Positions 1 through 64,000 of a DNA stretch of 64,000 bases are shown piece after piece. The notes below the pieces were generated by a model. It saw only the letters and a list, made by a program, of their open reading frames with translations, did no database searches and was not told where the DNA came from. Source of the DNA: Psammoneis japonica (lineage: Eukaryota); NCBI GenBank assembly GCA_008632985.1, contig QPGO01000078.1, positions 186,001 through 250,000 on the forward strand. Reading direction: 5' to 3'. A program made the position numbers and the translations under genes. Each line of letters starts with the position of its first letter. The first letter of the stretch is position 1.

Positions 1-1972
1 AGACAAGCAACAAGCACACCACTGACCATCAGCCCAAGCTTGGACAGGAGACACACATCAAGTTCCACCACAGCACTTTGTGCAAGACATTCGCTGAGTT
101 GCTTCAACTGTCAAAGCAAAAGACCAGTTTTCTGTTTGTGGTGCCATCTCTTGGCATTTGTCATCTTCACTTTTGATTGTGCATGACAATCAGCAATGTG
201 AAAGAACTCCCATTCCAGCAACATCTCCCAGATGAACAGGGACTGTGACTTGCCACAGCATTTTGGTGACAATCCCTTGTTTGCTTGCAATTTGGTGGAA
301 CAAGAGAACATCAAGGCACAGTGGAGGCTGCCATGGTGGCCGTGGAGGAAAGGCATCATGGCAAGGTGACTGCAGCTTGCAAATGGTGCAAGGACATTTC
401 TCAGCACTTGGCTCATCCTGTGTTTTGGGACATCCCTCATGGCAGAGGAAAGCACAGCATTTTTGGCATGCTCCCCTGGGAACTGTTGCATGCCTTGCAC
501 TTGGGTCTTTGCAAGCACCTGCTTCATGGCTTCTTCAACCTGCGTCAAGTCCCAGAAAAAATGTTGTCATGGTGCCATGAACATCATGTGGCCGGGGACT
601 GCACAATGGACAAATGACCATCCATCACATTCAAGGAGCTCCCCAAGCTGTTTGAAAAAGCTGAGTTTGAGAGATGCTTCAGGGTTGTCACAGATGCGTC
701 CAGGAGACAAAGCCATTGGAAGATGCCAAGAACTCCATTTAAGACAGGAGTCACTGACCAGACTTGTCTTTCTGGCCAAGAGCATCCAGGTTTGTTGCTT
801 GTGACACTTGCTGCAATGAAAGGCATGCTGTCAAAAGAAGACAACAGCCACAAGCCACTGGAGAGTCACTTTGCCCACCTCATGTTCATGTCTTTGGGAT
901 TGGGTGCAACACTGTCCATGTCCTCCAACAAGGAAAGCTTTCTCACTTGGCTTCAGAAATGCCTTTTCAAGTGTCTCCAATTGTTTGAATTTGCAGTCAG
1001 CCTGTTCAGAGAGTGCCGCCCTTGCTCTGGACTTCACACATCCAAGTTCCACGGCCTTCTTCACTTTCTTTTTTATGTTTGTCAGTGCAGCAATGCCAGC
1101 AATTTTTTTGGTGGATTCTGTGAAGCTCTTCTCAAGATGCTGCTTTTGAAGCAACCTGCTAAAACCACAAGTCGTTGGCATGACAGGCTTGACCCAGATG
1201 TGACAAATTGCCACCATGAGGACCTTGTGGTCAGGGAATCAGAGAAGCATTTGCTGGAGGTGGGTTGGACCTGCAGCTGGATTCAAACTGCACAAATCTG
1301 TGTTGACAGCCACTTGTGCTGCAAAGGCAGGTCACACCAATGCCGCATGGTTTGTAAAATGTGGCAACAAACAGCTTGAGACACCGTCACATCCTTTTGT
1401 TCCTGGCCATTGTGGGAACAAGTGGGTGACCTCCTTGCCAGATCATGCTGATCAACATGAAGCTTTCCCTGTTGACATTGTCAATTTTCATTTTGGATGC
1501 AGTGCTCTGGGCCCAGCCAATGACAAATGACATTCTAGGATGCCACCCCAACTTTCACTCCTGTCCATGGGAATGCAGGAGTTGGCATGACTGGGCCATG
1601 ATGAACTGGGACAAGAATGAAACAAGCTGTTCTGCAGCAGCTTGTGTGTCGTTGTGGGCAACCTTTGAAAATGAAACAACAGAGTGCAGCAAATCCATGG
1701 TTTGTGCAATCCAATCACTTTGGAGCTTCACACCATCCAAAGATTTGCTGCTGACCTTTTTCATCATGGATGCAATGGAGTCAGAAATCAAAGTCAATGA
1801 TGCTTCTGACACATTGTCCGCTGTCTTTGGTCTTCCATTGATGAGGTCAGAACAAGACCCCTTTCCCAACAATTTAGAGGATGCTGCTCATTTTGTTGTT
1901 GTCCCACCAAGGATTGACTGGTGCAACATGACTTTGTCATCAATGGAGGAACATTTGGCCCCTCAAAATTAG
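1..1972 (+). mobile_element. Degenerate Plavaka-like DNA transposase relic (runs off the left edge)
   Basis: Fragments HPVFWDIPHGRGKHSIFGMLPWELLHALHLGLCKHLL (ORF 285..617), KFHGLLHFL...NFFGGFCEALLK...KQPAKTT (723..1379) and HPNF...SWHDWAMMNW (1445..1972) resemble Plavaka-type transposase motifs as I recall them. Sequence is almost devoid of TA and CG. Confidence 0.55.
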
Positions 1973-3162
1973 GAGGATTGCTGGTGAAGCATTGACAATT
2001 TAACAATCTGTTAATCCTGATGAAACTGCAACTGTCAAATCACTGCATTTCATTGTTTTTGTCCACTGTGTTCAAGGAAAGGCAGCCAGCAGACAACAAA
2101 GATTTGCTGCTGTCTGCAGGATGCTCAATGGACAGCAAGTCACACTCTGAGAATGTTTCTCTGCAATCAACAGTGGCTTTTGGTGAATCAATAAAGAGAA
2201 GTCCCATGAGAATTCTTGCAAGTGCAAGGCACCATTGCTGTTGTCTCCTTGCAATCATCACCCAATGATTCATCAAAGGACTGCTTGTTTTTTGTTTCCA
2301 GATGAAAGTCCTCTCTCATTGCAACAGCCTTCTTGGTGAAGACATTTGCAGTGCAGGCTGTGTTTGTGATTGACTTTCCTTTCTCATGGACAGCCGTGTC
2401 CACCTTCATCCCTTTGGAAAACAATGGAGATGTTGCCAAACACTCATTCACCATGTGTCACACAATGTCTGGAGCAAGGGGATTGTGTTCTTTCCCCAAT
2501 GTGCATTGCAGCTGGGGTGCAGCAAGCATCCCAGGCAATTGGCTTTGAGTTCTGATGTGACATGCTGAACCAACTTCAATTTTCCAATGCTTTTCTCCAA
2601 CAAGATGCCAAGCAACAACACATTTGTGTGACTGTTCCATGCAACTTGAACAATGTCCTTGTGTTGTTTCACCGCAAAGGCAACTTTGGGTGTCATGTGT
2701 TTTTCTTCCTGTCTTCTGGCTGCACCTGACTTCTGTGTTGCCAACACCACTGTGCAGCAGAAATGGTGACACATCAGCCAGTGCAATGCCCCTGTTCTTG
2801 GCTGGGTCCAGCATCTGCATTTGTTGTCAATTCTGTCCTGGTGCAAATCAAGTGTGTCATTCTTTGGGCTCCATGTCATGCTGCATTTGATGGTGGAGAA
2901 AGCATTGGCATCAACACCAAGAGGATCCAAACAACCAGGTTGCACATCAAAGTCTCCCACGAGTGTTTTCAGAACCCACCAAAACTGGTCAGTGCCTTTG
3001 AGTGCAGATTTTCTCTTGCCATCAGAAAGTTGGCTCAACACTGTTTCTGGCAATGGCTGTCCCTCCCTGTGCAACAAACAGTGAACCAGATTTGTGTGAC
3101 CTGGGAACAAGTCATCGCGACAAATGCTGAACTCTTTTTCCAATGTTGACTCCCCCCAAGGA

Positions 3163-3438
3163 TGACAGAAAATGAAGGCAAATGGCAAGAATTCAAACAA
3201 CAACTCCTTGCTGCTGTCTAAATGGCAGATGAGTCTCCGCTCAGAGACCGTCACAGGAGCCGAAGGACGTGCAAGTCGGCATAATCGGGCCACTGTTGTT
3301 ATTCTTGTGAGCCTTGTGGCTCAAAAGCAAACTACATCGCGCGCGAACGCGCGGAACTAAAGCACACAAAACTGTGCACGGTAAACTAAACAGCGCGCGA
3401 CACTTCGCGTGCATCCAAATCCTGTTCAAATCCTGTCA
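3163..3438 (-). repeat. 3' LTR (TpA-mutated copy)
   Basis: Aligns without gaps to 6331-6606 with 10 substitutions; TG...CA termini. Confidence 0.92.
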
Positions 3439-3445
3439 CTCCCCA
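3439..3445 (-). promoter_or_regulatory. Polypurine tract of the LTR element
   Basis: Plus-strand CTCCCCA reads TGGGGAG on minus, immediately before the 3' LTR. Confidence 0.65.
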
Positions 3446-3504
3446 GTTTGCTTGAGGAGTCACAGAAACAGATTCGACTTCGGATTGACTAAAGAACTTT
3501 GGAG

Positions 3505-5373
3505 TCAAAGCACCAAAACATGAGGAGACAAGAAAGGATCAAGATCCAAGAGCAACGTTGCATTCTCCAAGTGGGTCATCTTGAGATGAGCTGCGTCTCC
3601 CCAGTTGCAGATGCCGTTGTGCTTTTCAAAGCTCAAGGCACACTTGGGATCTTGTGGGATTCCACATCCGCACTTGCAATGGAAGGAGCAAAGCTTGGTC
3701 TGGTTGACAATGTTGAACGGCGGGGCAACATTGCAGGACAATGCAAACAAGTTGACATCGCCTTCACTTCCTGAGCGAAGGTCATAAAGACTGATGTCCG
3801 TCTGTTGGTTCTTGGGACAGTTGCCACACTGGGCTGCTGCTAGAAAAACAGAGCAGTGCTCGTGCAGGGTGGCATGGTGTTTGCACGACTCGGGGAACAG
3901 AGCAAGCATGAGTTCAAAGGCACAAGCAGTGGTCTTGTGTTCCACCAATCCGATTGCAAGCTCAGCTGCATCTCCTGAGAGACTGATCCAATTGGAGAAA
4001 CGAGTCTCAAGGTGCAAGCCTTCGGGGATCGGATTGGAGCAAGACATCTTGTGGTGCAAGGCTGCAGATGTCTGATTGGGGCAACCAGTCCCGTGCTGCA
4101 AGACTTCTGGGATCCAAAAGGACTTGCCAGTCTTGTGACACGAGTCTTCGGGGATCCAATCAGGAGGCCAAGTCTTGAGGTGCGAGACTTGGGGGATCCA
4201 ATCAGGAGGCCGAGTCTCGTGGTGCAAGACTTGCCGAGTCTTGAGGCATGAGATGTGGAGGATCCAATTGGGAGGCCCGGTCTTGAGGCACGAGACGTGG
4301 AGAGTCCAGTTGGGAGGCCTGGTCTCAAGGCACGAGACTTGGGGCATCCGATCAGGAGGCCCAGTCTCGATGTACGACACTTGGGGCATCCAATCAGGAG
4401 GCCCAGTCTCGAGGTGCGAGACTTGGGACATCCAATCAGGAGACCTGGTCTCGAGGTACGAGACTTGGGGCATCCAATCAGGAGGCTCAGTCTCTAGGTA
4501 CGAGACTTGAGGCATCCAATCAGGAGGCCTGGTCTCATGGTGCGATGCTTGGAGGATCCGAAGACAACAAAGCTGCTTGGATGTCCTGAACTCCCCATCT
4601 GATGAACCGGTTGAACTGTTGTGAACAGATTCAATGACGGGAAAAGGAGGCTCCCCATCAGGAGATGCAAGAAGCAAGTTGTCATCTCCATCACCTCCCA
4701 AATGAAGGCTGTGAAGGGTGACAGCGGTCGACACGTGGAGGTTGGCAGCAAGTGGTTTGCGGGGTGCAAAGGCTGTAGCTTTGGAAGCCATGGGTGGAGT
4801 GTCCCAACTGGTCTCGAAGTGCGGGTCTGTGCAAGGGCTGCAATCCTGCACTGGGCCGAGGTTGCTTGCAGGCGGGTTGGTCAAGACATGCGGGGCGCGA
4901 CTGACACCACTTCTAGGGGACACCTGAGTGGTGGCACAGTGCAAGGCTGGTGTCAAAATGGCACTGGGTTCACCTGGTTTGGATGGCAAGGGACTCGGCA
5001 CAGGTGCGGAGGGTGCTGTGCCAGTGGCTAGAGAGGTCAAGTGGTCCGGACCAAGGCGGCAGTTGCAAAATTCCTCGGGTGTGAGCAACTGGGGTTCATT
5101 GGTCACATCATCACCGTTGCAAACTTTGACAAAGTAGAAGCTGATCAAAGCTGCTAGGAGGTTTCTGTGGGTCCGTGGCAAAGGCACTACATTGGCGCCG
5201 TCTCTGCAAGTGAGGGCGTCAATTTGGGTGGGTGAAAACGTGAGCAATTCCTCGCACGATTCAATCCCGTTGATGGACAGGGCAGAACGAAGAGGGCTGT
5301 CATTGTCTTGATTGAGCACAGTGCCTAGAATGTATTTGAAGCTTTCGGTTTGTTGCTGTCGCGTGAGAACCAT
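3505..5373 (-). pseudogene. Gag-like ORF fused to 14-aa repeats and a residual pre-RT pol motif
   Basis: N-terminus MVLTRQQQTESFKYILGTVLNQDNDSPLRSALSINGI resembles CoDi gag. KCGCGIPQDPKCALSFEKHNGICNWGDA resembles the KxGYEIPxxYxxALxxDxxNGNxxWxDA segment preceding copia RT, with Y->C changes. Confidence 0.65.
3990..4540. repeat. 42-bp tandem repeat array (about 13 units, ETxPPDWxPQVSxL on minus)
   Basis: Recurrent GAGACTTGGGGCATCCAATCAGGAGGCC units; divergence increases toward lower coordinates. Confidence 0.9.
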
Positions 5374-6313
5374 GACGGAGGACGGTGCAGCAGAAACAAA
5401 AGACAAGATCCAATCTAGAGCGCGATCTTGACTCGGAGTTTTGACTTGGAACTTGGCTTGAAAAAGACTTGACTTGAGCTAGACTTGACTTGAAATCTTG
5501 GACCATCTTAAAATCAGAAGTGGCCGGGTTGTGCTGTCCCGTTCGTTGTTGAGTGCTAAACTTCCCATCCGGTCCGTAGAGTTGTGCCGGCACGTCCGAA
5601 CCCGCAGCTGGTGGCGCTTTGGGTTGCTTGCGAGCGGAGCAGCGGGTTGTAAACCCCTGCAGGTGAGCTGACCAGAGGTGGACAAGACCCCCGAACCGTT
5701 CTCATTTTATGTCGGTTGGATTTCCCGATCAGGCTGGCCAGTTGACGCAGGCGTTGGGCGCTGTGGACGAACGAACAAACGCGGGAAAAACACCCTCGCC
5801 CCAATGCAGGCTGTGGTCACGGCTGCTTGCTCTCACAGTCGTCCTCGTGGACCTAGTAGAACTGTAGAGCACCAGTAGTCCGGGGTAGATCAGGTGCAAT
5901 GGACTCGGTGTGCTTGTAGAGTGGCAGCAAAACCGCAATCCGAAGAGTGGGTACAAGTTCTTGGCCGTGAAGATATGTATATATATATATGTCTTCAGCG
6001 ACGAAGGTCCTTGAATATGTAGGGTTCTTGACCGTTAACCGATGAATGGGTATATCAAGGGATGAGGATCAAGGATAGACTTGGATATGACCGTTGAATG
6101 TATGTCTTCAGCGATCAAAGGTAGTATAATCAATCCAGATATCCAGCGGTAAGGAGACTTGACGGTGACGTTAACTTCCTGCCGATGCCCTGGTATTGAA
6201 TGCGCGTAGACTTGCCGATGTATGTAGGATATATACAGAGGTCCACGTAGAATTGAAATAGCGTCGTTGGTAAATCAACGACGACGATGGCGGTTGCTCA
6301 ATGGGTTGACAAT

Positions 6314-6330
6314 GAGCAAGACTGTTAATC
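6314..6330 (-). promoter_or_regulatory. Putative primer-binding site complementary to a tRNA-Asn(GTT) anticodon arm
   Basis: Directly abuts the 5' LTR; plus strand GCAAGACTGTTAATC has the CT-GTT-AA anticodon-loop pattern. Confidence 0.5.
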
Positions 6331-6606
6331 TGACAGAAAATGAAGGCAAATGGCAAGAATTCAAACAATAACTCCTTACTGCTGTCTAAATAGCAGATGA
6401 GTCTCCGCTCAGAGACCGTTACAGGAGCCGAAGGACGTGTAAGTCGGTATAATCGGGCTACTGTTATTATTCTTGTGAGCCTTGTGGCTCGAAAGCAAAC
6501 TACATCGCGCGCGAACGCGCGGAACTAAAGCACACAAAACTGTGCACGGTAAACTAAACAGCGCGCGATACTTCGCGTGCATCCAAATCCTGTTCAAATC
6601 CTGTCA
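6331..6606 (-). repeat. 5' LTR (TpA-retaining copy)
   Basis: Direct repeat of 3163-3438 that retains 9 TA dinucleotides lost in the other LTR. Confidence 0.92.
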
Positions 6607-9340
6607 AGGAGTGTGGTGGCAAATCTGCATGAGACTCTGCCAGTGCTGCCAAATTTGTTTTAATCAGTGGCTTGCCCATCACTTGACACCAGTTTGCCAA
6701 TGTTGCAGAATCAATTTCCGAGGCTTTCCACACTTTGTCAGATGGCCACACACACTTGAGTTCTTTGTGTGTTTGTTCAAGGTGGCACTCCAACAGAGCA
6801 GTGTCCACAGCCAAACTTGGCAACAACAGTTTGCTTGTGCCTTCTGTTGTTTGTTCATTTCCCTTGTGGCGCTTCAAAGGACATTGTTGGCATGGGACGG
6901 AGGAGGAGAACGGTTTGACATTGATGTTGAAGGTCAGGCTGTGTGATGATTTAGGTGGAGATGCCAATTTGGGCTTGCACAGCTCTTTCTGTCTGTTTGA
7001 TGGAATTTTGTTGTTCATTTTGGGAGAAGTGAATTGCATTGTGTGTTTCACAATGTGCACCAATGAGGTGTTGTGAGCAACCTTGTTCTGGAGATTGACA
7101 ATTTGGTGTTTTGTGATTTTAGTCACAACACAACATTTCAATTTGGAGCTTGCTGTGGCAATTCATTCATTGTGGAAAGACATTGATCCTCGGCAATGTT
7201 GCAACTCTCTCTTCAATCTTCATGAGCAAGGAACAATCTGTGGCATCATCATTGTTGATTCAATGTCTCAGAACATTCCAAATGGAATGTTTGCGATGGC
7301 CACATGGTTCAACACCATGCAGAAAGGCCAGCACAAACACCACAAACACAATGTCAACAGCAACAAATGGAGCACAGACCAGCTCATGAGTGACTCAGAA
7401 TTGCCGCAGCTCATTCAATGACTTTGCCACCCTCAAATAGACAGGGAACAAATTCTTGTAGAGGAACGCAATGTCTTTGATGATCTGCTGCAAAGGGGTG
7501 TTGCTCAGATGCAGTGTCCATCAGGGAGAGTCACACCTCTGCCCAGTGCTCCATTTGCTCATGCGGATGCAACCAGCATTTCCCTGGAGACCATGTCTTC
7601 ATAAGAACTGAATTGGGCATGTGCTCATGTGCAAAGCAACTCCAGCAGACAGGGCCATGGTTGTGGATCAGGCATCTCCAAGCTGAGTGCACTTTGGGAC
7701 ATGCAATGGTTGCAGCACCTGGAGGCATCCATTGAACATCAGGTCACTTGCTCAAGCAGAGGTGGACTCCAGTGTGAACATCACATGGGATCTTAACTGC
7801 AACCATCCAAAGGTTGTTTTGTTCTTGCTGGCAATCTTTGCACACAGACATCTGGACAGTGACCTGAGATGCAAAGGAAGGCGGGCAACGGGGAAGGGCA
7901 CAAAGGCAAGCTGAAGCAATGCATGAGACAAAATTGTAAGAAAAACAAGACATGTGTAAAAACTGATCATTGGCACAAAGCTTTGTCCAGTTGCAGGCAA
8001 CATTTTGGCTGACTAAACAGAAGGAATGTGTGTGATCATTGGAGGATGATGTTGTTGCCTGGTGCAGACTGTTGTGGAGAGAGTGAGAGTGGTGGCAAGG
8101 GAGAACACAGGGATCAAAACATCAAACCCTTTGGGTCAATTGTGGTGCACATTTGTTGTGCATTGGAGAATGCAGACCACCATGCAGAGCAGCAACCCTC
8201 TCATTTTTGAAAACACTTGTCGGCATCACAACATCATGACAAGCTTGTGCAGTGATTTCGTCACTTCCTTTTGAGCCTCTGCATTGCTTTTTGTTTCATT
8301 GCATTTGCTTTTTTTTGAAGAAAGGTCTGCACTCTTCATTGCACAAAGATTCAAAGTGCAAAAAGAGCTGCCCTCTGCAATTGCCAACTTGCTTGGTCAG
8401 AAAATCCAGATGGAAGCTCATGTGCATGCACATGATTTTTGTGCACATTCCTGAGCAGCTGCACACTGTAGACAGGGCATCTTGAGCAAATGTTGGGAAA
8501 GAAGGGTGGAATGAGGTCAGCAAGCAACCACCATTTTGCCAGCTGCAATGCTGGTGTGGCAATCTTGCAAAACTTTGCTTGTGTGGCTGTGGCCCTCCCC
8601 ACTGGCTGCTGGCTTGGTTGACAAGAGCAACCCAAAATTGTGCTGGAAGACATGTTAAAAGCACTTCAATGCCATGCAAGCTCAGGCAGGTGCAGTGATG
8701 GAGTTCATCAGAGAGAATGTCCACAGTTTGAAGGAGAGGGAGTGAGGTGCTGCAAGCTGCTCACCAGTCTTGTGTGTTTGATGGACGCCATTCTTTCCTC
8801 TGGAATGTGTCTTGCAATCTGGCCACTTGCTCGACTCAGGCATTCTTCGCCAGCACGAAGAAGAAAACAAGCAACCTCTGAATTGGACAGCTCAGATGGG
8901 ATCTCACATGTGCAGGCAGTGGTGGGAGTGAACTTTGGGAGGATCATGACACTTTGGTTCACAGGCACGATGTCGACTCTAGAAAGTCTTCCCAGCAGCA
9001 TTGCGCAGAAGCAGAGTTGACCGTGACACACAACAAACGTCAGGAGCATTTGGCGAAAGATCAAGGAGTCTCATCAGATGCATCAGCAGAACACAAGACA
9101 TTTTCAACCACCAGAAGGCAGAATTAGATCGCCATGGTTCGCCCCAGATTGAAAGAAAGTTTGAAGGAAGCAAAAAGATTGGCCCTTCGCAGCACTCACG
9201 CCATTGCCAGCTGTTTCCGTTGGGCATCTCTGTCTGGTGGAGGTGCCACAACTGGCCAATCGCACTGTCTTCTGTCACACACCTGGCGGGGTGTGCTGGA
9301 AGTGTGGATTAGCCGGCCCCGGGGTTGCAGGGCAAAGGCG
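6607..9340. other. Heavily decayed TA/CG-depleted repeat-like block, family not assignable
   Basis: Very few TA or CG dinucleotides, Cys/His-rich broken ORFs; continuous with 1973-3162 across the LTR insertion. Confidence 0.5.
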
Positions 9341-9899
9341 TAACAGCACTTTAAATTAGGTCTGCTTTTTTTTTTGCTGCCAGTCTCGTGGCGGCTGGTT
9401 TTGTCACTTCTGGAGCGGAGGCGGGCTGGTCGCTTCGAGTCCCGTTGAAGTCGCTTCTACGGGACTCAGTTTTATTTAAATATAAGTATACTAAGTACAA
9501 TAATACAAAATATAGCTGCGCCAGCGACATCTAATGTATCATGCTGTACCCTATCAAAGAATCATGATTAGCCATAAAAGTTGAATGTGGTCGCGGATCA
9601 ATCCTAAACTATGTTAGTTATTGAGGATGAAATTCAATGAATTCAATTGTCATTTAATATTAATATAATATTTTAATATAATTTGTCAACTTGACTATCG
9701 AAAGTACACTGAGTTTATGAGACCCCCAAAATCTCCTCATTTTTTCACTTTCTTTTTTCAGTCTTGTCAAGTAAAGTTCACCTCTTCGTTGGAAAAACAT
9801 CGATCTACTCGTACAGTATGTCGTGAGCTTGTTTCGTGACATCTGACAACTCTACAGGGTCAAGTTGAAAATCACTTTCACGCCTGGAACGCAAGTAAA

Positions 9900-10907
9900 A
9901 TGCTTATCGAAGCTGGGGTTGCAATTGAGCGCCCAATAAGTAGCAATACGTGTTTGTCCGTTTCTGCGACACCTGGCGGCGATGAAGCCCTGATTGAACT
10001 TGCCGATGAGCACGTCGAGGAAGATCGGCTTTTGGATGCAGCCCGGGTCCTCGAGAAAATCCGAAACAAGACTCTCCTAGAAGAACGACACGTCGCCGTC
10101 GTGAACAAGGTCGAGACCATTAAGAAGAATGTGGCGGACCATGACTACCATATTTGGACCAAGCAGTTTGAGTCTCACAAGCGCTATGACACCAGAACGT
10201 CTTTTCGTGTTCACGGAGAGAGCAAGCGGAATCGTCTCATCACCACTCGCATTGAAACTGCCATTGACCCGTCTCTACTCATCCCGCTCCTAGCTGTGTT
10301 GGGCGAAACGGAGCTGTACGAAACTTGGATGCCTCGCTTCGAAAAACCCTTCAAACCAGGTTTGGCGAGTGTCAGCAAAGTTAAAGAATTCGGAAGCCGT
10401 TCACCGAGTCAGATTGTCTCTCTGAAAATCCAAATGCCCTGGCCACTGTGGACTCACGAGCTGCTTCTGGATGTGCGAGCTTGCGATGACATTGATTCGA
10501 CCCGGCAAATTATGGTCAAACTGGACGGGATGAAAATGTGCGGTTCGGCACCACCAGTCGATTGCAACGTCGAGAGGGTGGATTTTGACGGCGGATTTCT
10601 CTTTCGAAAATGCCCTCCCAATCACCCAATTCTTGTCAATTCGAAACGACCGCACTCCTCCAGGCAGAATCTGGTGCTGGTCTCAATGACGGCGACAGGC
10701 GTCTCGACTATTGTAGTTCCTTGGGCCGTCCATCGCGTGGCCTGGGGACGTATGTGGTCCAAGCTGCTGCACGAGGCAGAGGAAGTGCGAGATGGGAAGC
10801 GTCTCAAACACAAGGAGGCCATTCAGCTGAAGAAAGAGATGTACGACTGGGTTGAAAGGCGCGTCGGAGTCATGCTGCAAAGCAGTGTCGGAAGCTGCTG
10901 CAATTAG
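9900..10907 (+). CDS. START/Bet v1-like lipid-binding domain protein (algal family)
   Basis: Intact 335-aa ORF with normal composition; LLAVLGETELYETWMP...QMPWPLWTHE resembles START-like domains. Confidence 0.6.
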   Translation: MLIEAGVAIERPISSNTCLSVSATPGGDEALIELADEHVEEDRLLDAARVLEKIRNKTLLEERHVAVVNKVETIKKNVADHDYHIWTKQFESHKRYDTRTSFRVHGESKRNRLITTRIETAIDPSLLIPLLAVLGETELYETWMPRFEKPFKPGLASVSKVKEFGSRSPSQIVSLKIQMPWPLWTHELLLDVRACDDIDSTRQIMVKLDGMKMCGSAPPVDCNVERVDFDGGFLFRKCPPNHPILVNSKRPHSSRQNLVLVSMTATGVSTIVVPWAVHRVAWGRMWSKLLHEAEEVRDGKRLKHKEAIQLKKEMYDWVERRVGVMLQSSVGSCCN

Positions 10908-11938
10908 CATGTATCAGTAGACGGATTGCCTAGGTGCTTCTAGGTACGCTTTAGTTGATGGGTAACAGATCTCTCAAGATTAGCTTTAGAGAGATAGTAG
11001 ATGTTTACATATACAGCTGGGGCTCTACTCTATGTTTTTCCGTGTCATTTTTTACAACAACGTGACGGAGAAGAGAAAAGAGATACTTCAGCGACCCACA
11101 AGGACGAATTAACTGCCACTTCCATAGGGCAGATATAACGGATGATTTTGGATACGACCCATGTCGTAGCCTTCCTCCTCATCAAAGTGACGACTAAGAA
11201 AGTGTTCCACATGCCCAGCCGTTTCATTTGTTGTACTCTGACGAAAGACTCCATGACGAGCCTTCCAAAATTACAAGTTCATAGACACGTTCATAGGCGG
11301 ACGAAAGTTCCAGATTAGAAGCTCCTAGACACCGAGACAATGCGTCGTCGGTGTTTGTCTACGTAGTATATTTTATCGATCTCACCGAGTCGAACACAGT
11401 TTGGAAGCGGCAGAAAGGAGTAAATAACATGAACCATGAGAGGCACATTGTCTCTCATCGAATTTGGTTATGCTTTGGGATCATCCAGGGCATCCGCAGC
11501 AACAGTGTTGACGATGCTCTGGCCCTGGTCATCTTCCTGGCTTGCTCACTACAAGCGTTTCTGGGGCTGCTCCTGAAACGTGTTGTCCTCCATTTTCCCT
11601 CTCTCTCTCTCTCTCGTCTGTATCTCTTTTTGGTACTTCTACTCCACCCGGAGTTTTTGAGTTTCTCTACAGCCTCCTGCAAGAAGAAAGTCGAAAACTG
11701 TAACTACTAGTACTAGCTGGCTAGCTAGCTAGAGAGTCTAGAGAGCCATCTTTCGCTTTCCGGCAACGTGATGCGCGCTTCGTAGTCTTAATTAGGAGAT
11801 GAGTATTATTACGAGATTGCTGACAATTTAAAACCCATAGACTGCGCAAGAGGCTGTTATTGGATTTGTTGCGACGATGCGATCAAGTCAATAAGCTATG
11901 TAGTTGCCATCAAAAGTCTCGCGGTTTTCTTTTTCGCT

Positions 11939-12550
11939 TTATTTTCGCATACCCCAGTCAAAGTTCTTTGGAGCTGACATCCACTTTGGCTTCAGTTCTA
12001 ATATTTTTTCAAAGACGGGACAAGACTTTGCGTGAGCGCCGGGTAAATATCCCAGGCTCATTAAAAACTCTGTTGTGATTTCACCACCCGTAAATTTGAA
12101 TGTCTTTTTAAAGAGTGCTACCCAATCATCTTTCGAAAGAGGGTGATTGGCATCAAGCCATGCTTCAAAGGAACCGTGGCTCTTTTGGAGTTCCAAGATT
12201 CGATTTGCATTGAAGATTGCTGCATTGATTTTTAATTTGTTCCTAATGACTCCAGGATCTTGACGAAGGCGCTCGATATCTTCTTGCTCATAGGCTGCAA
12301 CGAGACTTATGTCAAAGTCATTGTACGCCTCACGAAACGATTCCTGCTTCTTCAAAATTGTCAACCAACTCAAACCAGCCTGGTTGATTTCCAGCACGAG
12401 TCGCTCAAACAAGGCATTGTCGTCTCCACGAATAGGGAAGCCGTAGTGCTTGTCATGGTATGGACCGTGCCATTCATGTCCGTCTGCAGCTTCGCAATAA
12501 GAATTGGGTGGAAGTTTTGGTTTGCTTTCTTTCGTCTTGGCGGCGGACAT
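11939..12550 (-). CDS. tag: DNA-3-methyladenine glycosylase I
   Basis: Motifs YHDKHYGFP, LFERLVLEINQAGLSWLTILKK, IRNKLKINAAI and C-terminal H..CP. An upstream in-frame ATG exists at 12634. Confidence 0.93.
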   Translation of the reverse strand: MSAAKTKESKPKLPPNSYCEAADGHEWHGPYHDKHYGFPIRGDDNALFERLVLEINQAGLSWLTILKKQESFREAYNDFDISLVAAYEQEDIERLRQDPGVIRNKLKINAAIFNANRILELQKSHGSFEAWLDANHPLSKDDWVALFKKTFKFTGGEITTEFLMSLGYLPGAHAKSCPVFEKILELKPKWMSAPKNFDWGMRK

Positions 12551-13118
12551 AATGACGGTTGCAAAATCAACGTATGAACCTGCTGATGTGATTGCTCGGG
12601 AAAGAGATGAAAATGCCAATGGATAAGCTCTCATGAGATGCTTACGATGCGGCTTCGTAGTTCTGGTACATCAATCGCATCCTCAATGTCATAGCGGATT
12701 CAGGATGTTGTTCCAACAAGTTCCCTGTCGCCCGTCGTCGGTCGTCGGTCGTCGCTCTTGGATTTTTGATCTTTGTGCCTCTACCGTACTACTCCCCGAT
12801 CCAGATCTTCCGCGCGCGCGAAAGTAGCGTGCAGTGCGTCGCCTACCTGTCAGGATTTTGCGGGGGGGGGGCGCTGTTTTTACTTAAGGCCCCCCCACGA
12901 AATTCAACCTCATTTAAGCACCTGTGACATCCCCCCCCCTCATACAAAAAATCCGTAGAAGTGACAGTCGTCGTCGCGCGCCATCTTTTTGGCCTTTTTC
13001 TGGAACGCCTTTCATAACAACGACCCTCATCGTTGTTGCAAGTGCGCACTTCATACTTCATCGATGCCTTTCCTTTTCAACAAGGGTTTGTCAAGAGCCC
13101 CTTTGTATTCTCATTGCC

Positions 13119-16100
13119 ATGCCTGCACTTGAAACAATGGGGCCGAAAAGCCAGTCAAGTCCTTCGCGTCTGAAGAAGTTGAAGCAAAATGCATCGAGGC
13201 CGACGCCCCACCCCTTGAACAAGAGCACGAAAGAGGGTGAAGCGGAGCGACGTAGAAAGCAAAAGGAAATTGACGAAGCTAATGAATTCAAATGGAGGTG
13301 CGATCAACACAAGAAAAGCAAGAAGATTCGTGAAAAAGTCACAACTCGGGTTGACTTCGGAACGAAAACGTGCAAACGGTGTGTCACAGGGCCGGGTCAC
13401 AAGAAGGGTCACGACGACATGTGCCACAAGAATCCAAATACTTCAAATTACAAGCCACCAGAGAAAATTGTCATTCAAGTTCTGAAAGAGGTGGAGCCAG
13501 ATTTCCTCATGGCACTGCCACAAGATTGCAGAAACAATCTCATCGCGAGGAGCCTTTTGGAAAGATCTTTTTTCTCTTCGCCGGAGGGAAGTGCAGAAAG
13601 TGTACAAGAAGCATTTTTCGATGTGTCTGAGTCCTTGGTAGATTCTAATCCACCCAGTGACAACAACAATTCAGTTGGGGATGCTCTCAGCAGCGTTGAA
13701 TCCAAGGATGTGTTGAAGCCGTTGCTGTGCAAGAAAATGACTGCGTCGCATCTAAAAAAAGCGACACCCGCCGTGATGTCGACGTGGAGCACAAGTGAGA
13801 AAGAGCAACTCGCTCAAGACAACACAAAAGTGCCGCTTCCAATTTTGGCATTGCTGGAATTCATTCACATGCAACGCCCAAGAGTTTGCACCGATTCCAA
13901 TGGCGCCAAGAAGCTTGGTGGAGGTGAACAACGTATTTCTTGGTGCCGCGACCACTTTCCGCGTGGAAATGTTGCGTTCACGGTGCCGTTGGCGGGTGGG
14001 AAAGAAAATGAAGTTCCCGACCCAATGTGTGAGTCCATTCAAGGCTCAACAACATGTTTGACTCGGTGGGAACTGAACATGCCAGACTTGCCATTGAAGT
14101 GTTTTTCATGTGGCGACGGATTTCTGGAGCACACGAGGGTAGAGTGCGGCAGCACCAGGTTTGCAAGCAGTGCGACGCCCGTTTTCAGAATGAAAGGTCA
14201 CACGGGTTGGGAGCATGGCATCACATGCAAGTGCTCTAATTGTGGAGAGCTTGTCAAGTCGTGTGATGGTAGACTGCCACGTTGTTCTCTACAAGACTGT
14301 GCACGTCGAAGCTTCCCAGTAGATCCCTTGCATTGCTCGAAGCCATCCTTCTTCTTGCTTCACGAAGAGGTGTCCTTTCTGCTGGAGGAGGCTGCTCTAA
14401 CAGAATCAAGTGCACAGTGGGTGTCACGAACGCTCTTCCGAAGTCAAAACCATCGGCACGAAGAACTGGAACTGTCACATTGCAGCTCTGACAAGAGTTG
14501 TGAGGACAAACCTTTTCCAGACTTTCCATCAATTGAAGAGTGGCGAGGACAGTGTCCGCCATCAAGTGCTCAGTTGCCAGATCTTTGCGAAGCAGCCAAC
14601 TCCTCCGATCTCACAGCGTGTGGCGTGAGCGACGACGACCGTCACAAGAGAGAAATGCAGTCATGCGGCTGCGAAACTTCTACAGCCTTCGATCACACCC
14701 ACGCAATGTTGAGCAACTGCCCATCATCACTGGGCGCTCAAGCTTGTGCCACTCAGTCAACTGATGCGGGATTCATTGCCTGGCTTGGACTTGTCGACTC
14801 TACCGCAATGTCAGACAGTGCCCACGGCATCGAGCAAACTGCAAGATGGCCAAACTTTAACCCGAAGCATGTGCACACGGATGCATGGCCCAATCTTGAT
14901 CCATTCTTCAAGACAACACACGGATTTGCAACAATCGGTCGACTTGGCTCATTCCATGCAATTCAGCGCGTCACCAAGTTCATGCGGAAAGATCACAAGG
15001 ATTTCAACAAAGCTCTCCGCTCTTTCTTGAGCTGCCTGTACAGTCTGAACCAAGAGGATGAAGCAGCCGCAGTGGCAACACTACGAGACGGGACAATGAA
15101 TGGCCGCATCCACCAGCCTGATGAGATCTCGGATTTGCAGCACAGCAAGAAGTGGATGGACCGCTGTGGGCAGCACATCCGAAAGATTCCTGTTCCAGGA
15201 GAGCTCGCGAGGATTAAGTTGAGGGACTGGTGGTGCCCATGCAAAGTGAGCAACAGTGATGGTGAGCCAGCAGGACAAGGAGAGCTGGACAATGGGAAAA
15301 CCCTGTTCATGGAAGGAGCAAGACAAGCAGTGAGAGCGTTGACGGAAAAAGCTCAGCATCTGCCAGAGATTGTTGGCGACTGCCACAAGAAACTCACCGC
15401 ATCTGCCCGATCGAAACACAAACTACCGCGATGCATTTCTGAAAAGGGTGAGTCTTCATTGGAGAAGTTTCACCATCTGTCAGCTCATTTTGGAAACATG
15501 GGCATGCGGCGAACGCTCGCCGACAGTTTGAACCTCCGTGGCATGTGTCGACACAATCTCAAGCTGTGGCACAAACTATTCGGAAGAAATGCACCCGAGA
15601 TCCCAAGCCATTTTCAAACTGAACCCATTCATTACAACCATCTCAAGTTGCTAGAGATCAACCGGAGGTCCGCCAAGCATGGATCCAAAGCACCGCGGCA
15701 TGAGAATCTACGAGATTGCCCAGAGTGCAGGGGCGAAGAGTTTTTGTCCGAGTGCCTTTTGTCGCAAAGAAAGAGACGAGCACAATGTCCACCCCATCCA
15801 ACCAACAGTCGCTGCCAATGCCCCAAATGTGCTGCAAATCCGATGCCTCTTCCTCACATCCAACGAGCCATTTCACGTGAGCAGTCGGCGGCATCTGCAG
15901 TGGCGCCAAATGAAACGGCACCTGTGAACAATGACACTGGTGACTTTGACACTGCTGAGTTTGGTGTCGACTTTGATGAGCAAGAGCATCATTCTGTGTT
16001 TGAAGACACTCCTCCTCAAGAGCAACTTCCCCAAGAAACACGAATGATCCGCGACTTTGCCGCACAGGACGCCTTCCAAAGGCATCAAGAATTGAATTCC

Positions 16101-16439
16101 GCGCCGCCTGCCCCAATCCTCCCCATGCCGGCACCAGCTCTGCCATTGCTGCCTCTGCTGCCTGTTCCTGTAACAAATTCACCAATGTCATTGCAGCAAC
16201 CTTTGGGCCCACCTGCTGTTGCGTCGTCGATGCCACATTCAACCTGCTGCCAACCCGTTTCTCTTGGGACAGCGAGTTTTGCAGCATCTGCTCCTGTGCT
16301 GCCATCCGCTGTCACTCCAGCTACAAAGAGACGAAAGGTCAAAGAAGAAGAATGCTGCTGTGAGGGAAGAAAAAATCATGTCGAAAATGGTCGTCGGGGG
16401 CGGGTCGCTCACACCTTGTGGTGCAACCGAGGAAAGTAA
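13119..16439 (+). pseudogene. Transposase copy 1, open but hypermutated
   Basis: FDHT, VHTDAWP, RLGxFHAIQR and KGESSLEKFH motifs plus CxxC pairs; only 3 Tyr in the 1171-aa ORF (manual count). Confidence 0.75.
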
Positions 16440-17713
16440 GGCGTTCTTGGTGTCTTTTTGTTTTGTTCTTTTTTCCATTTGTGTTGGCACACATCACATT
16501 GCCACTTCCCAGTGCAGATGCATTAATTCAGGATTAGGATCCAACACAGTGGCAACAAACATTTTACACTTGTGTGGTTGCACCGGTCCACCACACCAAC
16601 CATCACCATGCCGCACCGACCAACATTGACGGCATGGACAGCACGGACACCGAGGTCCCATAAAGCCGGTAGCCTGTCGCAGCCCCACAGCAGAAACAAA
16701 GGAGTGGAAACAACAAAATTGAGAACACGACAACAAAGAAACAGACCCATGACACTCGACACATTTCTGTCACCTTACATCAATGCTTTTGGAGTGCCCT
16801 CGTGGTGCTTGTGGTTGATTGCATCAAGCAACACTGTCGGCCGAAAACAAAACAAAACACTGTCCAATTGAAAGGAATGGAAACAACAGAAATGTAGAAG
16901 GTGCCATCAAAGAAACAACCCCATCACACTCGACACATTCACATCACCTTGTCTTAATGATTTCGGTGCGTCCTCACAGTCCTTGTGGTTCATTGTTAGC
17001 AGCAATCTTGTCGGCGGCAGAAAACAAAACTCAAAACACACGCTCCATTTAAACACAATGGAGACAAAAGAAATTTAGGAGACACCAACAAAAAAATACA
17101 ACCATCATGCTCAACACAGTCTTTGTGCCTTGTGTCAATGCTGTTGACCCTCGCATCGTCACAGTGATGGTCGATTCATGAACGGAGCTAGTCGCCATTG
17201 TGCTGCGACGGTTCGAGGGTGGTGCGGCAAGTGCGCGTGAGGATTTTTCCCACTGCATGCAGTGTCTTTTCTGTCTGTCCATTAGCGAGTGGTCTTGAAC
17301 GTTGCTGAGTCATAAATGGCTTGAAGACAAAATCATTCTTAAATGTTGCATCGTCATAATTGGGGATTGCTGAGTCACAATTCACTGAAGGCATGATGTG
17401 ATTGGCTGAAAATGCAGCGCACAAGAATGGGACAATGGTGCGCGATTTTGCGGGGGGGGGGGGGGCACTGTTTTTACTCAAGGCCCCCCCATGAAATTCA
17501 ACCTCATTTAAGCACCTGTGACATCCCCCCCCCTCATACAAAAAATCCGTAGAAGTGACAGTCGTCGTCGCGCGCCCATCTTTTTGGCCTTTTTCTGGAA
17601 CGCTTTTCACAACAACGACCCTCATCGTTGTTGCAAGTGCGCACTTCACACTTCATCGACACCTTTCCTTTTCAACAAGGGTTTGTCAAGAGCCCCTTTG
17701 CATTCTCATTGCC

Positions 17714-20700
17714 ATGCCTGCACTTGAAACAATGGGGCCAAAAAGCCAGTCAAGTCCTTCGCGTCTGAAGAAGTTGAAGCAAAATGCATCGAGGCCGACG
17801 CCCCACCCCTTGAACAAGTGCACGAAAGAGGGTGAAGCGGAGCGACGTAGAAAGCAAAAGGAAATTGACGAAGCTGACAAATTCAAATGGAGGTGCGATC
17901 AACACAAGAAAAGCAAGAAGATTCGTGAAAAAGTCACAACTCGGGTTGACTTCGGAACGAAAACGTGCAAACGGTGTGTCACAGGGCCGGGTTGCAAGAA
18001 GGGTCACGACGACACGTGCCACAAGAATCCAAACACTTCAAATTACAAGCCACCAGAGAAAATTGTCATTCAAGTTCTGAAAGAGGTAGAGCCAGATTTC
18101 CTCATGGCACTGCCACAAGATTGCAGAAACAATCTCATCACGAGGAGCCTTTTGGAAAGATCTTTTTTCTCTTCGCCGGAGGGAAGTGCAGAAAGTGTGC
18201 AAGAAGCATTTTTCGATGCATCTGAGTCCTCAGTAGATTCTAATCCACCCAGTGACAACAACAATTCAGTTGGGGATGCTCTCAGCAGCGTTGAATCCAA
18301 GGATGCATTGAAGCCGTTGCTGCACAAGAAAATGACTGCGTCGCATCTAAAAAAAGCGACACCCGCCGTGATGTCGACGTGGAGCACAAGCAAGAAAGAG
18401 CAACTCGCTCAAGACAACATAAAAGTGCCGCTTCCAATTTTGGCATTGCTGGAATTCATTCACATGCAATGCCCAAGAGTTTGCACCGATTCCAATGGCG
18501 CCAAGAAGCTTGGTGGAGGTGAACAACGTATTTCTTGGTGCCGCGACCACTTTCCGCGTGGAAATGTTGCGTTCACGGCACCGTTGGCAGGTGGGAAAGA
18601 AAATGAAGTTCCCGACCCAATGTGTGAGTCCATTCAAGGCTCAACAACATATTTGACTCGGTGGGAACTGAACATGCCAGACTTGCCATTGAAGTGTTTT
18701 TCATGCAGCGACGGATTTCTGGAGCACACGAGGGTGGAGTGCGGCGGCACCAGGTTTGCAAGCAGTGCGACGCCCGTTTTCAGAATGAAAGGTCACACGG
18801 GTTGGGAGCATGGCATCACATGCAAGTGCTCTAATTGTGGAGAGCTTGTCAAGTCGTGTGATGGTAGACTGCTGCGTCATTCTCTACAAGACTGCGCATG
18901 TCGAAGCTTCCCAGTAGATCCCTTGTATTGCTCGAAGCCATCCTTCTTCTTGCTTCACGAAGAGGTGTCCTTTCTGCTGGAGGAGGCTGCTCTGACAGAA
19001 TCAAGTGCACAGTGGGTGTCACGAACGCTCTTCCGAAGTCAAAACCATCGGCACGAAGAACTGGAACTGTCACATTGCAGCTCTGACAAGAGTTGCGAGG
19101 ACAAACCTTTTCCAGACTTTCCATCAATTGAAGAGTGGCGAGGACAGTGTCCGCCATCAAGTGCTCAGTTGCCAGATCTTTGCGAAGCAGCCAACTCCTC
19201 CGATCTTACCACGTGTGGCGTGAGCGACGACGACCGTCACAAGAGAGAAATGCAGTCACACGGCTGCGAAACTTCTACAGCCTTCGATCACACCCACGCA
19301 ATGTTGAGCAACTACCCATCATCACTGGGCGCTCAAGCTTGTGCCACTCAGTCAACTGATGCGGGATTCATTACCTGGCTTGGACTTGTCGACTCCACCG
19401 CAATGTCAGACAGTGCCCACGGCATCGAGCAAACTGCAAGACGGCCAAACTTTAACCCGAAGCATGTGCACACGGATGCATGGCCCAATCTTGATCCATT
19501 CTTCAAGACAACACACGGATTTGCAACAATCGGTCGACTTGGCTTGTTCCATGCAATTCAGCGCGTCACCAAGTTCATGCGGAAAGATCACAAGGATTTC
19601 AACAAAGCTCTCCGCTCTTTCTTGAGCTGCCTGTACAGTCTGAACCAAGAGGATGAAGCAGCCGCAGTGGCAACACTACGAGACGGGACAATGAATGGCC
19701 GCATCCACCAGCCTGATGAGATCTCGGATTTGCAGCACAGCAAGAAGTGGATGGACCGCTGTGGGCAGCACATCCGAAAGATTCCTGTTCCAGGAGAGCT
19801 CGCGAGGATTAAGTTGAGGGACTGGTGGTGCCCATGCAAAGTGAGCAACAGTGATGGTGAGCCAGCAGGACAAGGAGAGCTGGACAATGGAAAAACCCTG
19901 TTCATGGAAGGAGCGAGACAAGCAGTGAGAGCGTTGACGGAAAAAGCTCAGCATCTGCCAGAGATTGTTGGTGACTGCTGCAAGAAACTCACCGCATCTG
20001 CCCGATCGAAACACAAACTACCGCGATGCATTTCTGAAAAGGGTGAGTCTTCATTGGAGAAGTTTCACCATCTGCTGGCTCATTTTGGAAACATGGGCAT
20101 GCGGCGAACGCTCGCCGACAGTTTGAACCTCCGCGGCACGTGTCGACACAATCTCAAGCTGTGGCACAAACTGTTCGGAAGAAATGCACCCGAGATCCCA
20201 AGCCATTTTCAAACTGAACCCATTCATTACAACCATCTCAAGTTGCTAGAGATCAACCGGAGGTCCGCCAAGCATGGATCCAAAGCACCGCGGCATGAGA
20301 ATCTACGAGATTGCCTGGAGTGCAGGGGCGAAGAGTTTTTGTTCGAGTGCCTTTTGTCGCAAAGAAAGAGACGAGCACAATGTCCACCCCATCCAACCAA
20401 CAGTCGCTGCCAATGCCCCAAATGTGCTGCAAATCCGATGCCTCTTCCTCACATCCAACGAGCCATTTCACGTGAGCAGTCGGCGGCATCTGCAGTGGCG
20501 CCAAATGAAACGGCACCTGTGAACAATGACACTGGTGACTTTGACGCTGCGTCATTCTCTGCAAGACTGCGCACGTCGAAGCTTCCCAGTGGATCCCTTG
20601 CATTGCTCGAAGCCATCCTTCTTCTTGCTTCACGAAGAGGTGTCCTTTCTGCTGGAGGAGGCCACTCTAACAGAATCAAGTGCACAGTGGGTGTCACGAA

Positions 20701-22796
20701 TGCTCTTCCGAAGTCAAAACCATCGGCACGAAGAACTGGAACTGTCATGTTACAGCTCTGACAAGAGTTGCGAGGACAAACCTTTTCCAGACTTTCCATC
20801 AATTGAAGAGTGGCGAGGACAGTGTCCGCCATCAAGTGCTCAGTTGCCAGATCTTTGCGAAGCAGCCAACTCCTCCGATCTTGCCGCGTGTGGTGTGAGC
20901 AATGACGACCGTCACAAGAGAGAAATGCAGTCATGTGGCTGCGAAACTTCTACAGCCTTCGATCGTGCCCACGCAATGTTGAGCAACTGCCCATCATCAC
21001 TGGGCGCTCAAGCTTGTGCCACTCAGTCAACTGATGCGGGATTCATTGCCTGGCTTGGACTTGTCGACTCTACCGCAATGTCAGACAGTGCCCACGGCAT
21101 CGAGCAAACTGCAAGACGGCCAAACTTTAACCCGAAGCATGTGCACACGGATGCATGGCCCAATCTTGATGCATTCTTCAAGACAACACACGGATTTGCA
21201 ATGATCGGTCAACTTGGCTCATTCCATGCAATTCAGCGCGTCACCAAGTTCATGCGGAAAGATCACAAGGATTTCAACAAAGCTCTCCGCTCTTTCTTGA
21301 GCTGCCTGTACAGTCTGAACCAAGAGGATGAAGCAGCCGCAGTGGCAACACTGCGAGACGGGACAATGAATGGCCGCATCCACCAGCCTGATGAGATCTC
21401 GGATTTGCAGCACAGCAAGAAGTGGATGGACCGCTGTGGGCAGTGCATCCGAAAGATTCCTGTTCCAGGAGAGCTCGCGAGGATTAAGTTGAGGGACTGG
21501 TGGTGCCCATGCAAAGTGAGCAACAGTGATGGTGAGCCAGCAGGACAAGGAGAGCTGGACAATGGAAAAACCCTGTTCATGGAAGGAGCGAGACAAGCAG
21601 TGAGAGCGTTGACGGAAAAAGCTCAGTGTCTGCCAGAGATTGTTGGCGACTGCTGCAAGAAACTCGCCGCATCTGCCCGATCGAAACACAAACTGCCGCG
21701 ACACATTTCTGAAAAGGGCGAGTCTTCATTGGAGAAGTTTCGCCATCTGCCAGCTCTTTTTGGAAACATGGGCATGCGGCGAACGCTCGCCGACAGTTTG
21801 AACCTCCGCGGCACGTGTCGTCACAATCTCAAGCTGTGGCACAAACCATTCGGAAGAAATGCACCCGAGATCCCAAGCCATTTTCAAACTGAACCCATTC
21901 ATTGCAACCATCTCAAGTTGCCAGAGATCAACCGGAGGTCCGCCAAGCATGGATCCAAAGCACCGCGGCATGAGAATCTACGAGATTGCCCGGAGTGCAG
22001 GGGCGAAGAGTTTTTGTCCGAGTGCCTTTTGTCACAAAGAAAGAGACGAGCACAACATCCACCCCATCCAACCAACAGTTGCTGCCAATGCCCCAAATGT
22101 GCTGCAAATCCGATGCCTCTTCCTCACATCCAACGAGCCATTTCACGTGAGCAGTCGGCGGCATCTGCAGTGGCGCCAAATGAAACGGCACCTGTGAACA
22201 ATGACACTGGTGACTTTGACGCTGCTGAGTTTGGTGTCGACTTTGATGAGCAAGAGTGTCATTCTGTGTTTGAAGACACTCCTCCTCAAGAGCAACTTCC
22301 CCAAGAAACACGAATGATCCGCGACTTCGCCGTGCAGGACGCCTTCCAAAGGCATCAAGAATTGAACTCCGCACCGCCTGCCCCAATCCTCCCCATGCCG
22401 GCACCAGCTCCACCATTGCTGCCTCTGCTGCCTGTTCCTGCAACAAATTTGCCAATGTCATTGCAGCAACCTTTGGGCCCACCTGCTGTTGCATCGTCGA
22501 TGCCATGTTCAACCTGCTGCCAACCCGTTTCTCTTGGGACAGCGAGTTTTGCAGCATCTGCTCCTGTGCTGCCATCCGCTGTCACTCCAGCTGCAAAGAG
22601 ACGAAAGGTCAAAGAAGAAGAATGCTGCTGTGAGGGAAGAAAAAATCATGTCGAAAATGGTCGTCGGGGGCGGGTCGCTCATGCCTTGTGGTGCAACCGA
22701 GGAAAGCAAGGCGTTCTTGGTGTCTTTTTGTTTTGTTCTTTTTTCCATTTGTGTTGGCACACATCACATTGCTGCTTCCCAGCGCAGATGCATTAA
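17714..22796 (+). pseudogene. Transposase copy 2, frameshifted by internal duplication, stop codon lost
   Basis: ORFs 17555..20761 and 20526..22796. The TAA of copy 1 (16437) is CAA at 22707, giving read-through. Confidence 0.75.
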
Positions 22797-24205
22797 TTCA
22801 GGATTAGGATCCAACACAGTGGCAACAAACATTTTGCACTTGTATGATTACACCGGTCCACCACACCAACCATTGCCGTGCCGCACCGACCAACATTAAC
22901 GGCACGGACAGCACGGACACCGAGGTCCCACAAAGCCGGCAGCCTGTCGCAGCCCCACAGCAGAAACAAAGGAATAGAAACAACAAAATTGAGAACACGA
23001 CAACAAAGAAACAGACCCATGACACTCGACACATTTCTATTGCCTTATATCAATGCTTTTGGAGTGCCCTCGTGGTGCTTGTGGTTGATTGCATTAAGCA
23101 ACACTGTCGGCCGAAAACAAAACAAAACACTGTCCAATTAAAAGGAATGGAAACAACAGAAATGTAGAAGGTGCCATCAAAGAAACAACCCCATCATACT
23201 CGATATATTCATATTACCTTGTCTTAATGATTTCGGTGCGTCCTCACAGTCCTTATGGTTCATTGTTAGCAGCAATCTTGTCGGCGGCAGAAAACAAAAC
23301 TCAAAACACACGCTCCATTTAAACACAATGGAAACAAAAGAAATTTAGGAGACACCAACAAAAAAATACAACCATCATACTCAACACAGTCTTTATACCT
23401 TATATCAATGCTGTTAACCCTCGTATCGTCACAGTGATGGTCGATTCATGAACGGAGCTAGTCGCCATTGTGCTGCGACGGTTCGAGGGTGGTACGGTAA
23501 GTGCGCGTGAGGATTTTTCCTACTGCATGCAGTGTCTTTTCTGTCTGTCCGTTAGCGAGTGGTCTTAAACGTTGCTGAGTCATAAATGGCTTGAAGACAA
23601 AATCATTCTTAAATGTTGCATCGTCATAATTGGGGATTGCTGAGTCATAATTCACTGAAGGCATGATGTGATTGGCTGAAAATACAGCGTACAAGAATGG
23701 GACAACGGTACGCTTCCAAGTTCTCCCTGCGAGCCTGTAGGGTCAAATTATGACCTAAGAGTTCTCGATATGCCAATCGACGTTAATTAATTACTTTTTA
23801 TAGCACTGCACAATTAGGTAGATCTTTAGGAACAATGTCTCATGCTTATGACTTATAGGCCATTAATAAATATGCAATGTTATGTTGTGGAGATCTCACA
23901 ACTAACAACACATTATAAATGTTAATTTTTATTTAAAGGTAAATTGAAAACCCCCATAAACATCGAAACTAACGAAGCTGCCATTCTTCGATTTCGGACA
24001 TTTTTCAATTCATCAAAAATGCGAACCCCTGCAAAAAGACAAATGCAAAACACGAAATACTGTGTACTGTGTACCGTACTAAAATTGGCAAACGATAAGA
24101 TCGATCATCAAGATAAGAGTGACACCAAGCCGAAGGACAAAAAATAGATTCAGGAATACCTATTCATCACGCACTCTCCACACCGCACGACCGTGGAACA
24201 AAGGA

Positions 24206-26071
24206 ATGATGATCTTGTTTAGGTGCTGCACATTGGTGTTCGTCGTGACATCCTTCACTTCTTCCACAGCACAAAGAGCGACGAAGCCTAATTTCATCCT
24301 CATCATGACGGATGATCAAGGTATAGATGATTATGGCTTTCGCCAGCCGCCGCTGGAGACACCAAACTTGGACAAGCTAATGAAAGATGGGGTACAATTC
24401 ACCCGATTCTACACGGGAACCGCATGCGCTCCCACCCGGTCTCAGCTAATGACAGGAAGGCACTTTCTGCGCACGAAAACAGTTGGAGTAGGCTTCGGGA
24501 GAGATGCACCACATCTAAATGAGTACATGCTTGGAGAGGCCCTTCAGGATGCCGGATATGTTACTGGCATGGTTGGCAAGTGGAATCTCGGCACCTCAGA
24601 CGCTGAATTACCGCATCGACGAGGCTTCAACGAAACATGGGAGCTGACAGATGAAAGAACACGTAAAAACGGCAAGTATGAACACTTCAATGCCCCTTTT
24701 GCTCACAACGGTAAACCTCGTGGCATTGAGCCAGGCTGGCAGGTTGAGCGCGTCACAGACAAAGCTCTCCGTTTCATAAGCCGCAACAAGGAAGAACCTT
24801 TCTTTCTTTACATCCCTTACGCACAGCCACATGAGCCGTGGCTATGCCGAAAGGAACTCCAAGAAAAATACATTGAAAAAGGCATCGGAGAATCGTATGC
24901 TATGCTCCTTGGTATGCTGGAGCACATCGACATCCAAGTTGGGCGAATTCTTGATGCACTGGAGCGGCATCATCTCGCCAAAAATACCATAGTAATTTAT
25001 TTTGGAGACAACGGTCCCACTCCAAAAACAAGGCTCCTTGCTCAGGACTCAGATGGTAACTTCAGGCAAACTGGCGAACAGTATGAAATGAACGACACAG
25101 AATGGGCGGCACGCAATCCGACTGGTTTGCGATCTCAGAAGGCAACCGGTTGGGAAAACGCTGTTCGCAACCGGCTCTCCTTCTACTGTCCAGCTAGACT
25201 TAACACCAAAGTCGTCCAAGACATGATCATTGTATATGATATTTTTCCAACGTTGCTCCAATTAGCCGGGCATTACCACAGTTACAAGAAAAAAACTGGT
25301 GTGCCACGCTTGGATGGCCGAAGTTTTCAGCGCTTGCTTTTTCAAGACAACCCCGGCTGGCCGCAAGAACGTGAGTACCTTGTTGCAAAGCTCGGAATGC
25401 CTGCTAATCATCTGGCTCCAGATGGTTGGTACTACCGCTTTACTAAGGAGTATTCTCTTCGATTAGAGAGGTCGGAATGCGCACTTGTTTCAGGTCACTG
25501 GGTGGTCGTCAACGAAGAAGGCACATGGAGTTTGTACGACCTTTCGAGTGATCCCAGCCAGGAGAACGACCTCAAAACGGCCCTTCCTGAAAAGTTTCTT
25601 CAAATGGAAAATAGATTTTATTCTGTGCTATACGATGTAAACAACGACACGCATTCGTGGTCAAACCCAATCCAAGTAATTGGCCTTCCAGGCATTGAAC
25701 ACCCATACTTGGAGATGTTTTATGCATATCGCTTCAAGGGTAGGAGCAGAGTTTCATGGTCTTATACGTTCTTTGAAGATGTCGGGGCCACTCAGGATCT
25801 GAGAGTTCATGCACTCGAGTCTGGTACATACGATGTGATGCTTCGCACCCGGCCTGCTCCTGCACGAACCCTTGTGCAGTTTCATGTCGGGAAACAAAAA
25901 AAGATTTCCCTCCTCAACTGGGACGGTCGGATGCATAACCTTGGAAAGTTTGACTTTGAAAAGGGGAATTACAACATTGGAATGACCATTGTTGAGTCGG
26001 GAAACCTCGAACAACTTCAAAGTATGCCCGTTTACAATATCCTCTTGAAGAAAGTGAGCGGAGACACGTGA
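24206..26071 (+). CDS. Secreted formylglycine-dependent (S1) sulfatase
   Basis: Signal peptide, PNFILIMTDDQG, CAPTRSQLMTGR (CxPxR), GKWNLG, GDNG; no intron needed. Confidence 0.93.
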   Translation: MMILFRCCTLVFVVTSFTSSTAQRATKPNFILIMTDDQGIDDYGFRQPPLETPNLDKLMKDGVQFTRFYTGTACAPTRSQLMTGRHFLRTKTVGVGFGRDAPHLNEYMLGEALQDAGYVTGMVGKWNLGTSDAELPHRRGFNETWELTDERTRKNGKYEHFNAPFAHNGKPRGIEPGWQVERVTDKALRFISRNKEEPFFLYIPYAQPHEPWLCRKELQEKYIEKGIGESYAMLLGMLEHIDIQVGRILDALERHHLAKNTIVIYFGDNGPTPKTRLLAQDSDGNFRQTGEQYEMNDTEWAARNPTGLRSQKATGWENAVRNRLSFYCPARLNTKVVQDMIIVYDIFPTLLQLAGHYHSYKKKTGVPRLDGRSFQRLLFQDNPGWPQEREYLVAKLGMPANHLAPDGWYYRFTKEYSLRLERSECALVSGHWVVVNEEGTWSLYDLSSDPSQENDLKTALPEKFLQMENRFYSVLYDVNNDTHSWSNPIQVIGLPGIEHPYLEMFYAYRFKGRSRVSWSYTFFEDVGATQDLRVHALESGTYDVMLRTRPAPARTLVQFHVGKQKKISLLNWDGRMHNLGKFDFEKGNYNIGMTIVESGNLEQLQSMPVYNILLKKVSGDT

Positions 26072-27708
26072 TCATTTCGAGAGCAGAGAATGGTTAGTAT
26101 CACGTGACCTCGTTCGCTTTCATCGTGCTTACTTAACAATAAACATTTACATTAACTCCTACTTCGAAAAACATGCACTTTCTTCTCCCAAAACGAGTAA
26201 CTTATTCGCTTGTGTCGGATCAATTTTCTCTCGGGAAAAACGGTTCTACGCTAGGGCGGATGAAGCGATCCTCGATCTCTCAGCGCCTGACAACCGCATC
26301 GACGGAAGTGAAGCACACTAAACGCCGACTTTGGGGGGTCTCTTTTCTTTGCGAATGATTTGCTCTTGTGAATGGCATCATCTACAGTCGAAACCCTGAC
26401 TGGAGAACGGAGAAACAATTTCAAGAGTTTGGTAATCCGTACCAAGACATCGTGGGAGACACCATACCTTTTGTTCGACGTGAATGAGGATACCTCTCTC
26501 CTTCCTGTGATATTTAGAGAAGACGATTTCAATGTAACGAGCAAGGACAATGAAAGCATATGATCACAGATTTCTTGAGCACAGCTCCACCGATCTGGTT
26601 TCTCAAGGCAATGCGAGCTTTGCGGTGATGACTTTGCCTGTCATGATCCAAAAGAGGTGTTGAGTAACATGGGGCAAAAATTCCACGTATTCGGCATTAT
26701 CTACAGGACGCGGCACCTGGTATCCAACGACTTGCTTGTGCTACGGAAGAACTTTACCCTGATCTATTGAACAACATGACGTCTTCTGATGACCAACGGA
26801 GATACGTCCTAGATGCAGACCCAAGCTCTTGTGAATGATCCTCATGCCCTACAACAAGTGGCAGATGCCATGTTGACGAGGCAGTTGGTTCCTTTCAAGA
26901 AATCGGTGGCAAAAAGTAGCCCTGAGATCAACCAGGACTGGCGGAAAGCAGCGTAGTAGGGCCCTAGCAAAGTACATTAAATCTTGGAGTCTCCGCCAGA
27001 GCTCTAGCCAAGAATCGCAACACCGTGAAAAAAGCCATGACGCAAGTAATTATTCTAGAGGCTGTCAAGTCGGATGTCCTTCAAAGTATCAAAGAAAGCT
27101 CGCATCGGTCTCGCTCTTGCAACAGACGTTGATCCCTCTTTCGACGATCACAAGGTACATTGGGCACTTCGGGAGGACTGGGCACAGAATTACATGGCAT
27201 GGAATTTGGCATTTGTCACTTCTTCTGCTCCGCCACGATATCTTCAGCAACTTCTCGTTTCAGCAGTGTCCTGTTCTGCGGTGTCTAATAATGGGGAAGG
27301 CTTCGTTGCTTCTCACGTGGTGTCTTTCGCGTTATCGCTGATGCAAATCCATCGGCCACTTTTGAGTGGACTGACAGTTGATGAAACCGAAGCTATGAGA
27401 CGTTTCTATGTGATGCATCATTTGCGCTACCTGGCTGCGAGTCTGGGTAGAGCAAACTACCACAACCTATCGACTCTTCCTGACCCATCACAGGACACTG
27501 TAGAAAGATTGCCTTGATGATCTGCATGCTGTTGAGCCATTGGTTGTATCTATTGGCTGCAGGACTTGGGCTGCAGGAGGATATCAAAATGACTTGCGTC
27601 CAGAGTGCCTTCGCACAGGAGTGTTCGTCAAGCCAGGTTTTCTCGTTGATCTCCGTCAGGACAGGCTTGCCGAGGTTCGAAATAGCACAACGTGAGAGTC
27701 AAAACAAG

Positions 27709-30075
27709 CTAGTTCAATTTTCTACGCTTGTACGATCCCTGGTCCTTCTTTGGGGGACGTCTTTTTTGGCTAGCCGAGCTTTTCGCTCGAGCAGAACTTG
27801 AATACGTTCGTCTCTGAGATGCCGCCGAAGTCGTCGTCCTTGGTGCATCAGCCACGAGACCCAGCCCCGTTAAGCCAAGAGACACTCTGCCTCTGTCAAC
27901 AGACAGAATATCCACTCCAACCTGCTGGCCAATCAGTAGGCTCTGCAGCGGAACCGGCCCGAGCTTGGATGTGTGCACGAGACCGTCACAGTGACCTCCG
28001 AAATCACAAAAGGCACCAAAGTCGGCAATGTTTCGAATGGTGGCTTCAATGCCTCGAAGAGGAACAGCTTTAGCTAGTGCTGTCTCGTTTGTCATTGAGG
28101 GAGGCAACAAGACACAGCCATCCAGAGAGCCAGCTTGTTTTGAAACCGTCTTGGCTGTAGAGTCGTTTCGCAGTCGAGGATCAATCTGCATCATGGAATC
28201 AAACAAGTTCTTCATTACGGATATTACGCGTTCTTGGCTCACATCAAACTTGGCCGAAGCCTCTTGCAAGAGAGGTTTGTAATGATGAATCCATTGATCT
28301 TTGGGCGGAACATTTGTTGGCTTTTCTGTTAACTTCCAATCGCATTGTTTTAGTAACCACCGAGCAAGCTCGTACGATTCTGGATGAACAAGGGTCGCAT
28401 CCAAGGCTTCTTGTGACTCCTGTACTCTGACAAACGCCGCACAATTCTCAAACGTCTTTGGGCCCAAGCCAGCCACTTTTAGTAAATCTGCACGCTGGTG
28501 CAACGGACGGGCCTTGACAATCTTGGAGGCAAGTTTTGCCAAGCCAGGCACTTTTTCCAAAATGTCGATACTGCACGTGTTCACATCCACACCGACAGTA
28601 GCGACCGAGTCTACAGATACTAGATTGAGTTTTTCGTCCAATTCTTTTTCGGAAAGATCATGCTGATACATTCCAAGCCCAAGGCTGCGAGGAGGAACTT
28701 TTACCAGTTCGTGTAGTGGGTTTTGAAGACGACGTCCAATCGAGACCGAGGCCACGGCAGCAGGCGGCTGGTCTGGAAAGGCCTCCTTGGCTGCCTCTGT
28801 GACACTCCAGACACTAGCCCCCGCCTCGTTGACGAGTTGAATGTCGATTGGTATCTCTGCAGCTCTGGCCACGTCTCCTACCAATGCACGCGCTTCCTGG
28901 CTACCGTGCCGTTGCCCAACGCGACGACTACCTTTTCGTCCTTGCTCATCATTTCTTGCACCGACAAGAGAAGCTCTTTTAGTCGTTGCATCCCAATCTC
29001 TCGCTTATTTCCCAGAAATTCAACTGTTGCAAGTTTCACAACATTGCCGTTTGGATCCAAAATGGCGCACTTGATACCGGCTTGAAACCCTGGATCCAAC
29101 GCAAGTATGGCGGTGGTTCTGCATGGGCGGTGCCAGTAAGGCATGATATAGATTTTGTTCAAACACCTTGGCGGCCCGTTCCTCGGCCATTTTGCATTTT
29201 TTGACCACAACCGAGTGGTTCCTCTGCGTCTCAACACTCGAGTCCAAGCGTCATGAATAGCCTCGTCCAGAATGGGTCGCCACGAGTTGTTGTTCGCCTT
29301 TAGGGCATCCGGTAAAATCCTGTACAATCGATAACGAATGCATCCTTCCATCTTGTCGCCATCAATATCGTAGCCCATTTTGATTGCCTTTTGATCGACA
29401 CCACGACGAATCGCCAAAACCTGGTGATCTCGGAGACTCTCAATCGGACTCGAAAATCGCTGTAATTGCGGTATTTTGGATCCTCCGTGTTGCACTTGAC
29501 ACGACAGTGTTTGGAGAGCTCCTCCATGACTGTATCAAACACATGAATCTCTCCCGCAATCTTGGTTGAAAGCAAGTGAACAAGAGCTGTTTTGGGAACA
29601 AGACTCTTGATCTCATAGGTTGGTTCTCCGTTCCACAACGCATCAACCTTTTGCACAAGTTCAGGGTGTTCCTTTTGAATACGCTCTAAAATAGACCCTT
29701 TGCTCGGCGGTTTGAAGGGTGCATACAGCGCTTCCAATTCACTTTTTGACGTGCTCGTTTTCACTCGTCTTGCGATTTCCGCATCATCGTCCTTGACGTG
29801 TTGCAACAGCTTGTCTCTCAGACTCGCCAACTTGGAATGCTTTTGCAGAAGCTCATGCAGCACGTGAATTTGCCGCGTCGATAAGGGTGATATCACATCT
29901 GCACGGTATCGACAGACGAATGGAACAGAATTTGCGTCTTGCAAGAGAGGCAAGGATCGTTCCGTGGCTGCGGTTATTGCAGAAGTCGGTATATTATTTT
30001 GTTTCTCGTCTGTTGCATCATTAATGAGTCTTTCGCCCAATCCTGGGCCAGCAAAGAAGGATCGATGGACGTCAT
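27709..30075 (-). CDS. Tex/SRBD1-like S1 RNA-binding protein (several 1-bp frameshifts, probably assembly errors)
   Basis: VPFVCRYR, HQVLAIRRG, ILALDPGFQAGIKCA (YqgF), VNEAGASVWS, GLGMYQHD, HhH GLGPKTF and S1 DFGAFCDFG...GLVH, split over 4 ORFs. Confidence 0.88.
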
Positions 30076-30880
30076 GAAACGTTGTGTCGTATATAAGTTT
30101 GAAGCCTGTCGATAATTAACCAAGAATCCACAGCAAAAGAGCTTGCTAAGCATGATCGATTAGCGGCGGCCCGTTGTCATCGTCGCTGATGTCGGTGTTC
30201 CACTGTTCGTTCGCCTACAGACCTCCCAAAAGCCGGGAGTGGGTTCGGCCTTCGGAAAGTCGCTCGCGCGAAGTAGTGAAGTCGCGCGCACATGCTTTGT
30301 CGGTGCTCTGTCGTGTTTCTGGATTCTGCATTTCTTGGCCCAATCAGATACTTTTATCTGTCCTCAAGACTGTAGTAAATCATAAATAAATATAACATTC
30401 TTGTATATATGACTCATTAGATTGTAGTCACATATTGATGTGTCTCGTTGCTTTCTGTCATAGTCTTTTGTAGGATATGTTTTTTATTAAAAGAAGTATA
30501 TGCCCAATAACTTCTGGAAAATGTCACTCGATAAACTACAGTAATGAGCGTGCGTTGGGTCTTGGTTGGGTCGCGCGCGAAATTTCATGACGACAAAATG
30601 GCGCGTAAATCTACGTAGCGATTGGTATCTCCCAAAACTCAACGCATGGCAAAAATTGAAATTTTAAAAATGCCCAATCGTGCCAAGCAAGTGGTCACAA
30701 TAGAGAAATCCACTAAAAAAAAAAAAAATCCCAACCACGACAGCTCTCACAATTCACAAAAGGTGTGCTATTGGTAAGTCAAATGCGAGCAACAGTGTCT
30801 CTTCCGTGCCTCCCTTTACTCAACTCACAGATGTCAATTTCATCACTGTACCGTGTAGACTTGTCCCACAGTCCGTCACA

Positions 30881-31747
30881 ATGAAGTATTCAATCGTTAT
30901 TCCTCATCTGATCGCGTTGGCGTTGGCCGCCATGACCACTCAAGCCATTGACATTGAATCTCTTCATATCAAGACAGTCCCAGAAGCGAAACCCACGGAT
31001 ACAGTGGACGAGACGCGTATTCTGTCTCGCGATCGTCGCGGATACTACGAAGGTAAAGGGTACGAAGGCAAGGGATACGCCAAAGGCAAGGGATACGAAG
31101 GCAAGGGATACGCCAAAGGAAAGGGGTACGAAGGCAAAGGCAAGGGATACGAAGGCAAGGGATACAGTAGTTCGAAGAGCAAGGGTAAAGGTGGCAGAAG
31201 TAAAAGTAAAGGCAAAGGCCGAGGCGGAGGCCGAGGTCGAGGTGGTAGCAAAAGCGTTGGCTACAAAGTCTTCGAGGTACCGTTCATCCAAGATTTAGCT
31301 AACATAGCAGTCTCGCCTTTCGGTACTGATCTTGAGGAGGAATTGGTGTTCGCGGGATCGCAATTCTTATGGGCTGACCACATTTTTGATGCTCACCACC
31401 CTTTCGATTCGATCGGTGGGGTTAGTGGCGAGTGTGTGAGGTTGATTGATGCCGATTTTGACAGGAACGCAACCAATACCACGTTCGATGCATCCAGGGC
31501 GCTGTGCAGATTTGTGTACACGTTCGAAGGTGATTGTGGTATTGTTGCTATTGGAGAAATTCAAGACTTCTTTGGTGGTCTCCTTGCGGTAACGGGGGGC
31601 ACTGGAGTATGCACCGGTGCCATTGGAAATCTCGATTTCCAGATCAACGATAATGAGACATCGGGCGATGACATGTTCATTGACGCACATGATTATACTG
31701 GTTTTGTCCAGTTTGCCGTTCCGCATCTAGATTCTATTTTCCACTAG
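30881..31747 (+). CDS. Secreted protein with (YEGKG/YAKGKG)n and KS/KG/RG low-complexity region and a dirigent/AOC-like beta-barrel C-terminus
   Basis: Signal peptide MKYSIVIPHLIALALAAMTTQA, RxL site (RIL), repeats at about 31045-31250, LAVTGGTG...GAIG motif. Confidence 0.75.
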   Translation: MKYSIVIPHLIALALAAMTTQAIDIESLHIKTVPEAKPTDTVDETRILSRDRRGYYEGKGYEGKGYAKGKGYEGKGYAKGKGYEGKGKGYEGKGYSSSKSKGKGGRSKSKGKGRGGGRGRGGSKSVGYKVFEVPFIQDLANIAVSPFGTDLEEELVFAGSQFLWADHIFDAHHPFDSIGGVSGECVRLIDADFDRNATNTTFDASRALCRFVYTFEGDCGIVAIGEIQDFFGGLLAVTGGTGVCTGAIGNLDFQINDNETSGDDMFIDAHDYTGFVQFAVPHLDSIFH

Positions 31748-31860
31748 TGCTTGTGGAAGAAAAAGAAAATGGGGCATCTTTGTTGAGTCGTGTAGTAACA
31801 GATTATTTGTAGGTGTTAGTGGTTGAAAAGATCTTTTCTAGATGGCTGCATTATTAGCGC

Positions 31861-32457
31861 TCATTCCTCGTAGGATTCAATGAGAGTTTTGATAGCATTT
31901 GCCGCTGTGGATAGACTCTTGCATGGATTACTGCCATTGTCATGCCGTTCAGCAAGTTCCACAAGAGAGTCGCGGATGATTTCAAGATTGGGCACTGCAG
32001 CTGGGGGGCCAATGGAGGTACAACCTCCAATGTTGGAAGCATCTTCTAATTCTTTGGCAATTCTATTATACAAATCCGCCGTCGCTTGCTCTTTTGTCTC
32101 ATCTGACAATTCATAAAAGTACTGCGCTGCCTCCTCCAACGCAATCGTCACCTCAGTCCAAGACAAGGTCCAATTATCTCCCGCTGAAATCAAAGCTTGC
32201 CCAGCGGCTTGGATAAATGATGACTCTTTCTCATTAAATGATTCTCTGGAAGTTGATGCCGACATGAGCGCCCTTCCAGCTGCTGATAGTCCTCCGCTTT
32301 CATTCTCAGCCGATAGCGTCACGAGTGTCCTTCGGCGTGACGGAGGGAAAGTGTCAGGCGGACCGACGATGGCAAATCCAAAAACCATCGGCAATGCCAC
32401 AGTCAACGAGCATGCAGCAGATACGATTGCAACATGGGTGAGTCGTAGACACATCAT
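31861..32457 (-). CDS. Hypothetical protein with signal/bipartite plastid-targeting-like N-terminus
   Basis: 198-aa ORF with normal composition; hydrophobic leader ending VFG-FA followed by an S/R/T-rich stretch. Confidence 0.6.
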   Translation of the reverse strand: MMCLRLTHVAIVSAACSLTVALPMVFGFAIVGPPDTFPPSRRRTLVTLSAENESGGLSAAGRALMSASTSRESFNEKESSFIQAAGQALISAGDNWTLSWTEVTIALEEAAQYFYELSDETKEQATADLYNRIAKELEDASNIGGCTSIGPPAAVPNLEIIRDSLVELAERHDNGSNPCKSLSTAANAIKTLIESYEE

Positions 32458-32606
32458 CTCTTTGACACGTTCTCCGAGCTGCCCTCCATCATTGCGGCGG
32501 CAACACTGAACACTGAGCCTTGCTCTAGAGTAGAGAGCTCTCTCTCTAGTAGCTAGAGCTAGTAGTAGTCGCTTGTTTTCACGATCGTTTCTTTTTAATT
32601 AATTAA

Positions 32607-35150
32607 GGTTCCGAATGGACCTGCAACCCGGATATACTCCATACAAAAATGCAGTAGCGCTACGTGGAGGGGAATGCGTTGGAATCTACACGAACATACC
32701 ACAGTTCTCAAAAATCATGAAAATCTCAGAATGCGTACGAATGACAATGGCGTTTGCAGCGCTGTGTCGACAGTGCTCCTTCACCTTCCACCCAATCTCA
32801 AGTGGTATTGGATGGACAACGCAGCGATGCATTCGATTCTGAAGCGTGGTGGCCATCCGTCACTCCCCCTTTGTGATGTGGAGAATGCAATGCGTGGGAA
32901 GCGTGATGCCACCGCGACGGAACGGGACCGATTCAACACCCTCGGTGCTCATCATACTTACTATAAGTTTGGATTTCGAGAAAATGGTTACAAATGTTAC
33001 AAAGAACAGCGTGATTCATTCGTCACCATTCCAAGGATTGTGCCAAACCACTTCATTCGGAACTGGACGCTGTTTCAAGATGCGCGCAACGCATTGGAGA
33101 ATGCCGGTTGCACTCGCGCCCCGGATAAAAAGAGTTTGGAGACGGAAGATACCGAATCCAAGACAAGTGCATCAAAGATCAGTGGCTCTAGTTTCAATCA
33201 TGATGTGGAGAAGGGTGGAAGCTCTCCTGAAACTCGGCACAACAGCGGCAGCATCGGTTCCAGTGCCAGCGCAGACGACAACAAAGAAAATTTCGCGTCA
33301 GACTCGTCATTTGACAACATGACCGGCTGCAAGAAGTCTAGCATCAAAATGGATGATAAGTGGATGAAAGATGCATTCAATCACAATCGAAGGTGCGGTC
33401 ATGATGTGAGCTTGGTGGCCAGAACTAATCTCTCACTCGGCTTGAAAGAAGTTTGGCGTTGCTCGTTTTGTCGGAAGGAAATGGTGCGGTGGCCGGCGGA
33501 ACAAGTGAAGCAACAATCAGGCCAACTTGTGTCAGAAGATTTAATTCTTGTTGTGTTGGCTTCCATTGATGCTGGAGTCTCCAGAGAGAAACTGCAGGAG
33601 CTTTGTGCAGGGTTTGGTGGGGTGTGCCCGCCGAAATCTGCAATCGACGAGCAATTCAAACGCATTGAGAAGGTTGGGCCAGCTGTGGTGAAGGAACAAC
33701 TGCTTCAGAATCGCAGAGAGCATGTGGAAGAAAGCAGGAAGCAGCGACATTATGAGGGTGACTTTGAATTTGCCGATCAAGACAGCAAGCATCACAGTTT
33801 CGCGACGGGACCGACAAACAACGATGGTGGCGGACCGATGCGATGGATCTGCCATCGAGTCAAAGGTGTGCTTCATTGCTTGGTCTGCACCAGCTCGGTG
33901 ACAGGCAAGCCACTTGCTGCAATTGCAGATCAAATCAGCTGTGGTGCTTGTTCCCGTGTTGTTGCCATTCATCTTAAAAACCATCCTGAAAAGCGACACG
34001 GCGACATTCGTCCCGGCAAGATTGATTTCTCGCATGATGGCTCGTGTTCTCGGAACTCGAAGTGGCCCCGGGGTGGCAGAAGAGCATGCCAACGTCAAAC
34101 TTGCAAGAGAGCCACTGTTGGACGATGACGGCACCTTCCGGTCTGATGATGTGGGCATTGTGCCCCGTGAGACAACTTCAGATGGGGACACAAGAAGCAT
34201 CGTTGCATTCATAAAAGAGCAGCGTGATGTGGTCGGAGATGCTGCTGAGGGATTTTTGCAGCAGCTGCCTGATGGTGGGCACATGACAAAGACGGTGAAA
34301 GGTGGCTGCTTCACATTGGCATCAAAGAACCCTGAGTTCAAAAAGGGTCTTTCGACTCCACGGATAGAGGCCATTGCATCGGATTATTCTCGACGCATGT
34401 CCCTGTGTCATCACGTGCTTCTGATTGTCGAGAATCGACAGCAACATGTCAGGCACAGCAAAGATGCACAAGAGACCATGGAACAAAAGTGCAAGAGACT
34501 TCTCTGGTTGTTTTCATTCAAGCACCACAAGACAAGGCAAGAGAAAGATGCTTGAATGGCCTCCAGTCAATTGTTCCTCACCACTGTGGAGACCATAGAT
34601 TGTGCGATTTGTGCAACTGCAAGCACCTTCAAGCAGAGCGACGAGTTCGTGTGAGAGCAGAACCACACGGTGTGCATGAACTGCCTCAGCCGTGCAAACT
34701 TGTCATTCAACCAGAGGGCAGATTTAGTCTCAACAGTTGCAAGAACCATGTTTGAACGCTGTGGGAACTTCTGTGACTCCCCTTGTTCCCGCCGCTGCAG
34801 GTGTGCCGTGTCATCGCCGGCATCATCATCACTTTCACAGAACCTGACAAAATCATGGCAAACAAGTGGGTGAGTGTTTGCATTCCAATGGACATAAAAT
34901 GAGCACATCACAAACGACCACACATGTCAAAAATGCAAACACTCATGGGTGTGGATTTTTTGCTTTGTCGTCCTGAGCCGCCATGGTCAAAACCACGATG
35001 AAGTGTCGTGCTGTTCACTTTTTATTTTGACACTTGCGAGGTCATTCTATCTTGACGTCATCCTCCAGCATTTTGTAACGAGAATTGGTCGCATGCAAGC
35101 ACGTGCACACAGTGCTGAGAGTTGGCCGGTTAGAAGGTCCGTTCGGAACC
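32607..35150 (+). mobile_element. Kolobok-like DNA transposon
   Basis: TIR GGTTCCGAA(T/C)GGACCT at 32607 and 35135-35150, flanked by TTAA (32603-32606) and TTGA (35151-35154). Transposase motifs NDG...TGKPL...CGAC...H..C..N, SDGDT and PDGGH. Confidence 0.85.
32674..34700 (+). pseudogene. Kolobok transposase, frameshifted and hypermutated
   Basis: ORFs 32674..34128 and 33914..34555. Tyr is present in the first ~110 aa and nearly absent afterwards. Confidence 0.75.
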
Positions 35151-35154
35151 TTGA

Positions 35155-35620
35155 CCCTTCAACCACCACTGCTTGAGGATGTGTGATGTGTCATGCAATT
35201 TTACAACAACACAATGAACACGGTGTGAAAATGTCATGTCGCGCAGAATCTACGTAAAGCATGCCAAGTGCATTTGCTCATTGGGAGCAAATCTCCACCG
35301 GCGGAGATTTGCTCCAAGGGTGTGGCATCATTGGTCTATTTGCGATGGCAATTCATGACAACCTGCATTGTCAAAGGTTGAGATTTAGTTCCTCTCTGTT
35401 CACAGATGCAGCTTGCAAAAAACCCAGTGTTAAAAGTCGACATTGAACTTTCTAAATCACAAAATGGGTTCCCTGAGATTTTTGGCGAGTGCGTGCTCCA
35501 AAACAAAATCGCGCAAATTTGACATTGTCCATGTCTGAGATTACTTCATTTGCTGTGTTTGTGACGTAAGGGAGCAAATCTCCACCCGTGGAGATTTGCT
35601 CAAGTCCGGTGGTTGAAGGG
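35155..35620. mobile_element. piggyBac-like non-autonomous element (MITE), 466 bp
   Basis: Perfect 13-bp TIR CCCTTCAACCACC...GGTGGTTGAAGGG with TTGA on both flanks (inferred mutated TTAA); two internal GAGCAAATCTCC hairpins. Confidence 0.8.
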
Positions 35621-38600
35621 TTGAGGTGTCTGTGGGGTTGGCAGTTGTTGTGGTGGGGAAACGGGTGGTGGAGGAGGGCGCAGCGCGCTGGGAGAGGGAG
35701 AGAAAAAGGGTTGGCCGAGGGTGCGGACAGATGGTCGTGAGGAGGAGTTGGTGATGGTGGGATGGCAGAGGAGGAAAGCTTGACATGCAGAGAGATGGTT
35801 GGAGAGAGCAAAGCCAAAATTGAGACTGAGGATTTGGGAAGCCCAGAGCAGGGGTGTTGCTGCATGACAGGAGGAGCCGAAGTGATCGGGTGAAAGTTGT
35901 TTCCAGGCCGTGTTGGACTGGGCGAGGAGGTTGGAAGGAGCCAAAAGGGAGTTGGTGCAGGCGGAGAAGGATGCTTGCGAGTCAGACAAAGAGGATGGGC
36001 TGGACCAGGGCGGTTTGGGAGGGAGGGGCGGGATGGAGGAAGAGGCAGTGGTGGAGGCACCAAAGAAAAAGACATGGAAGTGATGTCCAATGCCTTCGAG
36101 GTGGTCGAAGGCAAAAGGGAGGAGGAAGAGGCCTGCTTGGCCAATGGCATCAATGACGTCAGAGCCATGAGCAGAGGATGTAGAACGGCCGAGGAGCTTG
36201 TCCCGAGTGCTGCTGAGGTGAGCCTTGTTGAGCGGGTTTTCAGGGACAGGCAAACCAGGTGCAGGAGGCGGGGGAGCGGGCAGTGCGGTGATGTCAATTG
36301 CCAGGAATTGGTGGGTGGATGGGGTGTTTGGTGGTGTGGAGCCGGGAGCAAGTTGGACGCCAACATTGGCGGGGCATTTTGGAGGGTGGTCGGGTGGGAG
36401 TCCGGCAGGGTCGAGGTGGACTTGTTGGCGAGACTGGCAGAGACCTCACATGGGCCGAGGGTTTCGATGACAGTGCAGATGGTGTCAAGGATGTGGTTGG
36501 ACAGAGGGCCTTTGTGCATTTTGGAGCAGGCAAAGGCGTGATCGCCGCATGGGTTGGGGCGGGCGTGGCCGCATGGGCAGTTGTGTTGGGAGAGGGTGGA
36601 TGGGACAATGGGCAGGCGGAGCTTGCGTCGGAGGAGGATTGTGAAGAGGTGTGGCGGAAGGTGGTTGGAAGTGGGGGTGCGGGGTGGGGAGTGAAGGCAC
36701 AGGCTTGTGAGTGGGGACAACAAGGATGGGAGCACCAGTTGGATGGAAGGATCAGCGAGGAGTGGGGGAAGGGTGTTGTGCACATGATGGTGGAGGTGAA
36801 GGCGCTGTGAGAGACCGCGCAGGGTGTGGTGTTTGACAGCGTGTGGAAGGGAGGTGAAAGAGGAAGAATCAAGTTTGAGAAGGGTGGGAGTGCAGTGGCG
36901 GAAGATTTGGTAGAGGGAGAGAGTAGAGCAAGGGTTGGACCATGAACCAAGAGCAGTGGAGCAGCTTGAGGGAAGGTGGAAGATGGCGCCACCGGTGAGT
37001 GGGACACCATGTTTGGTGCAGCGGACAGATCGGAGGAGGGAGGTGATTAGAGCGGGGACGGCAGCTGCGGAGATGACTCGACATCCGATGCCGCCCAAGG
37101 AGATGGGCAGGGTGGCAATGAGTTTGGAGGTGGATGGGAATGGGTTGGCATGTTGGGTGAGGTGGGTGAGGAATCAGAGGGAGTGGCCGATGATTTGGTC
37201 GGTGAAGGGGGATGCCCATTGAAAGGGGGGTGGGAAGTCGTTGGAGTGCAGAAGATTGCAGCATGCGTCAGGGGACAGCAGGTGGGTGATGGAAGGGATG
37301 GAGCACTTGCGGAAGAGGGTGCTTTGTGTTTGTTTGTCGGTGAGGCGGACGGTGAGGCGATGAAGGTCGGTGGCAAAGGAGGTGGCCTTGTTGTGAAGGA
37401 AATCGAGGGCGAAAGCGGGTGAGCCAATGGGTTGACCGAGGAAGCGGGTGCCGGTGGTGATCTCGGGTGTGACATGGGGGCTGTTGTGGGGATTTAGGAA
37501 GGTCAAGGCTTCGGAGAGTGCGGCGGCATCGGCAGGTGGGAGGCGGTTGATGGGAGAAGAGCCGGCAATGGATGTGAGAATTTGAGTCTTGGAGGTGTTG
37601 AGCTTGATGCCAAATTGGGGGCCGCAGGTGGAGAGTTGTTTGAGGAACCAAGGGAGCTGGGAGAAGGGAAGGAAGATGTGGGTGTCATCAATGTACGAAG
37701 AGGCAGCAGATTTGGAATGGGGAGGGAGTCGATGACATGGTTCGTCGTTGATGGGGTGGAATGCACGAGCCAAAACAAGGCAGGAAAAGGCAGGGCTGAG
37801 GGGGCAGCCTTGAGCAAATCCCTCGGGTTGAGAGAAGGAGGACCATTGCAAGCAGTGGTCACGGCACCAGCAAGTGTCAGGGTCTTGGTGGAGCAAGTCG
37901 AAGAAAGGTGTGAGAGGGCGGTGCTCGTCGGAGTTGTCAAGGGTGTGGCGACAGGCGTCACGGGAGCATTCGTTGAAGCAATTGGACAGGTCAAGGAGGA
38001 GGAGAGCTTTGGTTGGCGTGGAGTCTGGTTGAAAGAATCATTCAATGTTGGCCCAGTCGAGACCTCCTTTGATGCCGACTCCGAACTGGCCAGAGAGCAG
38101 GAGGTTGGCAGCGAAGGTGGCGGCAAAAAGGAACATGATGAGGGTGCCGACGATTCTGCAAAGGGCTGTTCTGACGCCGATGGGTCGAAGCTTGGAAAGG
38201 TTGGATGAGTCTTTGTGGAGAGCAAGGAAGCAGTTGGAAGAAAAGACAGGTTTGATGGATGCAGGGACATCCGCTGCAAGAATGAGATCGAGCAGATGTT
38301 TGAAGGTGAGCAAGCAGGGGCAGGAAGTGGATGTTGGCGTGGAACGGCGGTGGAGGGCGCAGGCCTTGAACAGGTCGGTGGAATCGGCAAAGGCGCCGGG
38401 TGCTTTGCCTGGTTGACATTTGGCGAGGGCTTTGCGGAGATCGTCGGTGGTGCAGTGCAGGGGGGAGGAAGCAGATCGTTGGTGTTGGGTGGAGGGGGGG
38501 GAAGGCAGCGGTGGGTGTTCCCAGGGTGGATAAAGTTGCTTGACAAGTTCCATGCGTTCGGGGGTGAGAGAGGCAACGGGAAGGGAGGAGGTGGCCCGGG

Positions 38601-40002
38601 CACAGGCGGCATGAAGGTTGTTGACGTTGGCGGCAATTTGGGCGGAGTGGGCGCAGGATGTGTTGTCAAAGTCGGGAGGTTCGTCAGACATGTCTGGGAT
38701 GGGTGTTGAGCGAGATTGGTCACAGAGGGCATGGATGGAACCATCATGGAAGAGGAAAAGACGTTGTGTGATGGTGGTGGAGAGAGGGATGTTGGAGTTC
38801 TTGGGGCTGGGCAGAGGATGAGAGATTCAAAGAGGAAGAGGAGCTTGAAGAAAGGGTCGGAGGCCGTTTGCCAAGAAGGGGGTGGGTCGTCAGCGGGGTC
38901 GAAAGGCTTGGAGGAGTCGACAGTCCATTGGATGAGGTGATGGAGGGTGAGAAGGACCTGGAGGCGAGAGGAAGGGGGGAGTTTGTGCCAGATGGAGGCA
39001 CAGAAGGGCGGGGGCGACAGGGGCAGTGAGTGGAGCCACTGAAGGGAGGCTGTCCAATCAGCAAGCTCTTGGCGTGGGTGGGAGGATGCAACGAGCTGAA
39101 CATTGGCAGTTGTGCGGGGTTGAAAATGGATGTTAGAAATGTGGGTGTGCAAACGTGTGTCACGGAGGCATGTCTTGGTGGTTCGTTGGCAATGTCGGCA
39201 TGGGTGTGGGTCATGGAGCTCGAAAAAAGAGTCGGGGATGGTGCGGAGGCTGCGGTGTTTGTGCACAGAAGAGAGATGCATGCACAGGAGCTTGGGTGCT
39301 TGAGGCGGAGGAGTGTTGGGTGGGAGGGAGAAGGAGCAGCCCTCGAAGGGGCAGGAGCAGTTGGCAACCCCTGGCGGGGCACGGGTGCTGATGGGCTCCA
39401 TTGCTGGAGGGTGGGGCGAAGTGTGCTGGGGTCTTGATTGGTGTCGGCAGCCTGTTGGGTGAGTGTGGACCACTCGGCGAGGTGTGTGGGAGCAAAGGTG
39501 TGGACCCATTGGTCGAAGACATGGAGAAGCTCGAGGTCGTTGAGAGCACTCGATGTCCATGTCGGGCAGGTCGGGGTGTGATGTGCGTTCCGTGGGCATG
39601 GACGGGGCGGTGCGTGCCAAGGTGGGAGTGTCAGTGGCGAAAGTGTCGGGGTCCATGGCAGTGGTTTCGGAGGAAAACGTGGAGCCGTCGAGGTCGGGAG
39701 GGTGTGAGCGTTTCTTGCGTTGTTGAGAGGGGGCGTGGGGGTGCTGACGCATGTCGGTGTGGTTGGGGACGGTGGCGTGGGTTGCCAGGAGGCTTCGAGG
39801 AAGGAGAGGGCTGTTTCGGATGGGGTGTCTTGAGAAGGTTGAGAGGTTGCTTGGGCAAAGGACGTGGATGTTCGGGCAGGGGAGGGAGGGGGGCATCGGG
39901 AAGGGAGGTCCTTGAGGAGGTGTTTGGGGATGTTGGGACAGAGGTGGAGGGGGGCGTCAGTGATGTCCACGACAAACGGGGTGGCAAAAAAAAGGAGCTT
40001 GT

Positions 40003-40727
40003 GATGCGTTCCAGCCCCAGGTGGGACTCCGTGTGACATTGGGCCCGCAGAATTCTACGTGCGAGCTCCGCATTACGAGAATTTAATTGATGGACACATT
40101 TGTCTTCAACGACATGTTCCAGGTCTAGGGGACTCGNNNNNNNNNNNNNNNNNNNNNNNNNNNNNNNNNNNNNNNNNNNNNNNNNNNNNNNNNNNNNNNN
40201 NNNNNNNNNNNNNNNNNNNNNNNNNNNNNNNNNNNNNNNNNNNNNNNNNNNNNNNNNNNNNNNNNNNNNNNNNNNNNNNNNNNNNNNNNNNNNNNNNNNN
40301 NNNNNNNNNNNNNNNNNNNNNNNNNNNNNNNNNNNNNNNNNNNNNNNNNNNNNNNNNNNNNNNNNNNNNNNNNNNNNNNNNNNNNNNNNNNNNNNNNNNN
40401 NNNNNNNNNNNNNNNNNNNNNNNNNNNNNNNNNNNNNNNNNNNNNNNNNNNNNNNNNNNNNNNNNNNNNNNNNNNNNNNNNNNNNNNNNNNNNNNNNNNN
40501 NNNNNNNNNNNNNNNNNNNNNNNNNNNNNNNNNNNNNNNNNNNNNNNNNNNNNNNNNNNNNNNATGTCAAAAGTTGTTGGACGGATGCTCAACAAGTGCA
40601 CCGTAAAATGACACAAAACACAGAAAAAATCACGCAGAAATCTACGTGCGTGACATACGATGTGATTCAAAAAACTGTCAATGTCACAGTTCAGCAGTGC
40701 GAGGTCCCACCTGACCTGGAACACGTC
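40003..40727. mobile_element. TIR element (ends GAYRYRTTCCAG...CAGGTGGGA) inserted in the CRE element, spanning the gap
   Basis: Imperfect inverted termini at 40003 and 40727 with TTGT on both flanks; related termini at 40111, 42007 and 48970. Confidence 0.55.
40137..40563. other. Assembly gap (N run)
   Basis: 427 N characters. Confidence 1.
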
Positions 40728-43639
40728 TTGTGTCAGACCAGGGTGTCACTGTGAGAGAAAAAAACAGGGATGATGCCAAAAAGGTCAGGGGTGGTGAGAA
40801 GTTTGTCGCAGTTCTTGGCTTGGCGTTTGTTGATGGCTTGCAGGCGCATGGCGATGGGAAGGATTTTGGGAAAGGAAGGGAAGGGGACAACTGAAAAGGA
40901 AAGGCGAGGACGTGTGTGATTGGAGGCGGCGTGTTGGAAGGGTTGACGACGGACAGAAAGGAGGTCCACATTTCGGGCGTGGAGGTGGTGAGGAAGCAAA
41001 CGTCAGACTGGGGGATCTGGCGGTTTGGGCGGAGAAAGTTGGGAAGTGGGAGGGGCGGACGCCGATGTGATCAAGGAAGGTGCCACACTCAGAGAAAAAA
41101 GAAAGGGTGGGGTCTGAGGGGTTGGCAGGTGAAAGGGATTTGACATGAGTGTGCAGTTGTTGGAGAAGAAATTCGCAGGTGCGTCGAGATTGACCGCAGG
41201 TTTTGGGGTTGATGCCGGCGAGGATGCCACGGGCTTGTTCAGCAAAGGAGTTGCAAGCAGGGATGAGAAAGGTGGCACAGCGAGTCCAGGGGTTGGGAGA
41301 TGCGGGGGTGTCTGTGGCATCCGAAGGAAGGAAGTCAGGGGAGGTGGAGGAGGCGGAGTGGTGCTTGAATTGTGCAGGAGGGTGAAGGTGCCAATTTTGC
41401 ATGGCGAAGCGGAGAACTTGGTCATGGAAAGGGAGGAAATTGAGGGGTTTGTGGGAGGAGACGGGAGCAAAGGTCAGTTCAAAACAGGAGGCCCATTGAT
41501 TGTGGCAGGGGCGGGAGCGGCGCTTGGTTGCGGAAAAGGTGCAACAAATGTCGATGGCGCGCGAGTGCGAACGCAGCAAGAAATTTGCAGCACATGCACC
41601 CACAATTCACAAACGACAAGATTGAACGGACAATCTTGCTCGTCATGACTGTCATTCATGCCGCAAGCCAGAGATCACTCCATTGATTGGAGGGATGAAA
41701 ATTTGCTGCAAGAGAAATGTTGAGTGTGGGAAGAAGCAAGGCACAATTGCGTTTGAGGTTCACACTGTCCACGGGAGCAGCAGAGCCCTCACAACAAGTT
41801 GCTTGCTGGGCTGAAATGAGCAGAAGAAGCACTCTTTGTTGAGCAGGAAATTGACACACCACTTGCCTTGGGACAGCACAGTTTTTTCAAGGAAGATGTG
41901 GTGGTTGAAGTTGTGGTTCTTTGGCTTCATGCAACTCTGTCTCACAAAAACAAACAAGGGTGTCGCGCGTGTCAAGCCTTTTCAAGCCGTTTGGCAAAAC
42001 CGCAAAGACGTGTTCCAGCCCCAGGTGATGCGCTGAATGACAATCTGTTTTGAACACAATTTGTGTGAACTTTGTGCATTGAGGCTGCTCATCAAAGTGC
42101 TTGTGCAGTCTGGCTCTTTTGCACTCGATCAGAGTGCGGGCAGTCAAACAATTTTTTCATGGGTGTTCAAGTCTTCACGACACATGTGCCACAAAACTTT
42201 CATGCAGAAACAACGCTGACTGTACATCCACACTCATGCCACAGAAATTTTTGTGCAAGCAGATTGACGCTGCAAAATGTGCGCACAAATCTTTTGTGTT
42301 GGCCTTCAAACAGCAACAGCATGTGAATCTTCAAACATTTTTGCGAAAATCATCCGTTGTGTTGCAACTCGTTTGTTGCAATGAAAAAACATTGACTGCA
42401 CAAAAACAACAATGTTGCGACACTGACACGAGTCTTGTCAGTGTTGCGGGGCATTTGCACTTGTACAAATCCATGCCTTTGGTGGCAAAAGCTTGTTCGC
42501 AAGTCAGAGGCTGCACAAAAATCATGTGAATGTCATTTTTGTGCACATTTTGGTTCACATGCGGCTGGAACACATCCAAAACAAGGGCTGGGTTGGGTTG
42601 TTTGAAGCAGCAATGCAGAGAACAACACCACATCTGCTTGCCATGTTCACATGAAGATGGTGCACACAACAAAACAGGGCAGAAAATGGAGCTGCTCTGC
42701 AAGCAACATCAGGCCGTTGGAAGGAAGTGGCCTCGAGCAAGGTGCTGTTTGCCTGCTCCGGCTCAATGCTTCCACAAAGGTCAGCCTCTTGGTTTGTTGT
42801 TTTTGGTCAATGGCACTGCATTGCTCTGTTCACTTGCTGGGTGGGGGCAGGCAGCACACAGGGAAAAAGAGAAATTGCAAGCTGAGCTTTGGCCTTCACA
42901 GGTGCCAGAAAAACTGCTCTCTTTCGTGGCCTCAGAAACCAATCACACAACAACTGTTGGCTGCGGCACAAGCCACAAGAAACCAGATCTCAAGCCATTC
43001 GAGCTCTGGCAGGCTAAGAGAAGCAGTGAGAGTGGGTGGTGCTGGTGCCAAGCAAAAAGCGGTTGGGAGAATTGAAAAGACTTGCTGAAAATTGGGTTTC
43101 GTCAGTCACCAAAATGTGCCCAGTTGCAATGACTGAATTTTTTGAAATCGTCAGTTGTCAGAGCTGCAGAACAAGAGCAAAGTCATGAAACATTGAAACA
43201 TTGGGGTTTCCAAACACCAGTTGGGGCACATGCTCAACTGTTGTGCACTGCATGTCTGTCTGAACACGACGTGAACTCCTCACGCACGCGCACTGCTGGC
43301 AGAGGCAGTTTCCCTCTGACAATGACAAAACACAAACAACCAAAATAATTTGAACGACATAAAACATTCGCTTTCCACTGCTCACTCCGACATCACAACA
43401 TGCACTTGACTTCGTTCAGCTCGTCAGGAGCTTTCCATCAACACGCAGCACAATGTGCTGCGTACAGAGAGTGCACCAGTCACAAGCAAGAGAAGGGAAC
43501 AAGCGACGGAGGGCAATCGTCGGGCGATTGGCACCGCAATTACAGGTCTGCATTGAATGGTAAATAGAGTTCATGCAAGCAATGCCATTGCTTCGCGATG
43601 CAACGCCTTGCCGGGAAGCATGCGTCATTGTCTCGAGAA

Positions 43640-46600
43640 TGCAAGGTTAAATGTAATTGATGCAGGCTGTGCATCCATGAACAACAAACAAAAAATGGAA
43701 GACACCAAAGGTGACACAGTCGAAAGCAACTCTTGGCGCTGAATCACTGTTCCATGCAATTGTTTCCAAAAGCATTGCAACAGCAAGAGCAGCACAAGCA
43801 ATCCACAGAATCGTTGAGACAGTTTGAGGAGAGGATGTCAATCAAGTTCTCTCGCATGCAAAATGTTTCACTGAAGTCATTGGCAAAAGCATTGCCATGA
43901 ACGCAGAGCTCCTCTGCACGAAATGACACATGTGCAAAAGCGTGAGATGTTGCAGGAACACAAACACCAGAATTCCAGCATCAGTTGGCCACATTCCCAA
44001 CGGTTGCCTGCCGAGATTCTTGAGATTCGCCACAACAGAAGGGAATGATCCACTGAGACCACAAAGCTGAATGCCCAGTGAGGAGAGACCAGCGCAGCCT
44101 CCAAGCTCGGTCGGCACTGTCCCACTTAAGTTGTTTTGTCCCAAATCAAGGCTGCTGAGCTTTCCAAGGTGTCCAAGCTCCGTCGGAATTGGGCCTGTGA
44201 ACCCAGCATCGTTGAGCCAAATTAATGCAGCGCTCTCAAGGTTCCCCAACGTAGATGGGATGGCACCAGCAAACGAATTTTCATTCAGCTTTATCTCTTT
44301 GAGCTGCAAGAAACTGCCGACAGCCTCAGGAAGACTTCCCGACAACTCATTCGCTACGAAATTAATGAACCTCAATGAAGCTGGATTCGGTCGAGGTGAA
44401 GAAGCTCTCGAGTGCGCCGTCCAGTTGATTCTCCGCAAACAACACAGCCTCTAGCTTTTCCGAAACAAAAGGAGGAATCTCCCCTGTCAAATCATTTCCG
44501 TTCAAATCAACTGCCCTCAACGAAGGCAGGGACCCAACCGACGGAGGAATCGTGCCACTCAAGGAGTTGCCACAGAGATTGAGCCAATCCAGCTCCAGCA
44601 GATTTCCAATTTCAGATGGCAGAGGGCCGGAGAACTCATTGTCGAAAATTTCCAAGTGAGCAAGTTTGCGAAGACTGCCTGCAGAAGAAGGCATTTTTTG
44701 AACGAGATTGTTTGACGAAATGTCCAATTCCTCCACATGGACGAAATTTCCAATTGTTTCAGGAAGGACCCCCGATAGCTGGTTGTTCTTGAAACGAATC
44801 CGCACGATCGTCTCCGAGGACGACGAGCCGAAAAACTCGTCAAGAGAGCCAGCAAGGTTGTTTCCCTTCACCCAGACCTCCGACACGCGGTCGCCAGTGA
44901 AAGGAGGCATGTGGCCAGAAAGACGATTCCCTTGAATGTCAATGCCAACAAGGATGGCAAGGCAGCAATTGCTCTGGGGATTGTTCCTGTCAACTTGTGT
45001 TGATGAGATCGAGTTGCTCTAGCCGTGTGAGGCTGCCAAGAGAAAGAGGCAGTTCTCCGGTGAACTCGTTGTCATTGAGATTCAACACACGCAATTCGGG
45101 ACTCCCGGAAAAGGAAGGGACATTGCCAACGAAGCCATTCGATGACAGGTCAAGAGACAGCAGATTGCTCAAGTCTCCGATAGATTCTGGTAGCTTGCCA
45201 TCCAGTTGGCAACCCTTGCATGTAAAGGAAGACAGAGACTTTCCAAAAACGGATGGCAATGACCCCGAAATTTGATTTCCGTCGAGCCACAACGATCGAA
45301 GACTCTGGATTCGAAGTGGCGACGCCGGCAGCGACCCAGTCATTGAGTTGAAATCGGCATCGAAAATCTCAAGTTTTATGAGGCCACCAAATGCTTGAGG
45401 GATGTGCCATGAGATTGTTGCTCTTTGCCTCAATGGACTTCAGCTGTGATGGGACGCTTGTTTCAAGAGGGATCGTGCCGCGCAAGCCATTGTGAGCTGT
45501 GGAAAGTTTGATCATTTGTCAGCAATCTTTGTTAGAAACACCAAGGTTTGCAACGCCGGACATTGCATTTCAAAGACTTGCGCAAACTGATTTTTTCAAT
45601 GGCGTTGCCAGCGCAAAAAACGCCGTTGTTTCCATCGTTCCACCCACGTGCATTTTCGCTCGAAAGAAATGCGCAGTCATCATCCCACGTCATGCCTTCC
45701 GTTGCATGGTGCAGCAAGAGCAACATTCTTGAATTTCCTTTGCGGTGGTTTCGATGGAGAGGCTGGCTGGATCTTCGGCGGCAAGCCAATTCAGCGCAAT
45801 TTCTGTGGCGTTCCGTCCTCCAACAGCGCTTCTCCAGACAAAGGAATGAGTTTTTGAGAAAGATGCTGGAGAAGCGTCGGATCCTCAATGCACGTGCATT
45901 GGTCAACGACGTCCCACAAGTCAGCCCTCAACGCATTGCATTCCGATGAATCTGACGGAACATGCACCATGTGCACATTCCATTCGGGTGTGATTTGTTG
46001 TCAACACGAAGCTGGGGCATCTCCAAGGGGACAGACGCATTCATGCATGTCGCACAAGTTACGTTCGCACTCAGGAGATTTGGCATGGGGGCAACCACAG
46101 TGTCGCCAAGCCTGAGCTTGTCCCTGCAAACAAGCTTCACTGGCGACATTGAGCTGCCCCAGTGTCTCGTTGAAGTCCGCGCAGGTAACACCATCTTCTC
46201 CTAGAACAAGGTTGTGTAGATCCACTGGAGAAAACCCATCTTCACACAACGTGCAACTGCTTTTGATCGGATCAGGATCTGGATCGGGATCTGGATCAGG
46301 ATCGGAATCAGACGGAAGAAGGGTGACAACAAGACTAACAACAATCGCAGCCATTGCAGAAGTCCCATCAGGGCCATCCATTTCCTCCGCCTGCTGCAGC
46401 ATGAGGTCGCATTGTCGTCAGAATTTTCGTTCACCACAAGCTCGGCTGGCTCGGCTTGCTCCATGATCTGTTTCTGAACTTGAGGTGCAATTTCATCTCT
46501 TTCTTCATGGACTCGAGCTTGCACCTGGGCTTCAAGATCCTCTTCTCCAGGAACGACCTCCGCCGCTGCAGCCAATCCTTCATCGCCATTGGTGCAGAGA

Positions 46601-47264
46601 GATGTTTCGGAATGCTCTCCTCGGTTTCAGACCTTGTTGCAAGATGGGGTCCAGACACAAACTCGACCAATGGAACCGTGTTTGTTTTCGATTTGATGAC
46701 CTCCCCATCAGCCGGCGCATTCGTCGCCCGAGCCATGTGAATCATGTCATGGGACGAGCTTCCTTCCCGGCGTGGTTCCTCCTCCTCCGTTTTCTCCTCT
46801 TCCATGCTCGGGCGATGCCTGTAGACTTCTCCTGTCTTGTCCTCGAGCAGAGCATCTTGGGACGAGCATTGCATGCCTTGGTGCATGTTTTGCTTCTCGT
46901 GATCAATGTGATGGTGTTTTGGCACCGTCAAAGAAGGACAGCCTTCGTCCATGACAGATTTCATGTGCGAACGAGCTGGTTTGTTCTCTGTGGGACCAAC
47001 GGCCACAGCACCAGGCATCACATTCTTGTCATGCGTTCTGTGGCCTGCGAGACGCCTCTTTTCTCCCAAAACACCAAGCTTGCCCTGAAATTTATCAGGG
47101 GGATTATTGCTTGCTGGCTGGGCCAAAGATTCAGGTTGTTTTGCACGAACATTGTGATTGTCTCTCTCCGAGTCCCTGCCGTCTGGGCATCTGCTGGGGA
47201 TCGCCGGAGGTTTCCGATCATCATCATCGTCGGTTCTGCTGTGCAAGGGCTTTGAATGCATCAT
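43640..47264 (-). pseudogene. Diatom-type LRR receptor-like protein gene, hypermutated and frameshifted
   Basis: PGAVAV-type N-terminus, TM segment, Cys-rich CTLCEDG module and many plant-type LRRs (LxLxxNxLSGxIP); expected Tyr replaced (LNLCGN, LLLLHHAT). Confidence 0.85.
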
Positions 47265-47399
47265 TTCGTTGTCTTTTTGTTACGAGTGCACTGCTGTCAA
47301 GGTTTCTTTTTTCACAATGCGATGGCTTGGTCACACATAAAACGCGCAACACAAAAAAAGCGAACCACCATCAATCATCCAAAAAAAAAAATCAAAAAA

Positions 47400-50300
47400 T
47401 GAGAGCTCGCCCTTCGAGGGAGGATTGGGAATGGCGCTGCTGTACGAGAGCCAATCAGAATTCAGCATTTGGGATTTCCACTTGGGGGAGACCCTCGGAA
47501 AGTCGAGGACTTTCCGACTGATTAATTGACACTTTTTTGGAAAATCTGACGCAATCACTTGGGGACGAGGAGGTTGAGACAACTCTCCAAAAGCAGACAC
47601 AAGAGTCAGAATGATGCGGAGACCGACTGTCATCTTCCTTTCGCGCCACGGAAAATCACAACAACACAGACTTCTCACGCGATGAGAAAAATTCTCTCAC
47701 AAAAAAAACCCACGAGAGAGAAAAGTACAATCTCTGCTGGTGCTTCGATGATGACGGACGTAACGGAAGAATCTGCTCCAACAAAAGAGGCTGAAGAGCG
47801 GCAGCTGCATCCTTTCTTTGGAAACATGGGCACTCAATCCCAGAAACGCAAAGGCTCCATCAAAACGAGCAAAAGCCAAGCGTGCACACGCCAGAAGCGG
47901 ACGCATCAGAGCGATTTTAGTGGGCGCAAGGTGGCAAGAGTAGACGATGGAACGAAGAAATGCAAGAGATGTGAGAGAGGTCCCACATGTCATCATGGCC
48001 ATGATCCCACATGCAAATTTTCAAAAAGGCACTCGCAAGCGAACGTCACCAAAGCCACCATGGATGCAGAGCGACGCGACAAAGAGCTGCACGAAACAAA
48101 CAACACGATTCCGGCTGCCCCAGTTGAGGGAGTTTTGACCACACGAGACCATTTTGGAACACAGAGACCTGAAGCTCGCGTCACATTGCCTCCTCCAGGT
48201 GTTTCCAATGTTTGCAAGCCGGTGAATTCGGGGGTGGCTGGTGCTGCAGGCCCCGTGGAGTGCACGGGTGATGCTTGCAAGGCGGCCGCCATTACAAAAT
48301 TTTCGGTTGAGACTTTGAAACAAGAGATTCGAGCGAGAGCAAAAAAATGTGAGAACTCCGAGGAGAGGACGAAGTGCCCGGCTGCAGCAAGTGCTCTCAT
48401 CAGCCATCTGTTGGACTCTGTCAAGCCAGATTCGAGCAAGGCAGCAACAAGCATCCTGCCAAAGAGACAGCAGTCAAGAAGGTAGATGTTGTCATTGCTG
48501 GGTGTGTTTTGTGCATGAGTTTTTGATTCACTGTTTCATTTCAACGTTGCCGATTCCTGCACTCCAACAGCATCAACAACCTTTGTTTTTAGCCGGGTTC
48601 GCAAGAGTTGCAGCAGTCGCAACAACAGCAGCAGTCACAAGAGTTGCAGCAGTGGTTGTAAGAGCTGAAGCAGCCATCGTTCTTGCATGCCCTGTGGAAC
48701 ACGCTGTCAATGACTGAAGTCAGAAACAATGCCACAGAGATGAGCTCTGGGACAAAAGCAACGTTTGCAATGCAACAGAACCACGACCAGCTGCTCCAAC
48801 ACTGTAGACTCCCATGCTCCTGCACAACTGATCCAGTGCCACCTGCTCCCTGTGCCACCCAGCTGCAAAACTTTGACAATCCAAACCACCTTTGAGGGCA
48901 GGTGAACCCTGTCGCAACGGAGATTCGGGTCTGCGGCGGTTGAAGGCACTCCCGTCCTTGGAAGTGCCAGACGCGTTCCAGACGCAGGTGGGAATCCGTG
49001 TGACATTGGGCCCGTAGACTTCTGCGTGCGAGCTCCACAGCAAAATCATGCGGCAATTAAAATGTCAATGATTGCCAACAGAAAATGAGGCAATTTTGCG
49101 AACGCACAAACTCGCCCATAATTGAAGTGCATCATTTTTTACTTGGCCAGTTACATTCTTCAGACATTGAAGAATGCAACTGGCGCATTGTTGTTTCTAT
49201 AAATTCGTCACACGAGACTTTGAAACAAGAGATTCGAGCGAGAGTAAAAAAATACGAGAACTCCGAGGAGAGGACGAAGTGCCCGGCTGCAGCAAGTGCT
49301 CTCATCAGCTGTCTGTTGGACTCTATCAAGCCCAGATTCGAGCAAGGCAGCAACAAGTATCCTGCCCAAAGAGACAGCAGTCAAGAAGGTAGATGTTATC
49401 ATTGCTAGGTATATTTTATGCATGAGTTTTTGATTCACTATTTTATTTCAACGCTGCCGATTCCTGCACTCCAACAGCATCAACAACCTTTGTTTTTAGC
49501 CGGGTTCGCAAGAGTTGCAGCAGTCGCAACAACAGCAGTAGTCACAAGAGTTGCAGCAGTGGTTGTAAGAGCTGAAGCAGCCGTCGTTCTTGCGTGCCCT
49601 ATGGAACACGCTGTTAATGACTGAAGTCAGAAACAATGCCACAGAGATGAGCTCTAGGACAAAAGTAACGTTTGCAATGCAACAGAACCACGACCAGCTG
49701 CTCCAACACCGTAGACTCCCATGCTCCTGCACAACTGATCCAGTGCCACCTGCTCCCTGTGCCACCCAGCTGCAAAACTTTAACAATCCAAACCACCTTT
49801 GAGGGCAGGTGAACCCCATCGCAACGGAGATTCGGGTCTGCGGCGGTTGAAGGCACTCCCGTCCTTGGAAGTACCAGTCAACGCCTTACCGGGGAGCAAC
49901 CCCTTGGCTCTCGTCGGCCGTCTCAATGTTCAGAGGTGGGGCCACATGAATATTATTGCAGAAAAAAATTACCGAGGCGCTGCTGCAGTCAGCAACCTCG
50001 GCAGTGGCCCGTGTTATTTAAAGACGAGGGCAACCTCGTCTGCCGCTTATACGCGGACTTTTCCAGCCAAAGTGGTAGATTGTAGATAAAAAAATGACAC
50101 AAACCGCACCCACAATCAATGTATGGCCATCAATCTCTTCAAGTAGCGTGTCAATGGCACCTGAGGCAGCGCCGCAAGCAGCGATACTGCAAAAATCCTG
50201 AAACGCCACCCCGATGACTAGCAAACCCTCATTGACGACTGGAGAAGAGTCGACTGGAACCACAACGATTGCAGTGCAAAACATCAGCGTACGAGACGCT

Positions 50301-50600
50301 ATTAATGCTCAATGCTTAAAGGAGGGCTCTTCAATCTGTCAAGAACAAACAGAAATTGCAACGCAAGAGTGAGAGACGAGTTCTAAAAATGGCAAAAGTA
50401 CCAACGCATTTCTTATCCATTTTTCACGTTTTTCATACCTCTCTTTTCGTATATTCGTTTGTCAAGAGAGTTTTAATGCGTGCTTTGTTGTCACGGCAGT
50501 ATCACAAGTGACGGCGACAATTTCAACTACCGGCTCTTGCAGCTGTCATGGTCGATTTTTTGTTTGGTGTCGGGAGGGAAACTCCTGAATTGCGTAGATT
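47400..50600 (+). mobile_element. Deleted relative of the 12.8-23.7 kb DDE transposon with a 660-bp internal duplication
   Basis: KKCKRCERGPTCHHGHDPTC matches KTCKRCVTGPGHKKGHDDMC of the other element; 48309-48970 is repeated at 49214-49877. Boundaries approximate. Confidence 0.6.
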
Positions 50601-51387
50601 TCTACGTAAAATTCATACTAGAGATACTTCAACACTACAATGTCTCATCGGTGTCATCACGCCAAATTACTTCAACATGCGAGCACCCGGAGATCTGACA
50701 CATCGGGTGGTGAAAAGGGAGAAAGAAGTGAGGATCGCTCTTCAAACCACTTCCGCAATTTAGATCAAGCTCGCTGCCCTCGCAACCCCTTCCTCTCTCC
50801 TTCCTTTCTCTCCTCTTCCTCCTTCTTTCTCCTCTCCCCTCCCCCCCTCTCGTGGAGTCACTAACCCCCCCAAAATCGTCTTTAGCCCCAAGACCCTCTT
50901 GTTTGAAATGGAAACCGAAAGCACCCGATAATATCAGCGCCGGCTATGATTGCCCTCCTGGGTGGATCATGAGAAGCTGTTGTACATGCATTATTCCTAC
51001 TAGCAGTCGACATGTACGATCGCAGGCTTATGGTGATTGTACTTAACAATATCTCGCGAGACGGAGACAGCGAGTGCATGCCATGGTGAAGAAAAAAGTG
51101 TTGACATCTAACGAAAAGATGAGTCACAAGATGCTGTCCGTGCCACTTGAGTCCAACACTGAAGCCCTGTTGCATGACACCCAAGTCGCCAAAACCTCTT
51201 CACAAAAATGGTGGCGGCGACAGATGGAGTCACGTGCGCAGGATGGCAGATTGCGCGCAAAACCCAAGCCGTTGGTTCGCGCCATAAATAACTGCACGGT
51301 GGGCCTAAAAAGAAAACAACTTACCAGATTATGCCATTCTATACACCGCTCTAGTAAGTTACTGCTACACTTTATCAAAACTAGGGC

Positions 51388-53540
51388 CTACTCGCTAGAG
51401 AGTGGGAATAAGCTAGATTTTTTCTTCTCCAACACTTGAATCATTTCTTCTACATCGTCGTGCTCGCCGGTGAGCTGCTCCACCTCTGCCGGAGTCATGT
51501 TGAGGCGACTTCCCTTGTCGGGGCCACATACAGCAGTCTCAACCCGATTCCGTTGTGTCTCGTCTAGAGCAGTCTGAAAATAGTGCTCAAGCATTGCAAT
51601 AATGTCAGACGCTGCCATGTAACCAAGGTTGAGCTTCTTGTCGATGCGTCCTGGACGGATAAGTGCCGGATCAAGGTGTTCCGGATGGTTTGTGGTCATA
51701 ATCACTATACGATCAGGAGTATCCACAACACCATCTAGAACGTTGAGGATTCCTGTCAAATTCAGGCGATCCGGAGGAGTGAACATGCTCATGTAAGGCG
51801 ACAAGTCGGGCTTTGGCTTGTCCGCATCTGAAGAAGGCAGAACTCCTAACGGAGGCCACATTTTCTCATCAACGGGACTACTCGTTTTGGCAGCATGGAG
51901 CGACGCAGTGTCATTCTGCTTAGAGTAGCTTGTGCCACGCGACATCGAAGGCCTCATCAAAGAATGGAAAGAAGGTTGTTCACTTCCAAGCAGGACTTCT
52001 TCGTTGATTTCGGCGCCTAGGTCAAGCAGTTCGTTGATGGTTTGTGCGTGAGCGCTCATGAACTTGTCGACGGCAGCTTGCTGGGCCAACAACGACCGGG
52101 AAGTCCTTACAGCATCGTCTGTAAGCTTGTTTAGAGTTTTGTCGTTCGTTTCGCCAACGAATCCTAGACCAGGTAAGCTCGTGAGCCTCTTGGCGACCGA
52201 CTCGACAGTCTCAGGCTTCAGCGCCTCTTCTTTGAGCCGGTCGGATTTCTTCATCAACGTCTTGACGAGCTTCTTACACTCTGGATCAGAGCTCTCAAGG
52301 AGCAATTGCCAGATTGACTTGGGAGCAGGCAGGTCTAGCTGGTGAGCCTCGATTAAATCCGATGCTTGCTTTCCATCGCGTCTCTTTACAACATCAGAAG
52401 CGGCGTCGATATCCTCCATGACAAAGATGACGTCCTTAAAGTCGAGCTTGATCGCAACGCCTTCACCCTGGACAAAGAAGTTCTTGTCGAAGAAGATCGA
52501 CATTAGTTTGGCGTTGGTGGATATCTTGGAAAGTGGCACGTTGACAATCGATCGACCAGTGTGCTTTGCCAAAGCCTTGATGAAACTAGTCTTGCCTGTT
52601 CCTGGCGGACCATGAAGCAGGAGCCCAAGTTTGTTTGGGTACCCCTCAAGCGCGTACTTTCCCTTCTTTTTGGTGAATGAGTCTACCAGTTTAAGAATTG
52701 ATTTCTTTTCTGGGAAGAACAAGGACTTGAACGTTTTATCTTCGGACAGACGAAAACGGGTGTACTGCTTCGCAGTGTTTGAATCCGAGTCGGAATTTGA
52801 TTCCGTGGTACTTTTCGCCTGAAGATCGTAGTAGTACCGTGACTGGTCTTCTGACTTTTTGAGCTCGGAAATGTACCACTTGTAAGCGGTTCGAATAAAA
52901 GCGTCAATAGAAGCTCCATCGTGCGATCGAAAGCTAAACGTCGTCACTTGCACCTTCTTTTCCGCATTCTTGTCACCACCATCGTTGGAACCGCTCTGCG
53001 ATGAATCAATTTTCATCCAGACGTTGCATGGGCTACCATATGTACCAAGATCATGCCATTTCTGGTGAGGCGGGTTCTTGACAATCTTGAGCCGTTGGAG
53101 TATGCCTACAACAGTGCGGCCATAAGACGAATGGTTTCTTCCACTGGATCGATCTTCCATTTTGTAAGACTCAAGTCGGCCTGTTTCAGATGCAAGTCCA
53201 CTTTAGAATGACAGAAAAGACGAATTGCCTTGATAAGGACATAGTTTTGCGAATCAGAATCGACGCTGACGCTCCCACCATTGATATTGGCTTGCGAACG
53301 ATAAGAAATGGTGCGCTCATGCCAAGTAACAGGTTTTCTTCCCGTCCACCATCTCTTCCAAGAGTCGTAGTCAAAGTACTTTTGGAGCGCCTTGACAAGG
53401 CCAAGCAACCGCTGAAGTGCAAACGGAAGCAAGAGGGCCACAATCATGTCGGTCCTAGAGTCTCCCGTCTTCAATGCGTTCAGGATGCCGAGGCCTTGAA
53501 TCCCTCCGGCCATTCCTCCGAGATAGTCTTCTTCGCTCAT
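51388..53540 (-). CDS. BCS1-like AAA+ ATPase (one 1-bp frameshift near 53160)
   Basis: GLLLHGPPGTGKTS, VMEDIDA, LNVLDGVVD, MTTNHPEHLDPALIRPGRID. Adding one A to the A-run joins the two ORFs (LTKMEDR). Confidence 0.9.
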
Positions 53541-53949
53541 TTTGGTTGCGTGCGGGATTCAAACTCTTTTTGAAACAAATAATGTGAATGGGTCGGATCT
53601 TTTTTTTATGAGAGTACATGCGAGAAGCAATCCAAAACGGCACACGATTCAGAAAAATGAAACGTGCATCACTTCAGTCGGACTTGCTCTCGTGAGAAGT
53701 GACAGGTAAAACACGAACTATAATCTCCTCGCATCCTGTCCACATATGAGGCAACGTCACTAAATTCCGATCCTTGTAACGGCAGATGAAGTTGTTGGTA
53801 TATCACATAGTGGCGTCAGCTCTGCAAAAACTTGCTCCGCCGGCACAAGCGACGACGCCATCGTCTATCATACATCTTTTCGCTGATTGGAGACATTGGG
53901 CGGAGAGGGAGACGTTTTTCGCCCTTTCTTGAAAAAATTATTGAAAAAG

Positions 53950-56327
53950 CCAGAAGATGCAGAAAAATGAAAAAACGCGACACCAAGTAAGTGGGGGATG
54001 GATCGTTGCGTTCATTGCTTCGTCGCAAGGCGAGAAAACAAGAAGTGCAGGAAACACCACCAGCGGGGATCAAAGCATCTGTGGGGACGAATTGTTGTGC
54101 ATTGCTTCATCACAGAAACAAGAGGTGCAGAAACAGCACCAGCAGCCGGGGTCAAAGCATTTGGCTGGCTGCACAAACAGCAGCCCCTCTCTTGTGAAAG
54201 GGCCAGTGATGGATGCTTCCAAGGAAATTTGAGCTGGGGCAGGCTGTTCTCTCCTCCTCACAGCTCCACCTCTCAGCCTCTGCCAGACATCTGCTCTCAT
54301 TCAGTTTCTTTGCTGCATTGTTTTTGGGCAATCGCCAGACCACAATTGCCCTCTGGTGTCGCCACTCTCTCTGACTCTTCCCCCCTCAGAGTGGCTGTGA
54401 GCGATGCTCCTGGCCAAGAAGCCACTCTGGCTGGTTGTGCCATGATCACCAGACCTCAGGCCAGAGCTTGCAATGTTGGGGAACCTGGAATTGGAGCTTG
54501 GGATAGAGAGCCACAAAGGGTGGGCTGCACAGGCTGCAAAGGAAAACTCGCTCTCGACTCATCAACGTGCAATGCAACGCTGATGAAAGAAAACACCGAG
54601 GATGCTGCAGCTCATGAAGCTGCTTGCAGCCACACACCAGCAATGCAAAGCAACCCCCTCACTCACACAGGGGGGGGGCACAGACCATTGTCTCCTGTTG
54701 GTCTCTGATCTCTGATTTGTGCCAAAGAATCTCGTCACCCCCCAACGGGCCAGCCAAGTGAGGGGCCTGTTTTGTCGATGCTGAAATGCCTCAGTGTGCC
54801 CCAAAAGGGAAAAGTGTGGGGTTGCCCACCCAGTTGTCATTGCTTTGGCTGCCTCAAGCACCAGCTTTCTCTCTCTCTCTCAAACGAATGATCAAAAGCG
54901 GCGAAGCCAATTTTCCGTCAAATGTGACAAACAAATGACACAAGTGGCCAAGGTGGAGCTGCTTGCTTGATTGGACATTCATCCAACTGTTTCAGCAAAT
55001 GGCTGGCACAACAACGTTGGCCAAAGCAAGAAGAGTGAGACTTTTGCAGTGGTTCATCAGTGGCTGGCTGCTGCTGTTGTTTACGTGATTGAGGTTGTTG
55101 TGTCAAAAGATCCAAAGGAGGGCGGCGGACGAGTTGAACAGGACGATTTGAGTTCAATCGCCCATCTCTCTGTCTGTCTCTCCCTGTCTCTCTCTCTCTC
55201 TCTCTCTCTCTTGGGGGCTGTGCTGTTTGCAATCTGGCACAACAAAACCAGGGGGGCTTGGGAGGTGTGAAGTTTGTGGCAAGAAAGAAGGTTTTTGAGG
55301 TTGTGTGAGTGGCTGCAGCGTGCAATCATGCGGTCAAGGCTGATGCATTGTTGAGTGTAATTTCGAAGGTTTGAGAGGGGTTGTGAGTGGGGAGGGGTGG
55401 CCGTTGTGCCTTTCTAAAGCTTCTGCAATTCACTTGATGGCAGGTCATTTGGGTGACAAGGGATGTGCAGGAAGATGGGAATTGACTGGTGTTCCAGTGT
55501 TGCTCTGGTTGCATTTCCAAAGAGATGAGGTTGTGCGCCTTTCGGAAGAGCGGTTGCAGTTTGCTGGGCTTGTGGCCTTGGGCTTGTGGTCAAAGGCAGA
55601 GCAGTCTCATTTTTGCCTTTGCATTGGCAGTGTTGGAGCAAAGATTTTTTAAGTGGAAGAGCATGCCCATGATTGGGCCGGTGAGCACTCCAGGCAGGTG
55701 AGCTGGCTGAGTGTGAGGTGGGGTGCACATGCACAAATTCATTTCTTTTTCATAAAGGGCAGTGTGAAGGTGGGAGCCTTGGAGTGAGATTGTGAGGTCC
55801 ATGAAGTTAACATGACAGCTCCGGGCACTTGTGATCTGGGCAATGTTGAAGTCGTTAAGCCTGGAGGCAAATGCTTCCCAGGTGGTGGCGTCGGTGGTGG
55901 TGTTGGTGATGTGCCAGATGCCGAACAAGACATCATCAACAAAATGTTTGTGGCAAAAAAGCTGGGAGCTAAACTCCTCCAGGAGTGTGTCTTTGTGAAG
56001 TGCACAGCAGTGTGAGGTGGTGCATGGAGGGGCAGGTGGTGTGCCCATGGTGGCTCCATTGCACTGGTGCCAGGTGGTGTCTCCGAATGTGAGTGCATTG
56101 TTGTTCATCACAATTTGGAGTGCTTTGATGAGGGCCTCCATTGGCACATCATTGCAGTCGTTTTCATGATGTCAAAGATGGGAGGTGATGAGTTGGAGTG
56201 CTCTCAAGCAAATGCATGAGTCAGCACAGCCAATTCTCCACATGTCAAATGTTGCCAACAAAATGCGAGCAGCTGAGGTGGGAGAGCTGCTGGTCGAATG
56301 GACAGTCATCCAAGCTGCAGACCAAAT

Positions 56328-56368
<41 letters not shown>

Positions 56369-58500
56369 ATGAATGATCAAACAATCACACAAGCAATCAA
56401 CCAACAAATGCAACAAACAAAAAACAAAGCAGCTGACAATGTGGCCACACCTCGGATGTTTTGTCCAACTGTTCAGAAGCAACAGCAGGCACAGCAAACA
56501 AAAAACAAAAAACAAAGCACTCAGGAGGCTTGCACTGCATGCTTTTGCTGATGACAAAAGTTGAGCTGTTTGCATCATTTTCACTTTGTTTGTGAACTGA
56601 TTTGCTGCAGATTTCTGTCTCAACTTCACTGGTTTTTGGCAGCTTTTGTTGAGATTGGGGGGAGAAGGCACCTTTTTTGCAATGCCATTGAGCTGTGTCT
56701 GTTCCTGAAATTCATCATGACCTCTGTTTTGCTGGAGGAGAGGTGCGGATCTGTGCCCACGCAATGCTTGCTGCATCAAAAATGCCTCTGCAAAAATTTC
56801 ATGAAGTGCCAGCCACTCAGAGCATCAAACATGAAGAGCTGATTTCCTTTGTTGATGCTGGGCCCAAATTTGCAGAATGACAGCCACCCCAATGTGAGTG
56901 CAGCACTGAGCCAAGACCGTTTCTCAGTCCTTTTCTCATTCTGCAGTGGAAAACAGCATTGTTGCTGACTTTCATGATCTTGTTCTTCTTCTTGATCACT
57001 GCATCATCTCTCTGCATCTTCTTTTTTTTAACACTTGCAAAGCAACTCTTTGAGTGGGGCAGCATGTGCTTCTTTGCACCACCAAAGTGCCATCCTCTGC
57101 AAAGTGGCAGAGATGTTTTCCTGCTTCTCAAACTCTGCTTTGCCAAAAAGGGATCACAGAATGACTCCTTGGCAGTGTTTGCATGTGATGGTGCATGCTC
57201 GTGCAGAGGGTGTTGGAACTGTGGTCCTCCTCTTGCTGAAGAGCACAGTTGAAGTTCTGTGTTTTTGTTTTTGCTTGACATGTCAGGTGCATCTGGTCTG
57301 ACACAGACACCAATGGCCACTTTCCCTGTGGTTCTGGGCTTGCAAAGATTGCACAGGTGCAGCAAACAACAACCTGGCATTGTGAGCTAGAGAAGTTGGC
57401 ATGCCAACCTTGGCAACAACTCTGCCTCAAGTGTGTTTCATCAAGACTGCTTGGAAAGTTTGGGCAACAATGCAAGAGGCTTGGAAGCAAAACCAGTGGT
57501 GAGAAGCTGTCCACATTTATGTCAAATGCACCAAGATTGCATGCATTCTTGCTGAGGGAGCAGAGCACCACTCATGCCAGCTCTTGACACATCCACCAGC
57601 TTTCTGCTCTTTCACTGCCATCTCAGTTTTGACAGTCACCAGCTGTGCTGGAGGTTTGCTGTCCTGCTTGTCACCAACAGATGATCCTGGCATTGTCCCT
57701 GGCATTGCTTCTTGTGATTCTTCTTGGCTGCCAAAAATTTGCACTCAACAGCAAGTTTGTCAACTGTGCAACAATCAACAACCCTCAAATTTCATGCAGC
57801 CCACATCCATGGCAGCAAAAACAGGGCTGAGTTTTTCACCACACCAGTGGCAGATGTGCCTTGTGCCACCAACAAGCAAGCATTGCTTTGACTGACCAAC
57901 AAAAGTTGTGCTCTCAACAACCAACTTTTTTCTGACTGTGTCACTGGCAGATTGACACAGCTGGTGTCCATGGAGGCAGCAAAAGCAGGAGGTGATCATT
58001 TGTCCACCTTCACTCTTTTTGAAGCAGCTGGGGAACCTGCTTCCATTTTGTGTCCTCACCACAAGCCATGCCTTTGGCTTTTGCCAAAGCTCAAAAGCAG
58101 TGGTGTGCAGCAACACAGGGTCCAGAAGTGGTGGGTGGTCACCGGCAACCCCCCCCCCCTTGATCGCGCTCTTCCTCCATCATCATTGTTGGTTGCTGCT
58201 TCAACAGCCCCAATGTGTGTTGCGTGCACTGCATGACTCAGCCCTTGCTGCAGCGCTGCACAGACTGTGTCAAAGTGCGCCAATGCCATGGCTCCAAATG
58301 ATGTACAAACTGAGTGCAGGTGCAAAAACAGACTGAATGGCCTTGTGCATGCAGCATTGCTGTTTGACAGTGTGTTGTGATCAATTCACTCCCACTCCAG
58401 AGTTCATTTGCAGATGGCACTTCAGTCACGTTGCAAAAACACCTGGAACTGACAACTGAGCCACCCACAGGTTCTCTGTCACTCCTTGCTCCTGACCTGT
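53950..58500. other. TA/CG-depleted decayed repeat block with (CT)n microsatellites
   Basis: Near absence of TA; (CT)n at about 54868, 55166-55210 and 56330-56367. Confidence 0.6.
55590..56147 (-). mobile_element. Penelope-like reverse transcriptase fragment
   Basis: VMNNNALTFGDTTWHQCNGATMGTPPAPP, HFVDDVLFGIW, FMDLTI, LYEKEMNL...PPH...H.PG match PLE RT motifs with Y->C/H. Confidence 0.8.
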
Positions 58501-58751
58501 CTCCATCCTGCATCTGCCATTACCGTGTGCTGCTCCCATGAAATGGCAATTGATGTGCATCAAACGGCGTAGAAACTGGAACATTGCAATGTCGCTGCAG
58601 TCTTCAAGCGGAGAAGAGGAATCACCGTCTTTTCATCTAGCTTTACCATCCTGTACCTAATGTAAAGTTACAGCAGGCAACGACGTCCTAGCTAGACGTG
58701 CAGACAAACACATGTTATGTAAGTATGATACAAACATATCCTGGTTAGGTG

Positions 58752-59735
58752 CTAGCCGCCCATGGCCGTTACAAGCTGGGTCCAGAGGAGAGGTTGCTCA
58801 TGTTCTAGAGCGGTGATGGACTTGTTCACGAGAGCCTTGGGATTCTTGCGAATAAAGTCAAAGCAGGCTTGTTTCAATGCCGTGGCTTCGTACAAGTCCG
58901 ACATTCGCAGCAGACTCTTAACCGTGGCCATGGAGAGATTCTGGATACAAACTTGTTCCGTCAAGTGGTGGAGCTCCAACAATTCGTATTCTTGGCTGAC
59001 AGACAGCATTTCACCGGGGTCTTCCTTGATTTTGGATGCATCGAAGTCACCGGTGTAGATAAATGAAAGCACCATCTCCAAAGTAGACTTGGAATGAGGC
59101 GTTTGGAAGACAAAGCCTTCTTTTTGTCGTTCACGCCAATGTCCTTCAAAGCAGCGAGCAAAGTAGTCCGACGCGGTACCCAAGATATTCTGGTGAGCAT
59201 GTACGGCAGTCCCGTCGGACAAGACAAACTTGACATCACTGTAGTTTTCTGAAAACAAGAGCCTTCGATACGTCTGCACTGTGGAGCGCGCAACAGCGGT
59301 CCTGGGGATTCTGGCAGCGGAACTTTCGGACTCGATCCATGGGATGATATCTGCAAGGATTCTGCTGCCGTTGTGGCATGTGTTGTACGCATTCCTCTTG
59401 ATCAAAGATGCCGCCCGTTCAAGTGCCTCCGACCGCTCACTTGCCGTCACGCCATGTTCCAATAAGAGTCTTACCAGAGCCTTGACGTCTGCCGTGCTGT
59501 CAATGCTAATGAAACTCTTTTCGCAAGCGTTGATAACTGCATGTAGAGGAGTCATGCCTCTGTAGATGGAATGCACGTCCGCACCGGATTTCATGGCACG
59601 TCTCGCGAGAACCGGTGAACCGGCGGCAGCCGCTTCGTGCAGCTCAATAGAAGCTTTCGACAGCGCAGGCCGCATCTTCTTCTTGGGTGGCGAGGTCTTG
59701 GTTGGCATCCTGATTCCTGATCGATTTTGCGACAT
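58752..59735 (-). CDS. Ankyrin-like + BTB/POZ (+BACK-like) protein
   Basis: GADVH...GMTPLH; YSDVKFVL...AHQNILGTASDYFARCF...W.E; FIYTG; LKQACFDFI. Confidence 0.88.
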   Translation of the reverse strand: MSQNRSGIRMPTKTSPPKKKMRPALSKASIELHEAAAAGSPVLARRAMKSGADVHSIYRGMTPLHAVINACEKSFISIDSTADVKALVRLLLEHGVTASERSEALERAASLIKRNAYNTCHNGSRILADIIPWIESESSAARIPRTAVARSTVQTYRRLLFSENYSDVKFVLSDGTAVHAHQNILGTASDYFARCFEGHWRERQKEGFVFQTPHSKSTLEMVLSFIYTGDFDASKIKEDPGEMLSVSQEYELLELHHLTEQVCIQNLSMATVKSLLRMSDLYEATALKQACFDFIRKNPKALVNKSITALEHEQPLLWTQLVTAMGG

Positions 59736-59959
59736 CGCTCGTACAACTGCCGGTATGTTTGTGGGGAAACGCGGTCACAAACACCTTCAAAAGCCTCTCA
59801 CAGCTCTCCGGAAAACAAAACAACGAAGATCTTTTTCTTCTTTTGTGAGAGTATGTCGTACATGCGAGAAGCAATCCCCAAACAACACACGACGACACAC
59901 GAATCGGACTTGCTCTGCCGGCAGCATGGCCGCGGCGGCTTTCGATTGATTTTTTATAA

Positions 59960-62250
59960 TGATTCATGAGGTCGGACTGATTGACAGACTTCTCCATGGT
60001 GCAATTTCTGCGCAAGATGCTTTGGAAAGACACCACTTGCATTGCCTCTTCGCTGCATTACAGCGGTGGAAGCAAAAAGGAAAGCTCGTGGAATGCAGAA
60101 CAAGCCCCAAGGTGACCCTGCAAAGAGCAGAATGGCAGCGCTTTTCTGTCAGATCATCCTTGCATCTTCGCGTTGTGCCTTTGTGCCAATTCACTTGTCG
60201 CCGCAAAGACGTGCTTTTCACTGGATTGTGTGCACAACTCACATGGTCAGATTCCATTCAAGAATGCCACCAACAGATTTGGCCCAACAGATAATCTTGA
60301 GCACTCTTCTCAGCTTCTTGAACCAGTGTGCCCATGACAACATGGAGGATGTCACAGGCTTCTTCGCCGCACTTCATTCTTGCACTCTCTCCTCTTCTTC
60401 TCCTTGGCGCCTCTCCATTTCCCCAGACCACAAGCAGCAGCCACTGCAAGAGCAATGCAGCAGCCGCAAATCCACCCAATGCACCACTGACAACAGTGCT
60501 GACTGCAGTCAAATCTTCTTTCAATGATTTGCTGGATGGTGGGTGAGGCCTGAGTGTGGGTGAAGAGGTGCTTGTTGGGGTGGTGGGAGGTGAGTCATTG
60601 GTCCATCAACATCCGCATGATTCACAGGCCATTTCCCCCTCAAAATTGTTGCAGGATTGACCATGGGATGATTGCTCACACTCAACATCATGCCAGGAGC
60701 AGAAATGCCATTTGAACTCACACAAACATCTGTTGCAAAATGTGTCATGGCCACAATCTAAAGCATCACAAAGCACAGACCCAAGGCAGATTCACACACG
60801 GCTGGTGACGAGCAGCTTCCCAAGAAGAGACTTTCACAGAATCTTGATGTGGATCTAGAACACATCCATTCTGCAAATGCAGCATGTTGCCAGACAAAGG
60901 AGAGCAACAACAAGGCAATGAGAGAGTGGCAGCAGCTGCTGCCCTGCGGGGATGCTTGCCGATCAACATCACGGTGTGACTTGTTCTTCTTTCTTCTTAC
61001 AATGCTCAAGTTGACAAAGTGATCTTCTTTTTTTGTGAAGTTGCACACAAGAGGCAATCTAAAAATGACACCCAATTCAGAAAAATGAGCTGCGCACCAC
61101 TTCAGTCAGACTTGCTCCACTGGCAGAAAGAAGTGGGGTGTGTTTGGTGGCAGGAAAGGTGCAAAAACTGCACAGCCACAATTGAAAGCACTGTCCTCAC
61201 AAAGTCCAGTTATCAAGTGCAATGAGCTTCCACAATTCAGTGAGTTTGTTGTGCATTGTGGGGGAAAGTGCAGAGATCTTGCTGTTTGCTGATCAACAGT
61301 TGAGGAAGACCTGTGGAATCCAGGAAAGGTGGGGAGCAGAGACATGGGCAAATGAAAAACACAGCATCAGTGCACAGAGCATGGCTGAAGACCAACAACC
61401 TTGTTGGCAGCTTTGTCCGATGGTGCAAAGTTTGCAAGTTGGGTGGGAATGATTGGCAGGCACTGGACAGCAGTGCTGCATGGTTGGGAATGCCAAGAAG
61501 AGAGATGCAAGCATCTTGCAACCCGGGACAAGAACAACGTTAAAGACAGATGCAGCCACATTGGAGATGGCCTTCAAAATCAAAGCAAAAACAAGTTTTT
61601 TTTTAACCTTGCATGGGAAGAAAGGGACAGAAGATTTGTCATTGTGTGGGCCAAACAACACATTCGCTGATGTGCTGGTGGGGAGTCAGGAGGCAGTTGG
61701 GCTTTCTCCTGTGACATCTCTTCGCTGCATGGCATCAACAATCTGCTGCTGTGACAGGACCTGTGAGTGCACTGATGCTTTGACAGACAAACAATGGCAT
61801 TGCTCTTGGCTGTCAACTGAGCACAAAACACAAACTGTGATTTGTTCTGTTTGTGACTGCTGCAAGCTGGTCTCTGTGACTTCCCTCTTTGGAGTCTGGC
61901 AAGCAACTCAGCCATGGGATGAAGCTTGTGAAGGGCGCACCAGTGCAATCTAGTGGCAATTGTTCTGTGTTGAAACAACAAAGTCAACAAAACCAGTGCT
62001 CTTGCTCCTTTTCACTTGCTTCTTGTCAACACATTGCATGCAGATTATGAAAGAGAGAGAGAGAGAGAGCTTCAAACCTTTGGGTTTTTCAGCCCACCAC
62101 ACCCAGCCCTTGCAGTTCTCTGGCTGTCTGGGTTACCACAGAAGTTGACTCAGCCACAAGCAACCCAACAGCTGCAGCAGCCTTGGCAAAGCCACGGCAC
62201 CCAGAATGTAGAGTGCAGTGGAGAGAAACAGAGGGTAATCGTCCAAAGTG
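59960..62250. other. TA/CG-depleted decayed block, possibly containing a dead gene copy
   Basis: Near absence of TA; contains a mutated copy of a host upstream module at 61021-61117. Confidence 0.5.
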
Positions 62251-62390
62251 CTTCTTGCTAAAAAATGCATTTTTTACTTTTAACTCATCACAACTCTCAA
62301 GTAAAATTTCCGACGAAAAGACAAACAGGATTCTATGGAGTGGACATCAAACTTCAACAATGCAAAACCATTTCTCTGACAAAACTCTTT

Positions 62391-64000
62391 TCACACCATT
62401 GATGCCATGCAGAGAGACCAAAACATGGAACCGAACCAAAGAGAAAGAGAGAAAGTCTTTGAACCTCCATCAGAAGAGTGTGCTTTTGCTGCGGAGGGTG
62501 CAATCACGGCATCGATCGAATGGATGATCCCGGAATTAGATAGAAAGCGACCTCCGGTGATTTCTGAACCGCCGACTGTTGTCCTGTTCTCAGTCTCGTC
62601 ATGCATCACTGTTAATACCTTCCCTGACAATGTTGTTAGCGGTTGGCCTTCCACTTTGGACAAGTCGGCGTAGACACCAATGATGATGTGGTCTAAAAGA
62701 CTGGCACGGAGTTTTCCAATGTCTGTATTGGATCCAGGAAAAATTCCGTCGAATGCTTCATCCACTGGTGCAAGCAGCGTGTGATTGGTTAGATTTTCTA
62801 CTTCTTCCTGTAGGTCCGCTGCTAGGATAGCATCAATCAAAATGTTGTGGGTCGTGGAAGCAGCTTGAATGAGGTTTTGGAACACAAAAGGTGGTGGCAG
62901 GACTCGTGAGATTCCGTGAGCGGCTCCATCTCTTGCAACCATGTCACCCCGTACAATACTTGATTCCACAGAAGCTGTGTCAGAGGACCAAACAATTGTC
63001 ATCGTGTCAAGCCCCGTTCGCACCGATATCTGCCCATTTCCAGGAAACAGTTCCTCGCCTTGTTCAAACTCAGGAGTAAATGCTACAATGTCCTCTAGGA
63101 AGTGATAGAGGAGAAGCTCACGGAGATGAAGCGACCACGCCGGTTCCTGAAACACTACCGGTTGCGATCTCGGAAACTGCTGCCCAAAGGCCGTGAATGC
63201 ATCGTTCGTAGGAAGAAATGCGGTGAACGGGGTTGTCGGGGAGAATTTGTCAAACAGCTGACTCGTTTGGAACGCATTGTTTACAAAGCTAAACTCATCA
63301 AACATCGCAGCATATTCTTGAATCGATGGAATCAATGTCTCATTCAGGAGATGCACAATTCCATCTTCGGCGAAAATGTCGCCCCTTATTAAGCTGGCAC
63401 CGTTAAATTTTAGAGAGTCGCCTTTCCAACTCGCAATGAGTGGCAAGCCTGCTTCGCTGGTGAACTCCACATCATCTTTAATAGAGTATGATGGATGCAC
63501 AAGCGCAATTGCATGCATCGCAACAACATACTTGAGTGCATCGGGATGTTCTGGCGACGAAAAAATGAAATGATTCTGTCGTCTAGCATCTCTATGGCTT
63601 GGGGAGAAGGTAGTAGAACCGTTATCACTTCCGATCTATTGGTAAGTAGCCCGGACTGGATGTTCCAGTCCGCCACTTCACTTGATTCACCGGTAGCAAC
63701 ATCAAGAATGCTTCTGCCGAAAAAGTCGGGTCGAAGAATACTGTCGACAATGTGAACAACGCCTATATTGCCGTAAACATGGAAACTGAGGCAACATCTA
63801 ACAATGGTTCTGTGATCCACGACAAGCACATTCTACTCACCGTCAGTGCCAATCAAATCTTGGACAATTATTGTGGCGTTACTAACTGACACGTCGGGGT
63901 TTTCGCCATCATCATCTGGATTGGCTGTCACGGAAATTGATAGCTCCTCGCCCATGACTGTCGTAACGGTCCCGCCATCCAGAGATATTAAATCGGCCGT
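62391..64000 (-). CDS. Multi-FAS1 (fasciclin) surface protein, likely GPI-anchored; 5' end outside window
   Basis: FTAFLPTNDAF, TLLAPVDEAF, GIVHLL, GIIHSIDAVI and a hydrophobic C-terminus. GT-AG intron 63763-63840 restores GTDGVVHIVD; 1-bp frameshift in the T-run near 63562. Confidence 0.88.

Follow-up and report, generated by a model that had tools for sequence, protein, structure and literature searches.

A tyrosine-free LRR gene within a TpA-depleted, mobile-element-containing block of the diatom Psammoneis japonica

The 64-kb stretch of Psammoneis japonica DNA analyzed in this study (the window; contig QPGO01000078.1, positions 186,001 to 250,000) carries an LRR gene on its minus strand (43744..46381) that has almost no TA dinucleotides and no tyrosine codon along its reading path. 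The gene is contained in a continuous TpA-depleted, TG/CA-enriched block (33000..49000), as delimited by dinucleotide observed/expected ratios (O/E) in 500-nt bins. We consider it probable that a host-type secreted LRR gene was mutated here as a bystander within a silenced mobile-element island, and we favor regional, collateral mutagenesis as a better fit than mutagenesis directed at paralogues.

At the LRR locus (43640-47264), 24 TA dinucleotides are present compared with approximately 218 expected from base composition (O/E, 0.11), and 176 CG dinucleotides are retained (O/E, 0.76). TG and CA show similar excesses (O/E, 1.32 and 1.43, respectively), which is the expectation if both DNA strands were acted on. 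The TA O/E is 0.12 in the coding span of the gene, 0.19 in the 3' flank (43100-43742), and 0.08 in the 5' flank (46382-47320); because the coding span and both flanks are all depleted, this is not a codon-usage effect. The six ordinary open reading frames (ORFs) of the window have TA values of 0.44 to 0.55 and CG values of 0.87 to 0.99. The initial annotation had described the locus as TA depleted yet still CG rich, and this observation is confirmed, the CG richness being true in relative terms, i.e., 0.76 versus 0.08 to 0.35 in the TA-poor blocks elsewhere in the window (1-4 kb, 54-58 kb, and 60-62 kb).

The depletion is not limited to the gene. In 31 of the 32 bins from 33001 to 48501, the TA O/E is between 0 and 0.30 (the bin at 40001 is mostly N), whereas the bins that flank the block reach 0.74 (32501) and 0.50 (49001). 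These ~16 kb span a reverse-transcriptase element, a Mutator-like ORF, unclassified repeats, the LRR gene, and the spacers between them. The reverse-transcriptase ORF of the neighboring retroelement (37177..38037, minus strand) matches Pfam RVT_1 with an E value of 3.3e-11 and has a TA O/E of 0.05, and the block starts on the left within the ORF of the Mutator-like match (32599-34125, Pfam). Two further segments, 42204-42805 and 47321-49427, show summed word depths of 1100 to 114000 in the read contigs, compared with 117 to 234 at the LRR gene, where summed depth is not equivalent to copy number. The gene is thus sandwiched between transposable elements, as had been proposed. In the two bins 41602-41902 and 42806-43106, whose read depth is about that of a single locus, there are 0 and 1 TA, respectively. 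Among the ORFs of the flanking repeats, Pfam at E<=1 gave only DUF7669 (E, 0.71). Read-contig joints connect 42027 to 48990 and 49183 to 42006; homology between these places was sought, and none exceeded noise (local score, 44).

Pfam families LRR_1, LRR_8, LRR_4, and LRR_14 match the minus-strand ORFs 43845-44450, 44365-45018, and 44993-45439 (E values of 1.7e-20 for LRR_1, 1.1e-11 for LRR_8, and 1.2e-10 for LRR_4), which bears out the assignment of the gene to the LRR class, and its tandem repeats are of the plant-specific type. The extent of the gene was defined by these matches in three frames together with a three-frame reading and an explicit reading path of 814 codons that changes frame six times and crosses one in-frame TGA and two candidate introns. 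It begins with an ATG at 46381 (or 46354) and ends with a TGA at 43746-43744. The remainder of the previously proposed span, 43640-47264, overlaps a separate upstream ORF of 282 amino acids in the 5' flank (46434..47279, minus strand), which has a TA O/E of 0.07, 6.0% His, a single Tyr, and no family match in Pfam at E<=1. Long ORFs such as this one are expected because TAA and TAG are erased.

In translation, the N-terminal part of the LRR gene (46004..46381, minus strand) comprises a signal-like hydrophobic stretch, an Asp-Pro repeat encoded by a 6-nt tandem repeat (46265-46311), and a Cys-rich domain. A search of the ESM Atlas with this domain gave weak leads to diatom hypothetical proteins (0.77 to 0.78, below the meaningful level). 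The in-frame TGA (46001..46003) found in the three-frame reading separates the Cys-rich domain from the open stretch that follows, and its origin by CpG decay (CGA to TGA) is possible. The motif LHHATEGMTW (45685..45714), identified by a motif search in LRR relatives, corresponds to the N-terminal cap motif ahead of the first LRR repeat. The repeat region itself (44013..45496) is read in several frames from the Pfam matches and the translation, and its repeats are 28 to 42% identical to one another by tblastn. Candidate intron 1 (45497..45581; 85 nt; donor GCAAGT; junction ISLPHNGLRGTIP) gives the best LRR-pattern fit at the junction among five frame-compatible candidates; we infer this placement, to which a GTTTGC donor at 45587 is the alternative. 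Candidate intron 2 (43914..44011; 98 nt; donor GCAGGC; junction NLKNLEELCVHGNAF) is similarly a putative choice, with GT donors further upstream as alternatives. Introns usually start with GT-A; both of the best-fitting candidates begin with GC-A. The translation closes with a Cys-rich C-terminal cap DCLCCSCCCNAFGNNC and the stop codon (43744..43913), and no membrane-spanning stretch is visible in it. Pfam gave no kinase match at the gene, no match at E<=1 for its N-terminal or C-terminal part, and no LRRNT_2 match at the N-terminal part. The term "receptor-like" used in the initial annotation is therefore a loose label: the repeats are of the extracellular type, but neither a kinase match nor a membrane anchor accompanies them.

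The reading path contains 0 Tyr, 15 His, and 31 Cys residues in 814 codons, which bears out the proposed Tyr depletion, as the six ordinary ORFs of the window contain 71 Tyr in 2694 codons (2.64%). If Tyr made up 1.5% of residues, as is typical of LRR relatives, the probability of finding none in 814 codons would still be 5e-6. By codon phase, TA occurs 0, 11, and 7 times in the LRR gene and 71, 91, and 94 times in the 2694 ordinary codons. The motif [LIVMAF]-p1-p2-x-[TS]-x-G-x-x-W was searched in 241 retrieved LRR proteins, and 169 instances were found in 85 of them; p1 is Tyr in 146 instances, Phe in 16, and His in 1. The codon at p1 in the gene is CAC (45709-45711, minus strand), i.e., His where relatives have Tyr, and the Tyr-to-His comparison relates to this one conserved position. 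Tyr makes up 1.4 to 1.6% of the aligned columns in the repeats of generic LRR relatives. A comparison of Tyr columns with 120 longer LRR relatives was uninformative as to Tyr-to-His or Tyr-to-Cys change (the control, Y aligned with Y, reached only 11%), since generic LRRs do not conserve the positions of Tyr.

The direction of change can be read from repeat pairs. One direct repeat of 662 nt has its inner copy at the right-hand end of the block (48309..48970, plus strand), and this copy was aligned with its outer partner beyond the block (49214-49877). Among the 27 differences in 662 aligned nucleotides, 18 are TA in the outer copy and TG or CA in the inner copy, with no case of the reverse, and the outer copy has CG at 4 of the 27. 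In the pair 3163-3438/6331-6606, 9 of 10 differences are TA outside a depleted block and TG or CA inside it, again with none in the reverse direction. Both pairs are 95 to 96% identical, and only the copy within a depleted block is mutated, which indicates that homology alone is insufficient. The tandem repeat copies at 12.8-23.7 kb differ from one another at 57 to 119 positions with 2 to 4 transversions, and TA is lost on both sides. Across all repeat pairs compared, 0 to 4 transversions occur among 10 to 119 differences; some of the transitions are at CpG and reflect a second process.

Among the sequencing runs listed, no RNA run contained the stretch. Read contigs came from a single DNA run, in which the fraction of sampled words present was 0.57 and which could be the source sample. 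Three records from this run are 86 to 88% identical to the LRR gene over 450 to 842 nt, and such related copies may share most of its TA loss. The read differences examined were the best 40 of 1032, together with 12 of 71 indels. Among the 13 best-supported differences listed in 43640-47264, 2 have TA in the read and TG or CA in the window, and 5 have CG in the read and TG or CA in the window, so CpG decay is also at work in the LRR locus. With respect to the reading frame, a 1-nt deletion at 44389 in the read contigs fuses two LRR ORFs into one of 391 amino acids, a 1-nt insertion at 45800 makes a 69-amino-acid open stretch 103 amino acids long, and a near-identical contig has two extra letters where two further frameshifts lie. 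At least some of the six frameshifts of the LRR gene thus probably stem from differences in assembly or between alleles. A dead or processed pseudogene was considered and rejected as unproven, because read contigs repair some frameshifts and frameshifts also affect a conserved Tex-like gene in another part of the window. Protein searches with a 218-amino-acid piece of the LRR gene found only generic LRR proteins (22 to 46% identity) and no paralogue, a HMMER search with 45535-45927 against 1.84 billion representatives gave a single match (E, 4.8e-4) to a generic LRR protein, and a scan of metagenome loci returned 164 pattern matches, none of which was confirmed.

The signature at the LRR locus matches the localized TpA-to-TpG/CpA hypermutation of integrated viral DNA described for Bigelowiella natans in a preprint (Mettrop et al., bioRxiv 10.64898/2026.01.13.699255). 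According to that preprint, every GC-ward hypermutation measured de novo in B. natans falls on TpA, 124 TpA-depleted clusters are present, and the TpA-poor genes are enriched in reverse-transcriptase and DDE-transposase domains and include some host-like domains. The target dinucleotide, the products, the clustering, and the gain of both CpA and TpG are the same in the 33-49 kb block. The TpA depletion that defines the B. natans clusters is found throughout 33-49 kb, and in the two repeat pairs most differences are TpA in one copy versus TpG or CpA in the other, in one direction only. The TG/CA O/E is 1.5 to 1.9 in the flanks and ~1.15 to 1.48 per 500 nt (mean, ~1.37) in the LRR gene, compared with the B. 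natans cutoff of 1.52, where our O/E may be computed differently from the Rho of that work. The selfish DNA of the block includes the RVT_1 element and the Mutator-like ORF, the LRR gene being the exception. On the other hand, the host is a diatom (Stramenopila) rather than a chlorarachniophyte (Rhizaria), the targets seen are transposon islands rather than giant-virus and virophage inserts, the TA depletion is near saturation (O/E, 0 to 0.2) compared with 0.45 in the nucleocytoplasmic large DNA virus (NCLDV) region described for B. natans, and the evidence here is static sequence, whereas de novo mutations were observed there.

In the explanation we prefer, the LRR gene would be a resident of the diatom that encodes a secreted protein of a host-type family and is surrounded by a silenced mobile-element island of ~16 kb. 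A DNA-level process would turn TpA into TpG or CpA across the entire island; as TpA is self-complementary, A-to-G changes are readable on either strand as TpG or CpA. Targeting would follow the chromatin or silencing state rather than sequence homology, and, by the chemistry proposed for B. natans, adenine would be deaminated to inosine. All Tyr codons (TAY) would have been lost in this way, the residue at the one checkable site now being His (CAY). The outcome would be recoding rather than truncation: most synonymous and cross-codon TA steps are gone as well, and a change from TA to TG or CA cannot give rise to a stop codon. The suggestion that the process could kill or diversify receptor families is therefore not supported, since no stops can be made and the LRR frameshifts are unreliable.

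Fungal RIP changes C to T, mostly at CpA, raises TpA and AT content, makes stop codons, and requires duplicated sequence. In Leptosphaeria maculans it reportedly leaks into genes embedded in repeat-rich isochores, and this leakage has reportedly been put forward as a way in which fast-evolving gene families are diversified or inactivated. The process outlined here is like RIP in being a genome-defense mutagenesis of repeats that alters single genes among them. Unlike RIP, it destroys TpA, raises CA/TG and GC content, and cannot create stops, and whereas RIP mutates both duplicates, only the copy inside a block lost TA in our two pairs. CpG decay via cytosine methylation also gives TG and CA and acts in some transposon blocks of the window; in contrast to such decay, the LRR locus has largely kept CG and nearly lost TA, and the two processes are thus separable.

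Of the two routes named in the initial annotation, collateral and paralogue-directed, the former is favored by the unbroken 16 kb and the one-sided repeat pairs, and the latter, a RIP-like process with another target dinucleotide for which near-identical copies and not location would be decisive, fits less well and seems to us unlikely. It is consistent with the 86 to 88% identical contigs in the DNA run, with the repeated DNA that makes up most of the 33-49 kb block, and with the tandem copies mutated on both sides, but it does not account for TA being lost only from the in-block copy (18 versus 0 and 9 versus 0 sites) or for the TA-free stretches of approximately single-locus depth, and the main hypermutated region of B. 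natans is described as single copy (10.64898/2026.01.13.699255). Less likely again is that a mobile or foreign element carried the LRR unit, as a captured gene or viral insert, and that the unit was targeted as foreign DNA. Over its whole length of ~4.2 kb (43107-47320), upstream region included, the unit does gather additional related contigs, there is a Mutator-like ORF at a distance of 10 kb, and integrated viruses are the targets described in B. natans (10.64898/2026.01.13.699255); against this, the unit is built like cellular extracellular LRR proteins, Pfam found no transposase or viral domain in 43100-47320, and no terminal direct or inverted repeats surround the unit (with a transition-blind alphabet included, matches were no longer than 22 and 18 nt, compared with 18 to 27 nt in shuffled controls).

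Two other explanations carry far less weight. It is very improbable that there was no special mutagenesis and that low TA and absent Tyr reflect mRNA or protein selection or family-specific composition. TA is indeed underrepresented in all genes of the window (0.44 to 0.55) and Tyr is scarce in LRR repeats, but the noncoding flanks are depleted as much as the coding part, the edges of depletion coincide with the block and not with the gene, the lack of Tyr is not expected even at 1.5%, and His replaces a Tyr that is conserved in most motif instances. The least probable is ADAR-like RNA editing of retroelement transcripts fixed by reverse transcription. Such enzymes favor U before the edited A (10.64898/2026.01.13.699255, Discussion), and a reverse-transcriptase element lies within the block; nevertheless, TG and CA are both raised, on both strands, the LRR gene, the spacers, and the DNA-transposon-like ORF are equally affected, and copies already in place go on diverging at TA. 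Regional, collateral mutagenesis of a host-type gene retains the interpretation of the initial annotation insofar as the gene lies in a mutagenized block and bears its signature, i.e., no Tyr and a His at a Tyr site.

In the literature searched, TpA-directed hypermutation is described for one rhizarian alga, in a 2026 preprint (10.64898/2026.01.13.699255). Our data suggest that it operates near saturation in a diatom genome too, and that the process is regional, as an ordinary cellular-family gene was rewritten along with transposons. If true, this would widen the host range of TpA-directed hypermutation and argue for domain targeting over homology targeting, with the unusual property of yielding proteins without any tyrosine while reading frames are kept. 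A more far-reaching version, which we consider unlikely, is a TpA-specific DNA-editing defense of diatoms, aimed at chromatin domains rather than at repeats per se, that recodes LRR receptor families among transposons via germ-line variants. Tyr would become His or Cys and GT-A splice donors would become GC-A; because TAA and TAG are erased and no new stops arise, caught genes would be recoded and not truncated, in a parallel, free of stops, to the leakage of RIP in the effector compartments of fungi.

The gene shares with plant-type extracellular LRR proteins the LxxLxLxxNxLxGxIP repeats, the W-ended N-cap motif, and the Cys-rich caps, and its nearest database relatives are at most 46% identical. 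Diatom LRR receptor-like families are described as having many members (PMC5485032), from which this gene differs by its lack of a kinase match, a visible anchor, and Tyr. As a separate observation, the named closest relatives of a gene neighboring the LRR gene are all from diatoms.

The window is eukaryotic DNA with a GC content of about 48% and a single run of N (positions 40137 to 40563). Over its whole length, TA is strongly reduced (observed/expected ratio [O/E], 0.29), and CA (1.46) and TG (1.39) are in excess. The shortage of TA is patchy; i.e., the O/E is 0.46 to 0.61 in ordinary gene stretches (e.g., bins 24001, 26001, 50001, and 52001) and 0.02 to 0.19 in blocks at 1 to 4, 14 to 22, 34 to 48, 54 to 58, and 60 to 62 kb. 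The stretch considered here (43640 to 47264) sits within the largest TA-poor block, in which 31 of the 32 500-nt bins of 33001 to 48501 have a TA O/E of 0 to 0.30, the remaining bin being mostly N, and the bins immediately outside have values of 0.74 and 0.50. The stretch contains 24 TA (O/E 0.11) and 176 CG (O/E 0.76), with TG at 1.32 and CA at 1.43, and its TA O/E is similar in the coding span (0.12), the 3' flank (0.19), and the 5' flank (0.08). The comparison set, six ordinary ORFs from the same window (methyladenine glycosylase, sulfatase, Tex-like, AAA ATPase, BTB, and fasciclin), has a TA O/E of 0.44 to 0.55 and a CG O/E of 0.87 to 0.99, so CG is only mildly lowered in the stretch, which the initial annotation had correctly described as TA-poor yet still CG-rich. 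In three other TA-poor blocks (1 to 4000, 54000 to 58000, and 60000 to 62000), TA (O/E 0.03 to 0.09) and CG (0.08 to 0.35) are both almost gone, whereas CG is kept (0.6 to 0.9) in those at 14 to 22 and 33 to 49 kb; two separable decay processes or two silencing ages are possible.

Matches to Pfam families LRR_1, LRR_8, LRR_4, and LRR_14 fall on three minus-strand ORFs that overlap, each in a frame of its own, and the three-frame translation yields one LRR gene. From the start ATG at 46381 (or 46354), the translation runs through an N-terminal part (a hydrophobic segment resembling a signal sequence, then an Asp-Pro repeat and a Cys-rich domain), an in-frame TGA (46001 to 46003), a stretch with TPQK and LNWLAAEDP and the cap motif LHHATEGMTW (45685 to 45714), about 1.5 kb of LRR repeats, and a Cys-rich C terminus with the stop codon TGA (43746 to 43744). 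The two best-fitting candidate introns, short and on the same strand at 45497 to 45581 and 43914 to 44011, begin with GCAAGT and GCAGGC, respectively, as would be expected if GTA donors became GCA, although GT alternatives exist. The LRR families bear out the label LRR receptor-like, but its second half is only loosely valid because a kinase domain gave no Pfam match and no membrane anchor is visible in the translation; the product appears to be a secreted-type LRR protein. Among the database protein matches listed, no relative exceeds 46% identity. The upstream ORF (46434 to 47279) is without any Pfam family match, and long ORFs are expected wherever DNA lacks TAA and TAG.

The 814-codon composite reading of the gene across frames lacks Tyr altogether and contains 15 His and 31 Cys residues. 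Tyr accounts for 71 of 2,694 codons (2.64%) in the six ordinary ORFs and for about 1.5% in the aligned LRR columns of relatives, and even at the latter rate the probability of finding none is 5e-6; the proposed Tyr depletion is thus upheld. TA counts at codon positions 1-2, 2-3, and 3|1 are 0, 11, and 7 in the composite reading versus 71, 91, and 94 in the ordinary ORFs. The single position comparable with relatives is p1 of the cap motif ([LIVMAF]-p1-p2-x-[TS]-x-G-x-x-W), which occurs 169 times in 85 of 241 retrieved LRR proteins with Tyr (146), Phe (16), or His (1) among the p1 residues. The LRR gene has His, encoded by CAC, which is what a change of TAC to CAC would give.

Repeat pairs inside the window provide internal controls for the direction of change. 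The pair 48309 to 48970/49214 to 49877 spans the right edge of the TA-depleted block and has 27 differences over 662 nt; the outer copy has TA where the inner copy has TG or CA at 18 of these, the reverse occurs at 0, and outer CG faces inner TG/CA at 4 sites. Nine of the 10 differences between 3163 to 3438 and 6331 to 6606 are likewise one-way TA versus TG/CA. Copies of the tandem repeat at 12.8 to 23.7 kb have 57 to 119 differences, of which only 2 to 4 are transversions, and TA loss is found in either copy. These one-way differences and losses on either side show that TA to TG/CA is a real substitution process, one that goes on after duplication, acts on both strands, and is confined by position. 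CA in one copy also faces TG in the other (48405 to 48406 against 49310 to 49311), as would follow from separate mutations of one ancestral TA (or CG) on the two strands, and the double sites among the read differences fit this expectation too. When contigs from one DNA sequencing run are compared with the window, the 40 best-supported differences include 6 TA and 10 CG in the reads against TG/CA in the window, 5 CA-against-TG double sites, 2 window TA, and 3 window CG, the rest being of other kinds; the 13 listed for the stretch include 2 read TA and 5 read CG, each against TG/CA. CG to TG/CA is therefore a second process alongside the first.

The composite reading requires, besides the two candidate introns, six frame changes (near 45800, 45735, 45405, 44995, 44930, and 44385). 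In the read contigs, a one-base deletion at 44389 fuses two ORFs to 391 aa, a one-base insertion at 45800 lengthens an open stretch of 69 aa to 103 aa and puts LNWLAAEDP in frame, and a contig with only 2 substitutions over 44739 to 45091 has 2 extra letters exactly at two one-base shifts; an insertion at 45408 alone leaves the local frame shift unrepaired. Only a fraction of 0.57 of the sampled words of the sequence is present in the one DNA run containing it. The conserved Tex-like gene (27712 to 30115, minus strand), which lies where TA content is normal, is likewise broken into three ORFs that overlap, with a frame change near 28905 inside the conserved YqgF domain that leaves no room for an intron and points to assembly indel errors or a pseudogene. 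Because of these indels, the word share, and the Tex-like frameshift, the frame changes of the LRR gene are, at least in part, assembly errors or allele differences, and they do not establish it as a pseudogene. By the codon table, TA to TG/CA creates no TAA, TAG, or TGA in any frame; its only effects on stops are to convert TAA to TGA or to abolish them. Open frames in TA-poor DNA are uninformative on function, and this change by itself cannot inactivate a gene through truncation; it can change the coding of Tyr, of Ile-ATA, and of codons with A in first position after T, and it can alter TA-containing signals. The initial suggestion that the process could kill or diversify receptor gene families is a hypothesis.

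The TA-depleted block also holds an RVT_1 ORF (37177 to 38037) and a Mutator-like match (32599 to 34125), both from Pfam. Sequences at 42204 to 42805 and 47321 to 49427 draw read contigs in very large numbers (summed word depth, 1,100 to 114,000), and the gene unit between them (43107 to 47320) has a summed depth of 117 to 234, with near-identical contigs at 52 to 56. We consider it fairly probable that a host-type LRR gene in a transposon island underwent regional, collateral TpA to TpG/CpA mutagenesis, one of the two modes initially proposed. Three read contigs match the gene unit at 86 to 88% identity (97 differences over 842 nt, 107 over 777 nt, and 58 over 450 nt), so related gene copies exist, although their number cannot be read from the summed depth. 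Such copies would suit the other proposed mode, mutagenesis directed at paralogues, which we regard as unlikely, and also an origin of the LRR unit as mobile cargo, which we regard as quite improbable. No terminal direct or inverted repeats flank the gene unit, even with transitions ignored, and the longest flanking matches (22 and 18 nt) compare with 18 to 27 nt in 20 shuffles.

RIP in Leptosphaeria maculans reportedly leaks into effector genes of repeat-rich compartments and is the closest conceptual parallel for a bystander gene. Diatom LRR receptor-like genes form a multimember family, some of which are reportedly under positive selection (PMC5485032). A full-text literature search returned one description of TpA-directed hypermutation, in Bigelowiella natans, and nothing for diatoms. 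According to that 2026 preprint (10.64898/2026.01.13.699255), of 231 de novo changes located in two regions of integrated viral DNA, 230 were A to G or T to C, every GC-ward change of these was at TpA, the genome has 124 TpA-poor clusters, TpA-poor genes are enriched in RT and DDE domains and include some host-like domains, and an ADAT2-like deaminase is the proposed agent. The process proposed here would be of the same kind, but the host is diatom-like and the depletion is near saturation. The AAA/BCS1-like ORF (51391 to 53202) has 1,098 relatives at an E value of ≤1e-20; all organism-named entries among the 120 listed are diatoms, at 44 to 56% identity, and nothing closer is found among these matches.

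The TA-poor block has its right edge at very high-copy sequence (48826 to 49126; summed read-contig depth, up to 114,267). Some read contigs link 42027 with 48990 and 49183 with 42006, and no homology was found between the two places. The sense strand of the RT-bearing element (35500 to 41500; the minus strand) is 43 to 45% C, 14 to 15% G, and 66% pyrimidine, with ORFs in which Pro, Ser, Thr, and Leu abound and with a plus-strand GC skew of about +0.5; this bias does not come from TpA or CpG decay, since transitions cannot alter purine content. The tandem or nested repeat at 12854 to 23713 (unit of about 4.6 kb, copies 96 to 97% identical) has read-through ORFs of 1,173, 1,079, and 757 aa, none of which matches a Pfam family, a TA O/E of 0.06 to 0.16, and 0.3 to 0.6% Tyr. 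Directly adjoining it is the methyladenine DNA glycosylase gene (11942 to 12670, minus strand; Pfam Adenine_glyco, E value of 3e-38), whose TA content is normal; the suspected chemistry concerns damaged adenine, and the adjacency is probably a coincidence.
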